Shown here one piece after another: positions 1 through 64,000 of a stretch of 64,000 bases of DNA (positions within the stretch are counted from its first letter, which is position 1; every line of letters begins with the position of its first letter). The stretch comes from Balanoglossus misakiensis (taxonomy: Eukaryota; Animalia; Hemichordata). Below the pieces are notes generated by a model that saw only the letters and a list, made by a program, of their open reading frames with translations, did no database searches and had not been told where the DNA came from. Both the position numbers and the translations under genes were made by a program. Where the stretch lies: contig CM082590.2 in the NCBI GenBank assembly GCA_040954595.2, forward strand, positions 4,464,001-4,528,000, given 5' to 3'.

Positions 1-1695
1 AAAATGTGCTTAAAGCATAGAAGGGATGCTTTTACAGGAACAACATTCAAAACAAAAGGATCAGATCAGAGTGAATAATCCAAGCTGGCCATTTTCTGTG
101 TGGGGAGTATTTGTGAGGTGAATTTACAAGCTTCATACTTCACACATCTAGTTGTTTAAAACACAATATAGATTTTAAAAGGAAATATTACATTACAATA
201 AGCTGTGGTTTAAGTATTTTATCGACAAAATTATCAGATTGTACAGATGGTCTTAGAAAAACCTTGGTTATTGAGCTGTTTTAAACACAAAAACTCCTGA
301 AGTTTTTTGTCCTATTACTGAATATTCAAGCAGATATTGTCATTGCAATTAACCTTGTCCCTGTTGGATCAATGAATAAAGAGAACACTGAGTTAACATG
401 AAATAAAGTCTGTCCACACATGTCTGAGTAATGGTTCCATACAAAAGGATTCACTGACAGACGGAATGTTATCTTTAAGATGGATGGTTTTGATCCAAGG
501 GAATTGAAAAGAAATCACTATTTGCCATTTCTGTCAAGATTGTTAGTACATCAATTAAATTTGGCATATATCACATGTTGATATGCATAATTAAAGACAT
601 TAAATCTGTGACAGAAAAAAATTAACATACCACATATATTTTCCGCAAAAAATACAAGTCACAAAGAAAAAAAAGCAAGTATTATATTAACACACCAAAA
701 ACTGCCGTATATTGATAAACTTGAAATTTACAAATGAATGTTTAAATGGAAACAATCATAATTCAAGAGGACATTAAAAACATGAAATTTTTGATAGTTT
801 TAAAAACGCAAGTTATGTAATTCTACATTGATGCACAATTCATAATAGTACTTGGTGTAAAGACAGACAATCTCCTTCTCTCTCTATTAAACATAGATTT
901 GGCTACACATCAACAGAATGTGTTTAATGTCAGTTGTGGTATACTAGTCCATAAAAGAAATCACCACTTAAAATGCAAATATAAATTGAGATACTCCAAT
1001 CCAATTAACCTGGGTCATTTGATTATGTTACAAATGCAACCTCAAAGTGAATTTTCTCACAAGAAGATTGAAAGGCCACATTTTTGTTTATCAAATCATA
1101 GGATTGGTCTCTGCACAGAGGATACTGTATGAGCATTGTTCCCATCATACAGCGAGTGATTAAAATGTCATTTCATCCACTTATCTGTGACCATGTTTTT
1201 TGGCCTATGAACATATGGTGAAGGAGCATCTAACTGGAAGATCTATTGTATAATTTCCTACAGTCACCTAAAAACAATTCCCACTATCACTAAACGCAGA
1301 TCAAACATGAAATATTTCACTCTTTTGTCTAAATTTGACATTGTTGGAACTGTTCAGGGGATATATCCGAATAAAATGTATATAAGTAGTATTCCTTGTA
1401 TTTGGAAATAATGTCACAACTCTGCCATTATACCTATATACACAATGGGAAATGCAGTTACTGTGTAGTATATGTGTGGCCAGATCCAAATTCTGTAGTG
1501 TTTGGAATCTACCAGTCTTGCGCCCTCATGAGATGTTTGAGAGTACATTATGGATGCTAGGGTGTATTGATGGAAATATTAGATTTATGTTTTGGTAACA
1601 TTCATGCACATGTATTGTGGTATCACAGATACAATACCGTATGTTTACATAGAGTATTGTGATAATCTTTGGGTGACACCCACATCAGTATGTCT

Positions 1696-4600
1696 CTATT
1701 GTTTACTTGCCAGGTCACGAAAGTGAGTTTCACAAACCCAAATGACACCTGTGCCATATGCTATTGGCTGAAGGTGCCCAAACTGTCCATCTTCATCAGC
1801 TTTACCGAGAAAGCGTTGGAAATCTCTACGGTGTAGTGATGATTTCATCTTTTCTAACTCCTCCATGGACTTTTGTAGTGGCTCTCTGGATATGTCATTC
1901 AATTCTGGATACTTGCTTCCAAAATCATCCAAGAATTCTGACAGTAAGTTACCTGCTTTCCCAGCGATTGCAGGAACTGTTTTTGCTGCTGCAGCAGCAG
2001 TACCGGTTGGATCTGGAATGAACTTCAACAAACCACCTGCTACCTCGATGATCTTCAGAATTCTACAGATATGCGGGCCATACTTCTTGAGAAACCCATT
2101 CACATTTCTAACTCGATATCCTGGGAAATCGATGAAGTGCAACTGTTGTGGGTTTTCACAAAGCAAGTGGACTGCATAACCATCAGAGAAGTGGGAAAAC
2201 ACATACTGTGTCAGTTGACCCACAATTGATAGGCTTCCTGTGTTAACCGACAGCATAACAAAGTGACTTGGGCAGCGCATGTCTTTGGACATGTCAAATC
2301 TAGTCTGCGTAGAAATTGGTCTTTCTACTCCATGCCACTGTAGTAGGTCTAACCTGCTGTCAAATGTGTGACTGTGTGATTTGGGGATGGAGCAGATTAG
2401 ACTGTTTCCAACCTGTTTCATTTCTCCAATCTTAGGTTTACACTGAACGATACAGTGTGGGCATGATAGGGACTCTGGTACCTTCATATAAACATTCATG
2501 TACTGAGGGGTGTTGAGAACACCCTTCATGATGCCTTGCAGTTGTTGCAGGAGGCAACAAGCCTGTGGTCCCCTAACACTGACAAGGATATTGTTGCTAT
2601 GGTAAAGCAACTCAAAACGCACAGTGTGCACAATGCTCGCACTTCTGTCAAAACCACCAGACTTGGCACATTCATCACATGGTTCCAACCATTCTTTGCA
2701 AAGAAACACAATGTTATTTCGTGTGTATGAGGGATGACTCGACTCTGCAAACATGGCCTTCTCATTGACCGCTACTATTAGATCACAGAAAAACAGCGGA
2801 GGTAGAAAGCCAAATTCATACAGTTGACTAGCCTGTCTGACTTTGTCTTTAGGGTATGGGTACCAACTATCTTGTGATGGTTGACCAACAGGTAACTTAC
2901 AAGGAAACAGAAAACCCTTCTTTCCTTCAACTGATGTTTGTTCATCACCAAATGCAAAACAGATACGCAATGATGTAAAAACATCTAAAAGTGAGCCACG
3001 ATATTCACTTTCGATGTCTGCCCAGGCTTTTACCATGTTCTCCATTGACAGTATGCCATTGTTATCAATGAATTCCCCAGACCCATCTTCCCTTGCATAA
3101 GATATCAGTGTCTTCAATTTATTAGCCAGCCAATGGGGATCGAGTACTACCAGCACTTGCAGACCCTTGTCTCCAGTTGTAGATCTAGATGGATCAACCA
3201 CTATGTCACCCTGACTACACAGAAAACTGGTTGCATTATCTAATGTCACACCCTTTTCAATTCCAATGTTACCAGCAATCTCCTGGTATTCCTTGAAGGT
3301 CATTACTGGGTTTGGACGTTTCAGTCGTTCTGATTTTAAGTTCTCTCGCAAGAGATTCCACTTTTCTGGGATTTCTGGGTTTGTTGATTCCAAAAGATTA
3401 TCACAAACCTTTGTTAGTGCTTTTTGCAACTGTGCAATGCTGTTATTTCTCTTGGAAAATGTCTGCTTTGGGAATGGTTTCTTGCTGCAAACCTCAAAAT
3501 ACCCAACAATATGTGGACAAGAAGTCAGAGCTCTTCCTTCTGAAGGAGGCATTTGACTTTCATCAACCAATTCCTCATCACCATCAATACTCACATATCC
3601 AGCTAATCCCTTAAACATACTCTTTCTTTTCAGCACATCTTGGTTCTGACACACTAAGCAATCTTTGCGCATATTTTGCCGGTAGTGCATGCAATGTGTG
3701 TCTCTCATTTCAACAAGTGTATCATGAACCGTCTGCCAAATCAAGTCAAGCACAGCCCTGTTTAACATTGGCGCATCAGCATGGGTACCTACCAGAATAA
3801 CTGGAGAATTTGGAGCATATGCAAACACGGTCTGCAACCACAATTTCACTCTCCCTATTTGGTGTGAAGATGACACCTTGTTCATTGTTGAACCAATAGC
3901 AAATTTGCTGAGGTCAAAGGTGACCAAAAAGACACTGTCATCTGTAATAAACAGTGAATGTGATTCCAGAAAATCTACATCCCCAGCAAAATCAAACACG
4001 GTCAACTTAATATCTCTCTTTTTGAGCTTTATTTCCGAGATGTCTATGCCATCAGTTTTCTGCACGTCTGATGATTCACCCTTCAGCACTTTCACTAGAG
4101 TTGTTTTTCCTACACCTTCATGACCAACAAGAACTACCTTGACATTCCTATTAGGCAACGTGATTGTGTTCAGAAATTCCTTCAGGTAAGACAAGACAGC
4201 TTCCTTACCACCCCTTAAAATATCACGTGGTATGTTTATGGATGGATTTCCTTCTATGCTGATGTATTCACAATTAACAAGTTTGATCAACGATGGTGGT
4301 ATTCTCTTAATTGAATTGTTACTCACATCCAATTTTAATAAACCAGAAATTGAACCTATGTCCTCCTGCAGATCAGTCAAACCATTGTTATTTAAGAACA
4401 ACTGTTTAACACTCACACAAGCTATGTGTATTACTTTCATTTTACTGTCTGTTCGAGGTGATTTCTTCACTTGGAGGGTACAGTAACTTACATTCAGTAT
4501 TTCAAATGACCCAGAATGTTGGATAGACCATGGTACAGGGATCTTAGTATCAATGCAGGTGAAATACCTAGCTGAGGGCAAAAGCCAACCAGCCACTTTC

Positions 4601-4902
4601 TCGGGATCAAAAGACTTAACACTGATTAAAGTGAGACTTTCCGATACCTTTATGTTTCTTATCTCCTTGATGTCGACATTACATAACACTAATGAACTTA
4701 ATTCTCTACCCTTCATAAGTACATCTAACCTTGTTAACGCTTTGCTGTCACCAACTACAATTGCCTTTACTTTCTCGCCACTGTTGTAAACGGCTCTCAA
4801 CTTCTCATCCAAAGTGTCATCTGACAAGTTGAGGACTTCACGCACCGCATAAGATTTTTCAACTACGATTGCTCCGATCTGTTCAGCTTTGAGTAATTGT
4901 TT
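1696..4902 (-). CDS. Terminal exon (1068 aa + stop) of an ankyrin-LRR-Roc-COR ROCO-family GTPase: degenerate LRRs, Roc, COR and a Cys/His-containing C-terminal domain, no kinase
   Basis: ORF 1696-4932 contains LRR motifs (LFLNNNGLTDL, LLKLDVSNNSIKRIP) and Roc motifs GHEGVGKTT (P-loop), KTDGIDI, FDFAG, VGTHAD and EVCSK. COR-type motifs are IPEKW, VVLDPHWL and FLFPCKLP. The first 10 'residues' (MNLSDVFFFQ) are intron: gtgttcttttttcag|AAA is an acceptor at 4903/4902, phase 0. Confidence 0.93.
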   Translation of the reverse strand, partial: KQLLKAEQIGAIVVEKSYAVREVLNLSDDTLDEKLRAVYNSGEKVKAIVVGDSKALTRLDVLMKGRELSSLVLCNVDIKEIRNIKVSESLTLISVKSFDPEKVAGWLLPSARYFTCIDTKIPVPWSIQHSGSFEILNVSYCTLQVKKSPRTDSKMKVIHIACVSVKQLFLNNNGLTDLQEDIGSISGLLKLDVSNNSIKRIPPSLIKLVNCEYISIEGNPSINIPRDILRGGKEAVLSYLKEFLNTITLPNRNVKVVLVGHEGVGKTTLVKVLKGESSDVQKTDGIDISEIKLKKRDIKLTVFDFAGDVDFLESHSLFITDDSVFLVTFDLSKFAIGSTMNKVSSSHQIGRVKLWLQTVFAYAPNSPVILVGTHADAPMLNRAVLDLIWQTVHDTLVEMRDTHCMHYRQNMRKDCLVCQNQDVLKRKSMFKGLAGYVSIDGDEELVDESQMPPSEGRALTSCPHIVGYFEVCSKKPFPKQTFSKRNNSIAQLQKALTKVCDNLLESTNPEIPEKWNLLRENLKSERLKRPNPVMTFKEYQEIAGNIGIEKGVTLDNATSFLCSQGDIVVDPSRSTTGDKGLQVLVVLDPHWLANKLKTLISYAREDGSGEFIDNNGILSMENMVKAWADIESEYRGSLLDVFTSLRICFAFGDEQTSVEGKKGFLFPCKLPVGQPSQDSWYPYPKDKVRQASQLYEFGFLPPLFFCDLIVAVNEKAMFAESSHPSYTRNNIVFLCKEWLEPCDECAKSGGFDRSASIVHTVRFELLYHSNNILVSVRGPQACCLLQQLQGIMKGVLNTPQYMNVYMKVPESLSCPHCIVQCKPKIGEMKQVGNSLICSIPKSHSHTFDSRLDLLQWHGVERPISTQTRFDMSKDMRCPSHFVMLSVNTGSLSIVGQLTQYVFSHFSDGYAVHLLCENPQQLHFIDFPGYRVRNVNGFLKKYGPHICRILKIIEVAGGLLKFIPDPTGTAAAAAKTVPAIAGKAGNLLSEFLDDFGSKYPELNDISREPLQKSMEELEKMKSSLHRRDFQRFLGKADEDGQFGHLQPIAYGTGVIWVCETHFRDLASKQ

Positions 4903-7504
4903 CTGAAAAAAGAACACATCTGATAAATTCAACAGTTTTTAATACATGAAGGGCAGTATGCGACAAATTGAAGATTCATGAAAATTCCTTGTCAGGTGTG
5001 ACACATCTGGTCTTTCACTTAATATTAGACGTACTACTCTTTTATGCAATGTAATCACTCGTTTGACTAAGACGAAGTTCCTCTTTCTGCATAACTGGAC
5101 TAATACTCTCCTATGTAAGCATATACTCATACATAATGATATTAGTAGGTGGTGATTGCTACACATGTTCTGTGGCAAATTATTTTATTTCATTACAGGG
5201 TGCTGTGATGAAGTAAGATTTAATTCTATATTTCAGAGCTGGCTTTCTTGCATAAAATGGGGAATGAATACTTGTATTCATATATCTCATGATATTTTGA
5301 AAAACATTAATTATCATACAAGTACTTTGGCAAATTCATTTATTTATTGATGAGATAACATGATGTGATAAATAGGAAATCACCTTGGTAGATAACGATA
5401 TACGAGAACATGAGAGCAATGCCAGTATGCAACACAGCAAGTCATCTGTATAGACATCCTAAGGATTGAAAAAAAAAAGAAAATATAATTTATTGTGAAA
5501 TACATTAACGGGTAGACACATTATAAGAATTGCATCTAAGGGTAGATTATATGGAATATTTATAATAACATTTGTAACAGAGTTGTTATTATTAATTATT
5601 ATTATGGCAAAGAAGCAGTACTTAAGAACGGCTCTTAGGACAAAACACTTAGTGAACACTTTACCCTTCAGTGAAGAGCTTTATGTACAGTGTTTAAAAT
5701 CCCATTTGCTTTTCCGTCTGTAAATTTGTTTTCGTTCTCAATAAAACTGCGAATGTTTTGCTTCACGACAGTTTTTGCATTCAAATGTGCCACGGTACCT
5801 ATAGGTAATTCATTTACACTTCAGAGTAATGTACAATTACAATATACAGTCTGTTTTTCGTCAAAATTTGATTTTTTTCTATATATATTTTTCAAGATAA
5901 TTTTGCATACTTTCAAAAGTTGTCAAAATTTTGTTTCCTTGTAGTTTTTTCCTGTATTTTGATTTGTAGATTAAATGATAAGCCCGATGCAAACTCGTCC
6001 TCTCAACAATAGAGTAAAATATTTTGCCTTTGTTTTCATATTTATTAAACAACCACTTTTGTTACAACTGTAATACAATTTCCATAAACATGTTGAGAAA
6101 ATGTAGGTCGAGATAAGGAAACCAATCAGTTAGTTGCAGAGTGTAAATAACTGACTGGTTGAAAATATGATATAAAAAGCTTTAAAAACCTGTTCATCTC
6201 TTAAAAAGCAGGAGTGTGCGACAAATGCTACAATGGCAAACTAATAATCATAACCACATAAAAGCAAATGATAAAAATGATAACTTACGGTAATACAATT
6301 ATCAATCACCAATAAGTTAATGGTTTTAAGGAATTATTAATTATATTAAATGAAATCACGTTAGAGAAGTTATTTTTTCTGCTTTTATTGTGTGTTTAGT
6401 GTTAGTGTATAGCCAGTGCAGGATTCTCAATAAAGTCTACAGTGAAGCTAGTCAGGGGTTCACAATTGTCTTTTTAGCCAGAACTCTATTTATAACACTT
6501 AAAACTCGTATTTTTATGATGAAATTCTGAGAATCTGTGCCTTCTGGTTGCACAATTTCGAATGAACTGGTGGGCATTGGTTGCTAAGTTCTCATAGATA
6601 ATCCGACCGACATTTTTAGAAAATTGCACACATCCTCATTTTTAGCGGTATGAAAATTGCAGGGATCCTCAAACAGAGCGGTTACTATTTAAATTAGTTT
6701 TTGATCAAAATATTCAAATGTTTTATGTGATATGTTTTTGCTAAACGTTCAGGTGTTTCATAGTCAAATACTATTGGGTAAATGATAAAACTGTGTATTC
6801 ATATCATTATCATTTAGGAATTTACTGTTTTCTGAGATGGGTTGACAGAACAGATATGGCTCCACGTGGGTCTGCTTTCATATATATATATATATCATGT
6901 TCTGTATTCATATTAGCTTGTTATGGAAAGCGATCAGCCACTCCAGTTTTAAGTTCATAAACAAAAATAAACATACCGAATTTCACATTGGTAGCTATAT
7001 AGAAAGGGTTTGTAGAGTTTCCTGTTATCACAGGAAACTGCCAAGATTGAACTCATCACAGGTGACAGTAGTTTGAGTGGCCTGCATATTTTTGTTGGCT
7101 CACCATGGTAGATGGTAAACGTTATACTGCAGTGGACTGGCTCATTCGAATTGACTCGGTTGAATTGATACTTGTGGTGGACTGGCCTTAAACCGGTATG
7201 CTTGTGGTGTTACTGTGAAGTTCTTATTTCTTTCCTTGATGTCTGCGCCTGGGAATATGCCTCGATTATGTAGTAGCATCAGGTCAATGTGCTCAGGGCG
7301 CTTTACTGTTACTTCTGGTAAATTGACCTTATTTAGAACCTCAAAAGAAGCACCCATTTAAATGTCTGAACTTCTGAGGGCAATTTAAGAAGCAATGACA
7401 GAGTGCCTTGCTCAAAACACAAAACCACTGCCATGTCTAGACTCTCAGACACAATCTCCAGTCTAATCACCAGACAATTGTATCTCTAGCTTCTAAATAC
7501 ACAC

Positions 7505-7546
7505 CTTTAGCCATTCAAATGCAACATCGACAGGGGTTTTTCCATC
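7505..7546 (-). CDS. ROCO gene micro-exon 9, second ankyrin cap (DGKTPVDVAFEWLK)
   Basis: tatattttag| and AAG|gtgtgt, 42 nt, phase 0, G.TP.D.A motif. Joins in frame to KQLLKAEQ of the last exon. Confidence 0.72.
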
Positions 7547-8119
7547 CTAAAATATAAAAAAGGCAGATAAGAGTACATATCATTATTTTTTTATTTGAAA
7601 GAGAAGCTTTCTGTCAGGCCTAGAGAAATGGTAACCTGGACAACTTGAAGTCGCTCGGCATGCCTTAGCATCCAAGAGCTTTTAATTCTATGATGGAAAG
7701 GCACAGAAACACAATAGTTACTGCTTATAACCTAGTCTTGCTGACAACATCTAGAAACCTGCATCTATGTTTGGCTTAGGCCATGAGGGTTGACGGCCGC
7801 AATTTGTGGTTGGCAATTGTCGGGAAAACATACTTATGAAGTTTGAAAATTTACTGACATATGCAGCAAAATATCATAGATGACATATCGCATTACGGTG
7901 GTGTATCGGAATCAGTATTGCACATCTTCAGAAAACATCATACAGTCATGTATTGTGCTCTTACCCATTAGAACGTCTGTCCTACCAAGAATACCGTCTC
8001 TACGCATGTGTTGAAATGCAATGACAAGTATAAAGTGCATTGGTCAAAGACACAACCCCTTCATGTCTGGATTTGAACCCACAAATGTGTAGTCAACAGA
8101 CAATTGTTTTTCTACGCAC

Positions 8120-8158
8120 CTTTGAATCTGCTGCAAGATCCATTGGGGTTTTGCCAGA
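8120..8158 (-). CDS. ROCO gene micro-exon 8, ankyrin cap (SGKTPMDLAADSK)
   Basis: ttctttag| and AAG|gtgcgt, 39 nt, phase 0, G.TP.D.A terminal half-ankyrin motif. Confidence 0.7.
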
Positions 8159-8893
8159 CTAAAGAATTAAGAAGACAGATTAGACTGTTTTATATATTAT
8201 TTTGCACGACAATATGCCTCTCTTTAAATGAACAAAAATAAACGCCCAAAATAAATTACCAGTAGACAGAATTAATCTTAACTTTGTCGCGCAGTTCTCA
8301 TTGCATTGTGTACAATGACACACTTTTTTGGAGGGTCTGAGATAGATGACACTCCTTTATAACACTAATGTCCACCACTGAAATACAACTTTTTGTGAGG
8401 CAACCAAAAACATCTTTTATTTGAAGAATACTGCTCACATCAATTGTGGTATTTGCTGGCTGAACATTACAGATAATGGTATCACTCTAGATCATTGTTG
8501 TTAAGTGTGCAAATTCAATCATTTGAGCTTCAGATTGGTAAAGAATTGTGCCTTATTGTGCTGGCTGTAATCAGTTGCCATATTCGTTCAAGTTTTTGTA
8601 AAGGAAGATTTGCGAGGGGCGATAACCGACGACCTTTTTTGCGCGCGTTGGCCACTTTTTGGACATTAGGTACATGCATACCAATTTTCAAATCAATCTG
8701 ACCAGTGGTTGTTGAGTTTCTGAATTTTGACCAATTTCACATTTCCCCACCTAATTTGCATGTTTGGTAATGACAACTTCATTTGAACAAATTCTCACCA
8801 ACAGCCCGGCCTGCATCTACACACAAAATATCAAGGTGATACGCGCAGTGGTTTTTAAGTTTTTGATGTGGACGGACATACAGTCATACTTGC

Positions 8894-8992
8894 CTTGTTG
8901 TGTATGTTGACATCAACCTTGTATTTCAACAGTAACCTCACTATATTCACACGGTCATTCCTTACTGCAACATGTATAGGCGTGTCGCCTTC
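8894..8992 (-). CDS. ROCO gene exon 7, ankyrin repeat (EGDTPIHVAVRNDRVNIVRLLLKYKVDVNIHNK)
   Basis: tttgacag| acceptor, AAG|gcaagt GC donor, 99 nt. Confidence 0.85.
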
Positions 8993-9224
8993 CTGTCAAA
9001 TATGAAGACGCAATGTTTAATGGCCACATGCAGAATCTGTATTCATGTCTTTGTATCTGTTCTGAGGCATAACTTAATTACTGATTAAAGCTTCATACAA
9101 TTGCTCTCAAGCAATTGTTCAAAATGTGTATCAAACTTTGCTTACAAACTTGGGACAATTTACAAACCTCGCAAGCGCATACTGATTCAAATGATAAATA
9201 CAGATTACACACAATACTACTTGC

Positions 9225-9323
9225 CTCGTTTTGTATGTTGACATCAGCCTTGTATTCCAACAGTAACCTCACTATATTCACACGATCCCTGCTTGCAGCA
9301 CGATGCAAAGGAGTGTCGCCCTC
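9225..9323 (-). CDS. ROCO gene exon 6, ankyrin repeat (EGDTPLHRAASRDRVNIVRLLLEYKADVNIQNE)
   Basis: tttgacag| acceptor, GAG|gcaagt GC donor, 99 nt, near-identical to exon 5. Confidence 0.85.
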
Positions 9324-9610
9324 CTGTCAAAATGAAGACGCAATGTTTTAATGGCCACATGCAGAATCTGTGTTAATGTATTGGGCTCTCCAGTAGCTGA
9401 TATTTAGATCGGGATTTGTTGCGGGTCCTGAAAAAAGTCGTTGGATGATATTTTCGATGTGATACGGGAAATGAAGACTAGAACCTGAATGTACGATTCT
9501 TTAATAATATGGAACACATGGAACATGAGTGTCATTTGCAGAGTGGTGGAAATGACCTTTTTGTAATAGTGAAACTAATAATAAATCTACAAATAACCAC
9601 ATCTACTTGC

Positions 9611-9709
9611 CTTGTTTTGTATGTTGACATCAGCCTTGTATTCTAACAGTAACCTCACTATATTCACACGATCCCTGCTTGCAGCACGATGCAAAGGAGT
9701 GTTGCCCTC
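9611..9709 (-). CDS. ROCO gene exon 5, ankyrin repeat (EGNTPLHRAASRDRVNIVRLLLEYKADVNIQNK)
   Basis: tttgacag| acceptor, AAG|gcaagt GC donor, 99 nt. Confidence 0.85.
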
Positions 9710-10269
9710 CTGTCAAAATGAAGACGCAATGTTTTAATGGCCACATGCAGAATCTGTGTTAACGTATTGGGCTCTCCATTAGCTTATATTTAGATCGGGA
9801 TTTGTTGCGGGTCCTGAAAAATGTGGTTGGATGATATTTTCGATGTGATTAGGGAAATGAAGACTACAACGTGAATGCACGATTCTTTAATAATATTGAA
9901 CACATGGAACATGAGTGTTATTGGCAGAGTGGTGGAAATGGCCTCATTTTAATGGTAAAACTAATAATAAATTTACAGATATCCACGGCCAGCTTCCAGT
10001 GGCCACATCGGTCTGAGAACAAACTTCTAGACAACGTTTTGATGCAACAAATTCACTGATAATTCAATTTACTTCATTTTGTTATAAAAACTATTTTATA
10101 TCGACGGGGGTTATTGCAGGCAGCTTTCAGTGGTCAGAACAAACTTTTAGACACCGTTTTGATGGAATGAATGATGCCAATTCACTGATAATTAAATTAC
10201 TTTATTTGGTCATAAAAACTATTTTATATCGACGATAACAATTTCTTCGTTCTCTCTGAGGCTTTCCTC

Positions 10270-10710
10270 TCTTTCAACGGAAGAGGGAGATGAACTATGC
10301 AGCTATGATCACAAGAAGCAAAAATTTGCCCCTCTTCGTTGATGGCATAAAACAATGCAAACACACTCCCTGTGATCCGAGACTTTCATCGCTTTATGAA
10401 GTCGCACCGTCGGCTGACGTTGAGCCTTTTAGCCTAAAATAGCGCCACCAACGACAAGAGGAGATGATATAAGCAGCCAGGGTCAGAAGAAACTTTGATT
10501 TGCCCGTCATCATTGATGGCATAATACAATGCAAACACATTCCCCATGATCCGAAGCTTTCACTTCACATTATGTCTCACTAAAGGGAGACGGATAGCCT
10601 TTTAACCTCAAATAGCGCCACCAACGGCAAAGGGAGATGCACTATAAGCAGGATCACACGGAGCTTAAAATTGACCATCATCGTAGGTGGCGTAATGAAT
10701 GCACACATGG
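10270..10710. repeat. Degenerate intronic tandem repeat, about 175-bp unit, about 2.5 copies
   Basis: Recurring caacg..agggagatg, ttgatggcataa.acaatgcaaacaca and aaatagcgccaccaacg. Confidence 0.65.
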
Positions 10711-11453
10711 CCTGTGACAGAGGGACTATGCCTGTGACCTGACATTCGAGAATAGTAAATACTTTAAAACAACTCGATTGTGCGCCAAATACAAATGAGA
10801 AACTTTTAAACTGGCATGGTTAAAAGGTACAAGGTCACCATGTGCAATTAAGTTGCATCTAGTGAGTTCAGTTTGGTACGTTGTAAACTATTCACTCTGT
10901 CATTGAACCACATGACAGACCTCCATGACCCGTGAAGCAAAATGTTCGACTAAATTTCACGATCGCTTCACTCTTGTAAACTACAGGTGCAGAAAAAATC
11001 GCGTCTTTCTTAAACATCACTAAAGTCTGTATCGCAAATGTCACATGAAGATTTCATGACATAAAATCTTGCAACATTCGTCGTGTCCAAAATGTACAAG
11101 TTGGACCTTGATACTTTTTACAGCAAACTGTCTTTTAATCAATATGTGCTTTACTCTTTCTGCGACAACTGCAAGAAATATAAATTATTGAATCTGACAA
11201 GTTCGAAATTTCCAGCAGAATGAAAGAATCTAAAGTGTATTCAAATGCAATTGGAAATTTATGAGTGATCTGCGTGGGTATTTATCGTTTTTTATTCTAG
11301 CAATACCCTTGTAGCAATAAAATATTTGACGACAATGTGGCGATCAAAATCGCAAAGATTTTCATTTTATTCATATATGTGTGTTATTGATAATAAACCG
11401 TGTCACCTGCTGTGTGAGTGTAGAATAGAATTGGTGTGATTACAGTAACTTAC

Positions 11454-11552
11454 ATTATCCTGCACATCGACGCTGGCATTGGATTGCAGTAGAAGTTTCA
11501 CCACGTCACCATGACCTCTGGCTGCTGCATAGTGTAATGGTGCCCGACCACC
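11454..11552 (-). CDS. ROCO gene exon 4, ankyrin repeat (GGRAPLHYAAARGHGDVVKLLLQSNASVDVQDN)
   Basis: cccacag| and |gtaagt, 99 nt, canonical ankyrin consensus. Absent from the ORF track. Confidence 0.92.
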
Positions 11553-12027
11553 CTGTGGGAATACAACAAAAATGTGTCACTGAAAATCCCTGACTATAAC
11601 CGTCAAAGGGAACACGTTATGTTTTATTAAACGCCCCCTGTAGCACACATTCTGAAACATTCATGTTTGAGATGGCACAACATGTTTTGCCAACACTTTT
11701 TTTTTTGGCAAAACGTAATGGACATAAATGCATGATGTGGTGATATGGCAGTGTTCTTTGAGGGTACATTAACATCACAGGTATTCTTTTATTTAAGATT
11801 TATAACACGCGTGTGTTGTTTTCATTTGAAAATATCATCTGTACAATACCCTCAAACTGACAATGATCTAAATATTATAAAAGCCTAAACAGTAGTTTCA
11901 TTACCCCTTAAAAGAGCATTGGAATTAGCCAATCAAAGAACGCCAATTATGAATCAAAGGTAAGAAATATGCAGAACCACTATTGACATTCAAATGATTA
12001 TGGTGGACTTCAGCCAGACAATGTTTT

Positions 12028-12601
12028 TAGTCTCGCTAGCCAGACCTCTCTCTCTCTGTCATTCGACGGCATAGCCACATGAAGTGCGCCACGAGCAGCG
12101 AGGCCGGGAGAGTTGAGTGTCAAGGACGGCCTCGCCGCTTGTGGCGCACTTCGTGTGCCTGGTCGCGCGTCGACGTAGTCTGGTTCCCTGCCCCAATCCC
12201 ACCGCTGCCTCCGCTACGCTGAAGGGAAAGGGTCAGGCACGGCCTATTGTAAACATGGCTCTCATTGGTCAATACATACGAATATTAAGTTGTTAAGTTG
12301 ATAAGTTGTTGTAAGATACTCATTTCCCGTTCTCTCCTTCACCTCCATGAATGTTTATCATTCGATTTCAAACTTTACAAGAAACGAAACAAAAAAATAA
12401 ACTGCCTGGATGAATCTTGACTGGCGTACTGACATTGGAGGCATCCATCTTGTTTATGATCACGTGGTCTTCCCAGCTTTCTGGTCATGAAATCGGGCCG
12501 TACCTGACCCCTTTCCCTTTAGCGTAGCGCAGCCAGCGGTGGGATTGGGGCAGGGAACCAGACTAGCGTCGACGGAAAGTGAGGTCTGGCCAGTGAGAAT
12601 G
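12028..12601. mobile_element. Older TAG-terminated non-autonomous DNA transposon hosting a nested element
   Basis: Left end tagtctcgctagccagacctc is an imperfect inverted match to right end gaggtctggccagtgagaatg. There is an internal hairpin at 12076-12155. Confidence 0.6.
12176..12565. mobile_element. Nested 390-bp MITE with TAG...CTA ends and a 9-bp TSD
   Basis: TIR of about 70 bp: tagtctggttccctgccccaatcccaccgctg / cagcggtgggattggggcagggaaccagacta. GCGTCGACG lies on both flanks. Confidence 0.85.
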
Positions 12602-13275
12602 ACGTTTCTTTAGAGTCAGTTTCATGACGGTAACTACATGATGACGGTTTATGAAAGAATCTCACTTTGTAGATTTTCGGTTGAAAAGTTTGGTTTTTTT
12701 TCCGTTGAAAAGTGACCCTTCTGGGTGGCACATACCCGTACACATTCCTATGGGAGTACCCCCGGCCTGTTGTGCAGGATATATGGCACCCCAACATTTT
12801 ACAATTATTTATTTTCGGAGCTTTATTTCGCTTCGCCATTGTTACTGACAGCTATTACACTACAAGTTGTCACCGTGGATGTAGCAGTAATTAATGGTTA
12901 GGTCCGTAACTTTCCGTTCAAAAAGTTAACTATTGGTAGATTATTGATCGAAAAATCTAATTACGAATTTCGATATGAACACCCTGATCCCAACCACTCG
13001 AATATTTCTATATAGTGGTATGATATTCAAAAGTAAATTGGTTGGTCTCAAAAGAGATAAGAATTTAACTTGGCCGCAGGTATAGCCACGGTCCAATAAC
13101 TCTCCCTCAAACTCTTTCATACTGTTCATAATCCTATTAATGTGTGTCGGTTTATTGCAGTAACACTAGTTTAGTGATTGACATCCCGAAGGTCGTCAGC
13201 ACTACAAAATATAAGTACAGTGTCATCTTTTTGGCCGTTCGGGCTATTGGTGAGTGAGCATGTAAAGCCACTTAC

Positions 13276-13374
13276 CTCATCTTTAGCAATGACGTCAGCT
13301 CCATGGTCGATCAACAGTTGTGCCGCTTCCAGTTTATTTTCCCTGGCTGCTACATGCAATGCTGTCCATCCAGA
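13276..13374 (-). CDS. ROCO gene exon 3, ankyrin repeat (SGWTALHVAARENKLEAAQLLIDHGADVIAKDE)
   Basis: tttcag| and |gtaagt, exactly 99 nt (33 aa), canonical G.TALH.AA...LL..GADV. Confidence 0.92.
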
Positions 13375-13696
13375 CTGAAATTGACAAATTCATTTGAATT
13401 ACAACAAGCTATGTTCCAATTTTGGACTTGTAAGGTGGCATGGCTATCATTTCACTGGAATCGATTTGTAATTGTAAGTGTTGACTGATATTATGAGTTA
13501 AACGTGTGTAGCATCTATAGTTGTTTCAGACCAAAACACTCTATTGTTTCAGAGAACATTTATAACGTGTCCTATAGATTTTTCTAACAAGTGTAACACT
13601 ATTACATTCTAATATAATGTAGCGCACTATACATGTTTATGCAGACTCATAGGTGCAACAGGTCTTAATATCATTTCATAAATTACATTGATATGT

Positions 13697-13978
13697 TCAA
13701 ATTTTCAATCACACCAAGTACTCTAACAGATAAACATGACGGACGTGATACACCAGACACATACAATCCTAGTTTTTCTCTGTTGATGTAAGTTGAAGTC
13801 TGGCCCGCTATGAACCCAACATTGGCATGGGACATCTTGAAATTTTCAATCACACTAAGTACTCTAACAGATAAACATGGCGGACGTGATACACCAGACA
13901 CATACAATCCTCGTGTTTCTCTGTTGATGTAAGTTTAGGCCAAGCCCTCTATGAACCCAACATTGGTATGGGACATCA
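13697..13978. repeat. 141-bp tandem duplication in intron 2
   Basis: aattttcaatcacac at 13700 and 13841; both copies end in gaacccaacattgg.atgggacatc. Confidence 0.85.
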
Positions 13979-15190
13979 ATGAAATATTGATTGTTGCTAG
14001 GAAACAACAGAAAAAGAATTGTGGAAACAAGTCTGGACATTTCTCTCGAATTTTTCTTTTTTAATCGTACACATGTTAGTATCCATTGAATAGAACCGAA
14101 ATCTCTTTCTAGGTTTTATGCAATTTTAAACTCTAAATATTTGGGTTCACTGGATGAGTAAATTAAATTAAGAAACAGTACAATCATTAAATATGGGAAA
14201 AGGTCACATTTTGCACTTATGCAAGTAATATATTTTATGTATTGGATCCTAAGTAAATCGTTTTATGACGTATCTGTCATAAGTGACGACTTTTCTCTAA
14301 ATTTAAGGTTTTGATCAGGTGGATTGCCTCACATCAACTCTAAATCAAAAAATATGTTTTGCGAAAAACCGATATCAAAATGCAACTGAATCGGCAAAAT
14401 ATTCTCAATTGTTAACATTTCAAAACCAATTAAAGTACTTTAGTAGAAGTGATCATCAATTTCACTTCGTTTAAATCTTTTTTTCTCCAACATACTTTGT
14501 GTTTTCCTTGCACAACAAGTGATAGTAACCTAAGTATGTTAGCCCTATTTTCAAAAGAGATATTAATTTCTAAACGTCACATGACAATTTAGCTTTGGAA
14601 AAATATTTTTTTCTTTACTGGTACAGAAAAATACAGCGAGATAAATACTATGGTTTGTTGCTTACATGAGGGATTGGGACAAGAGATTACCGCCTGGGGG
14701 CAGGCTACATCCCTCGGTCGGCAACAGAGTTGACATTCGCTTGACCTTTCCTCAAGTTGATCTCAAGATATTCGGAAGATTGGATGCTTTTGATGGAGCT
14801 ATGCATGAATGGTCTACGGGATAGTTGAAATTCGTCGAATCGAGGCGAGGAGAAATAATTGATTTTGGGAAAATGACTTCCCACCTTGGTTACCCCTCTC
14901 TTTAAAATGTCAAATAGCGTATGTTATGTCTTGATTACTTTATTATTATTATAATGTAGATTTTTAATTACTCTGAGAAAAACAACATGGAAACATTTTT
15001 TGTGTGTGTTAGTGAGTACAGACATGAAATATAAAAGACTGGAAATCTTCTGAATTGAATTCAACTAGCATATGAAACACTGCAAAGGTTTTTAGTCCAT
15101 CAATGAAACTCAAGGACATTTCGTTTGCTCTATATCGTATTAGTTAATACTGCGGCATGACGTTGTAAAAGTGTGAGGGTGAATTCTTAC

Positions 15191-15307
15191 CCAGGTGAAG
15201 CCTGTACTCTTTTCACGGTATACACCCTTTGCATTGACATTGTGCCCATCAGCTATCAACGATTGAATCCTTGCAACATCACCATCCCGAGCAGCATCAA
15301 TCAGATC
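15191..15307 (-). CDS. ROCO gene exon 2, N-terminal ankyrin-like repeat (DLIDAARDGDVARIQSLIADGHNVNAKGVYREKSTGFTW)
   Basis: gttatag| acceptor, |gtaaga donor, 117 nt, open frame, ankyrin-like pattern L.AA..G...I..L...G.NVN. Confidence 0.85.
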
Positions 15308-15607
15308 CTATAACATTCAATGAAATATGCAATTGTTAATTTTTTCAATGTATTCAGTTAAATATATATCAAATGTTTCAGATCCTTGATTCTGAAAAAC
15401 CAAACACATAAAGACTGACACAGTGATAGCTATAAAGATATATCTTGACAATAAACTGCCACATCGCATTGAAATATTACTGAATAAATACAAACATGTT
15501 TCACTCCAGAAAGTACTAGATAATGGAAGTGCCCGGATGAGCGCTGAGCACTCTGCGCAACAATCTCAAGGATACACTGAATAAATGGAATGAAAGTATC
15601 ACCATTA

Positions 15608-16405
15608 GGCTGCATTCACAAACACCTCTGGAGGGGGGGGGGGGACGGGAGAATTCAATTTTTTTACCGTTAATTTTCACATGCCCCCCTCAACAACCCG
15701 AAATATTTTCAAATCCCCCCTTCTGAACTGCTTAAATTTTCAAATCCCCCCCCCATTCTCTTTCACACAGCAAAACACATCACCTATTTATCTTGTAAAA
15801 AAGAAAAACAGCGCTCCCATGAAAAGAATTTGAAACTGATGTTTCCCCTTATCAGTGAGTTTTAAAACTGAACATTGTTTTATTTTTTAAGTATTATATT
15901 CTGTGTTGGGAGACATTGTAAACCGAGAAGTGAAGGGGTTGGGGTTGGGAGGGGGTGTCCCCCTCCCACGTAAGAAAATTTTACAAAATACAGAGTTCAA
16001 AACTGCATTTTAATGAACCCAAAAGCAAATTAACTCAACTACCGGTATGTTGGGAAGGACAAATTTAACCTTCGGCGCTCAAAGTTAACATGGGGGGAGG
16101 GGGGGGGGCCAAGTCCCCTGACCTGGGACACTAGATAAACCAGTGAATGATTTAAAGGTGTTGATGAATGACGGGGGTGGGGGTGGGAGGGGGTGTCCCC
16201 CTCCCACATGAGAAAAATTTGTTTTATGAAGGGTTCAAAACTGCATTTTTGTGGACTCAAAATAAATATTTAGTCCTCAAAATTTTCAAGTCCCCCCCTT
16301 TACAGTCCCTAAATTATTTCAAATCCCCCCTTACATACCCTCAATTTTTTCAAATCCCCCCTCAATTCTCCTGCCCCCCCTCCAGAGGTGTTTGTGAATG
16401 CAGCC
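15608..16405. mobile_element. 798-bp MITE, PIF/Harbinger-like (TTA TSD)
   Basis: TIR ggctgcattcacaaacacctctggagggggg / cccccctccagaggtgtttgtgaatgcagcc, TTA on both flanks, and internal tttcaaatccccc subrepeats. Confidence 0.85.
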
Positions 16406-16660
16406 TTAAATCCATGAAACCCCTGTGTGGGCAAATTATTGGGTAGAGACAGAAACTCATGGGTCATGCAACGGCTTTGTTTCTGGTTGTTGATATGCCT
16501 CCCCCAAAAGTACCTTTGTCTATTGGATAGGGTTTGCATACATTCAAATAGCAAGCACAAGGTAACATGAATGGGCAACCAGTCCTGTTTTTCAGAAATT
16601 GTACTTACGCACATTTATAGTTTAATACTATCAATAATTGCAATATGTGGAACACAGTAT

Positions 16661-17010
16661 ACACATGACTGACAATGGGGGCAACAGTGTATTTTGATGA
16701 CCGAGGGCACTGCTAGTCACAACTAAACCAGTCTTGTTTTCCCGAGAGCATAGCCCGAGGGAAAACAGACTGTTTTGGTGTGACTGGTAGTCCTGAGGTC
16801 ATCAAAAATACACTGTTGCCCGAATATGTCAGTCATCATGTGTTTTGTAACACACCAAACATGGAATTATATCAAGACGGGGCAACAGTACCGGGCAGAA
16901 ACTGATCGAAATGATGCCCTGAGGAACAGTTCGAAATGACTAAGGTCACGTGACGGCGTATTGACGAATCACGATCGAGGGTTCGCTGCATGGTGTGTAA
17001 CAATAAGGGT
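16661..17010. mobile_element. Palindromic non-autonomous repeat, possibly Crypton-like
   Basis: Imperfect hairpin of about 180 bp (16661-16843) centred on tttcccgagagcatagcccgagggaaaa, plus a subterminal inverted match at about 16847 and 16991. The family assignment is inference. Confidence 0.5.
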
Positions 17011-17805
17011 TTTTGACCTGTAGAGCTGAATACAGAGTCATCAATGGTCAGCATCGGTAGCCACTGCATCTCAGACAATCATGAAGGAAGAATGTCGACA
17101 AATCCGTAAGAATCACTCAAATGTTTCCTACTTGGTGGTTGTTAGTGTGTACAATGTAATCCCAAATATTAGTTATCATTCTACATGTTATAATATGGAC
17201 ATTTATGCGATGCATCAAACCCCCCGGCAGCGATTAACCAACCCACCAGGGCTACAATTATTGCAGCTACTCATGGGGAATTAATAATTATCCACAACCC
17301 CTTATGACCAACACTGTGCACCATGCCTGCGTCACCCTGGATGAACTCATTTCGGGTCAAAGGTTATAATTTGATTTGGCGTCAATCTGACTGCCCCATA
17401 TATAGACACATTGCTAAACATGGTTACAAAGTAACACAGACATGGATTTCAATGGGTGTTTTATCTAAAGCTAGAACTCGCTCATAAAATTGTGTTTACT
17501 TAGGACTTGCTCAACCGGTAAAATTATTTTTGAAAAATATCGTCCAATGCAGACTTGGACTTAGCAGTTTTTGTCGCCAGTTGTAGTGAACGGAAAACAT
17601 TGTGATTAGTGTGACTTTTTTGTCAACTGGGTAATTGTTTATTTATGAATGCACTATCTAGCAATACACACAAACACTATATTTTCCGTGTGTCGGGCAA
17701 GCTGACCCGTTGAAAAATAATACATGTAAACCTATAAGGCACCGACTAGCGCCACAAGTCTAAACGTAACCGTCATATGTTTCGTGACGAAAATGTCTGG
17801 TTAAA

Positions 17806-18659
17806 CACGGTTACTAGAAGAAGACGGTTAGGAAACTCTATTGCTCGGAAGGTGTGAACGAGGTGTTAGCTAGGAGAGTACATGTCCGAACCGCTATGTG
17901 GGGTTGTATTGGGGAACGTAGCTAATTTTTGAACCCCTTCATCTGCCCTTTTTCGTCAGAGTACAGCGCCACTTTTTTTTGTACGAGTTCCATATAGGCT
18001 TATGGAGTGCACGGTCATAGTCTGTTGGGCTTGCGACACTCTACCATTGTTTCTTGGGTGGTTAACTTAAAATCCAGATTCAAATAGCGTCGAATTTTGA
18101 ACCCCTAGAATTCAACCCTGATGGTCGCATTTCTGTTTTTTTTTAATATATTTAGATATTTTACACCTTTTTGTATTGCATGGGCTATTTCGTTTATTCC
18201 AATTGGAATATTTCGTTGAGATTGCATACCCATTTCGATACAGTCGTTAACATTATCGATATAGCCTTTGGCGGCCATCTTGTTTGTTTTGGTTCGCATC
18301 GAATCTCTAGGGCACAGTCAAGACAAGGAATGTATGGCTTCATCATGTCCTTGAAAGTTCAAAATTGTCATAAATGTGCTGTGACTTTATAAATTATCCA
18401 CTCTCTGTTCTGTTTTCCTCAAATCTGGTGGTATACGTACTGTGCGTGCAAGCAATTCCGTAAACATGAGTATGGTTTGCTTTGGATTGTAGGGGTAATG
18501 ACGTCATTTTGACCGAGCGGTCAGTTATTCTGTCTGTTTATTCATGTGGCCAGGCTCGTTAGCACCTGATATCTTTCGTTTACACTAAGTGTTTACCGAG
18601 GCGAGCATCTAACAATGGAGAAAAAATAGTTTCCTAACCGTCTTCTTCTAGTAACCGTG
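17806..18659. mobile_element. 854-bp non-autonomous DNA transposon with CAC...GTG ends and a 7-bp TSD (possibly P-superfamily)
   Basis: Perfect TIR cacggttactagaagaagacggttaggaaact / agtttcctaaccgtcttcttctagtaaccgtg, with GGTTAAA on both flanks. Confidence 0.88.
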
Positions 18660-18827
18660 GGTTAAATTTACGTGCATGGGGTTGAAGGGAGAAATTTTGA
18701 ACAACAGTCCTCAGTCCACAAAACAAACAAAATATAAACCACTCATAAAAACAGTTGTCGTACGCGTCACTGCCAGACTTGTTGCATTTGGTGTGAAATG
18801 TCAGTTGTTATAGTTCAGTTCACTTAC

Positions 18828-18857
18828 CTGTGGATACTTATCTTCTCCAGAAGCCAT
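18828..18857 (-). CDS. ROCO gene exon 1 (MASGEDKYPQ)
   Basis: Minus strand reads aaccATGG (good Kozak context) ... CAG|gtaagtg. The exon is 30 nt, phase 0, and in frame with the next exon. Confidence 0.7.
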
Positions 18858-18996
18858 GGTTACGTTATAGACATTGTGTTGGAATACTTTAAGAATCTGG
18901 ATCTGTAGCACCACTCTGGAGTTGAACAAGTCAGCTTCGCAAATGTTCTATAATGGCGTCGTCGCCTACCTGGTCAGGTGATGTTGACAACAAGTT

Positions 18997-19098
18997 GGGG
19001 AAAACCCCGATAAATAAGGAAGTATGACAAGAGTTGGGTCAAAGTTCATAACGCCGTAAAAGTGTGGCATATACACTTCAATACTGTGGTGACGTCAC
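18997..19098. promoter_or_regulatory. Motif cluster upstream of the ROCO start codon: kB-like site, DR1 nuclear-receptor site and CRE
   Basis: GGGGAAAACCCC at 18997-19008 (minus strand GGGGTTTTCC fits GGGRNWYYCC). GGGTCA-A-AGTTCA at 19036-19048. TGACGTCA at 19090-19097. Confidence 0.45.
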
Positions 19099-21970
19099 AG
19101 CAGAATTCCTAGATTTCTGTTTAAATCACTAAACTAGTTGGCACATTAAACAACGATTTGATTATTTATGTTTTATGACAGTGCGAGCAGTGGAATGAAG
19201 TGGCCTATTCGCACTTCACAAGCTTAAGTACAGGACATAGTCTCGCTTTGCAAACTCTTCTCGCTTCACTAGTTCGCCACTGTCGGTGTGACAATGCGAG
19301 GAGCGAAGCCAAAAGTGTCTGGGGAGAACACAGTCGCATGAGGAGTGTGTGTTGTGTTTATACGACGATCACCTATGACACTTTTCTGTGTCATAGGCGA
19401 TCGCCATGTTATACAATTCAACCCCCGTGCGACTGTGGGGGAGAATCACTGCATTCCATTGTGATGACGTATACACAAGACAGGCAATGAATTCAACTAT
19501 TACAAAGGACCCTTGACCTAGTTGGCTTTCAGTCAATGCGTGTCGTGCCAGACAGACCGTGACAGGCCCCGTCGTAGTTGACAGCCCAGTGCAGTATAAG
19601 ATATTGTATACATGTACTATGCTGTCAACTACAGCAGTGCCTGTAATCATGTGATTGTGAGTGAATATCACTGCACGTGTACAACTACATAGACTATCGA
19701 GGATTTTGTTTCGTTTGTCAGTTGTGGGTGATTTCCTGTTAGTGCTGAGAAATTTAGTATTTCCCGTCTTTGAAAATTGGCATATTTTTCCAATATGTAG
19801 CATTATAGCCAAATACTACATTCTTGCCAACTGTGTCTTTAAATTTTGAATTGTTGCATGAGAGATTGAACATCAGAATATATTATATAAAAATGAACCC
19901 ACTCTCATACAATCAATTTTAAGTGGGCAATGACCTTTAATGTACTGTGCATTAAAATAAAAGATAGAATTCATAAGATATACAATTGGTAAAGCTTTTC
20001 TCAAATATATTTCAAGTGACCATCCAAAATAATCTATAAACTCAAAAATCTCTGGTAGAATGAAGCTGAAGCAAGTGCTGGCAATTAATGATTTATCTCT
20101 TATATTCTTTTTTTTTACTCATTTCATCACCATGGTTTAGCTCAAATGTATTGTCTTAATGGGACTTCTATAGAGAGAAATGGAGGTGAAAGGGTAAAGG
20201 TAAAAATTACAACAGTAAAAACCATGCTTGATTTTTTGATATAGCTGTTTAGATAATTTTACCATAGGAAAACTATACCTTGAGGTGTGCAAAAATGCTG
20301 ACTGAAAACGTAGGATGGGAACACTTTTTTCACTCTTCATGCTTAATTCAAAATATACAAGAAATATGTGGTTTGACAGGTCCCATACAAAATGAAGAGC
20401 GGAATATAAAGTAAGGGTACCTGGAGGAACGATAGGCGATATAATCTCTACCACGTTGTTTCATGAGTCACTGGACTGACCCATCAGGAGACTAAACTGG
20501 CCAGTTTATTACTTTTTGCCTTTAAAATACATCAACATTTTTCAAGATTAGAAGTTCCGGTACTCATAGCTAACATCACTTGTTGATGTGGTCAGTGGGG
20601 AAAACATTGTAAATTATGTATTTTGATGGTTTGCTGTAACTCGGATTACAGCAATTATTAATCAGCAGTCAGAATCTTTCAGCAAAAAAACTTCTGGAAA
20701 AAAGTTTGCTGCCAGAGTGAAAAGAAATTAAGTGGGCCAGCCCTAACTATAAAATTCAAGACAAATTGGGGAATTGAAGAGGCTTATCAATCTAGAATTT
20801 GTAAAGTGAGACATATTTGAAGCCCCATGAGCTGCCAAATTCCACATTCACAATAAAATACAAAAAATGTTTTCCCTATATCCCCATTACAATTTGCTCA
20901 ATCAAGGCACACTACTTGCATACCACAATAGTTGTGTACTCTTTGCATGGAGGCAGATTAAACAGGCATGGCACCCGTTTAATATATCACTTGTCCAAAT
21001 TGCAACATCCATCCACAATATGGCATTGACAAGATGTTCATTTATACCTAACAGTTTAAGCTTATTAAGATGGACCAATCCAAAGTTGGAAAGTAAAATC
21101 ATGAAAATAATGCAACAAGTGGCAGCTCTTGAGGATTTAAACAAGGGCAATTGACACATGACCCACAACACACGCACTGATAAGAACAGCAGTATAAGAC
21201 CCACGTTGACAAACAATTTTAGGCAAACATTGACCAGTTGTCATAAAACTTTCGGTCAATTTTATTGCTCTTATCAATAGAGAATGGCCTTCACCTGCAT
21301 CAGATTACATGTTGGAGTCAGTGAGACTCCATGTGTACCAGTGTCAAGTGTGTAATTGTTATCAGCACTGCTCAACTGCATTCGTACTTTTAAATTAAAA
21401 CTTAAACTTTGACTATTGTTCCTATTAGCCAACATCGATTGAATTGTTGTTCATATCAGCGCGCCCACACTCACTCATGTACTATGTAAAGAAGTGTAAA
21501 TGACATCCCTGTCCACACAACACCACTATAAAAGTCATAAGTTTTACCTTCCATTCACGAGGTTTCTGTGACTATTCTTTAGGTATTGTTGTTTTTGACA
21601 TTTCGATGGTTTCGTTTGAAGTTTATTGGTATGTACAGGTACGTATCAGAAGCAGTTTACTTTGGGTCGTAAAGATTAAATACTGTTTGTTCTATTGGCT
21701 TTACGCGTATAGACTTTGACGGAAACCACTCACCACACTTAATATATAGCACAGGGTGTTTGTTTAGTCGGCAGAAAAACACTCCACCACGATCAAGTAG
21801 CTACAAACATTTTTTAACCAGATCGTGATAAAATCGGAATTATCGTGAGCTACAGTTTATACATCTGACCAGGTTTCAAATCGTTATCATTGGTAATTAT
21901 GTAAACAAAGAACATAGCAACCACAACCAAGACAGAAAAACGGCCGAAAAATTCGATTCTTAATCCATTA

Positions 21971-23821
21971 GGCCAAAGTAAGTAAATTCTTTGTTTTGCA
22001 TCCGCGCGCGCGTAGGTTTTCGGGCTTTTTTGAGAAAAATAACACAAAACTCATTTGCATAAATTTCCAATCCACGGCGGTATTTTGTCGAAAAAAATGA
22101 CATTTCGACAAATGCCACTTTACGGCAGTCCTATTCTAATCATGGTGTGACGTAAAACGGTACGCCCTACAGCAACTGCGCATGCTCGTAGTTGAAGTCT
22201 GTCAACACACGCTGCTGGCTGCACGCGTCCTGTCGCCGCGCATCTCCTCTGTCTGCTGGGAAAGCCAGGGATCCCCGTGATTTAACATGAATGAAGCCAA
22301 CGAATAAGTCGTCCTAAAGGTTACGGAAAAAGATAAAACTATCCTTGACTAGTTCAGGATGGAAGTGACCGACGCGCAAAACTTTGCACGGCTACTGGAA
22401 GCCATGGTGAATGTACCATAAAGCCGGCCAGACAGTGTTTCAGTCGCCGATCGTCACCACCTCGTCTACCAAAGGATGTTTTTCACCTTTTGTGCGGCCC
22501 CATACCCAGGTAACTAATTTATCTTAGTAGAGAAAACTTTTATAGTCAAGCCAGAACACAATAATCTTTGTTGCTGTTTGATCACAGGGGGCTCTCCCTC
22601 CGCGATTTTGTTTGTTGTTATTGATTGGCATAATAAATAAATATGGTCAAAATTGTTTGTTGACATGTAAGGTATACTAGTATTCAACGGTCAGGGTTAG
22701 CGTGTACATGTATTCAACGGTTAGAGTAAGTGTTGGCATTTTTTCGATCCATGGCACTCCCACCTGACCGTTGAATACACCGTGACCCTAACCCTGACCG
22801 TTGAATATTATACCTAACATGTCAACAGACAAACGTGACCATATTTATTTATTATGCCAATCAATAACAACAACAAACAAACAAACAAAATCGCGGAGGG
22901 AGAGCCCCCTGTGGTTTGATTTCTGTCTTTTAAATCCAGTCACATGTTTTTTTGATTTTGTTAGATGTTTTCCTGGACAGTTTTTAAATATATTCATAAA
23001 GTGTGAAACAGTTATATTTGTCACATTTTATTTTCAAATATTTGATATTTAAAATTCATTTCATTTGTGATTTTTAGATCTAGGTCCAACAGATGATTGT
23101 GAGCATTACAAATCGTTCTGTCAGTGAAATGGTACTAGAGAAAGGGAGCATTTAAAGGGGGGGGTAAGCAAAAGAAAATTCTATGGTGGTAGATCAGTAA
23201 AAATAGGTGGTGGGACTGTGAAGTTCAGTGAATGTAGAACATTTGTGTTCATTGCAATACAGTCATATTTTAAGATTGAAAATTATCATCTCATGGGTTG
23301 GCATATGCATCATACTTCGTAGTGAGATGTTATCACTATACTCAAGCATGTTTTCGTATTTTGTTTACAGAATTTTCATCGTGATCAACCAAACTTGGCA
23401 GATGGAAGTTTCTCCACATTACTACAGTGCCAGATTGAATAGTCCTGATGTTTGATATGTTTGTGGGTCAGGAATCATCTCATCCCTATTACACCGGATA
23501 TGAGGGAACAGTACCAGTCTATCCAGCCAGTCTACAGAACTTGTAGAGACCGTTGCCACATTCAGCACACAAATAAGAAATCTAAAACTCGTAAAAGAAA
23601 AGCAAATGACAGATTAAAGGCTACAAATGACATTGTATTTTGATCATATTGTAGTAGTGTGTCACACTACTACATAAATGTGCATATTGCACGAGAAAAA
23701 CTCTGAAATAAAGGCAAACTAATTTTGTGTTATTTTTTGTGTGTGTGTTTTTTGACCGCTTACCCTCGTACCTTTTAGAATTTTGAGTGGACGCAAAACA
23801 AAGAATTTACTTACTTTGGCC
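21971..23821. mobile_element. 1851-bp non-autonomous PIF/Harbinger-like element, copy 1
   Basis: 33-bp TIR ggccaaagtaagtaaattctttgttttgc(a/g)tcc and TTA TSD (21968-70, 23822-24). The empty site is visible in satellite units at about 35979 and 39457. Confidence 0.9.
22583..22913. mobile_element. 331-bp foldback MITE nested in the Harbinger-like element
   Basis: cacagggggctctccctccgcgattttg / caaaatcgcggagggagagccccctgtg, inverted arms over 100 bp, 7-bp TSD GTTTGAT. Confidence 0.88.
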
Positions 23822-26800
23822 TTATTCACAATTTCAAAACCATAAGAGTGTTCGTAAGACGTTTGTAACTCTGTGTTTTGATTTTCTATCCCCAAAAAGG
23901 TTATTTGTAGAAATTGAACCAAGCAGAAATTCATCGAGTTTGGTGCGTTCTGCTTGCGCGTCGCTCCACCATTGATTACAATGGCACAGCTACGAAAACG
24001 TCGACCGTCAAGCAAAACATATCGGCAGATTTCTCGACTTTGAAGCGTGAACCTAAAACACTAAAACGAGCAGATTGTTCCATGATATCTATATAACATG
24101 TTGATATATCATTTTCGTTCTAAAATGTTAGAGTAAAACATTTTGAACGAGAGAGTTCTGGCGACAGCATTTCGGCAAAGCAGACGCACCAAAGGAACAG
24201 CGTCCACGCGCAATATACGTAGATTGCACCTGATTATACTCAATCAATGTTCCTGTACGCCAGTACTTCGCAAAATACACTGTCTTTTATATCATCAGGT
24301 CTTCTGTAGAGTCATTATTAAATCCTGTCTGTTTGGAACTGTCAGACTGAAACAGCTTTCTAGATGACCTTTTATGATTTCTACAACTTTTCACATTTAT
24401 TCACATTTAGGAAATGCTCCATTGTCTAACTCCATCCCAGATGTGCCCTAGATATAACTCAAATCATGCCTAACAGGAAAAGGACAAACCATTTTGACAT
24501 CGGGCAATATGCAGTCCAACAAAAATAAGGCCAGAGATATAGCTAGAGACATACAACTACAACAGCTGTTAGATGCTGAGTTAGCTGCAAAGACACTGCC
24601 AGAAAAAAGTTAAGAGCAAGTCAGAGAATAGATACAAGCTAGGGGCATGGGCGAGAGAGAGAAAGCGTAGACGTGAGGAAGAGGTAGCTCAGTACAGAGA
24701 GAAAATGCAGAAATTAGATGCAAACAGGAGACTAGTCGACAGAGCCAGTAAGCAACTAAACAGGCTAGCAAAGAAGCAAAGGAGATTAGCTGGAAATAGG
24801 GTTAAGCTTAATCAGGAGGTAAGATAATAATTATATAGAAGAAATTTAGCTTCATTTCAGATTTTCACAAGATTTATGATTACAAGCAGTATAGGAAAAT
24901 ATCCAACAAAAAGTTTGTATACTTTAAATGATTTTACAATTAAGTGAATCATAAAACACTTTGACCTTGCTTTAATGTATATGTACCAGAGTCAATAACA
25001 CTGAAATGAAAATATATGTTATGTGGAATAGAGATTTCATGTGTGTTTGTTTTCTAAATTCTGAACTACAGCTTTGACACACCTCCCTGTTTGACCTTGG
25101 CATGACACTGGGGTTTCCATTCATGTGTATTGCTTGCTCATGTACAATACGTATTGTTGTTTTCGATATTCTGATGGTTTAGTTTGAAGTTTATTGGTAT
25201 GCTGTCTGTTCAGCTTGGTATGTACAGGTACGTATCAGAAGCAGTTTACTTTGGGTTGTTAAGATTAAATTCTGTTTGTTCTATTTATGCGTATAGAATT
25301 TGACTTGGCAGAAACCACTCAACACACTTTATAGCTCAGAATGTTTGTTTAGTCGGCAGAAAAATACTCCACCACAATCAAGTAGCTACAAACATTTTTC
25401 AACCAGATCGTGATAAAATCGGCATTACCGTGAGCTACAGTTTATACATCTGACCTGGTTTCAAATAGCTATCATTGGTAACTATGTAAACAAAGAACAT
25501 AGCAACCACAACCAAGACAAAAACACGGCCGAAAAAATCAAATCTTAATGCATTAATATTATTCACAATTTCAAAACCATAAGATTGTTCGTAAAACGTT
25601 TGTAACTCTGTGTTTTGATTTTCTATCCCCAAAAAGGTTATTTGTAGAAATTGAACCAAGCAGAAATTCATCGAGTTTGGTGCGTTCTGCTTGCGCGTCG
25701 CTCCACCATTGATTACAATGGCACAGCTACGAAAACGTCGACCGTCAAGCAAAACATATCGGCAGATTTCTCGACTTTGAAGCGTGAACCTAAAACACCA
25801 AAACGAGCAGATTGTTCCATGATATCTATATAACATGTTGATATATCATTTTCGTTCTAAAATGTTAGAGTAAAACATTTTGAACGAGAGAGTTCTGGCG
25901 ACAGCATTTAGGCAAAGCAGACGCACCAAAGGAACAGCGTCCACGCACAATATACGTAGATTGCACCTGATTATACTCAATCAATGTTCCTGTACGCCAG
26001 TACTTCGCAAAATACACTGTCTTTTATATCATCAGGTCTTCTGTAGAGTCATTATTAAATCCTGTCTGTTGGGAACTGTCAGACTGAAACAGCTTTCTAG
26101 ATGACCTTTTATGATTTCTACAACTTTTCACATTTATTCACATTTAGGAAATGCTCCATTGTCTAACTCCATCCCAGATGTGCCCTAGATATAACTCAAA
26201 TCATGCCTAACAGGAAAAGGACAAACCATTTTGACATCGGGCAATATGCAGTCCAACAAAAATAAGGCCAGAGAAATAGCTAGAGACATACAACTACAAC
26301 AGCTGTTAGATGCTGAGTTAGCTGCAAAGACACTGCCAGAAAAAAGTTAAGAGCAAGTCAGAGAATAGATACAAGCTAGGGGCATGGGCGAGAGAGAGAA
26401 AGCGTAGACGTGAGGAAGAGGTAGCTCAGTACAGAGAGAAAATGCAGAAATTAGATGCAAAGAGGAGACTAGTCGACAGAGCCAGTAAGCAACTAAACAG
26501 GCTAGCAAAGAAGCAAAGGAGATTAGCTGGAAATAGGGTTAAGCTTAATCAGGAGGTAATATAATAATTATATAGAAGAAATTTAGCTTCATTTCAGATT
26601 TTCACAAGATTTATGATTACAAGCAGTATAGGAAAATATCCAACAAAAAGTTTGTATACTTTAAATTATTTTACAATTAAGTGAATCATAAAACACTTTG
26701 ACCTTGCTTTAATGTATATGTACCAGAGTCAATAACACTGAAATGAAAATATATGTTATGTGGAATAGAGATTTCATGTGTGTTTGTTTTCTAAATTCTG

Positions 26801-29800
26801 AACTACAGCTTTGACACACCTCCCTGTTTGACCTTGGCATGACACTGGGGTTTCCATTCATGTGTATTGCTTGCTCATGTACAATACGTATTGTTGTTTT
26901 CGATATTCTGATGGTTTAGTTTGAAGTTTATTGGTATGCTGTCTGTTCAGCTTGGTATGTACAGGTACGTATCAGAAGCAGTTTACTTTGGGTTGTTAAG
27001 ATTAAATTCTGTTTGTTCTATTTATGCGTATAGAATTTGACTTGGCAGAAACCACTCAACACACTTTATAGCTCAGAATGTTTGTTTAGTCGGCAGAAAA
27101 ACACTCCACCACAATCAAGTAGCTACAAACATTTTTCAACCAGATCGTGATAAAATCGGCATTACCGTGAGCTACAGTTTATACATCTGACCTGGTTTCA
27201 AATCGCTATCATTGGTAACTATGTAAACAAAGAACATAGCAACCACAACCAAGACAAAAACACGGCCGAAAAAATCAAATCTTAATGCATTAATATTATT
27301 CACAATTTCAAAACCATAAGATTGTTCGTAAAACGTTTGTAACTCTGTGTTTTGATTTTCTATCCCCAAAAAGGTTATTTGTAGAAATTGAACCAAGCAG
27401 AAATTCATCGAGTTTGGTGCGTTCTGCTTGCGCGTCGCTCCACCATTGATTACAATGGCACAGCTACGAAAACGTCGACCGTCAAGCAAAACATATCGGC
27501 AGATTTCTCGACTTTGAAGCGTGAACCTAAAACACCAAAACGAGCAGATTGTTCCATGATATCTATATAACATGTTGATATATCATTTTCGTTCTAAAAT
27601 GTTAGAGTAAAACATTTTGAACGAGAGAGTTCTGGCGACAGCATTTAGGCAAAGCAGACGCACCAAAGGAACAGCGTCCACGCGCAATATACGTAGATTG
27701 CACCTGATTATACTCAATCAATGTTCCTGTACGCCAGTACTTCGCAAAATACACTGTCTTTTATATCATCAGGTCTTCTGTAGAGTCATTATTAAATCCT
27801 GTCTGTTGGGAACTGTCAGACTGAAACAGCTTTCTAGATGACCTTTTATGATTTCTACAACTTTTCACATTTATTCACATTTAGGAAATGCTCCATTGTC
27901 TAACTCCATCCCAGATGTGCCCTAGATATAACTCAAATCATGCCTAACAGGAAAAGGACAAACCATTTTGACATCGGGCAATATGCAGTCCAACAAAAAT
28001 AAGGCCAGAGAAATAGCTAGAGACATACATCTACAACAGCTGTTAGATGCTGAGTTAGCTGCAAAGACACTGCCAGAAAAAAGTTAAGAGCAAGTCAGAG
28101 AATAGATACAAGCTAGGGGCATGGGCGAGAGAGAGAAAGCGTAGACGTGAGGAAGAGGTAGCTCAGTACAGAGAGAAAATGCAGAAATTAGATGCAAAGA
28201 GGAGACTAGTCGACAGAGCCAGTAAGCAACTAAACAGGCTAGCAAAGAAGCAAAGGAGATTAGCTGGAAATAGGGTTAAGCTTAATCAGGAGGTAATATA
28301 ATAATTATATAGAAGAAATTTAGCTTCATTTCAGATTTTCACAAGATTTATGATTACAAGCAGTATAGGAAAATATCCAACAAAAAGTTTGTATACTTTA
28401 AATTATTTTACAATTAAGTGAATCATAAAACACTTTGACCTTGCTTTAATGTATATGTACCAGAGTCAATAACACTGAAATGAAAATATATGTTATGTGG
28501 AATAGAGATTTCATGTGTGTTTGTTTTCTAAATTCTGAACTACAGCTTTGACACACCTCCCTGTTTGACCTTGGCATGACACTGGGGTTTCCATTCATGT
28601 GTATTGCTTGCTCATGTACAATACGTATTGTTGTTTTCGATATTCTGATGGTTTAGTTTGAAGTTTATTGGTATGCTGTCTGTTCAGCTTGGTATGTACA
28701 GGTACGTATCAGAAGCAGTTTACGTTGGGTTGTTAAGATTAAATTCTGTTTGTTCTATTTATGCGTATAGAATTTGACTTGGCAGAAACCACTCAACACA
28801 CTTTATAGCTCAGAATGTTTGTTTAGTCGGCAGAAAAACACTCCACCACAATCAAGTAGCTACAAACATTTTTCAACCAGATCGTGATAAAATCGGCATT
28901 ACCGTGAGCTACAGTTTATACATCTGACCTGGTTTCAAATCGCTATCATTGGTAACTATGTAAACAAAGAACATAGCAACCACAACCAAGACAAAAACAC
29001 GGCCGAAAAAATCAAATCTTAATGCATTAATATTATTCACAATTTCAAAACCATAAGATTGTTCGTAAAACGTTTGTAACTCTGTGTTTTGATTTTCTAT
29101 CCCCAAAAAGGTTATTTGTAGAAATTGAACCAAGCAGAAATTCATCGAGTTTGGTGCGTTCTGCTTGCGCGTCGCTCCACCATTGATTACAATGGCACAG
29201 CTACGAAAACGTCGACCGTCAAGCAAAACATATCGGCAGATTTCTCGACTTTGAAGCGTGAACCTAAAACACCAAAACGAGCAGATTGTTCCATGATATC
29301 TATATAACATGTTGATATATCATTTTCGTTCTAAAATGTTAGAGTAAAACATTTTGAACGAGAGAGTTCTGGCGACAGCATTTAGGCAAAGCAGACGCAC
29401 CAAAGGAACAGCGTCCACGCGCAATATACGTAGATTGCACCTGATTATACTCAATCAATGTTCCTGTACGCCAGTACTTCGCAAAATACACTGTCTTTTA
29501 TATCATCAGGTCTTCTGTAGAGTCATTATTAAATCCTGTCTGTTTGGAACTGTCAGACTGAAACAGCTTTCTAGATGACCTTTTATGATTTCTACAACTT
29601 TTCACATTTATTCACATTTAGGAAATGCTCCATTGTCTAACTCCATCCCAGATGTGCCCTAGATATAACTCAAATCATGCCTAACAGGAAAAGGACAAAC
29701 CATTTTGACATCGGGCAATATGCAGTCCAACAAAAATAAGGCCAGAGAAATAGCTAGAGACATACAACTACAACAGCTGTTAGATGCTGAGTTAGCTGCA

Positions 29801-32800
29801 AAGACACTGCCAGAAAAAAGTTAAGAGCAAGTCAGAGAATAGATACAAGCTAGGGGCATGGGCGAGAGAGAGAAAGCGTAGACGTGAGGAAGAGGTAGCT
29901 CAGTACAGAGAGAAAATGCAGAAATTAGATGCAAAGAGGAGACTAGTCGACAGAGCCAGTAAGCAACTAAACAGGCTAGCAAAGAAGCAAAGGAGATTAG
30001 CTGGAAATAGGGTTAAGCTTAATCAGGAGGTAAGATAATAATTATATAGAAGAAATTTAGCTTCATTTCAGATTTTCACAAGATTTATGATTACAAGCAG
30101 TATAGGAAAATATCCAACAAAAAGTTTGTATACTTTAAATTATTTTACAATTAAGTGAATCATAAAACACTTTGACCTTGCTTTAATGTATATGTACCAG
30201 AGTCAATAACACTGAAATGAAAATATATGTTATGTGGAATAAAGATTTAATGTGTGTTTGTTTTCTAAATTCTGAACTACAGCTTTGACACACCTCCCTG
30301 TTTGACCTTGGCATGACACTGGGGTTTCCATTCATGTGTATTGCTTGCTCATGTACAATACGTATTGTTGTTTTCGATATTCTGATGGTTTAGTTTGAAG
30401 TTTATTGGTATGCTGTCTGTTCAGCTTGGTATGTACAGGTACGTATCAGAAGCAGTTTACTTTGGGTTGTTAAGATTAAATTCTGTTTGTTCTATTTATG
30501 CGTATAGAATTTGACTTGGCAGAAACCACTCAACACACTTTATAGCTCAGAATGTTTGTTTAGTCGGCAGAAAAACACTCCACCACAATCAAGTAGCTAC
30601 AAACATTTTTCAACCAGATCGTGATAAAATCGGCATTACCGTGAGCTACAGTTTATACATCTGACCTGGTTTCAAATCGCTATCATTGGTAACTATGTAA
30701 ACAAAGAACATAGCAACCACAACCAAGACAAAAACACGGCCGAAAAAATCAAATCTTAATGCATTAATATTATTCACAATTTCAAAACCATAAGATTGTT
30801 CGTAAAACGTTTGTAACTCTGTGTTTTGATTTTCTATCCCCAAAAAGGTTATTTGTAGAAATTGAACCAAGCAGAAATTCATCGAGTTTGGTGCGTTCTG
30901 CTTGCGCGTCGCTCCACCATTGATTACAATGGCACAGCTACGAAAACGTCGACCGTCAAGCAAAACATATCGGCAGATTTCTCGACTTTGAAGCGTGAAC
31001 CTAAAACACCAAAACGAGCAGATTGTTCCATGATATCTATATAACATGTTGATATATCATTTTCGTTCTAAAATGTTAGAGTAAAACATTTTGAACGAGA
31101 GAGTTCTGGCGACAGCATTTAGGCAAAGCAGACGCACCAAAGGAACAGCGTCCACGCGCAATATACGTAGATTGCACCTGATTATACTCAATCAATGTTC
31201 CTGTACGCCAGTACTTCGCAAAATACACTGTCTTTTATATCATCAGGTCTTCTGTAGAGTCATTATTAAATCCTGTCTGTTTGGAACTGTCAGACTGAAA
31301 CAGCTTTCTAGATGACCTTTTATGATTTCTACAACTTTTCACATTTATTCACATTTAGGAAATGCTCCATTGTCTAACTCCATCCCAGATGTGCCCTAGA
31401 TATAACTCAAATCATGCCTAACAGGAAAAGGACAAACCATTTTGACATCGGGCAATATGCAGTCCAACAAAAATAAGGCCAGAGAAATAGCTAGAGACAT
31501 ACAACTACAACAGCTGTTAGATGCTGAGTTAGCTGCAAAGACACTGCCAGAAAAAAGTTAAGAGCAAGTCAGAGAATAGATACAAGCTAGGGGCATGGGC
31601 GAGAGAGAGAAAGCGTAGACGTGAGGAAGAGGTAGCTCAGTACAGAGAGAAAATGCAGAAATTAGATGCAAAGAGGAGACTAGTCGACAGAGCCAGTAAG
31701 CAACTAAACAGGCTAGCAAAGAAGCAAAGGAGATTAGCTGGAAATAGGGTTAAGCTTAATCAGGAGGTAATATAATAATTATATAGAAGAAATTTAGCTT
31801 CATTTCAGATTTTCACAAGATTTATGATTACAAGCAGTATAGGAAAATATCCAACAAAAAGTTTGTATACTTTAAATTATTTTACAATTAAGTGAATCAT
31901 AAAACACTTTGACCTTGCTTTAATGTATATGTACCAGAGTCAATAACACTGAAATGAAAATATATGTTATGTGGAATAGAGATTTCATGTGTGTTTGTTT
32001 TCTAAATTCTGAACTACAGCTTTGACACACCTCCCTGTTTGACCTTGGCATGACACTGGGGTTTCCATTCATGTGTATTGCTTGCTCATGTACAATACGT
32101 ATTGTTGTTTTCGATATTCTGATGGTTTAGTTTGAAGTTTATTGGTATGCTGTCTGTTCAGCTTGGTATGTACAGGTACGTATCAGAAGCAGTTTACGTT
32201 GGGTTGTTAAGATTAAATTCTGTTTGTTCTATTTATGCGTATAGAATTTGACTTGGCAGAAACCACTCAACACACTTTATAGCTCAGAATGTTTGTTTAG
32301 TCGGCAGAAAAACACTCCACCACAATCAAGTAGCTACAAACATTTTTCAACCAGATCGTGATAAAATCGGCATTACCGTGAGCTACAGTTTATACATCTG
32401 ACCTGGTTTCAAATCGCTATCATTGGTAACTATGTAAACAAAGAACATAGCAACCACAACCAAGACAAAAACACGGCCGAAAAAATCAAATCTTAATGCA
32501 TTAATATTATTCACAATTTCAAAACCATAAGATTGTTCGTAAAACGTTTGTAACTCTGTGTTTTGATTTTCTATCCCCAAAAAGGTTATTTGTAGAAATT
32601 GAACCAAGCAGAAATTCATCGAGTTTGGTGCGTTCTGCTTGCGCGTCGCTCCACCATTGATTACAATGGCACAGCTACGAAAACGTCGACCGTCAAGCAA
32701 AACATATCGGCAGATTTCTCGACTTTGAAGCGTGAACCTAAAACACCAAAACGAGCAGATTGTTCCATGATATCTATATAACATGTTGATATATCATTTT

Positions 32801-35800
32801 CGTTCTAAAATGTTAGAGTAAAACATTTTGAACGAGAGAGTTCTGGCGACAGCATTTAGGCAAAGCAGACGCACCAAAGGAACAGCGTCCACGCGCAATA
32901 TACGTAGATTGCACCTGATTATACTCAATCAATGTTCCTGTACGCCAGTACTTCGCAAAATACACTGTCTTTTATATCATCAGGTCTTCTGTAGAGTCAT
33001 TATTAAATCCTGTCTGTTTGGAACTGTCAGACTGAAACAGCTTTCTAGATGACCTTTTATGATTTCTACAACTTTTCACATGTATTCACATTTAGGAAAT
33101 GCTCCATTGTCTAACTCCATCCCAGATGTGCCCTAGATATAACTCAAATCATGCCTAACAGGAAAAGGACAAACCATTTTGACATCGGGCAATATGCAGT
33201 CCAACAAAAATAAGGCCAGAGAAATAGCTAGAGACATACAACTACAACAGCTGTTAGATGCTGAGTTAGCTGCAAAGACACTGCCAGAAAAAAGTTAAGA
33301 GCAAGTCAGAGAATAGATACAAGCTAGGGGCATGGGCGAGAGAGAGAAAGCGTAGACGTGAGGAAGAGGTAGCTCAGTACAGAGAGAAAATGCAGAAATT
33401 AGATGCAAAGAGGAGACTAGTCGACAGAGCCAGTAAGCAACTAAACAGGCTAGCAAAGAAGCAAAGGAGATTAGCTGGAAATAGGGTTAAGCTTAATCAG
33501 GAGGTAAGATAATAATTATATAGAAGAAATTTAGCTTCATTTCAGATTTTCACAAGATTTATGATTACAAGCAGTATAGGAAAATATCCAACAAAAAGTT
33601 TGTATACTTTAAATTATTTTACAATTAAGTGAATCATAAAACACTTTGACCTTGCTTTAATGTATATGTACCAGAGTCAATAACACTGAAATGAAAATAT
33701 ATGTTATGTGGAATAAAGATTTAATGTGTGTTTGTTTTCTAAATTCTGAACTACAGCTTTGACACACCTCCCTGTTTGACCTTGGCATGACACTGGGGTT
33801 TCCATTCATGTGTATTGCTTGCTCATGTACAATACGTATTGTTGTTTTCGATATTCTGATGGTTTAGTTTGAAGTTTATTGGTATGCTGTCTGTTCAGCT
33901 TGGTATGTACAGGTACGTATCAGAAGCAGTTTACTTTGGGTTGTTAAGATTAAATTCTGTTTGTTCTATTTATGCGTATAGAATTTGACTTGGCAGAAAC
34001 CACTCAACACACTTTATAGCTCAGAATGTTTGTTTAGTCGGCAGAAAAACACTCCACCACAATCAAGTAGCTACAAACATTTTTCAACCAGATCGTGATA
34101 AAATCGGCATTACCGTGAGCTACAGTTTATACATCTGACCTGGTTTCAAATCGCTATCATTGGTAACTATGTAAACAAAGAACATAGCAACCACAACCAA
34201 GACAAAAACACGGCCGAAAAAATCAAATCTTAATGCATTAATATTATTCACAATTTCAAAACCATAAGATTGTTCGTAAAACGTTTGTAACTCTGTGTTT
34301 TGATTTTCTATCCCCAAAAAGGTTATTTGTAGAAATTGAACCAAGCAGAAATTCATCGAGTTTGGTGCGTTCTGCTTGCGCGTCGCTCCACCATTGATTA
34401 CAATGGCACAGCTACGAAAACGTCGACCGTCAAGCAAAACATATCGGCAGATTTCTCGACTTTGAAGCGTGAACCTAAAACACCAAAACGAGCAGATTGT
34501 TCCATGATATCTATATAACATGTTGATATATCATTTTCGTTCTAAAATGTTAGAGTAAAACATTTTGAACGAGAGAGTTCTGGCGACAGCATTTAGGCAA
34601 AGCAGACGCACCAAAGGAACAGCGTCCACGCGCAATATACGTAGATTGCACCTGATTATACTCAATCAATGTTCCTGTACGCCAGTACTTCGCAAAATAC
34701 ACTGTCTTTTATATCATCAGGTCTTCTGTAGAGTCATTCTTAAATCCTGTCTGTTTGGAACTGTCAGACTGAAACAGCTTTCTAGATGACCTTTTATGAT
34801 TTCTACAACTTTTCACATTTATTCACATTTAGGAAATGCTCCATTGTCTAACTCCATCCCAGATGTGCCCTAGATATAACTCAAATCATGCCTAACAGGA
34901 AAAGGACAAACCATTTTGACATCGGGCAATATGCAGTCCAACAAAAATAAGGCCAGAGAAATAGCTAGAGACATACAACTACAACAGCTGTTAGATGCTG
35001 AGTTAGCTGCAAAGACACTGCCAGAAAAAAGTTAAGAGCAAGTCAGAGAATAGATACAAGCTAGGGGCATGGGCGAGAGAGAGAAAGCGTAGACGTGAGG
35101 AAGAGGTAGCTTAGTACAGAGAGAAAATGCAGAAATTAGATGCAAAGAGGAGACTAGTCGACAGAGCCAGTAAGCAACTAAACAGGCTAGCAAAGAAGCA
35201 AAGGAGATTAGCTGGAAATAGGGTTAAGCTTAATCAGGAGGTAAGATAATAATTATATAGAAGAAATTTAGCTTCATTTCAGATTTTCACAAGATTTATG
35301 ATTACAAGCAGTATAGGAAAATATCCAACAAAAAGTTTGTATACTTTAAATTATTTTACAATTAAGTGAATCATAAAACACTTTGACCTTGCTTTAATGT
35401 ATATGTACCAGAGTCAATAACACTGAAATGAAAATATATGTTATGTGGAATAGAGATTTCATGTGAGTTTGTTTTCTTAATTCTGAACTACAGCTTTGAC
35501 ACACCTCCCTGTTTGACCTTGGCATGACACTGGGGTTTCCATTCATGTGTATTGCTTGCTCATGTACAATACGTATTGTTGTTTTCGATATTCTGATGGT
35601 TTAGTTTGAAGTTTATTGGTATGCTGTCTGTTCAGTTTGGAATGTACAGGTACGTATCAGAAGCAGTTTACGTTGGGTCTTAAAGATTAAATACTGTTTG
35701 TTCTATTGGCTTTACGCGTATAGACTTTGACGGAAACCACTCACCACACTTAATATATAGCACAGGGTGTTTGTTTAGTCGGTAGAAAAACACTCCACCA

Positions 35801-38800
35801 CAATCAAGTAGCTAAAAACATTTTTCAACCAGATCGTGACAAAATCGGAATTATCGTTAGCTACAGTTTATACATCTGACCTGGTTTCAAATCGCTGTCA
35901 TTTGTAACTATGTAAACAAAGAACATAGCAACCACAACCAAGACAGAAAAACGGCCGAAAAATTCGATTCTTAATGCATTATTCACAATTTCCAAACCAT
36001 ACGAGTGTTCGTAAAACGTTTGTAACTCAGTGATTTGATTTTCTATCCCCAAATAGGTTATTTGTAGAAATTGATCCAAGCAGAAATTCATCGAGTTTGG
36101 TGCGTTCTGCCTGCGCGTCGCTCTACCATTGATTACAATGGCAAAGCTACGAAAACGTCGACCGTCAAGCAAAACATATCGGCAGATTTCTCGAATTTGA
36201 AGGGTGAACCTAAAACACCACAACGAGCAGATTGTTCCATGATATCTATATAACATGTTGATATATCATTTTCGTTCTAAAATGTTAGAGTAAAAATTTT
36301 GAACGAGAGAGGAATGGCGACAGCATTTAGGCAAAGCAGACGCACCAAAGGAACTGCGTCCACCCGCAATATACGTAGATTGCACCTGATTATACTCAAT
36401 CAATGTTCCTGTACTTGCAACAGTATCCAGTATTTCGCAAAATACACTGTATATTATATCATCAGGTCTTCTGTAGAGTCATTAAATACTGTCTGTTTGG
36501 AACTGTCAGACTGAAACAGCTTTCTAGATGACCTTTTATGATTTCTACTACTTTTCACATTTATTCATATTTAGGAAATGCTCCATTGTCTAACTCCATC
36601 CCAGATGTGCCCTAGATATAACTCAAATCATGCCTAACAGGAAAAGGACAAACCATTTTGACATCGGGCAATATGCAGTCCAACAAAAATAAGGCCAGAG
36701 AAATAGCTAGAGACATACAACTACAACAGCTGTTAGATGCTGAGTTAGCTGCAAAGACACTGCCAGAAAAAAGTTAAGAGCAAGTCAGAGAATAGATACA
36801 AGCTAGGGGCATGGGCGAGAGAGAGAAAGCGTAGACGCGAGGAAGAGGTAGCTCAGTACAGAGAAAATGCAGAAATTAGATGCAAAGAGGAGACTAGTCG
36901 ACAGAGCCAGTAAGCAACTAAACAGGCTAGCAAAGAAGCAAAGGAGATTAGCTGGAAATAGGGTTAAGCTTAATCAGGAGGTAAGATAATAATTATATAG
37001 AAGAAATTTAGCTTCATTTCAGATTTTCACAAGATTTATGATTACAAGCAGTATAGGAAAATATCCAACAAAAAGTTTGTATACTTTAAATTATTTTACA
37101 ATTAAGTGAATCATAAAACACTTTGACCTTGCTTTAATGTATATGTACCAGAGTCAATAACACTGAAATGAAAATATATGTTATGTGGAATAGAGATTTA
37201 ATGTGTGTTTGTTTTCTAAATTCTGAACTACAGCTTTGACACACCTCCCTGTTTGACCTTGGCATGACACTGGGGTTTCCATTCATGTGTATTGCTTGCT
37301 CATGTACAATACGTATTGTTGTTTTCGATATTCTGATGGTTTAGTTTGAAGTTTATTGGTATGCTGTCTGTTCAGCTTGGTATGTACAGGTACGTATCAG
37401 AAGCAGTTTACTTTGGGTTGTTAAGATTAAATTCTGTTTGTTCTATTTATGCGTATAGAATTTGACTTGGCAGAAACCACTCAACACACTTTATAGCTCA
37501 GAATGTTTGTTTAGTCGGCAGAAAAACACTCCACCACAATCAAGTAGCTACAAACATTTTTCAACCAGATCGTGACAAAATCGGCATTACCGTGAGCTAC
37601 AGTTTATACATCTGACCTGGTTTCAAATCGCTATCATTGGTAACTATGTAAACAAAGAACATAGCAACCACAACCAAGACAAAAACACGGCCGAAAAAAT
37701 CAAATCTTAATGCATTAATATTATTCACAATTTCAAAACCATAAGATTGTTCGTAAAACGTTTGTAACTCTGTGTTTTGATTTTCTATCCCCAAAAAGGT
37801 TATTTGTAGAAATTGAACCAAGCAGAAATTCATCGAGTTTGGTGCGTTCTGCTTGCGCGTCGCTCCACCATTGATTACAATGGCACAGCTACGAAAACGT
37901 CGACCGTCAAGCAAAACATATCGGCAGATTTCTCGACTTTGAAGCGTGAACCTAAAACACCACAACGAGCAGATTGTTCCATGATATCTATATAACATGT
38001 TGATATATCATTTTCGTTCTAAAATGTTAGAGTAAAACATTTTGAACGAGAGAGTTCTGGCGACAGCATTTCGGCAAAGCAGACGCACCAAAGGAACAGC
38101 GTCCACGCGCAATATACGTAGATTGCACCTGATTATACTCAATCAATGTTCCTGTACGCCAGTAATTCGCAAAATACACTGTCTTTTATATCATCAGGTC
38201 TTCTGTAGAGTCATTATTAAATCCTGTCTGTTGGGAACTGTCAGACTGAAACAGCTTTCTAGATGACCTTTTATGATTTCTACAACTTTTCACATTTATT
38301 CACATTTAGGAAATGCTCCATTGTCTAACTCCATCCCAGATGTGCCCTAGATATAACTCAAATCATGCCTAACAGGAAAAGGGCAAACCATTTTGACATC
38401 GGGCAATATGCAGTCCAACAAAAATAAGGCCAGAGAAATAGCTAGAGACATACAACTACAACAGCTGTTAGATGCTGAGTTAGCTGCAAAGACACTGCCA
38501 GAAAAAAGTTAAGAGCAAGTCAGAGAATAGATACAAGCTAGGGGCATGGGCGAGAGAGAGAAAGCGTAGACGTGAGGAAGAGGTAGCTCAGTACAGAGAG
38601 AAAATGCAGAAATTAGATGCAAAGAGGAGACTAGTCGACAGAGCCAGTAAGCAACTAAACAGGCTAGCAAAGAAGCAAAGGAGATTAGCTGGAAATAGGG
38701 TTAAGCTTAATCAGGAGGTAAGATAATAATTATATAGAAGAAATTTAGCTTCATTTCAGATTTTCACAAGATTTATGATTACAAGCAGTATAGGAAAATA

Positions 38801-41165
38801 TCCAACAAAAAGTTTGTATACTTTAAATTATTTTACAATTAAGTGAATCATAAAACACTTTGACCTTGCTTTAATGTATATGTACCAGAGTCAATAACAC
38901 TGAAATGAAAATATATGTTATGTGGAATAGAGATTTCATGTGTGTTTGTTTTCTAAATTCTGAACTACAGCTTTGACACACCTCCCTGTTTGACCTTGGC
39001 ATGACACTGGGGTTTCCATTCATGTGTATTGCTTGCTCATGTACAATACGTATTGTTGTTTTCGATATTCTGATGGTTTAGTTTGAAGTTTATTGGTATG
39101 CTGTCTGTTCAGCTTGGTATGTACAGGTACGTATCAGAAGCAGTTTACTTTGGGTCTTAAAGATTAAATACTGTTTGTTCTATTGGCTTTACGCGTATAG
39201 ACTTTGACGGAAACCACTCACCACACTTAATATATAGCACAGGGTGTTTGTTTAGTCGGTAGAAAAACACTCCACCACAATCAAGTAGCTAAAAACATTT
39301 TTCAACCAGATCGTGATAAAATCGGAATTATCGTTAGCTACAGTTTATACATCTGACCTGGTTTCAAATCGCTGTAATTTGTAACTATGTAAACAAAGAA
39401 CATAGCAACCACAACCAAGACAGAAAAACGGCCGAAAAATTCGATTCTTAATGCATTATTCACAATTTCCAAACCATACGAGTGTTCGTAAAACGTTTGT
39501 AACTCAGTGATTTGATTTTCTATCCCCAAATAGGTTATTTGTAGAAATTGATCCTAGCAGAAATTCATCGAGTTTGGTGCGTTCTGCCTGCGCGTCGCTC
39601 TACCATTGATTACAATGGCAAAGCTACGAAAACGTCGACCGTCAAGCAAAACATATCGGCAGATTTCTCGAATTTGAAGGGTGAACCTAAAACACCACAA
39701 CGAGCAGATTGTTCCATGATATCTATATAACATGTTGATATATCATTTTCGTTCTAAAATGTTAGAGTAAAAATTTTGAACGAGAGAGGAATGGCGACAG
39801 CATTTAGGCAAAGCAGACGCACCAAAGGAACTGCGTCCACCCGCAATATACGTAGATTGCACCTGATTATACTCAATCAATGTTCCTGTACTTGCAACAG
39901 TATCCAGTATTTCGCAAAATACACTGTATATTATATCATCAGGTCTTCTGTAGAGTCATTAAATACTGTCTGTTTGGAACTGTCAGACTGAAACAGCTTT
40001 CTAGATGACCTTTTATGATTTCTACAACTTTTCACATTTATTCACATTTAGGAAATGCTCCATTGTCTAACTCCATCCCAGATGTGCCCTAGATATAACT
40101 CAAATCATGCCTAACAGGAAAAGGACAAACCATTTTGACATCGGGCAATATGCAGTCCAACAAAAATAAGGCCAGAGATATAGCTAGAGACATACAACTA
40201 CAACAGCTGTTAGATGCTGAGTTAGCTGCAAAGACACTGCCAGAAAAAAGTTAAGAGCAAGTCAGAGAATAGATACAAGCTAGGGGCATGGGCGAGAGAG
40301 AGAAAGCGTAGACGTGAGGAAGAGGTAGCTCAGTACAGAGAGAAAATGCAGAAATTAGATGCAAAGAGGAGACTAGTCGACAGGGACAGTAAGCAACTAA
40401 ACAGGCTAGCAAAGAAGCAAAGGAGATTAGCTGGAAATAGGGTTAAGCTTAATCAGGAGGTAAGATAATAATTATATAGAAGAAATTTAGCTTCATTTCA
40501 GATTTTCACAAGATTTATGATTACAAGCAGTATAGGAAAATATCCAACAAAAAGTTTGTATACTTTAAATTATTTTACAATTAAGTGAATCATAAAACAC
40601 TTTGACCTTGTTTTAATGTATATGTACCAGAGTCAATAACACTGAAATGAAAATATCTATTATGTGGAATAGAGATTTCATGTGTGTTTGTTTTCTTAAT
40701 TCTGAACTACAGCTTTGACACACCTCCCTGTTTGACCTTGGCATTACACTGGGGTTTCCATTTATGCATATTGCTAGCTTATGTGACATTGCCTCTCTGT
40801 TTGACCTTGGCATGACACTGAGATTTCCATTCATGTGTATTGCTTGCTCATGTACAATACGTAATGTTGTTTTCGATATTCTGATGGTTTAGTTTGAAGT
40901 TTATTGGTATGCTGTCTGTTCAGCTTGGTATGTCCAGGTACGTATCAGAAGCAGTTTACTTTGGGTTGTTAAGATTAAACACTGTTTATTTTATTGGTTT
41001 TACGCGCATAGACGTTGACGCAAACCGCTCAACACATTTAATATATAGCCCAAGGTGTTTGTTTAGTCGGCAGAAAAACATTCACCACAATCAAGTAGCT
41101 ACAAACATTTTTTTTCAACCAGATCGTGATAAAGTCAGGAATTATCGTGAGTTACAGTTTATACA
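23822..41165 (+). repeat. Macrosatellite of about 10 tandem copies of a ~1737-bp unit, with a partial upstream copy at about 21580-21970
   Basis: Homologous ORFs recur at 23914, 25651, 27388, 29125, 30862, 32599, 34336, 36071, 37813 and 39548 (period 1737, then 1735/1742/1735). Units are near-identical. Confidence 0.98.
24411..24818 (+). pseudogene. Decayed exon-like segment encoding a basic coiled-coil peptide, present in every satellite unit
   Basis: Bounded by cacatttag| and GAG|gtaaga. It reads ...MQSNKNKARDIARDIQLQQLLDAELAAKTLPEK, then a 1-nt shift in an A run, then VKSKSENRYKLGAWARERKRRREEEVAQYREKMQKLDANRRLVDRASKQLNRLAKKQRRL.... Two upstream in-frame stops. Confidence 0.5.
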
Positions 41166-44030
41166 GCTGTTTGGCACAATATTGTCGCAAACATGGCCCC
41201 TTTAGTGGAACAATTTCTTATTTGCCATAAGAGGCTGTGTTTATTTCGCATTTTTTTAATTATTCATCGGGCAATTCCAGCGCTGGCTATGCTCAGGACT
41301 ATACTGTATCATACATGCATGCAACGCCTGCATTTAGTTATGTGTTATTATTCTAACTGAAGATATGATCCCTTATTTTCACTAGTGGAAATACAGAGAT
41401 GGATTTAAACTGTGTGGTCGGCACTATTTTTGAGAATTAACGTGCTAAATTATCACACTGACAGTGTGGGATGATATCGAAACCAGATGCAATTTTGTTT
41501 GGTTACATATATCTGTGAGGCCACATTATTGATCAAAATCACACTAACTCACAACGTGATCATGTGACAAAATTTTGACTCTTTGCTGGGCAACTCGTCA
41601 CAATATGAAAAATATGAAACGCAATAATTTTTGTAATATCTCTTAAATAATCACCATAATGTAATATCGAAATGTCAGGAAATGACAGGTGTTGAATAGA
41701 TCTCGTTTAGGATAGACTGAGAAACGTGTAAACACAACTTTTCAATGTAAACAAAAAATGTCAACATGCACTGTGTACTCGTTCCTCAAAAACAAAAGTC
41801 AAGCGGACGTGCCCATCGTGAATAATGATCGTTTATTAAAAATATGGTTTAGATGTTCAGGATATTAATTATCAATACGTCTTCTTTTTAAATTGTTGAA
41901 TAAATTCAAGAGAACTTGTTGGATAATTTCAAACTTTGTACAAGTTTCAAAAACTAATTATTGCAAAATGAATTTAATGTTGTTTTGAACTCGATACACT
42001 TAAATGTACGAATAATCTCACATATGCTTTTAATTATGTTTAGTAAATGATATTTCATGATAATATATCAAACTCAACACTTATTTATGACAAAATGGCC
42101 AAAAATTAAAGAAAAACAAAAATTCCTGCAATTTTAAAAAAGTGCAATATTGCAATTAAAAATGAAAATCTGATGTCTCAGTGGTGTACATTTACTTTCA
42201 TGAGCTCAAGTGGATGAGATCATGTTTTGTTTATGAAGTTTCATGACCGGAAATGCAACATTTGTATTGTTTCTTGCATTTTCCCACGGTGGCAGCCATA
42301 ATCGCTTGCGACAAAGCTTTATTATTTATCTGGTTAAAACTTGCATATGCACTCATATTTAGGGTTTATAATGCTTGTGTATAGTTCACTGCCTTTATCT
42401 GCATGGACTATTGGTAGTACAGTTTGAAACAAAAATTATGAAAATAATCCCAAAAGTTGCAGCTTACGTGCCTTTAACACCGATTTCTGAATGACACACC
42501 GTCAAAGCCAGTATACACAGTAAGAAAACTCGCTGAATGACAGAGCAAACAACCTTAAAAGAACCGCACAGAGATAACAACACCGCTTAGCGTGCATGGT
42601 TTACTGCTGTCCACACCTGCCTCGCAAAATGGAATTCAACTGAAAACACTCGACGTCATTTATTGCAACCAGTGTTGGATTATGCACACACAATAATACC
42701 GCGGCTGTCCAGATAAAAATAGACATAAATAGTGTCGTAAATCTGACTTCCCATCAGGTATCTGGCAATGTTAATTGTCAATTCGTGTAAAATATATCTT
42801 CTGGACTATATTTTCGTAGAGGGACATGCATGGGATAACAAAAACATGGAGACTGAGATAAAGTAAAACTATTAAGATAAGAACAGCAGTATAAGACCCA
42901 CGTTGACAAAAGTTTAGACGGTTCAGCCTTAGTTTGGATTTCCAATCCTGTACTACTGCTGTCCTCCCTCTTGTCGCGAGAATGACCTTCATCAACACCT
43001 TCATCTGATTATATTTCGAGTCAGTGAGACAGTACGTGTACCAGTGTTAATTGTGTCATCGTATCAGCACCGTTCATTCGCATTAATCCTTTTCGACTAG
43101 GATTTATTAAAACCGAAAACCAGTGTCTATTAAATTTTTCAGCCAATATTGATTTTATTGCTGTTATCAGCGCTGTCTCAGTGGTACGGAGTAAAGGAGT
43201 ATGGGGAATATTTGTGACATGACCACTATAAAATGTATTCATAAATGTGACCTTTCAGCTATGATGTTTTGGACTATATGTACATCGAGAATTGTTGTTG
43301 TGGATATTCCGATCCGTGGAATCCGTTTTGAAATTAATTGTCATACAAACAATCTATTCAGCTTGTAATCAGAAGAAATTTACTTAGGTTCTTAAAGATT
43401 AAATATATGTATACTGTTTATTTATTTGGCTTTATGGCATACCGAAGCCACTCAACACATTTTATAGCACAGAATGTTTTAGTTGGTAGAGAAATACTCC
43501 GCCATTCAAACACACAATCAAGCAGGATATAATCACTTCTCAACCAGGTCGCGATAACGTCAGGATTATCATGAGCTAGAATTCATACAGCTGTTTTGCA
43601 TTCAACACATTGACGTAAACTATTCCCCTCCCCTTGTACAGTTTCTGCGTTGCCAGAAGAGACCATGTTTTATTTCTCATATTTAGAATTAATCAATCAT
43701 TCATCGGCCAGTTACAGAGTTGACGTAACGGAGCCAATCAGAATGTACGTCTCACAAATGTGTTCACATATAAATTAAACCGTTACTTGTCCAGTTCTAT
43801 TCTATTTCGACTGCAGATCGCTGTCTTACGTGAATGTTGCATAATTGTTTTGGGGTTTTGTGCTACTCCGTTTTCTTGGCAAGCTCAGTCGAGCAGTGAT
43901 GACTGTGTTCTAACCAGTACAACGGTAAATCCTGACACGTTAAGTAGATTCATGAGTGTGAGTACACATATGTTCCACAGTAGATTGCATCGAGGACACA
44001 CTGTACTGTCTACAGAATCGCATGTCAGAA

Positions 44031-44435
44031 TAGTCTAGTATCTAGCCGTATTTTGTCCGCTTTGCTTCCAAAACTAACGTCTAGCCTCACTCATGCCACT
44101 GGCCCAGTAAAACCCCATACCCCTTGCTGGGAGTTGTGATGTAACTAGCGTCTCTCTGAAGTCAATCAGAGACTTTGTTGTTCTAATGATTGGACAAAGG
44201 ATATACATATGCGTAATTAAGGATGGGTAACATTTTGAATTCACATGAGAGATGCATTCACTATAACCTTACACCCGATCACCATTGTTCAGTTCATGTG
44301 AATGACTTCAGAGTGAAGCTAGTGATATCACAATTCCCAGCAAGGGGTATGGGGTTTTATTAGGCCAATGGCATGGTTGAAGCTAGGCGTTGTTTTGGAA
44401 GCAAAGCGGACAAAATACGGCTAAATACTAGACTA
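44031..44435. mobile_element. TAG-terminated MITE of about 405 bp with TIRs of about 120 bp and a degenerate 9-bp TSD
   Basis: tagtctagtatctagccgtattttgtccgctttgcttccaaaac / gttttggaagcaaagcggacaaaatacggctaaatactagacta. Flanks are atgtcagaa / gtgtctgcc. Confidence 0.8.
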
Positions 44436-46029
44436 GTGTCTGCCTGGCCATGGAAAAAGTCCTCAGAATTTCGGTAGATTTTCCATCGAATATCGTTAAT
44501 GTTGTAAAGAAATTGCAGTTGATAGATTATGGAACATCTACAGAACTTTCTGTAAGAATGCGCCACTTTGCAACGTAAACAAAAAGTGTCGCGATGCACT
44601 GTGAACTTGTTCTTTTAAAACAAAAATAAAGCAAATACGTCCACAAATTGCAATGATCATTCATTTCAATACTATATTAGATGTTCATGATATAAACTTA
44701 GAATTTCCTTTTGCCTGCCAACATCATCTTTTTATAAATGTCAATTAAATTCAAGAAGACTCGTGGCATCATTTCAAAATATTAATTCCTACATACAAAG
44801 TAATAATTGCTAAATTAGCTAACTTTAGTCTTATTTCACTTACCGCCGAGTTCTGAATGACACGCCGTCAAAGGCACTGGACGTCGACCTGCATACACGG
44901 TCAGAATACTCGCTGTATGACAGAGCAGACAGCTTTAAAGGAACCGCATTGATAACAGCGTCACTTTGCATGGTTTATTGCTGTCCACCACTGCCTTGCA
45001 CAAATGGAATTCAACTGAAACCACTCGACGTCATTTATTGCTACTAGTGTTTACCTTTACACACACAAAATACCCCTGCTGTAAACTATCATCATATAAA
45101 GTTTAAGTCTAAAATTTTTTCTTCTCTATAAAATGCAAGTATGAGTTTTACCAGCTGTTTTGTAATGCAAATTGTCCATTCTTTTGTGCATATATGTGTT
45201 GGAATGTATTAGCGCAGCGGGGGGGGGGGGGGCATCTTTTAAAGATTAAATACTGTTCAATCTATTGGCTGTATGCGTATAGACTTTGGCGCAAACCACT
45301 CAACACACTTAATATATAGCACAGAATGTTTGTTTAGTCGGCAGAAAAACACTCCACCACAATCAAGTAACATACAAACATTTTTCAACCAGATCGCGAT
45401 AAAGTCAGGATTTATCGTGAGCTACAGGTCATACAGCTGTTTGGCAAAATATTGTCGCAACAATGACCCCTTTAGAGCACATCTTCTTTTTAAAATCTCG
45501 AATACATTCAAGAATCCTTGTTGCATCATTTCCAACTTCCACAAACAAACAAATAATTGTAATCTTAGCTGACTTCAGTCTTGAACTGAATACACTCAAC
45601 ATAGATTTCTGAATGACAGGCCGCCAACGCCACTGGACACCGACCTGCATAAACGGTCAGAAAACTCGCTGAATGACAGAGCAAACAACTTTAAAAGAAC
45701 CGCACCGATAACAACACCGCTTAGCATGCATGGTTTACTGCTGTCCACACCTGCCTCGCACAAATGGAATTCAACTGAAACCACTCGACGTCATTTATTG
45801 CAACCAGTGTTTATCTTTACGCACAGAAAAATACCCTAGCTGTAAAATATAAACATATAAAGAATGTTCAAGTCTGAATTCGCTCCTCTCTATAAAGTAT
45901 AAATTTTATATCCGTCAACTGTCTTGTAATGTTCATTGTCGATTCGGGTATAGAGACATATGCTGGAATGAATTAGCGTAGCGCGGGCATGTGTCGAATT
46001 TCAGATATAAGAAAACAACTGAGATTATT

Positions 46030-46192
46030 ATATATAATCCCATGATATTTTTATATGTTTGAAGTCATCGTATAAGAGTGATTTTCGCTGAGCCGTGCAA
46101 CTTCCATCCGTAGATGAGAAGTTGTACGACTTCGTGAAAACTACGAGTATACGATGACGTTAAACAAAGAAAAACATCACGGGATTATATAT
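46030..46192. repeat. Imperfect palindrome of about 165 bp, also at about 50049-50211 and 56626-56788; possibly the end of a Crypton-like repeat
   Basis: atatataatccc...gggattatatat outer arms, with inner gtcatcgtata / tatacgatgac. Confidence 0.6.
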
Positions 46193-48563
46193 TTATCACA
46201 TGAACAGTCTTCTCATTTTTCGCTAGAAGAGGTAGGATAAAAATATTCCAATATCTTGCTAAAATATCGAGCGGCCTTGTAGTTTATTTAGCGGGATTAC
46301 GTTCTTTCCCCTGTGCAACGATCGGTGACCCTCATGAGATATGCTAATGATGGAATCTCTTTCATTCATAAAGTGAAATCGACTTTCAAGTTTTATACAC
46401 CTTGCGTCTTGTCTGTAGTCAGGCGGAGTAATACACTGTTTTATAGTTGTAACGCGACACTTGTCGCACTAATACATTGTTCTTGCCCAGTGCGCTTACA
46501 CTGGACAGAAACACAATGACCGATGGGTCGGAAATAAGTCAAATTCTGACGGGTAGTTTTGTTATACAGTTAAGTTAAACGTAGCATGACGGAGGTTTAT
46601 AAAAAGCTATCAATCATATTCGCCGAGTCAGTCACATGGGCTAACTTTGACACATTATGCCTGTCAATCATTGTCTCGCGCTGTGTGCGTGTCAACACAA
46701 CGTCCTAGCAAGTGAGTCATCGCGTCGAGTCCGCCCGCAAAGTTATGCTACAAGTTGTTGTTTGACAGAAAAAGTGACACGCTTCATGCAAAACTTTATG
46801 AAAAAATAAACACAAGTCTATTGCCATGAACTTCGACGTTTTTCCACGTCTTATACATTTTGTTGACGGGTGGACAGAATACAGAGTTTTAGTCGTCCCG
46901 CTCAGCTGACTCGAAACTATTTCCGTAACTTCCGTAAGCCTAATATCAAGTCTGCTGGCTCGCTCGGGACCAGGCTCGCCAGTTGCAAGCACACATCCAC
47001 GATCGTAGCGTCGACTTTTCAAATTCTACCTTTCTCGTATTGATTTTACCCAGCGATATTCTCATGGAACCGTCATTTTTATTTCAATTATGTACAACCA
47101 CGGGTACAAGCACTTGTTATTCCGTTTTACAAGAAAGTTACAGCGACGGCCGAATCAGCGAAAATAATTCCGGTTGATGACGTAGAACAGGGGGTAAAAT
47201 CGGATTTTTTATTCGACCTTTTTACGGCACACAGGTAGCTAAACGGGCCAGTTCATGCGATATATTATAACATTCAGCACAAAGAGGGAACTGAAGAGGC
47301 TTATCAATCAAGAATTTATGAGGCGAGACATGTTTGAAGGGCAATTGACACATGACCCACAACACACGCACTGATAAGAACACCAGTATCAGACCCACGT
47401 TGACAAACAGTTTTAGACAGGTCAGGCCAATTTTTGTTTTCCATCCCTGTACCATGTTGTCCCCTCTCTGGGCGCACACCAAGTCAACCGGATACAACGC
47501 CCTCACATGTGCAACGAATGTAAATGTTTTTGTTAGGCAACTGCTTGCAGAATCTGGCCTACACCTTCATCTGAATACATTTGGAGTCAGTGAGACTCCA
47601 TGTGTGCCAGTGTTAATTGTGTCATATTTATCACCACCGTTCATCCACATTAGTACTTTTGACTAAAATTGATTAAAACATAGACCAGCCACTATTCATT
47701 CTTATCAGCGCTCTCCCACTGGTACTAAGTAAATGAGTATGGAGGACATCCGTTCCATCACATTACCACTACAAAATTAATTCACATATTTGACCTTCCA
47801 GCTATGATGTTTTGGACTATATACATCAAGTATTGTTTTTGTTGATATTCCAATCTGGTGATTTGTTTTTGAATTAATTGTCATACAGCCTATTCAGCTT
47901 GTAATCAGAAGCAACTTACTCTAGGTCTTAAAGATTAAATACTGTTTGTCCTATCAGATTTATGGCATTCGAAACCACTGCAACACATTTAATATGTAGC
48001 TCAGAATGTTTGTTTAGTTGGTAGAGAAATACCATTCAAACACAAAATCAAGCAGCATAAAGAAACACTTCTCAACCAGATCGCGATAAAGTCACGATTA
48101 TCATGAGCTAGAATTCATACAGCTGTTTTGCATTCAACACATAGACGTAAACTATTCCCCACCCCCTTGTACAGTTTCTGCGTTGCCAGAAGAGACCATG
48201 TTTTATTTCTCATATTTAGAATTAATCAATCATTCATCGGCCTGTTACAGAGTTGACGAAACGCAGCCAATCAGAATGTACGTCTCACAAATGTGTTCAC
48301 ATATAAATTAAACCGTTACTTGTCCAGTACTATTCTATTTCGACTGCAGATCGCTGTCTTACGTGAATGTTGCATGATTGTTTTGGGGTTTTGTGCTACT
48401 CCGTTTTCTTGGCAAGCTCAGTCAAGCAGTGATGACTGTGTTCTGACCAGTACAACGGTAAATCCTGACACGTTAAGTAGCTTCATGAGTGTGAGTACAC
48501 ATATGTTCCACAGTAGATTGCATCGAGGACACACTGTTCTGTCTACAGAATCGCGTGTCAGAA

Positions 48564-48699
48564 TAGTCAAGTATCTAGCCGTATTTTGTCCGCTTTGCTT
48601 CCAAAACTACGTCTAACTTCAATCATGCCACTGGCCAAATAAAACCCCATACATTGTTTTGGAAGCAAGGCGGACAAAATACGGCTAGATACTAGACTA
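48564..48699. mobile_element. Internally deleted copy of the 44031-44435 MITE
   Basis: Same termini, flanks gtgtcagaa / gtgtctgca. A paralogous empty site gtgtctgca lies at about 59695. Confidence 0.75.
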
Positions 48700-51600
48700 G
48701 TGTCTGCATGGCCATGGAAAAAGTCCTCAGAAATTCGGTAGATTTTCTATTTTCTGAGAATTTCCATTTGCCAGCCAACATCATATTTTTACAATGTCAA
48801 TTAAATTCAAAATATTAATTCCTACATACAAACTAATAATTGGCAAATTAGTTAAACTTTAGTCTTATTACACTTACCGCCGAGTTCTGAATGACACGCC
48901 GTCAAAGCCACTGGACGTCGACCTGCATACACGGTCAGAATAGTCGCTGTATGACAGAGCAGACAACTTTAAAGGAACCGCATTGATAACAGCGTCACTT
49001 TGCATGGTTTATTGCTGTCCACCACTGCCTTGCACAAATGGAATTCAACCGAAACCACTCGACGTCATTTATTGCTACTAGTGTTTAATACCTTTACACA
49101 CACAAAATACCCCTGCTGTAAACTATCAGCATACAAAGTTTAACTCTAAAGTTTTTTCTTCTCTATAAAATGCAAGTATGAGTTTTACCAGCTGTTTTGT
49201 AATGCAAAATTTCCATTCTCTTGTGCATATATGTGTTGGAATGTATTAGCGTAGCGGGGGGGGGGGCATCTCTTAAAGATTAAATACTGTTTAATCTATT
49301 GGCTTTATGCGTATAGACTTTGGTGGAAACCACTCAACACACTTAATATATAGCACAGGGTGTTTGTTTAGTCGGCAGAAAAACATTCCACCACAATCAA
49401 GTAACACACAAACATTTTTCAACCAGATCACGAGAAAGTCAGGAATTATCGTGAGTAACAGGTCATACAGCTGTTTGGCAAAATATTGTCGCAACCATGG
49501 CCCCTTTAGAGCACTACATCTTCTTTTTAAAATCTCGAATAAATTCAAGAAACCTTGTTGCATCATTTCCAACTTCCACAAACAAACTAATAATTGTAAC
49601 ATTAGCTGACTTCAGTCTTGAACTGAATACACTCAACATAGAATTCTGAATGGCACGCCGTCAACGCCACCGGACACCGACCTGCATACACGGTCAGAAA
49701 ACTCGCTGAATGACAGAGCAAACAACTTTGATAACAACGCCGCTTTGCAAGGTTTATTGCTGTCCACACCTGCCTCGCACAAATGGAATTCAACTGAAAC
49801 CACTCGACGTCATTTATTGCAACCAGTGTTTATCTTTACGCACAGAAAAATACCCTAGCTGTAAAATATAAACATATAGAGAATGTTTAATTCTAAATTC
49901 GTTCCTCTCTATAAAGTATACATTTTATATCCGCCAGCCGTCCTGTAATGTTCATTGTCGATTCGGGTATAGAGGCATATGCTGGAATGAATTAGCGTAG
50001 CGCGGGCATGTGTCGAATTTCAGATATAAGAAAACAACTGAGATTATTATATATAATCCCATGATATTTTTATTTGTTTGAAGTCATCGTATAAGAGTGA
50101 TTTTCGCTGAGCCGTGCAACTTCCAGCCGTAGATGAGAAAATGTACGCCTTCGTGAAAACCACGAGTATACAATGACGTTAAACAAAGAAAAATATCATG
50201 GGATTATATATTTATCACATGAACAGTCTTCTTATATTTCGTTAGAAGAGGTAGGATAAAAATATTCCAATATCTTGCTAAAATATTCGAGCGGCCTTGT
50301 AGTTTATTTAGCGGGATTACGTTCTTTCTCCTGTGCAACGATCTGTGACCCTCACAAGATATGCTAATGATGGAATCACTTTCATTCATAAAGTGAAATC
50401 GACTTTCAAGTTTTATACACCTTGCGTCTTGTCTGTAGTCAGGCGGAGTAATACACTGTTTTATAGTTGTAACGCGACACTTGTCGCACTAATACATTGT
50501 TCTTGCCCAGTGCGCTTACACTGGACTGAAACACAATGACCGATGGGTCGGAAATAAGTCAAATTTTGACGGGTAGTTTTGTTATACAGTTAAGTTAAAC
50601 GTAGCATGACGGAGGTTTATAAAAAACTATCAATCAGATTCGCGGAGTCAGTCACATGGGCCAACTTTGATACATTTTGCCTGTCAATCATCGTCTCGCG
50701 ATGTGTACGTGTCAACACAACGTCCCAGCAAGTCATCGCGTCGAGTTCGTCGAGTTGCTGTTTGACAGAAAAAAGTGACGCGCTTCATGTAAAACTTTAT
50801 GAAAAAATAAACACAAGTCTATTGCCATATATCCCCAAACCGTTAATGTGACAGGATATTAAAAATATTAGTCCAGGAACGGTGTTGTGTTTCCGCAGAA
50901 ATACAAGCCTCGTACAGATCTCAGCCTCGGACCCCAGACAAATGTTTTCGACTCTTTAACAAATGAACTGCGACGTTTTTCCACGTCTTATACATTTTGT
51001 TGACGGGTGGACAGAATACAGAGTTTTAGTTGTCCCGCTCAGCTGACTCGAAACCATTTTCATAACTTCCGTAAGCCTAATATCAAGTCCGCTGGCTCGC
51101 TCGGGACCAGGCTCGCCAGCTGCCAGCACACATCCACGATCGTAGCGTCGACTTTTCTACCTTTCTCGTATTGATTTTACTCAGCGATATTCTCATGGAA
51201 CCGTCATTTTTATTTCAAATATGTACAACCACGGGTACATGCACTTGTTATTCCCATTTAAAAGAAAGTTACAGCGACGGCCGAATCAGCGAAAATAATT
51301 CCGATTGATGACGTAGAACTGGGGGTAAATTTGGATTTTTTTTCGGCAACTGCTTGCAGAATCTGGCCTTCACCTTCATCTGATTACATTTGGAGTCAGT
51401 GACACTCCATGTGTGCCAGTGTTAATTGTGTCATCTTTATCAGCATTGATACTTTTTGACTAAATTCATTAAAACATAGACCAGCCACTATTCATTTTTA
51501 CAGCAACATTTTATGCGTTGCAAGAATAGGCCGTGGTTTAATTCGCAGTTTTATAATTATTAATCGGCCAGTTCCACACTGGCGTCTCATAAATGTGTTC

Positions 51601-52124
51601 ACATGTAAATTAAACTGTCACTTTGCCTACAGCTGAGTATTTTGATTTATACTTCAGATCGCTGACCTGTGTGAGTGTTTGGTGATTGATGGTGATTCGC
51701 TGCTCTGTTTCGGCCTTGGTGTAAATCACAGTCGAGGATTGACCGTGTGTAAATCATTCTGCTCGTGTCCGCTTATTATCCGGAGACTTCAGTGGAGTTG
51801 CAAATGTCTGACGGTCAAAAGGACACTGCTCACACTAGTACACAGTAAATCATAACATGTTGAATAGAATATTGTATTTCAAGGGGTTAATTTTAGAAAT
51901 TTGGGCCAATTAAGAATCTATATGCATAATTGTGTGTATATTGGTAAAATCATTCAGACTATATTTCAGTTCTGTATTCAAAACCTTGTCCACGATCCTA
52001 TACATGCAGTAATACATGCAGTGATAGGACAGGTAGCAATTTCAGGCCTTATCACGAAACCGTGTCTATAGCAAATTGCATAGCTATGTCAGACCAGCTG
52101 TCACATATATTGTGAAAGGCTGGC

Positions 52125-52520
52125 GCCATACCTGCGTCACCTTGAAGGAACTCATGTCCGGTCAGAGGTCATCATTCATTTATCTTGCATGACTCTGGTC
52201 TGACATGTTTATAGACACATTGTAAGAATGACTACAAAGTAACACGGTCATGCATGTATTTCAACAGGTGTTTTATCTCAAGCTAGGACCTGCTGCTTAT
52301 AAAATGTAGTTTATAATAAAGCAGATAACAAGTAACATTCTAAGTAAAAAGTCGTCATGAGAGACCGGGACTTCTCCCACACCACCGAAGATTACAATTA
52401 TACCATCAAAGTGTGGCATACAGAATCTATCCCAGTACTATAGTGGCGTCATGCTTGTTGTAAACTACCAAAATTATGTTGTTGTTTTTGACAGTGCGGG
52501 ATTTGGAAGGATACTGGCTT
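52125..52520 (-). pseudogene. Relic of the ROCO gene's intron 1 and promoter region
   Basis: 52131-52310 resembles 17326-17495 (cctgcgtcacc, tagacacattg, tacaaagtaacac, ggtgttttatct). 52408-52520 resembles 19058-19210 (aaagtgtggcata, tgacagtgcg). Confidence 0.55.
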
Positions 52521-54569
52521 TGCTCAGGACCAATCTTTATCTTTATGCATGCAACGCCTGTATTTAGTAATGTGTTATTATTGGCTCCGAATTGTAAACG
52601 GAGGAGTCTATCAAATTGAGTATGAGCTACTACTTCCGTCCGTCAACCCTACTTCCGTCCGTCAACCTGTCAAGAATCCATACCATTTTCTAGTAGGGGT
52701 GTGTAGCTTTATGTTTTGGGCGGTGGTGTGTAGCTTTGAGGTGTTGAGGAAGAATTGGAACAGTGACAGAAATCGGAACGGATTAGCCAGCAGTCTTTTC
52801 GCTACCCGCGAGAAAAAAGTTGTTTGGCGAGACGATTTTCATAAAAATTAGCCAAATTTGCGAAGCACTGCTATCTAACTTCGTCGTTTGTTTTGCCATG
52901 ATCAGTGCACTACAACACATGAAAGTGGACCGCTGTTCTGTTCATTGATCATCACCCCCCTGTATCCTGAACATCGCAAGGCAATGCATTGAATTCAGCT
53001 CTTCCAGCTAGTGGCCGCACTCTGGGGACACAAAGAATGCATATGCGTCTTTTCCTAATTTGCATATTTTGAATGTGTTAGGTCTGCCTTGACTTGAACG
53101 CGTGCAGTGTACAGGTTATAATGGAAGTTTCTTTTTAGAACCACTAGTGTTAGTCTGTGGGCCCAACCAGCAAAAAAAGGTTCTAGAAATGTAATTATGT
53201 TGTATAGGAGTTTTGTTCTACATGAAATTAGCTGGAAATGACGGGTGGGAAACTATTGATGTGAAATCAGGTCACTTCTACCAAAAATGATGGACCAGAG
53301 AGCAATGACTATTTCAATTTATTTCCCATACTATGTTCACAACTGCTATGCTCCCATAAACTGGGGAAACTAAATGATTGAACTTTCTGTTTGAACAACA
53401 ATTCATGTATTTTTTTGCTAACACCTACACTACTATAGTCAGCACATGACAGTATATACTTGAAAAGGGAGAACTTTTTATCAAAACACTTCAGCTGATC
53501 TTGAATGCTGTCTGATATTTCTCATAGCTTGCACTGGTGCTATTTGATATGACAGTAGACAATGAATTCCATCAGTATAACATAAGATACAAAATCTGAG
53601 AGGGAAATGACAATGTATTTGTGTGAGGCCATTTGTGTGTGCGGGGCCATTTTTAAGGCTAAATTTAAAACAGTTATTAGAGCCCTTGACAAGTGGTTTT
53701 TCCCACTGCCAAGCACCCACCTTATCAGGCTGCATTCAATATTACATGAGCAAAATAGTTCAGCATTTCACCTTGGTGTTTGCAAATTGTTCCTTTCAAC
53801 CATATACCAAACCATTGTTCTCCAAACATGCTGCTCATCATCCACTACACACTGAGCGAGCACCAAGTGTCCTTGACACAATTTTTTTTATGTGGATGTG
53901 ACTATGAATATGAAAGCTGCCACCCCCTTTGAATAATTCTACAGCCTACGTTGATCACCTTACCCACATACTCCAGCGACCCCCAGGCGATAGGTTCAAA
54001 TTTCTGGCCGTGAAATTGTTTATCTTGACGCGCGCATCTTTTCAAAGCTTAGCGTTTTTAAAGGTATTCATGTATGTTTGACCGATATCGCGTTGCATTC
54101 TGGTAATATGACAATATATTGACTCCTTGCTGCACAACTCAAAATATGAAAAAAATATGGCTACATTACCTGAATACAACGCGATACTGGTAAAACTTGT
54201 TGTAATATCTCCTAAATGTTAATCCCCATAATGTAATATGGAAATGGGACTCGGAGCAAATGACAGGTGTACAAGAGATGTTGGAGTGTCCAAGGAATGT
54301 GTCGTTTAGGATAGACTCAGAAACGCGACAACACCCACTTTGCAATGTAAACAAAAATGCCGACATGCACTGTGAACTCGCACCTATAAAACAAAGATAA
54401 GGCAAATGCGTCCAACATGAATAATGCCCGTTCGTTAAAATAATGTTTTAGAAGTTCAGAATAGTAACTGAGATTCCCCTTTTGTCAACCTAAATTTTCT
54501 TTTAATAATCTCGAATACATTCAAGAATCCTTGTTGCATCATTTCCAAATTCCACAAACAAACTCATAA

Positions 54570-56161
54570 GGCCAAAGTAAGTAAATTCTTTGTTTTGCGT
54601 CCGCGCGCGCGTAGGTTTTCGGGCTTTTTTGAGAAAAATAACACAAAACTCATTTGCATAAATTTCCAATCCACGGCGGTATTTTGTCGAAAAAAATGAC
54701 ATTTCGACAAATGCCACTTTACGGCAGTCCTATTCTAATCATGGTGTGACGTAAAACGGTACGCCCTACAGCAACTGCGCATGCTCGTAGGTGCAGGCTG
54801 CTGCACGCGTCCTGTCGCCGCGCATCTCCTCTGTCTGCTGGGAAAGCCAGGGATCCCCGTGATTTAACATGAATGAAGCCAACGAAAAAGTCGTCCTAAA
54901 GGTTACGGAAAAAGATAAAACTATCCTTGACTAGTTCAGGATGGAAGTGACCGACGCGCAAAACTTTGCACGGCTACTGGAAGCCATGGTGAATGTACCA
55001 TAAAGCCGGCCAGACAGTGTTTCAGTCGCCGATCATCACCACCTCGTCTACCAAAGGATGTTTTTCACCTTTTGTGCGGCCCCATACCCAGGTAACTAAT
55101 TTATCTTAGTAGAGAAAACTTTTATAGTCAAGCCAGAACACAATAATCTTTGTTGCTGTTTGATCACAGGGGGCTCTCCCTCCGCGATTTTGTTTGTTGT
55201 TATTGATTGGCATAATAAATAAATATGGTCACGTTTGTTTGTTGACATGTAAGGTATACTAGTATTCAACGGTCAGGGTTAGGGTGTACATGTATTCAAC
55301 GGTTAGAGTAAGTGTTGGCATTTTTTCGATCCATGGCACTCCCACCTGACCGTTGAATACACCGTGACCCTAACCCTGACCGTTGAATATTATACCTAAC
55401 ATGTCAACAGACAAACGTGACCATATTTATTTATTATGCCAATCAATAACAACAACAAACAAACAAAATCGCGGAGGGAGAGCCCCTTGTGGTTTGATTT
55501 CTGTCTTTTAAATCCAGTCACATGTTTTTTTTATTTTGTTAGATGTTTTCCTGGACAGTTTTTAAATATATTCATAAAGTGTGAAACAGTTATATTTGTC
55601 ACATTTTATTTTCAAATATTTGATATTTAAAATTCATTTCATTTGTGATTTTTAGATCTAGGTCCACCAAATGATGGTGAGCATTACAAATCGTTCTGTC
55701 AGTGAAATGGTACTAGAGAAAGGGAGCATTTAAAGGGGGGGTAAGCAAAAGAAAATTCCATGGTGGTAGATCAGTAAAAATAGGTGGTGGGACTGTGAAG
55801 TTCAGTGAATGTAGAACATTTGTGTTTTTTTGCAATACAGTCATATTATCATTATCATCTCATGGGTTGGCATATGCATCATACTTCGTAGCGAGATGTT
55901 ATCAATATACTCAAGCATGTTTTCGTATTTTGTTTACAGAATTTTCAAAAACATTTCTTCACAGAAATGTTTCATCGTGATCAACCAAACTTGGCAGATG
56001 GAAGTTTCTCCACATTACTACAGTGCCAGATTGAATAGTCCTGATGTTTGATATGTTTGTGGGTCAGGAATCATCTCATCCCTATTACACCGGATATGAG
56101 GGAACAGTACCAGTTTAGAATTTTGAGTGGACGCAAAACAAAGAATTTACTTACTTTGGCC
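54570..56161. mobile_element. Harbinger-like element, copy 2 (1592 bp, deletion of about 260 bp near the right end)
   Basis: Same TIRs and interior as 21971-23821. TAA TSD at 54567-69 and 56162-64. Empty paralogous site aactaa-taa-ttgtaac at about 49585-49600. Confidence 0.9.
55165..55491. mobile_element. Nested foldback MITE, copy 2
   Basis: Same position, arms and GTTTGAT TSD as 22583-22913. Confidence 0.85.
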
Positions 56162-59100
56162 TAATTGTAACATTAGCTGACTTTAGTCTTGAACTGAATA
56201 CACTCAACATAGATTACTGAATGGCACGCTGCCAAATCCACTGGACGTCGACCAGCATACACGGTCAGAAAACTCGCTAAATGACAGAGCAAACAACTTT
56301 GATAACAACGCCGCTTTGCAAGGTTTATTGCTGTCCACGCCTGCCTCGCACAAATGGAATTCAACTGAAACCACTCGACGTCATTTATTGCAACCAGTGT
56401 TTATCTTTACGCACAGAAAAATACCCCAGCTGTAAAATATAAACATATAAAGAATTTTTAAGTCTGAATTCGTTCCTCTCTATAAAATACACGTATACAT
56501 TTTATATCCGTCAACTGTCTTGTAATGTTAATTGTTGATTCGGGTATAGAGACATATGCTGGAATGTACTAGCGTAGCGCGGGCATGTGTCGAATTTCAG
56601 ATATAAGAAAACAACTGAGATTATTATATATAATCCCATGATATTTTTATTTGTTTGACGTCATCGTATACGAGTGATTTTCGCGGAGCCGTGCAACTTA
56701 GAGCCGTAGGCGAGAAGTTGTACGACTTCGCGAAAACCACGTTTATACGATGACGTTAAACAAAGAAAAATATCATAGGATTATATATTTATCACATGAA
56801 CAGTCTTCTCATTTTTCGTTAGAAGAGGTAGAATAAAAATATTCCAATATCTTGCTAAAATATTTGAGCGGCCTTGTAGTTTATTTAGCGGGATTACGTT
56901 CTTTCCCCTGTGCAACGATCTGTGACCCTCACTAGATATGCTAATGATGGAATCACTTTCATTCATAAAGTGAAATCGACTTTCAAGTTTTATACACTTT
57001 GCGTCTTGTCTGTAGTCAGGCGGAGTAATACACTGTTTTATATTTGTAACGCGACACTTGTCGCACTAATACATTGTTCTTGCCCAGTGCGCTTACGCTG
57101 GACAGAAACACAATGACCGATGGGTCGGAAATGAGCCAAATTTTGACGGGTAGTTTTGTTATACAGTTAATCGTAGTATGACGGAGGTTTATAAAAAACT
57201 ATCAATCAGATTCGCGGAGTCAGTCACATGGGCCAACTTTGATACATTTTGCCTGTCAATCATCGTCTCGCGATGTGTACGTGTCAACACAACGTCCCAG
57301 CAAGTCATCGCGTCGAGTTCGTCGAGTTGCTGTTTGACAGAAAAAAGTGACGCGCTTCATGTAAAACTTTATGAAAAAATAAACACAAGTCTATTGCCAT
57401 ATATCCCCAAACCATTAATGTGACAGGATATTAAAAATATTAGTCCAGGAACGGTGTTGTGTTTCCGCAGAAATACAAGCCTCGTACAGATCTCAGCCTC
57501 GGACCCCAGACAAATGTTTTCGACTCTTTAACAAATGAACTGCGGCGTTTTTCCACGTCTTATACATTTTGTTGACGGGTGGACAGAATACAGAGTTTTA
57601 GTCGTCCCGCTCAGCTGACTCGAAACCATTTCCGTAACTTCTGTAAGCCTAATATCAAGTCTGCCGGCTCGCTCGGGACCAGGCTCGCCAGCTGCAAGCA
57701 CACATCCACGATCGTAGCGTCGACTTTTCTACCTTTCTCGTATTGATTTTACCCAGCGATATTCTCATGGAACCGTCATTTTTATTTCAAATATGTACAA
57801 CCAGGGGTACATGCACTTGTTATTCCCATTTAAAAGAAAGTTACAGCGACGGCCGAATTAGCGAAAATAATTCCGATTGATGACGTAGAACAGGGGGTAA
57901 ATTTGGATTTTTTATTCGACCTGTCCTACGTCACACAGGTGGCTATACGGGCCAGTTCATGTGATAAACTATAAAATTCAGCACAGAGAGGGAACTGAAG
58001 AGGCTTATCAATCAAGAATTTGTGAGGCGAGACATATTTAAAGAAGGGCAATTGACACATGACCCACAACACACGCACTGATAAGAACAACAGTATCAGA
58101 CCCACGTTGACAAACAGTTCTAGACAGGTCAGGTCAATTTTTGATTTCCATCCCTGTACCATGTTGTCCCCTCTCTGGGCGCACACCAAGTCAACCGGAT
58201 ACAACGACCTCACATGTGCAACGAATGTAAATGTTTTTGTTAGGCAACTGCTTGCAGAATCTGGCCTACACCTTCATCTGAATACATTTGGAGTCAGTGA
58301 GACTCCATGTGTGCCAGTGTTAATTGTGTCATATTTATCACCACCGTTCATCCACATTAGTACTTTTGACTAAAATTGATTAAAACATAGACCAGCCACT
58401 ATTCATTCTTATCAGCGCTCTCCCACTGGTACTAAGTAAATGAGTATGGAGGACATCCGTTCCATCACATTACCACTACAAAATTAATTCATATATTTGA
58501 CCTTCCAGCTATGATGTTTTGGACTATATACATCAAGTATTGTTTTTGTTGATATTCCAATCTGGTGATTTGTTTTTGAATTAATTTTCATACAGCCTAA
58601 TCAGCTTGTAATCAGAAGCAACTTACTCTAGGTCTTAAAGATTAAATACTGTTTGTCCTATCAGATTTATGGCATTTGAAACCACGCAACACATTTAATA
58701 TGTAGCTCTGAATGTTTGTTTAGTTGGTAGAGAAATACTCCACCATTCAAACACACAATCAAGCAGCATAAAGAAACACTTCTCAACCAGATCATGATAA
58801 AGTCAGGATTATCATGAGCTAGAATTCAAACGGCTATTTGCCTGGGATTTACAACAACAAACACAAAGATAGGTTTGGCAGTTAAGGCAGTGATTTATCG
58901 AACAATAAACTGTCAACAGTAAGGCAGTACACCAAATATCATAGACGAGGAACCAGAAAAGGATTAGCAAGATGAAGGAAACAGGCAGAGATAAAAACAA
59001 AAACGACATAGAAATGAGCATGAGAAAGTGGGAACAAACAAGATGGGGATGAAGTGGGTAGGTGACAAAATGAAACAGCTCCCAAGATGGCTGGAAGCCA

Positions 59101-62100
59101 ACGTGAGGCTTATCTTACTGAGATGTGATAGAGGGCACTAGACCAAGCTGATGATGTTGCGATATATACTAGAATTCAGAATATGGAACAGAGTTGTAAA
59201 TTACACAAAATTATTACACCAATACATCGTCTTAAACCACGGCCCCTTTACGGCAACATTTTCTGCGATGCCAGAATAGGCGGTGGTTTTATTCGCAGTT
59301 TTATAATTATTAATCGGTCAGTTCCAGCTCTGGCGAAACTGCGTCTCATTAATATATCCTCATGAAAATTAAACTGTCACTTTGCCTACAGCCGAGTATT
59401 TTGATTTATACTTCAGATCTCTGTCCTGTGTGTGTGTTGGGTGATTGGTGGTGAGTCGCTGCTCTGTTTCGACCTTGGTGTAAATCACAGTCGAGGATTG
59501 ACTGTGTGTAAATCTTTTTGCTCGTGTCCGCTTAATATCCGGAGACTTCAGTGGAGTCGCTCAGGTCTGACTGTCAAAAGGACACCGCTAGCACAAGTAT
59601 GCAGTAAATCATGACAGGTTAAGTAGCTCCATGAGTAAACACGAGTACTAAATTAGATTACATCTGAGACACACTGCACTGACTACATGATCATGTGTCT
59701 GCATGGCCACGCAATTGACAATTTACATACATGTAAAAACGAATAACCTTGAAACGTTGAACACACATGAAACATACGTAGTGCATGGAAAAGCTAAAAC
59801 AACTTCATTTTGGTTAATTATAATCAACAAAATCACGAAACGGTGAAATAGTGAAATGATTAAATACAGTAACCGAACAATGGAGAACTTCATAAACAAA
59901 GAAAAAAATAAAGCCGAGAAACAACAAAACGGACGGTCGACAGAATGCACTGTACTAGTATTTCACTCATGCCATCGTCCCCTTATACAGTGCCCCCATG
60001 TGGCTAAGGGAATTGAAAGATATTACAGGGTGTGTGGAGTACAGGCTCCATGGATAATTAAAACACCCGCACAGTAAGCACAATTTCTTGATGCAGGAGG
60101 AAAATAGAACAAAAGAATAATCATTAATCATATGATGAAAATCCGACATGTCTAGACATTCTCGTCAAACCAACCCATCCACATAAAACCGACTGAGCTT
60201 TGCATGTTCACACAATTGAGTGCAAAGAAAGCTAACAGAAGACCGGTAGATACTGTAAGTGTTGACTCAAAGCGTTGGACACAAGGACCAAACCTGACAC
60301 CGAAATTCTCATACTGAATGTGATAACATATACCACCCCCATTCATCTGAATTGGAATATATACGGACAGAACAATATTAAAACACCCACATTTAGAAAC
60401 ATTTAGACATTTTGTACGCAGCAAATGTTGAATGACGTCAAATGTGTGTTATTGAATTGCTATTCCATGTGAATTATTATTTTGCATGGTGTTTTTCTTT
60501 GGCTTCATTTGCGTGGTGGTGTTGCCATGGTGACCATTACTGGGCTGACTTGTCTGGCAAGCTAGAGATGGAGGGGTTTCCCCATCTCTCCCCTGGTGAA
60601 TCAATCACCAATCAGAAGTGCGTTCTGGGTCACGTGATGAGCCTGTCTATCATGTATATTTGAAGGGGGGGGGATTAGCGTGGATCTGTTGAAGGAGGAA
60701 CCTGAAGTTTCAGTTCTGTGCAACTTTACCTGATTAGTCCAGTTTTATCCCTATCGGTTAGCCAGCCCCGGGTCACCGATCGGAGATCTAAGACGTGTTT
60801 ACCTTAGCAGCTCGGTGTGGGCCGGTATCTTCATCAAGACGCCTGCTTTCCGCGTTCTGACGAGTTCTGACCGCTGTATTTAGAGACAGCGCTGTTTGTG
60901 AGAGGCTCACTCCGGTCCGCCTGCGCCCTACCAGTTTTCCGAGGTATACCGTTCGGGTTTCCGTCACAATTGGTGGCATCTTCAGGATTGTTACGGCAAC
61001 TTTGGTTCAGCTAAGCCCCTTTCGAATATTCGCTAAGGTCTGGATCATCATCATCAATCATCAATCGAAGGGATTTATAGAGCGCCAAACTCCACTGCAA
61101 TAGTGTTCAATGACGCTTTACTTTTCAGGGATATTTTGTCCCACACGAGCCGCAACTCGTGTCAGAAATACGATCCCAGGTCCTTGGGAGTGTGAGATTC
61201 TATTTTTCCCTTTGACTGTTGAGGGCTTACTGAAGCCAGAAGAGAAGGCTTCTTTCACCAAAAGAACTTGCAACTGGGAACTAAAGTACAAATTATTATA
61301 CAAAGAATTTAATGGATTGATTTTACGTTATTCACCTCAACATGAGTAAATTGAAAGGTATAGAAAGTTCAAGTGCGAAGGAAGAACCACACATCCGAGA
61401 GGGCAGTAAGAAACATTCTACAAACATTACTCTGTAGTGAGAGGACAGATAAACTGCAAACAGCTTTACAGTGTATGTCCCCTGACGTTTTATTACTTAA
61501 TATATTTTCAAACTAGTTGGAAAATGCCTCGTCCCTTCATCCAGAGAGCAGCGATTCTTCTCTGTCCATGTTATGCCAGCCAGCTGATACGTCACCCTAT
61601 TAACAGAATCCGGCGCAACCCACCAGATAATGGTGCAATCCAAGCTGCCTCCGCCGTCCCTTCACTATAACCGACTACAGAATGACAATCAAAAATGCTT
61701 CACCGATAACACTTTTGAGTATATTGGTCAAAGAGGTTCTACATAAACGTTTTAAGTGGCTCTTCTTCGAGATGGAATGGTTTTGTGTGAATATAGCACT
61801 GGCGCGCGAAGCGATCGAAACTACCGCATTGAACGAGCCCTCCTACCCAGCGTTCCCGGGTGTCATTGCCTGAGCATGCGTAGAAGTAGTACGAGGCAAT
61901 CTGGCGCGCGACAATGTGTAGGCCACATTAGCTCGAGTGAACTAAATTTGACTGTTTTTCGGAGTTTTTCCACGCATTTCCTTTTAAAGAATAGAGTGTG
62001 GTTCTGTCCGACCTCAGACATTTACCGACTGTGTTCAAGACTGGTTTTTAAACGAACCGGGTGAATTATTCGTGATTGAATTAGGCCTATGTCCGCTGTC

Positions 62101-64000
62101 ACGTTGTAGGCTGCCGGGCTGGCCGCCCTAACTAGCTACCGCCCAGGGAAGTGTGTTACGATGTACTGTAGGACTAGACTAGACTGGTTTTTGGTGTGGT
62201 CTGTGGTTGCTTGAGCTTGGACTAAGTGTTGTCGCAGGTGCCTTTGGAAAGCTAACTTCAGCGTTCTGGGTCTCTAGCAACTTGAGTTAGAGATCTGGTT
62301 CGGGGCACTAGCGTCAGTGCTGGTTCAACCTTGGGTCAACATTGGTCTTTTCATATTGTTTGTTTTTCTCTCGGTTCCGTCGTAATTGCAACGGGCCAGT
62401 CTGCTCAGATGGCGATGTAAATATCAAAAGCAGTCGATAGTGGTTAGGTCAGAGTGCAGTGTTGATGATATTTCAAGCGACGGAAGGGCTAGTTCCTTGG
62501 AAAATGTATGCAAAACTTGCAGTAGAATATAATTGCATGAATATATCAGTGATAGTCTGCACATAAAATTAAATTGAAAACTCAAATTACCGAGTTGAAA
62601 GTAAATCTTCTGGGCGCATTTATTAACCTGTAGACGTGTAAATGTTTCTTGATTGGTGTATAGTAGGCCCGGGGTCGTGTTAATGGAAATCAATAGATTA
62701 TGGTGATCCAATTTCCCTAATGGTACGAAAAGGGAGGGATCTACATTCAGCGGTCAGTTGCTGAGCCTGAATGCAGTGAAGCAGGCCGTCTGATCGCAAC
62801 CACCGAGGAGACCTTATTGGTCCATTGCAGGTCACGTGACAAACATGTGACTACGAATAGCAAGGTTGCAGACGTATCGAGTATGGGAACTAAGGGATGG
62901 CCCATTAAATTTGAGTGTGTTCATGAATTATACCTGATATTTTTCATGAATATTTTTTTTATGAATCTGCTTGTCTAATTGCTTTGAATTTTGGTAGGTG
63001 TATTCCGTCTGGTGATTGAAGTAAGATATTGTAAAATTCTGGCAATATTTGCAAATTTGGGTTTTTGGCAAGTTTTGAACAAAAATCGTTTTCTCTGAAA
63101 CTGCTTGTCAGATTACTTTGAAAGAATGTTGGTTACATTTGCCCCCCCCCCCCTAACCATGAATTGCTCCCTAAGCCCCTGGCCTCGCAAATTATTCGTA
63201 CAATGTGCACTTTCATCCATTAAGGCTTAGATTATTCCTCAAATAATTTAGCAAAAACATAAACAGAAAATAATTTCAAATAAATGCAACACAATTATAA
63301 TGATGACCAATGGGATATTCATTGTCCTATCATAGAACATTGAAAGGGTATATAAATAAGGCTTCCATCAAAAGGTACTACCTAATTAAATGTAGATTTA
63401 ATTTTTTTTTTCAGTTAAAATGAATATAGTGCAAACAAATTCTGAAAATATTGTGTCAATTTTATTCAAACAAAATTGCCAATATTGGAATGAATTTTTC
63501 AAATACATGTCATCAATAATTGAAATATCAACCTGTCTTCTTTATTAGTATATGTAGATATCTTAAAAAACTATAATTCTTATTAATATGCCCAGAAGTT
63601 TGGGGTTTTAAGAATCACGGAAATGTTATTTTTGGTACTAAAATTCAAAAGTTTGATCGTGCTTACAAATTTCGAGATAGTGCATTCAAGCAAAGAAAAC
63701 AACTAAACATATTTTGAACTAAAGCAATTTGTAATACATTGTTTGTGGATGATTTTCCACATTCTGAAAAGTAAACTTTCCCTTCGACTATAACCATACC
63801 AAAAAATAAGGAAATGTGACTGTAAAAATAAGGAAATGTGACTGTAATCTTTACACAATCTTTAACTGAATGTGTTGGCCAGTATTGTCAGCACCAACAA
63901 TCTTGTCATTTGAGATGGTTGCATTTTCCTTCACATTATACAAACCCATTCGTTTGTACAGCTAACCTTGTCAGTAATACTCAGAAACTACATTTAAACA

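What the first reader, a model, noticed from the sequence alone, without database searches (positions are those of the whole stretch)
7505..18857. Modular one-exon-one-ankyrin array fused to a ROCO GTPase: a candidate variable immune receptor
Seen: every exon upstream of the large last exon is phase 0-0, and five are exactly 99 nt, one ankyrin repeat each. Any of them can be skipped, duplicated or swapped without a frameshift, and exons 5-7 show that duplication has happened recently. Established: ROCO genes of the brown alga Ectocarpus have one-LRR-per-exon arrays proposed to diversify by exon shuffling, and 99-nt ankyrin exons occur in ordinary ankyrin genes too. Inference: this may be an animal, ankyrin-based version of a diversifying sensor-GTPase switch-effector receptor. 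The ORF track misses most of this structure.
Basis: partly seen in the sequence, partly recalled or inferred. Interest (0 to 1): 0.8.

Follow-up and report, generated by a model that had tools for sequence, protein, structure and literature searches.

The report
Acorn-worm-type ankyrin ROCO GTPase, no kinase
This predicted 11-exon animal gene, likely from an acorn worm, joins one-repeat ankyrin exons (three of them recent copies) to a kinase-less LRRK-like GTPase, but the same exon layout is old and stable in distant relatives and signs of an immune diversification system are weak here, so it is likely an ordinary signalling switch whose binding end changes slowly by exon duplication.

Summary
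Observation confirmed, with one correction. The minus-strand exons at 18857-7505 are all phase 0, five are 99-nt ankyrin repeats, and exons 5-7 are recent copies with GC donors. The last exon (4902-1696) encodes LRR-Roc-COR plus about 190 residues with no fold match; no kinase or death domain was found. The gene belongs to an animal-wide kinase-less ROCO subfamily, with closest relatives in acorn worms (41-53% identity). Three distant relatives have the same 99-nt phase-0 exon as a single copy, so the layout is ancestral rather than a sign of shuffling. Of the Ectocarpus hallmarks, spare or inverted cassettes are absent from the window and whole-exon dN/dS is 0.56-0.71. Changes do concentrate on the binding face (6 of 7 positions), but not significantly above the silent rate, and silent changes cluster there too. 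No RNA evidence was available. Unchecked notes of this scan describe stronger cases (8-14 hypervariable ankyrin exons, Roc-COR-death) elsewhere in this genome. Verdict: new member of a known kind; the immune-receptor reading stays possible (about 0.27).

The parts
18828..18857 (-). Exon 1, start codon, 10 aa
   Evidence: accATGG context; donor CAG|gtaagt is the only 9/9 site among 1356
15191..15307 (-). Exon 2, 117 nt, N-terminal capping ankyrin repeat with an extended loop
   Evidence: (weak profile score)
13276..13374 (-). Exon 3, 99 nt, one ankyrin repeat
   Evidence: 39.6 bits
11454..11552 (-). Exon 4, 99 nt, one ankyrin repeat
   Evidence: 41.3 bits
9611..9709 (-). Exon 5, 99 nt, ankyrin repeat, GC donor; part of a 386-bp tandem duplication with exon 6
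9225..9323 (-). Exon 6, 99 nt, ankyrin repeat, GC donor; 3 nt different from exon 5
8894..8992 (-). Exon 7, 99 nt, ankyrin repeat, GC donor; older copy whose differences cluster in codons 1-13
8120..8158 (-). Exon 8, 39 nt, first half of a terminal ankyrin repeat; duplicate of exon 9, likely alternative or redundant
7590..7687 (-). Possible alternative last exon or relic: strong acceptor, in-frame stop after one codon when joined to exon 8, AATAAA at 7595 (end approximate)
   Evidence: acceptor rank 7 of 733; frames and poly(A)-like signal; use not shown
7505..7546 (-). Exon 9, 42 nt, first half of the terminal ankyrin repeat
5384..5458 (-).
   Evidence: acceptor rank 2 of 733; aligns with Ptychodera and Glandiceps homologues
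1696..4902 (-). Exon 11, 1068 codons plus stop: LRR region (Pfam LRR_8 at about 4410-4243), Roc GTPase (4140-3775), COR-A (3369-2938), COR-B-like and cysteine-rich part, and a C-terminal domain of about 190 aa without a fold match

Best explanation
This is a predicted 11-exon gene for a kinase-less ANK-LRR-Roc-COR (ROCO) protein of an old animal subfamily, likely an intracellular GTP-controlled signalling switch whose ankyrin array likely changes length slowly by ordinary tandem exon duplication rather than by a dedicated diversification system. Shown from sequence: exon chain, domain order, P-loop and other G motifs, recent duplication of exons 5-7 and 8/9, family membership. Inferred from LRRK1/2 and bacterial Roco proteins: the ankyrin and LRR repeats bind a partner or recruit the protein to a site, GTP binding in Roc shifts COR-mediated self-association, and the conserved C-terminal domain passes the signal on. 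Inferred for the exons: ancestral phase-0 introns between repeats let unequal crossing-over add or drop a repeat in frame, and short conversion tracts patch neighbouring copies; the likely main product is exons 1-7, 9, 10, 11 (1321 aa). A role in stress, cell-death or defence signalling is plausible (death-effector domains on two acorn-worm paralogues) but untested.
For: Pfam Roc E=1.7e-15, COR-A 6.4e-16, LRR_8 below its cut-off, no kinase or death domain among 19 families listed. AlphaFold model of exon 11 (pLDDT 83.1, pTM 0.84) matches LRRK1, LRRK2 and C. tepidum Roco (Foldseek E=2.8e-28 to 8.5e-22). Closest named relatives are from Ptychodera (52, 53%), Glandiceps (49%) and Saccoglossus (41%); further named relatives from Hydractinia, Actinia, Tubulanus and Branchiostoma; these form one group (SH-aLRT 99) apart from kinase-bearing ROCOs in a quick tree of 44 of 50 rows. 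Of 29 related loci fetched, L002, L003 and L005 have a single 99-nt phase-0 ankyrin exon in the same register followed by a 93-nt exon and the big exon; L002 even has the same AACAAG|gcaagt GC donor; L001 and L018 show only the 93-nt exon; L003 and L005 differ at 23 nt but only 4 conservative residues in the 99-nt exon. L007 carries ankyrin repeats inside one uninterrupted 1380-codon frame. No extra full ankyrin exon on either strand of the 64 kb window. Whole-exon dN/dS 0.56-0.71 for the three pairs among exons 5-7, none distinguishable from 1. Silent differences between exons 6 and 7 are 4.5 of 9.0 sites in codons 1-13 against 0 of 13.3 in codons 14-33 (p about 0.02), the pattern of a patch exchange. 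Ankyrin repeat gain and loss is described as common in animal proteins (PMC5100051, passages).
Against: Residue changes among exons 5-7 fall on 6 of 7 binding-face positions out of 10 variable positions (hypergeometric p=0.0012; 5 of 6 with the narrower set, p=0.0054). Binding-face replacements exceed a pooled silent-plus-intron rate for exons 6 vs 7 (p=0.004), although that pool is confounded by the mosaic pattern and by splice-site constraint. Near-identical repeats are rare in animal ANK/TPR/WD proteins (0.8%) and enriched in fungal NLRs (PMC4986451, passages); exons 5-7 sit at that paper's threshold (about 90% to their consensus by my hand count, over 99 rather than 100 residues). Acorn-worm paralogues vary in ankyrin number and carry DED or Rho-like N-termini. 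Unchecked scan notes report hypervariable ankyrin-cassette Roc-COR-death genes in this genome.
Confidence: 0.6

Rival explanations
1. The gene is a diversifying intracellular immune sensor: ankyrin exons are duplicated, converted and selected at the binding face to change ligand specificity, as proposed for brown-algal LRR-ROCOs and fungal ankyrin NLRs, and Roc-COR relays recognition to the C-terminal domain.
For: Recent copies 5-7 and 8/9; binding-face enrichment; a divergent patch covering the hairpin and helix 1 of exon 7 (12 of 16 differences in 39 nt, permutation p=0.026), which could itself be a diversifying conversion; variable N-termini including DED in acorn-worm paralogues; unchecked notes on stronger loci in the same genome.
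Against: Binding-face dN is not significantly above dS (p=0.135-0.50). Those positions are the highest-entropy ones in natural ankyrins generally (PMC4308713, passages). Only three similar repeats; no spare or inverted cassettes. Only 3 Ptychodera, 3 Saccoglossus (one partial) and 1 Glandiceps proteins were found, against 9-47 genes per brown alga (PMC11378527). Same exon layout is static in distant relatives.
Confidence: 0.27
2. The locus mainly makes an ankyrin-only product (exons 1-8 spliced to the acceptor at 7687, stop, poly(A) near 7595, about 228 aa), and the ROCO read-through via exons 9-11 is a minor form or a separate unit. A short form could act as a decoy or regulator.
For: Strong acceptor at 7687 (rank 7 of 733), followed by a cap-helix-like stretch behind an in-frame stop and an AATAAA; exon 8 lowers the junction score against homologues when placed before exon 9.
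Against: Exon 9 begins mid-array and needs upstream ankyrin exons; homologues have ankyrin repeats directly before the same junction; the stop would cut off the capping helix; AATAAA is common in this AT-rich DNA.
Confidence: 0.08
3. The gene is relaxing or decaying, and the duplications are neutral accidents in a repeat-rich region.
For: dN/dS among the copies is not significantly below 1; redundant exon 8 and a stop-bearing relic at 7687; repeat-dense neighbourhood.
Against: A 1068-codon open last exon with intact G motifs and conserved cysteines, and all ten introns with usable splice sites.
Confidence: 0.05

Closest known systems
Uncharacterised acorn-worm ROCO models: Ptychodera XP_070549552.1, XP_070550673.1, XP_070549695.1; Glandiceps XP_077978787.1; Saccoglossus XP_006813508.1, XP_077870021.1
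   Same: Same LRR-Roc-COR-C-terminal body (41-53% identity for four of them, 43% for XP_077870021.1, 24% for the Ptychodera DED form), ankyrin repeats at the same junction, one clade in the quick tree.
   Different: N-termini differ: 8 ankyrins, 1-3 detected ankyrins, DED plus ankyrins, Rho-like plus ankyrin. Their exon structures could not be read. The automatic name 'serine/threonine kinase roco' is not backed by a kinase domain in the window's gene.
LRRK1 / LRRK2
   Same: ANK-LRR-Roc-COR order (domain order from search-listing abstracts); best sequence and fold matches among solved structures.
   Different: No kinase and no WD40; an unmatched C-terminal domain instead; LRR-Roc-COR sits in one 3.2-kb exon.
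Brown-algal LRR-ROCO candidate receptors (Zambounis 2012, PMC3341825; Teng 2024, PMC11378527)
   Same: Kinase-less ROCO with one repeat per equal-length phase-0 exon and recent exon duplication.
   Different: The modular repeats are ankyrins and the LRRs here are not modular; no intronic or inverted spare exons; small family; positive selection and alternative splicing not shown.
Fungal NACHT-ankyrin NLRs (Dyrka 2014, PMC4986451)
   Same: Near-identical ankyrin repeats varying on the concave face next to a nucleotide switch.
   Different: STAND ATPase rather than Roc-COR; repeats C-terminal; repeat-number polymorphism and positive selection were shown there and are untested or not significant here.
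DAPK1-type ANK-Roc-COR-death proteins (architecture from listing abstracts, and recall)
   Same: Ankyrin array upstream of Roc-COR.
   Different: This gene has LRRs between ankyrins and Roc, and no death-domain hit by Pfam or fold search.

Membership tests
ROCO family | Roc GTPase followed by COR | tested here: met
   Pfam Roc and COR-A above cut-off; fold matches to LRRK1/2 and C. tepidum Roco
ROCO family | Intact G motifs | tested here: met
   GHEGVGKTT, KTDGI, FDFAG, GTHAD present in exon 11; their reading as G1-G4 is recalled
ROCO family | GTP hydrolysis and COR-dependent self-association | not testable with these tools
   needs biochemistry
LRRK1/LRRK2 | Kinase domain after COR | tested here: not met
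   no kinase hit; the frame ends about 410 residues after COR-A
DAPK1-type ANK-Roc-COR-death | C-terminal death domain | tested here: inconclusive
   no Pfam death hit; fold searches of the last 321 residues gave no clear match to anything
Brown-algal-type exon-shuffling ROCO | One repeat per equal-length phase-0 exon | tested here: met
   five 99-nt exons; ankyrin rather than LRR
Brown-algal-type exon-shuffling ROCO | Intronic, inverted or inactivated spare repeat exons | tested here: not met
   none above shuffle level on either strand of the window; only the half-repeat exon 8 is possibly redundant
Brown-algal-type exon-shuffling ROCO | Diversifying selection on binding-face codons | tested here: inconclusive
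   enrichment on the binding face, but not significantly above silent rate; three sequences only
Brown-algal-type exon-shuffling ROCO | Large family with high birth and death and exon exchange between loci | tested here: inconclusive
   1-3 paralogues found per related species; own genome not held; no look-alike DNA of exons 5-6 in other indexed windows (which only sees about 90% identity)
Brown-algal-type exon-shuffling ROCO | Alternative splicing of repeat exons | not testable with these tools
   no RNA run was listed

The most novel reading that the evidence does not exclude
Acorn worms run an ankyrin-cassette diversification system across more than one ROCO subfamily, and this ANK-LRR-Roc-COR gene is an early-stage recruit: an ancestral single 99-nt exon has been amplified, its binding-face third is being swapped by patch conversion, and an alternative last exon yields an ankyrin-only decoy, with an unmatched C-terminal domain as the output.
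Probability: 0.22. Interest if true: 0.7.

Novelty: new member of a known kind. Interest (0 to 1): 0.36.

Why it matters
As it stands, it adds a corrected gene model to an old, little-described kinase-less ROCO subfamily found from cnidarians to amphioxus and acorn worms, with swappable N-termini (ankyrin, DED, Rho-like) and a conserved C-terminal domain that found no match among solved structures. It also gives a control: one-ankyrin-per-exon, phase-0 structure is ancestral in this family, so it cannot by itself be read as evidence of an immune diversification system. If the immune reading held, it would show how an ordinary modular gene is recruited into a variable intracellular receptor system in an invertebrate deuterostome.

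Tried and rejected
RNA evidence: no RNA holder was listed for window 1700-9800; this is a blank, not evidence. The window's genome is not held, so paralogues and alleles in this species could not be counted. Ankyrin exons hidden in the 1737-bp upstream array or elsewhere in the window: none. Fold of the C-terminal 321 residues (pLDDT 79.6): Foldseek no match at E<=0.001; VIA-align best Z 4.3, with a weak match of residues 10-109 to C. tepidum COR (Z 3.8, rmsd 4.1, 83 aligned); ESM Atlas gave one lead at 0.77 to a bacterial COR cluster. None shows that the fold is new. Search for the source of the exon-6 repeat: 21 generic ankyrin proteins among 22 candidates, 43-61% identity, none named as acorn worm; uninformative. 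Search for shorter relatives: 2 hits, no near-identical transcript or allele. Rfam on the window: 0 hits. Literature for a citable statement that ordinary ankyrin genes use 99-nt exons: searches and passages of PMC1553488, PMC5135030, PMC1266365 gave none; Street 2006 was seen only as a reference entry, so that claim rests on recall and on the loci. Searches listed no paper on this subfamily or on ankyrin-exon ROCOs in animals; the library lacks most subscription journals and I opened no supplements (Teng's figure of about forty animal domain combinations may include this architecture). PMC6321704 had no Roc mention. PMC8683736 passages gave no position numbers. The tree is the quick version; 6 of 50 rows were dropped for lack of a P-loop anchor and no clade test was run.
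Full report
Observation. The gene lies on the minus strand. They score 39.6-51.4 bits on an ankyrin profile against at most 9.3 in 20 shuffled windows (the profile included these exons). A splice-signal scan without protein information recovered 7 of 9 internal exons and one extra candidate. Exons 5 and 6 form a 386-bp tandem duplication and differ at 3 of 99 nt; exon 7 differs at 16-17 nt. All three use GC donors.

Corrections to the model. A 75-nt phase-0 exon at 5458-5384 was missed. It has the second-best acceptor of 733 and supplies the second helix of the last repeat. The junction 7-9-10-11 gave the best score of five exon-7 models against P0002, P0003 and P0005, tied for P0004 and was second for P0010. 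Exons 8 and 9 are two copies of one half-repeat exon with homologous flanking intron, so the likely main protein skips one of them (1321 aa without exon 8). Inside intron 8 a strong acceptor at 7687 would give a stop after one codon and is followed by AATAAA at 7595. It may be an alternative last exon for an ankyrin-only product or a relic; this is unresolved.

What the last exon encodes. Exon 11 (4902-1696) is one open frame of 1068 codons with LRR, Roc and COR-A and recognisable G motifs. The AlphaFold model (pLDDT 83.1) matches LRRK1, LRRK2 and bacterial Roco structures, as does the sequence. No kinase or death domain was found. The last 321 residues fold confidently, resemble COR-B weakly at their start, and have no clear match for the final 190 or so residues.

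Family. The closest proteins are uncharacterised acorn-worm models at 41-53% identity, so the window is likely from an acorn worm (inference). More distant members come from Hydractinia, Actinia, Tubulanus, Branchiostoma and unnamed assemblies. A quick tree of the Roc-COR region (44 of 50 rows) puts the window next to two Ptychodera proteins (SH-aLRT 91), then Glandiceps (95), within an acorn-worm group (87) inside a kinase-less animal group (99). N-termini vary: 8 ankyrins in one Saccoglossus protein, at least 17 in Tubulanus, DED plus ankyrins in one Ptychodera and one Saccoglossus protein, Rho-like plus ankyrin in Glandiceps and Actinia. Some of these are automatic gene models and may be incomplete or over-joined, but the Rho-like fusion is seen in one uninterrupted genomic frame in L007.

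Is the exon layout special? Of 29 related loci, three with enough upstream DNA (L002, L003, L005; in the tree they or their proteins group with the nemertean protein) show an N-cap exon, one 99-nt phase-0 ankyrin exon in the same register as the window's, one 93-nt exon and the large exon. The N-cap exon end was verified by script for L002 and L003 and read by eye for L005. L002 has the same AACAAG|gcaagt GC donor as exons 5 and 7. L003 and L005 differ at 23 nt but only four conservative residues in that exon. So the layout predates the window's duplications and can stay fixed. This is the main result against reading modularity itself as a diversification device.

Tests of the Ectocarpus model. 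Zambounis 2012 (PMC3341825; I saw the abstract, passages, outline and part 1 of the Discussion) and Teng 2024 (PMC11378527; parts 1-2 of 6 and passages) rest the immune reading on spare intronic or inverted exons, large families, diversifying selection and alternative splicing, and note that modular LRR-kinase genes show no shuffling. Here: no spare or inverted full ankyrin exon in 64 kb; 1-3 paralogues found per related species (limited by clustering and candidate caps); whole-exon dN/dS 0.56-0.71, not distinguishable from 1; splicing untestable. In favour: 6 of 7 binding-face positions vary among 10 variable positions (p=0.0012), but binding-face replacements do not significantly exceed the silent rate (p=0.135-0.50). 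The position set is recalled from DARPin design and mapped by me; PMC4308713 (passages) lists such positions as the high-entropy ones of natural ankyrins, so enrichment is expected under relaxed constraint too. Differences between exons 6 and 7 cluster in codons 1-13 (12 of 16, p=0.026) and so do silent ones (4.5 of 9.0 against 0 of 13.3 sites), which points to a patch exchange. A pooled silent-plus-intron comparison gives p=0.004 for excess binding-face change but is confounded by that mosaic. Dyrka 2014 (PMC4986451, passages) reports that near-identical repeats are rare in animals and enriched in fungal NLRs; exons 5-7 lie at that threshold, a modest point for the rival.

Other findings of this scan. 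Five unchecked notes from the same genome describe ANK-Roc-COR-death genes with hypervariable single-ankyrin exons, 8 to 14 where a number is given. I could not check them. They raise the prior that acorn worms diversify ankyrin cassettes, but they concern a different architecture, and no look-alike of this gene's protein or of exons 5-6 was indexed. The idea has thus been reported before on other DNA, with apparently stronger evidence than this locus gives.

Mechanism and verdict. Most likely (0.6) a kinase-less LRRK-like switch: repeats bind a partner, the Roc nucleotide state changes COR-mediated association, and the conserved C-terminal domain signals; these steps are inferred from related proteins. 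The ankyrin array likely grows by in-frame tandem duplication at ancestral introns. A diversifying immune sensor remains possible (0.27). Novelty: new member of the ROCO family in a little-described subfamily; searches listed no paper on it. Interest 0.36.

Noticed in passing
window 23822-40784: Tandem array of a 1737-bp unit, nine full copies plus one partial, 95.9-100% identical to one reference copy; no Rfam hit, no ankyrin exon; holds a purine-rich stretch that looks like decayed coding sequence.
   Followed up: partly
window 21966-23826 and 54565-56166: Two copies (about 95% identical over 1.58 kb) of an element with about 37-bp terminal inverted repeats starting GGCCAAAG, likely a non-autonomous DNA transposon.
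   Followed up: partly
window 41000-59600: Mosaic of interspersed repeats, including 1.3-2.1 kb segments repeated at 90-95% identity (44697-46827, 48754-50828, 56162-57400).
   Followed up: no
window 9610, 9224, 8893 (-) and L002:637: GC-AG introns after three copied ankyrin exons, and the same AACAAG|gcaagt junction in a distant relative; shared ancestry or convergence is not resolved.
   Followed up: partly
window 7590-7687 (-): Strong acceptor with an immediate in-frame stop, a cap-helix-like stretch behind it and AATAAA; possible ankyrin-only isoform or relic exon.
   Followed up: partly
L006, L007; proteins P0003, P0203, P0041: Members of this subfamily with an N-terminal Rho-like GTPase in front of ANK-LRR-Roc-COR, i.e. 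two GTPase domains in one chain; uninterrupted genomic frame in L007.
   Followed up: partly
window 1699-2270 (-): Conserved C-terminal domain with invariant Cys, His and Trp residues and a Gly/Ala-rich helical hairpin, confidently modelled but without a clear structural match.
   Followed up: partly
window 12168-12574, 15607-16406, 17806-18659: Inverted-repeat pairs in introns 1 and 3, likely small transposons; the extra exon candidate 16422-16339 overlaps one of them.
   Followed up: no
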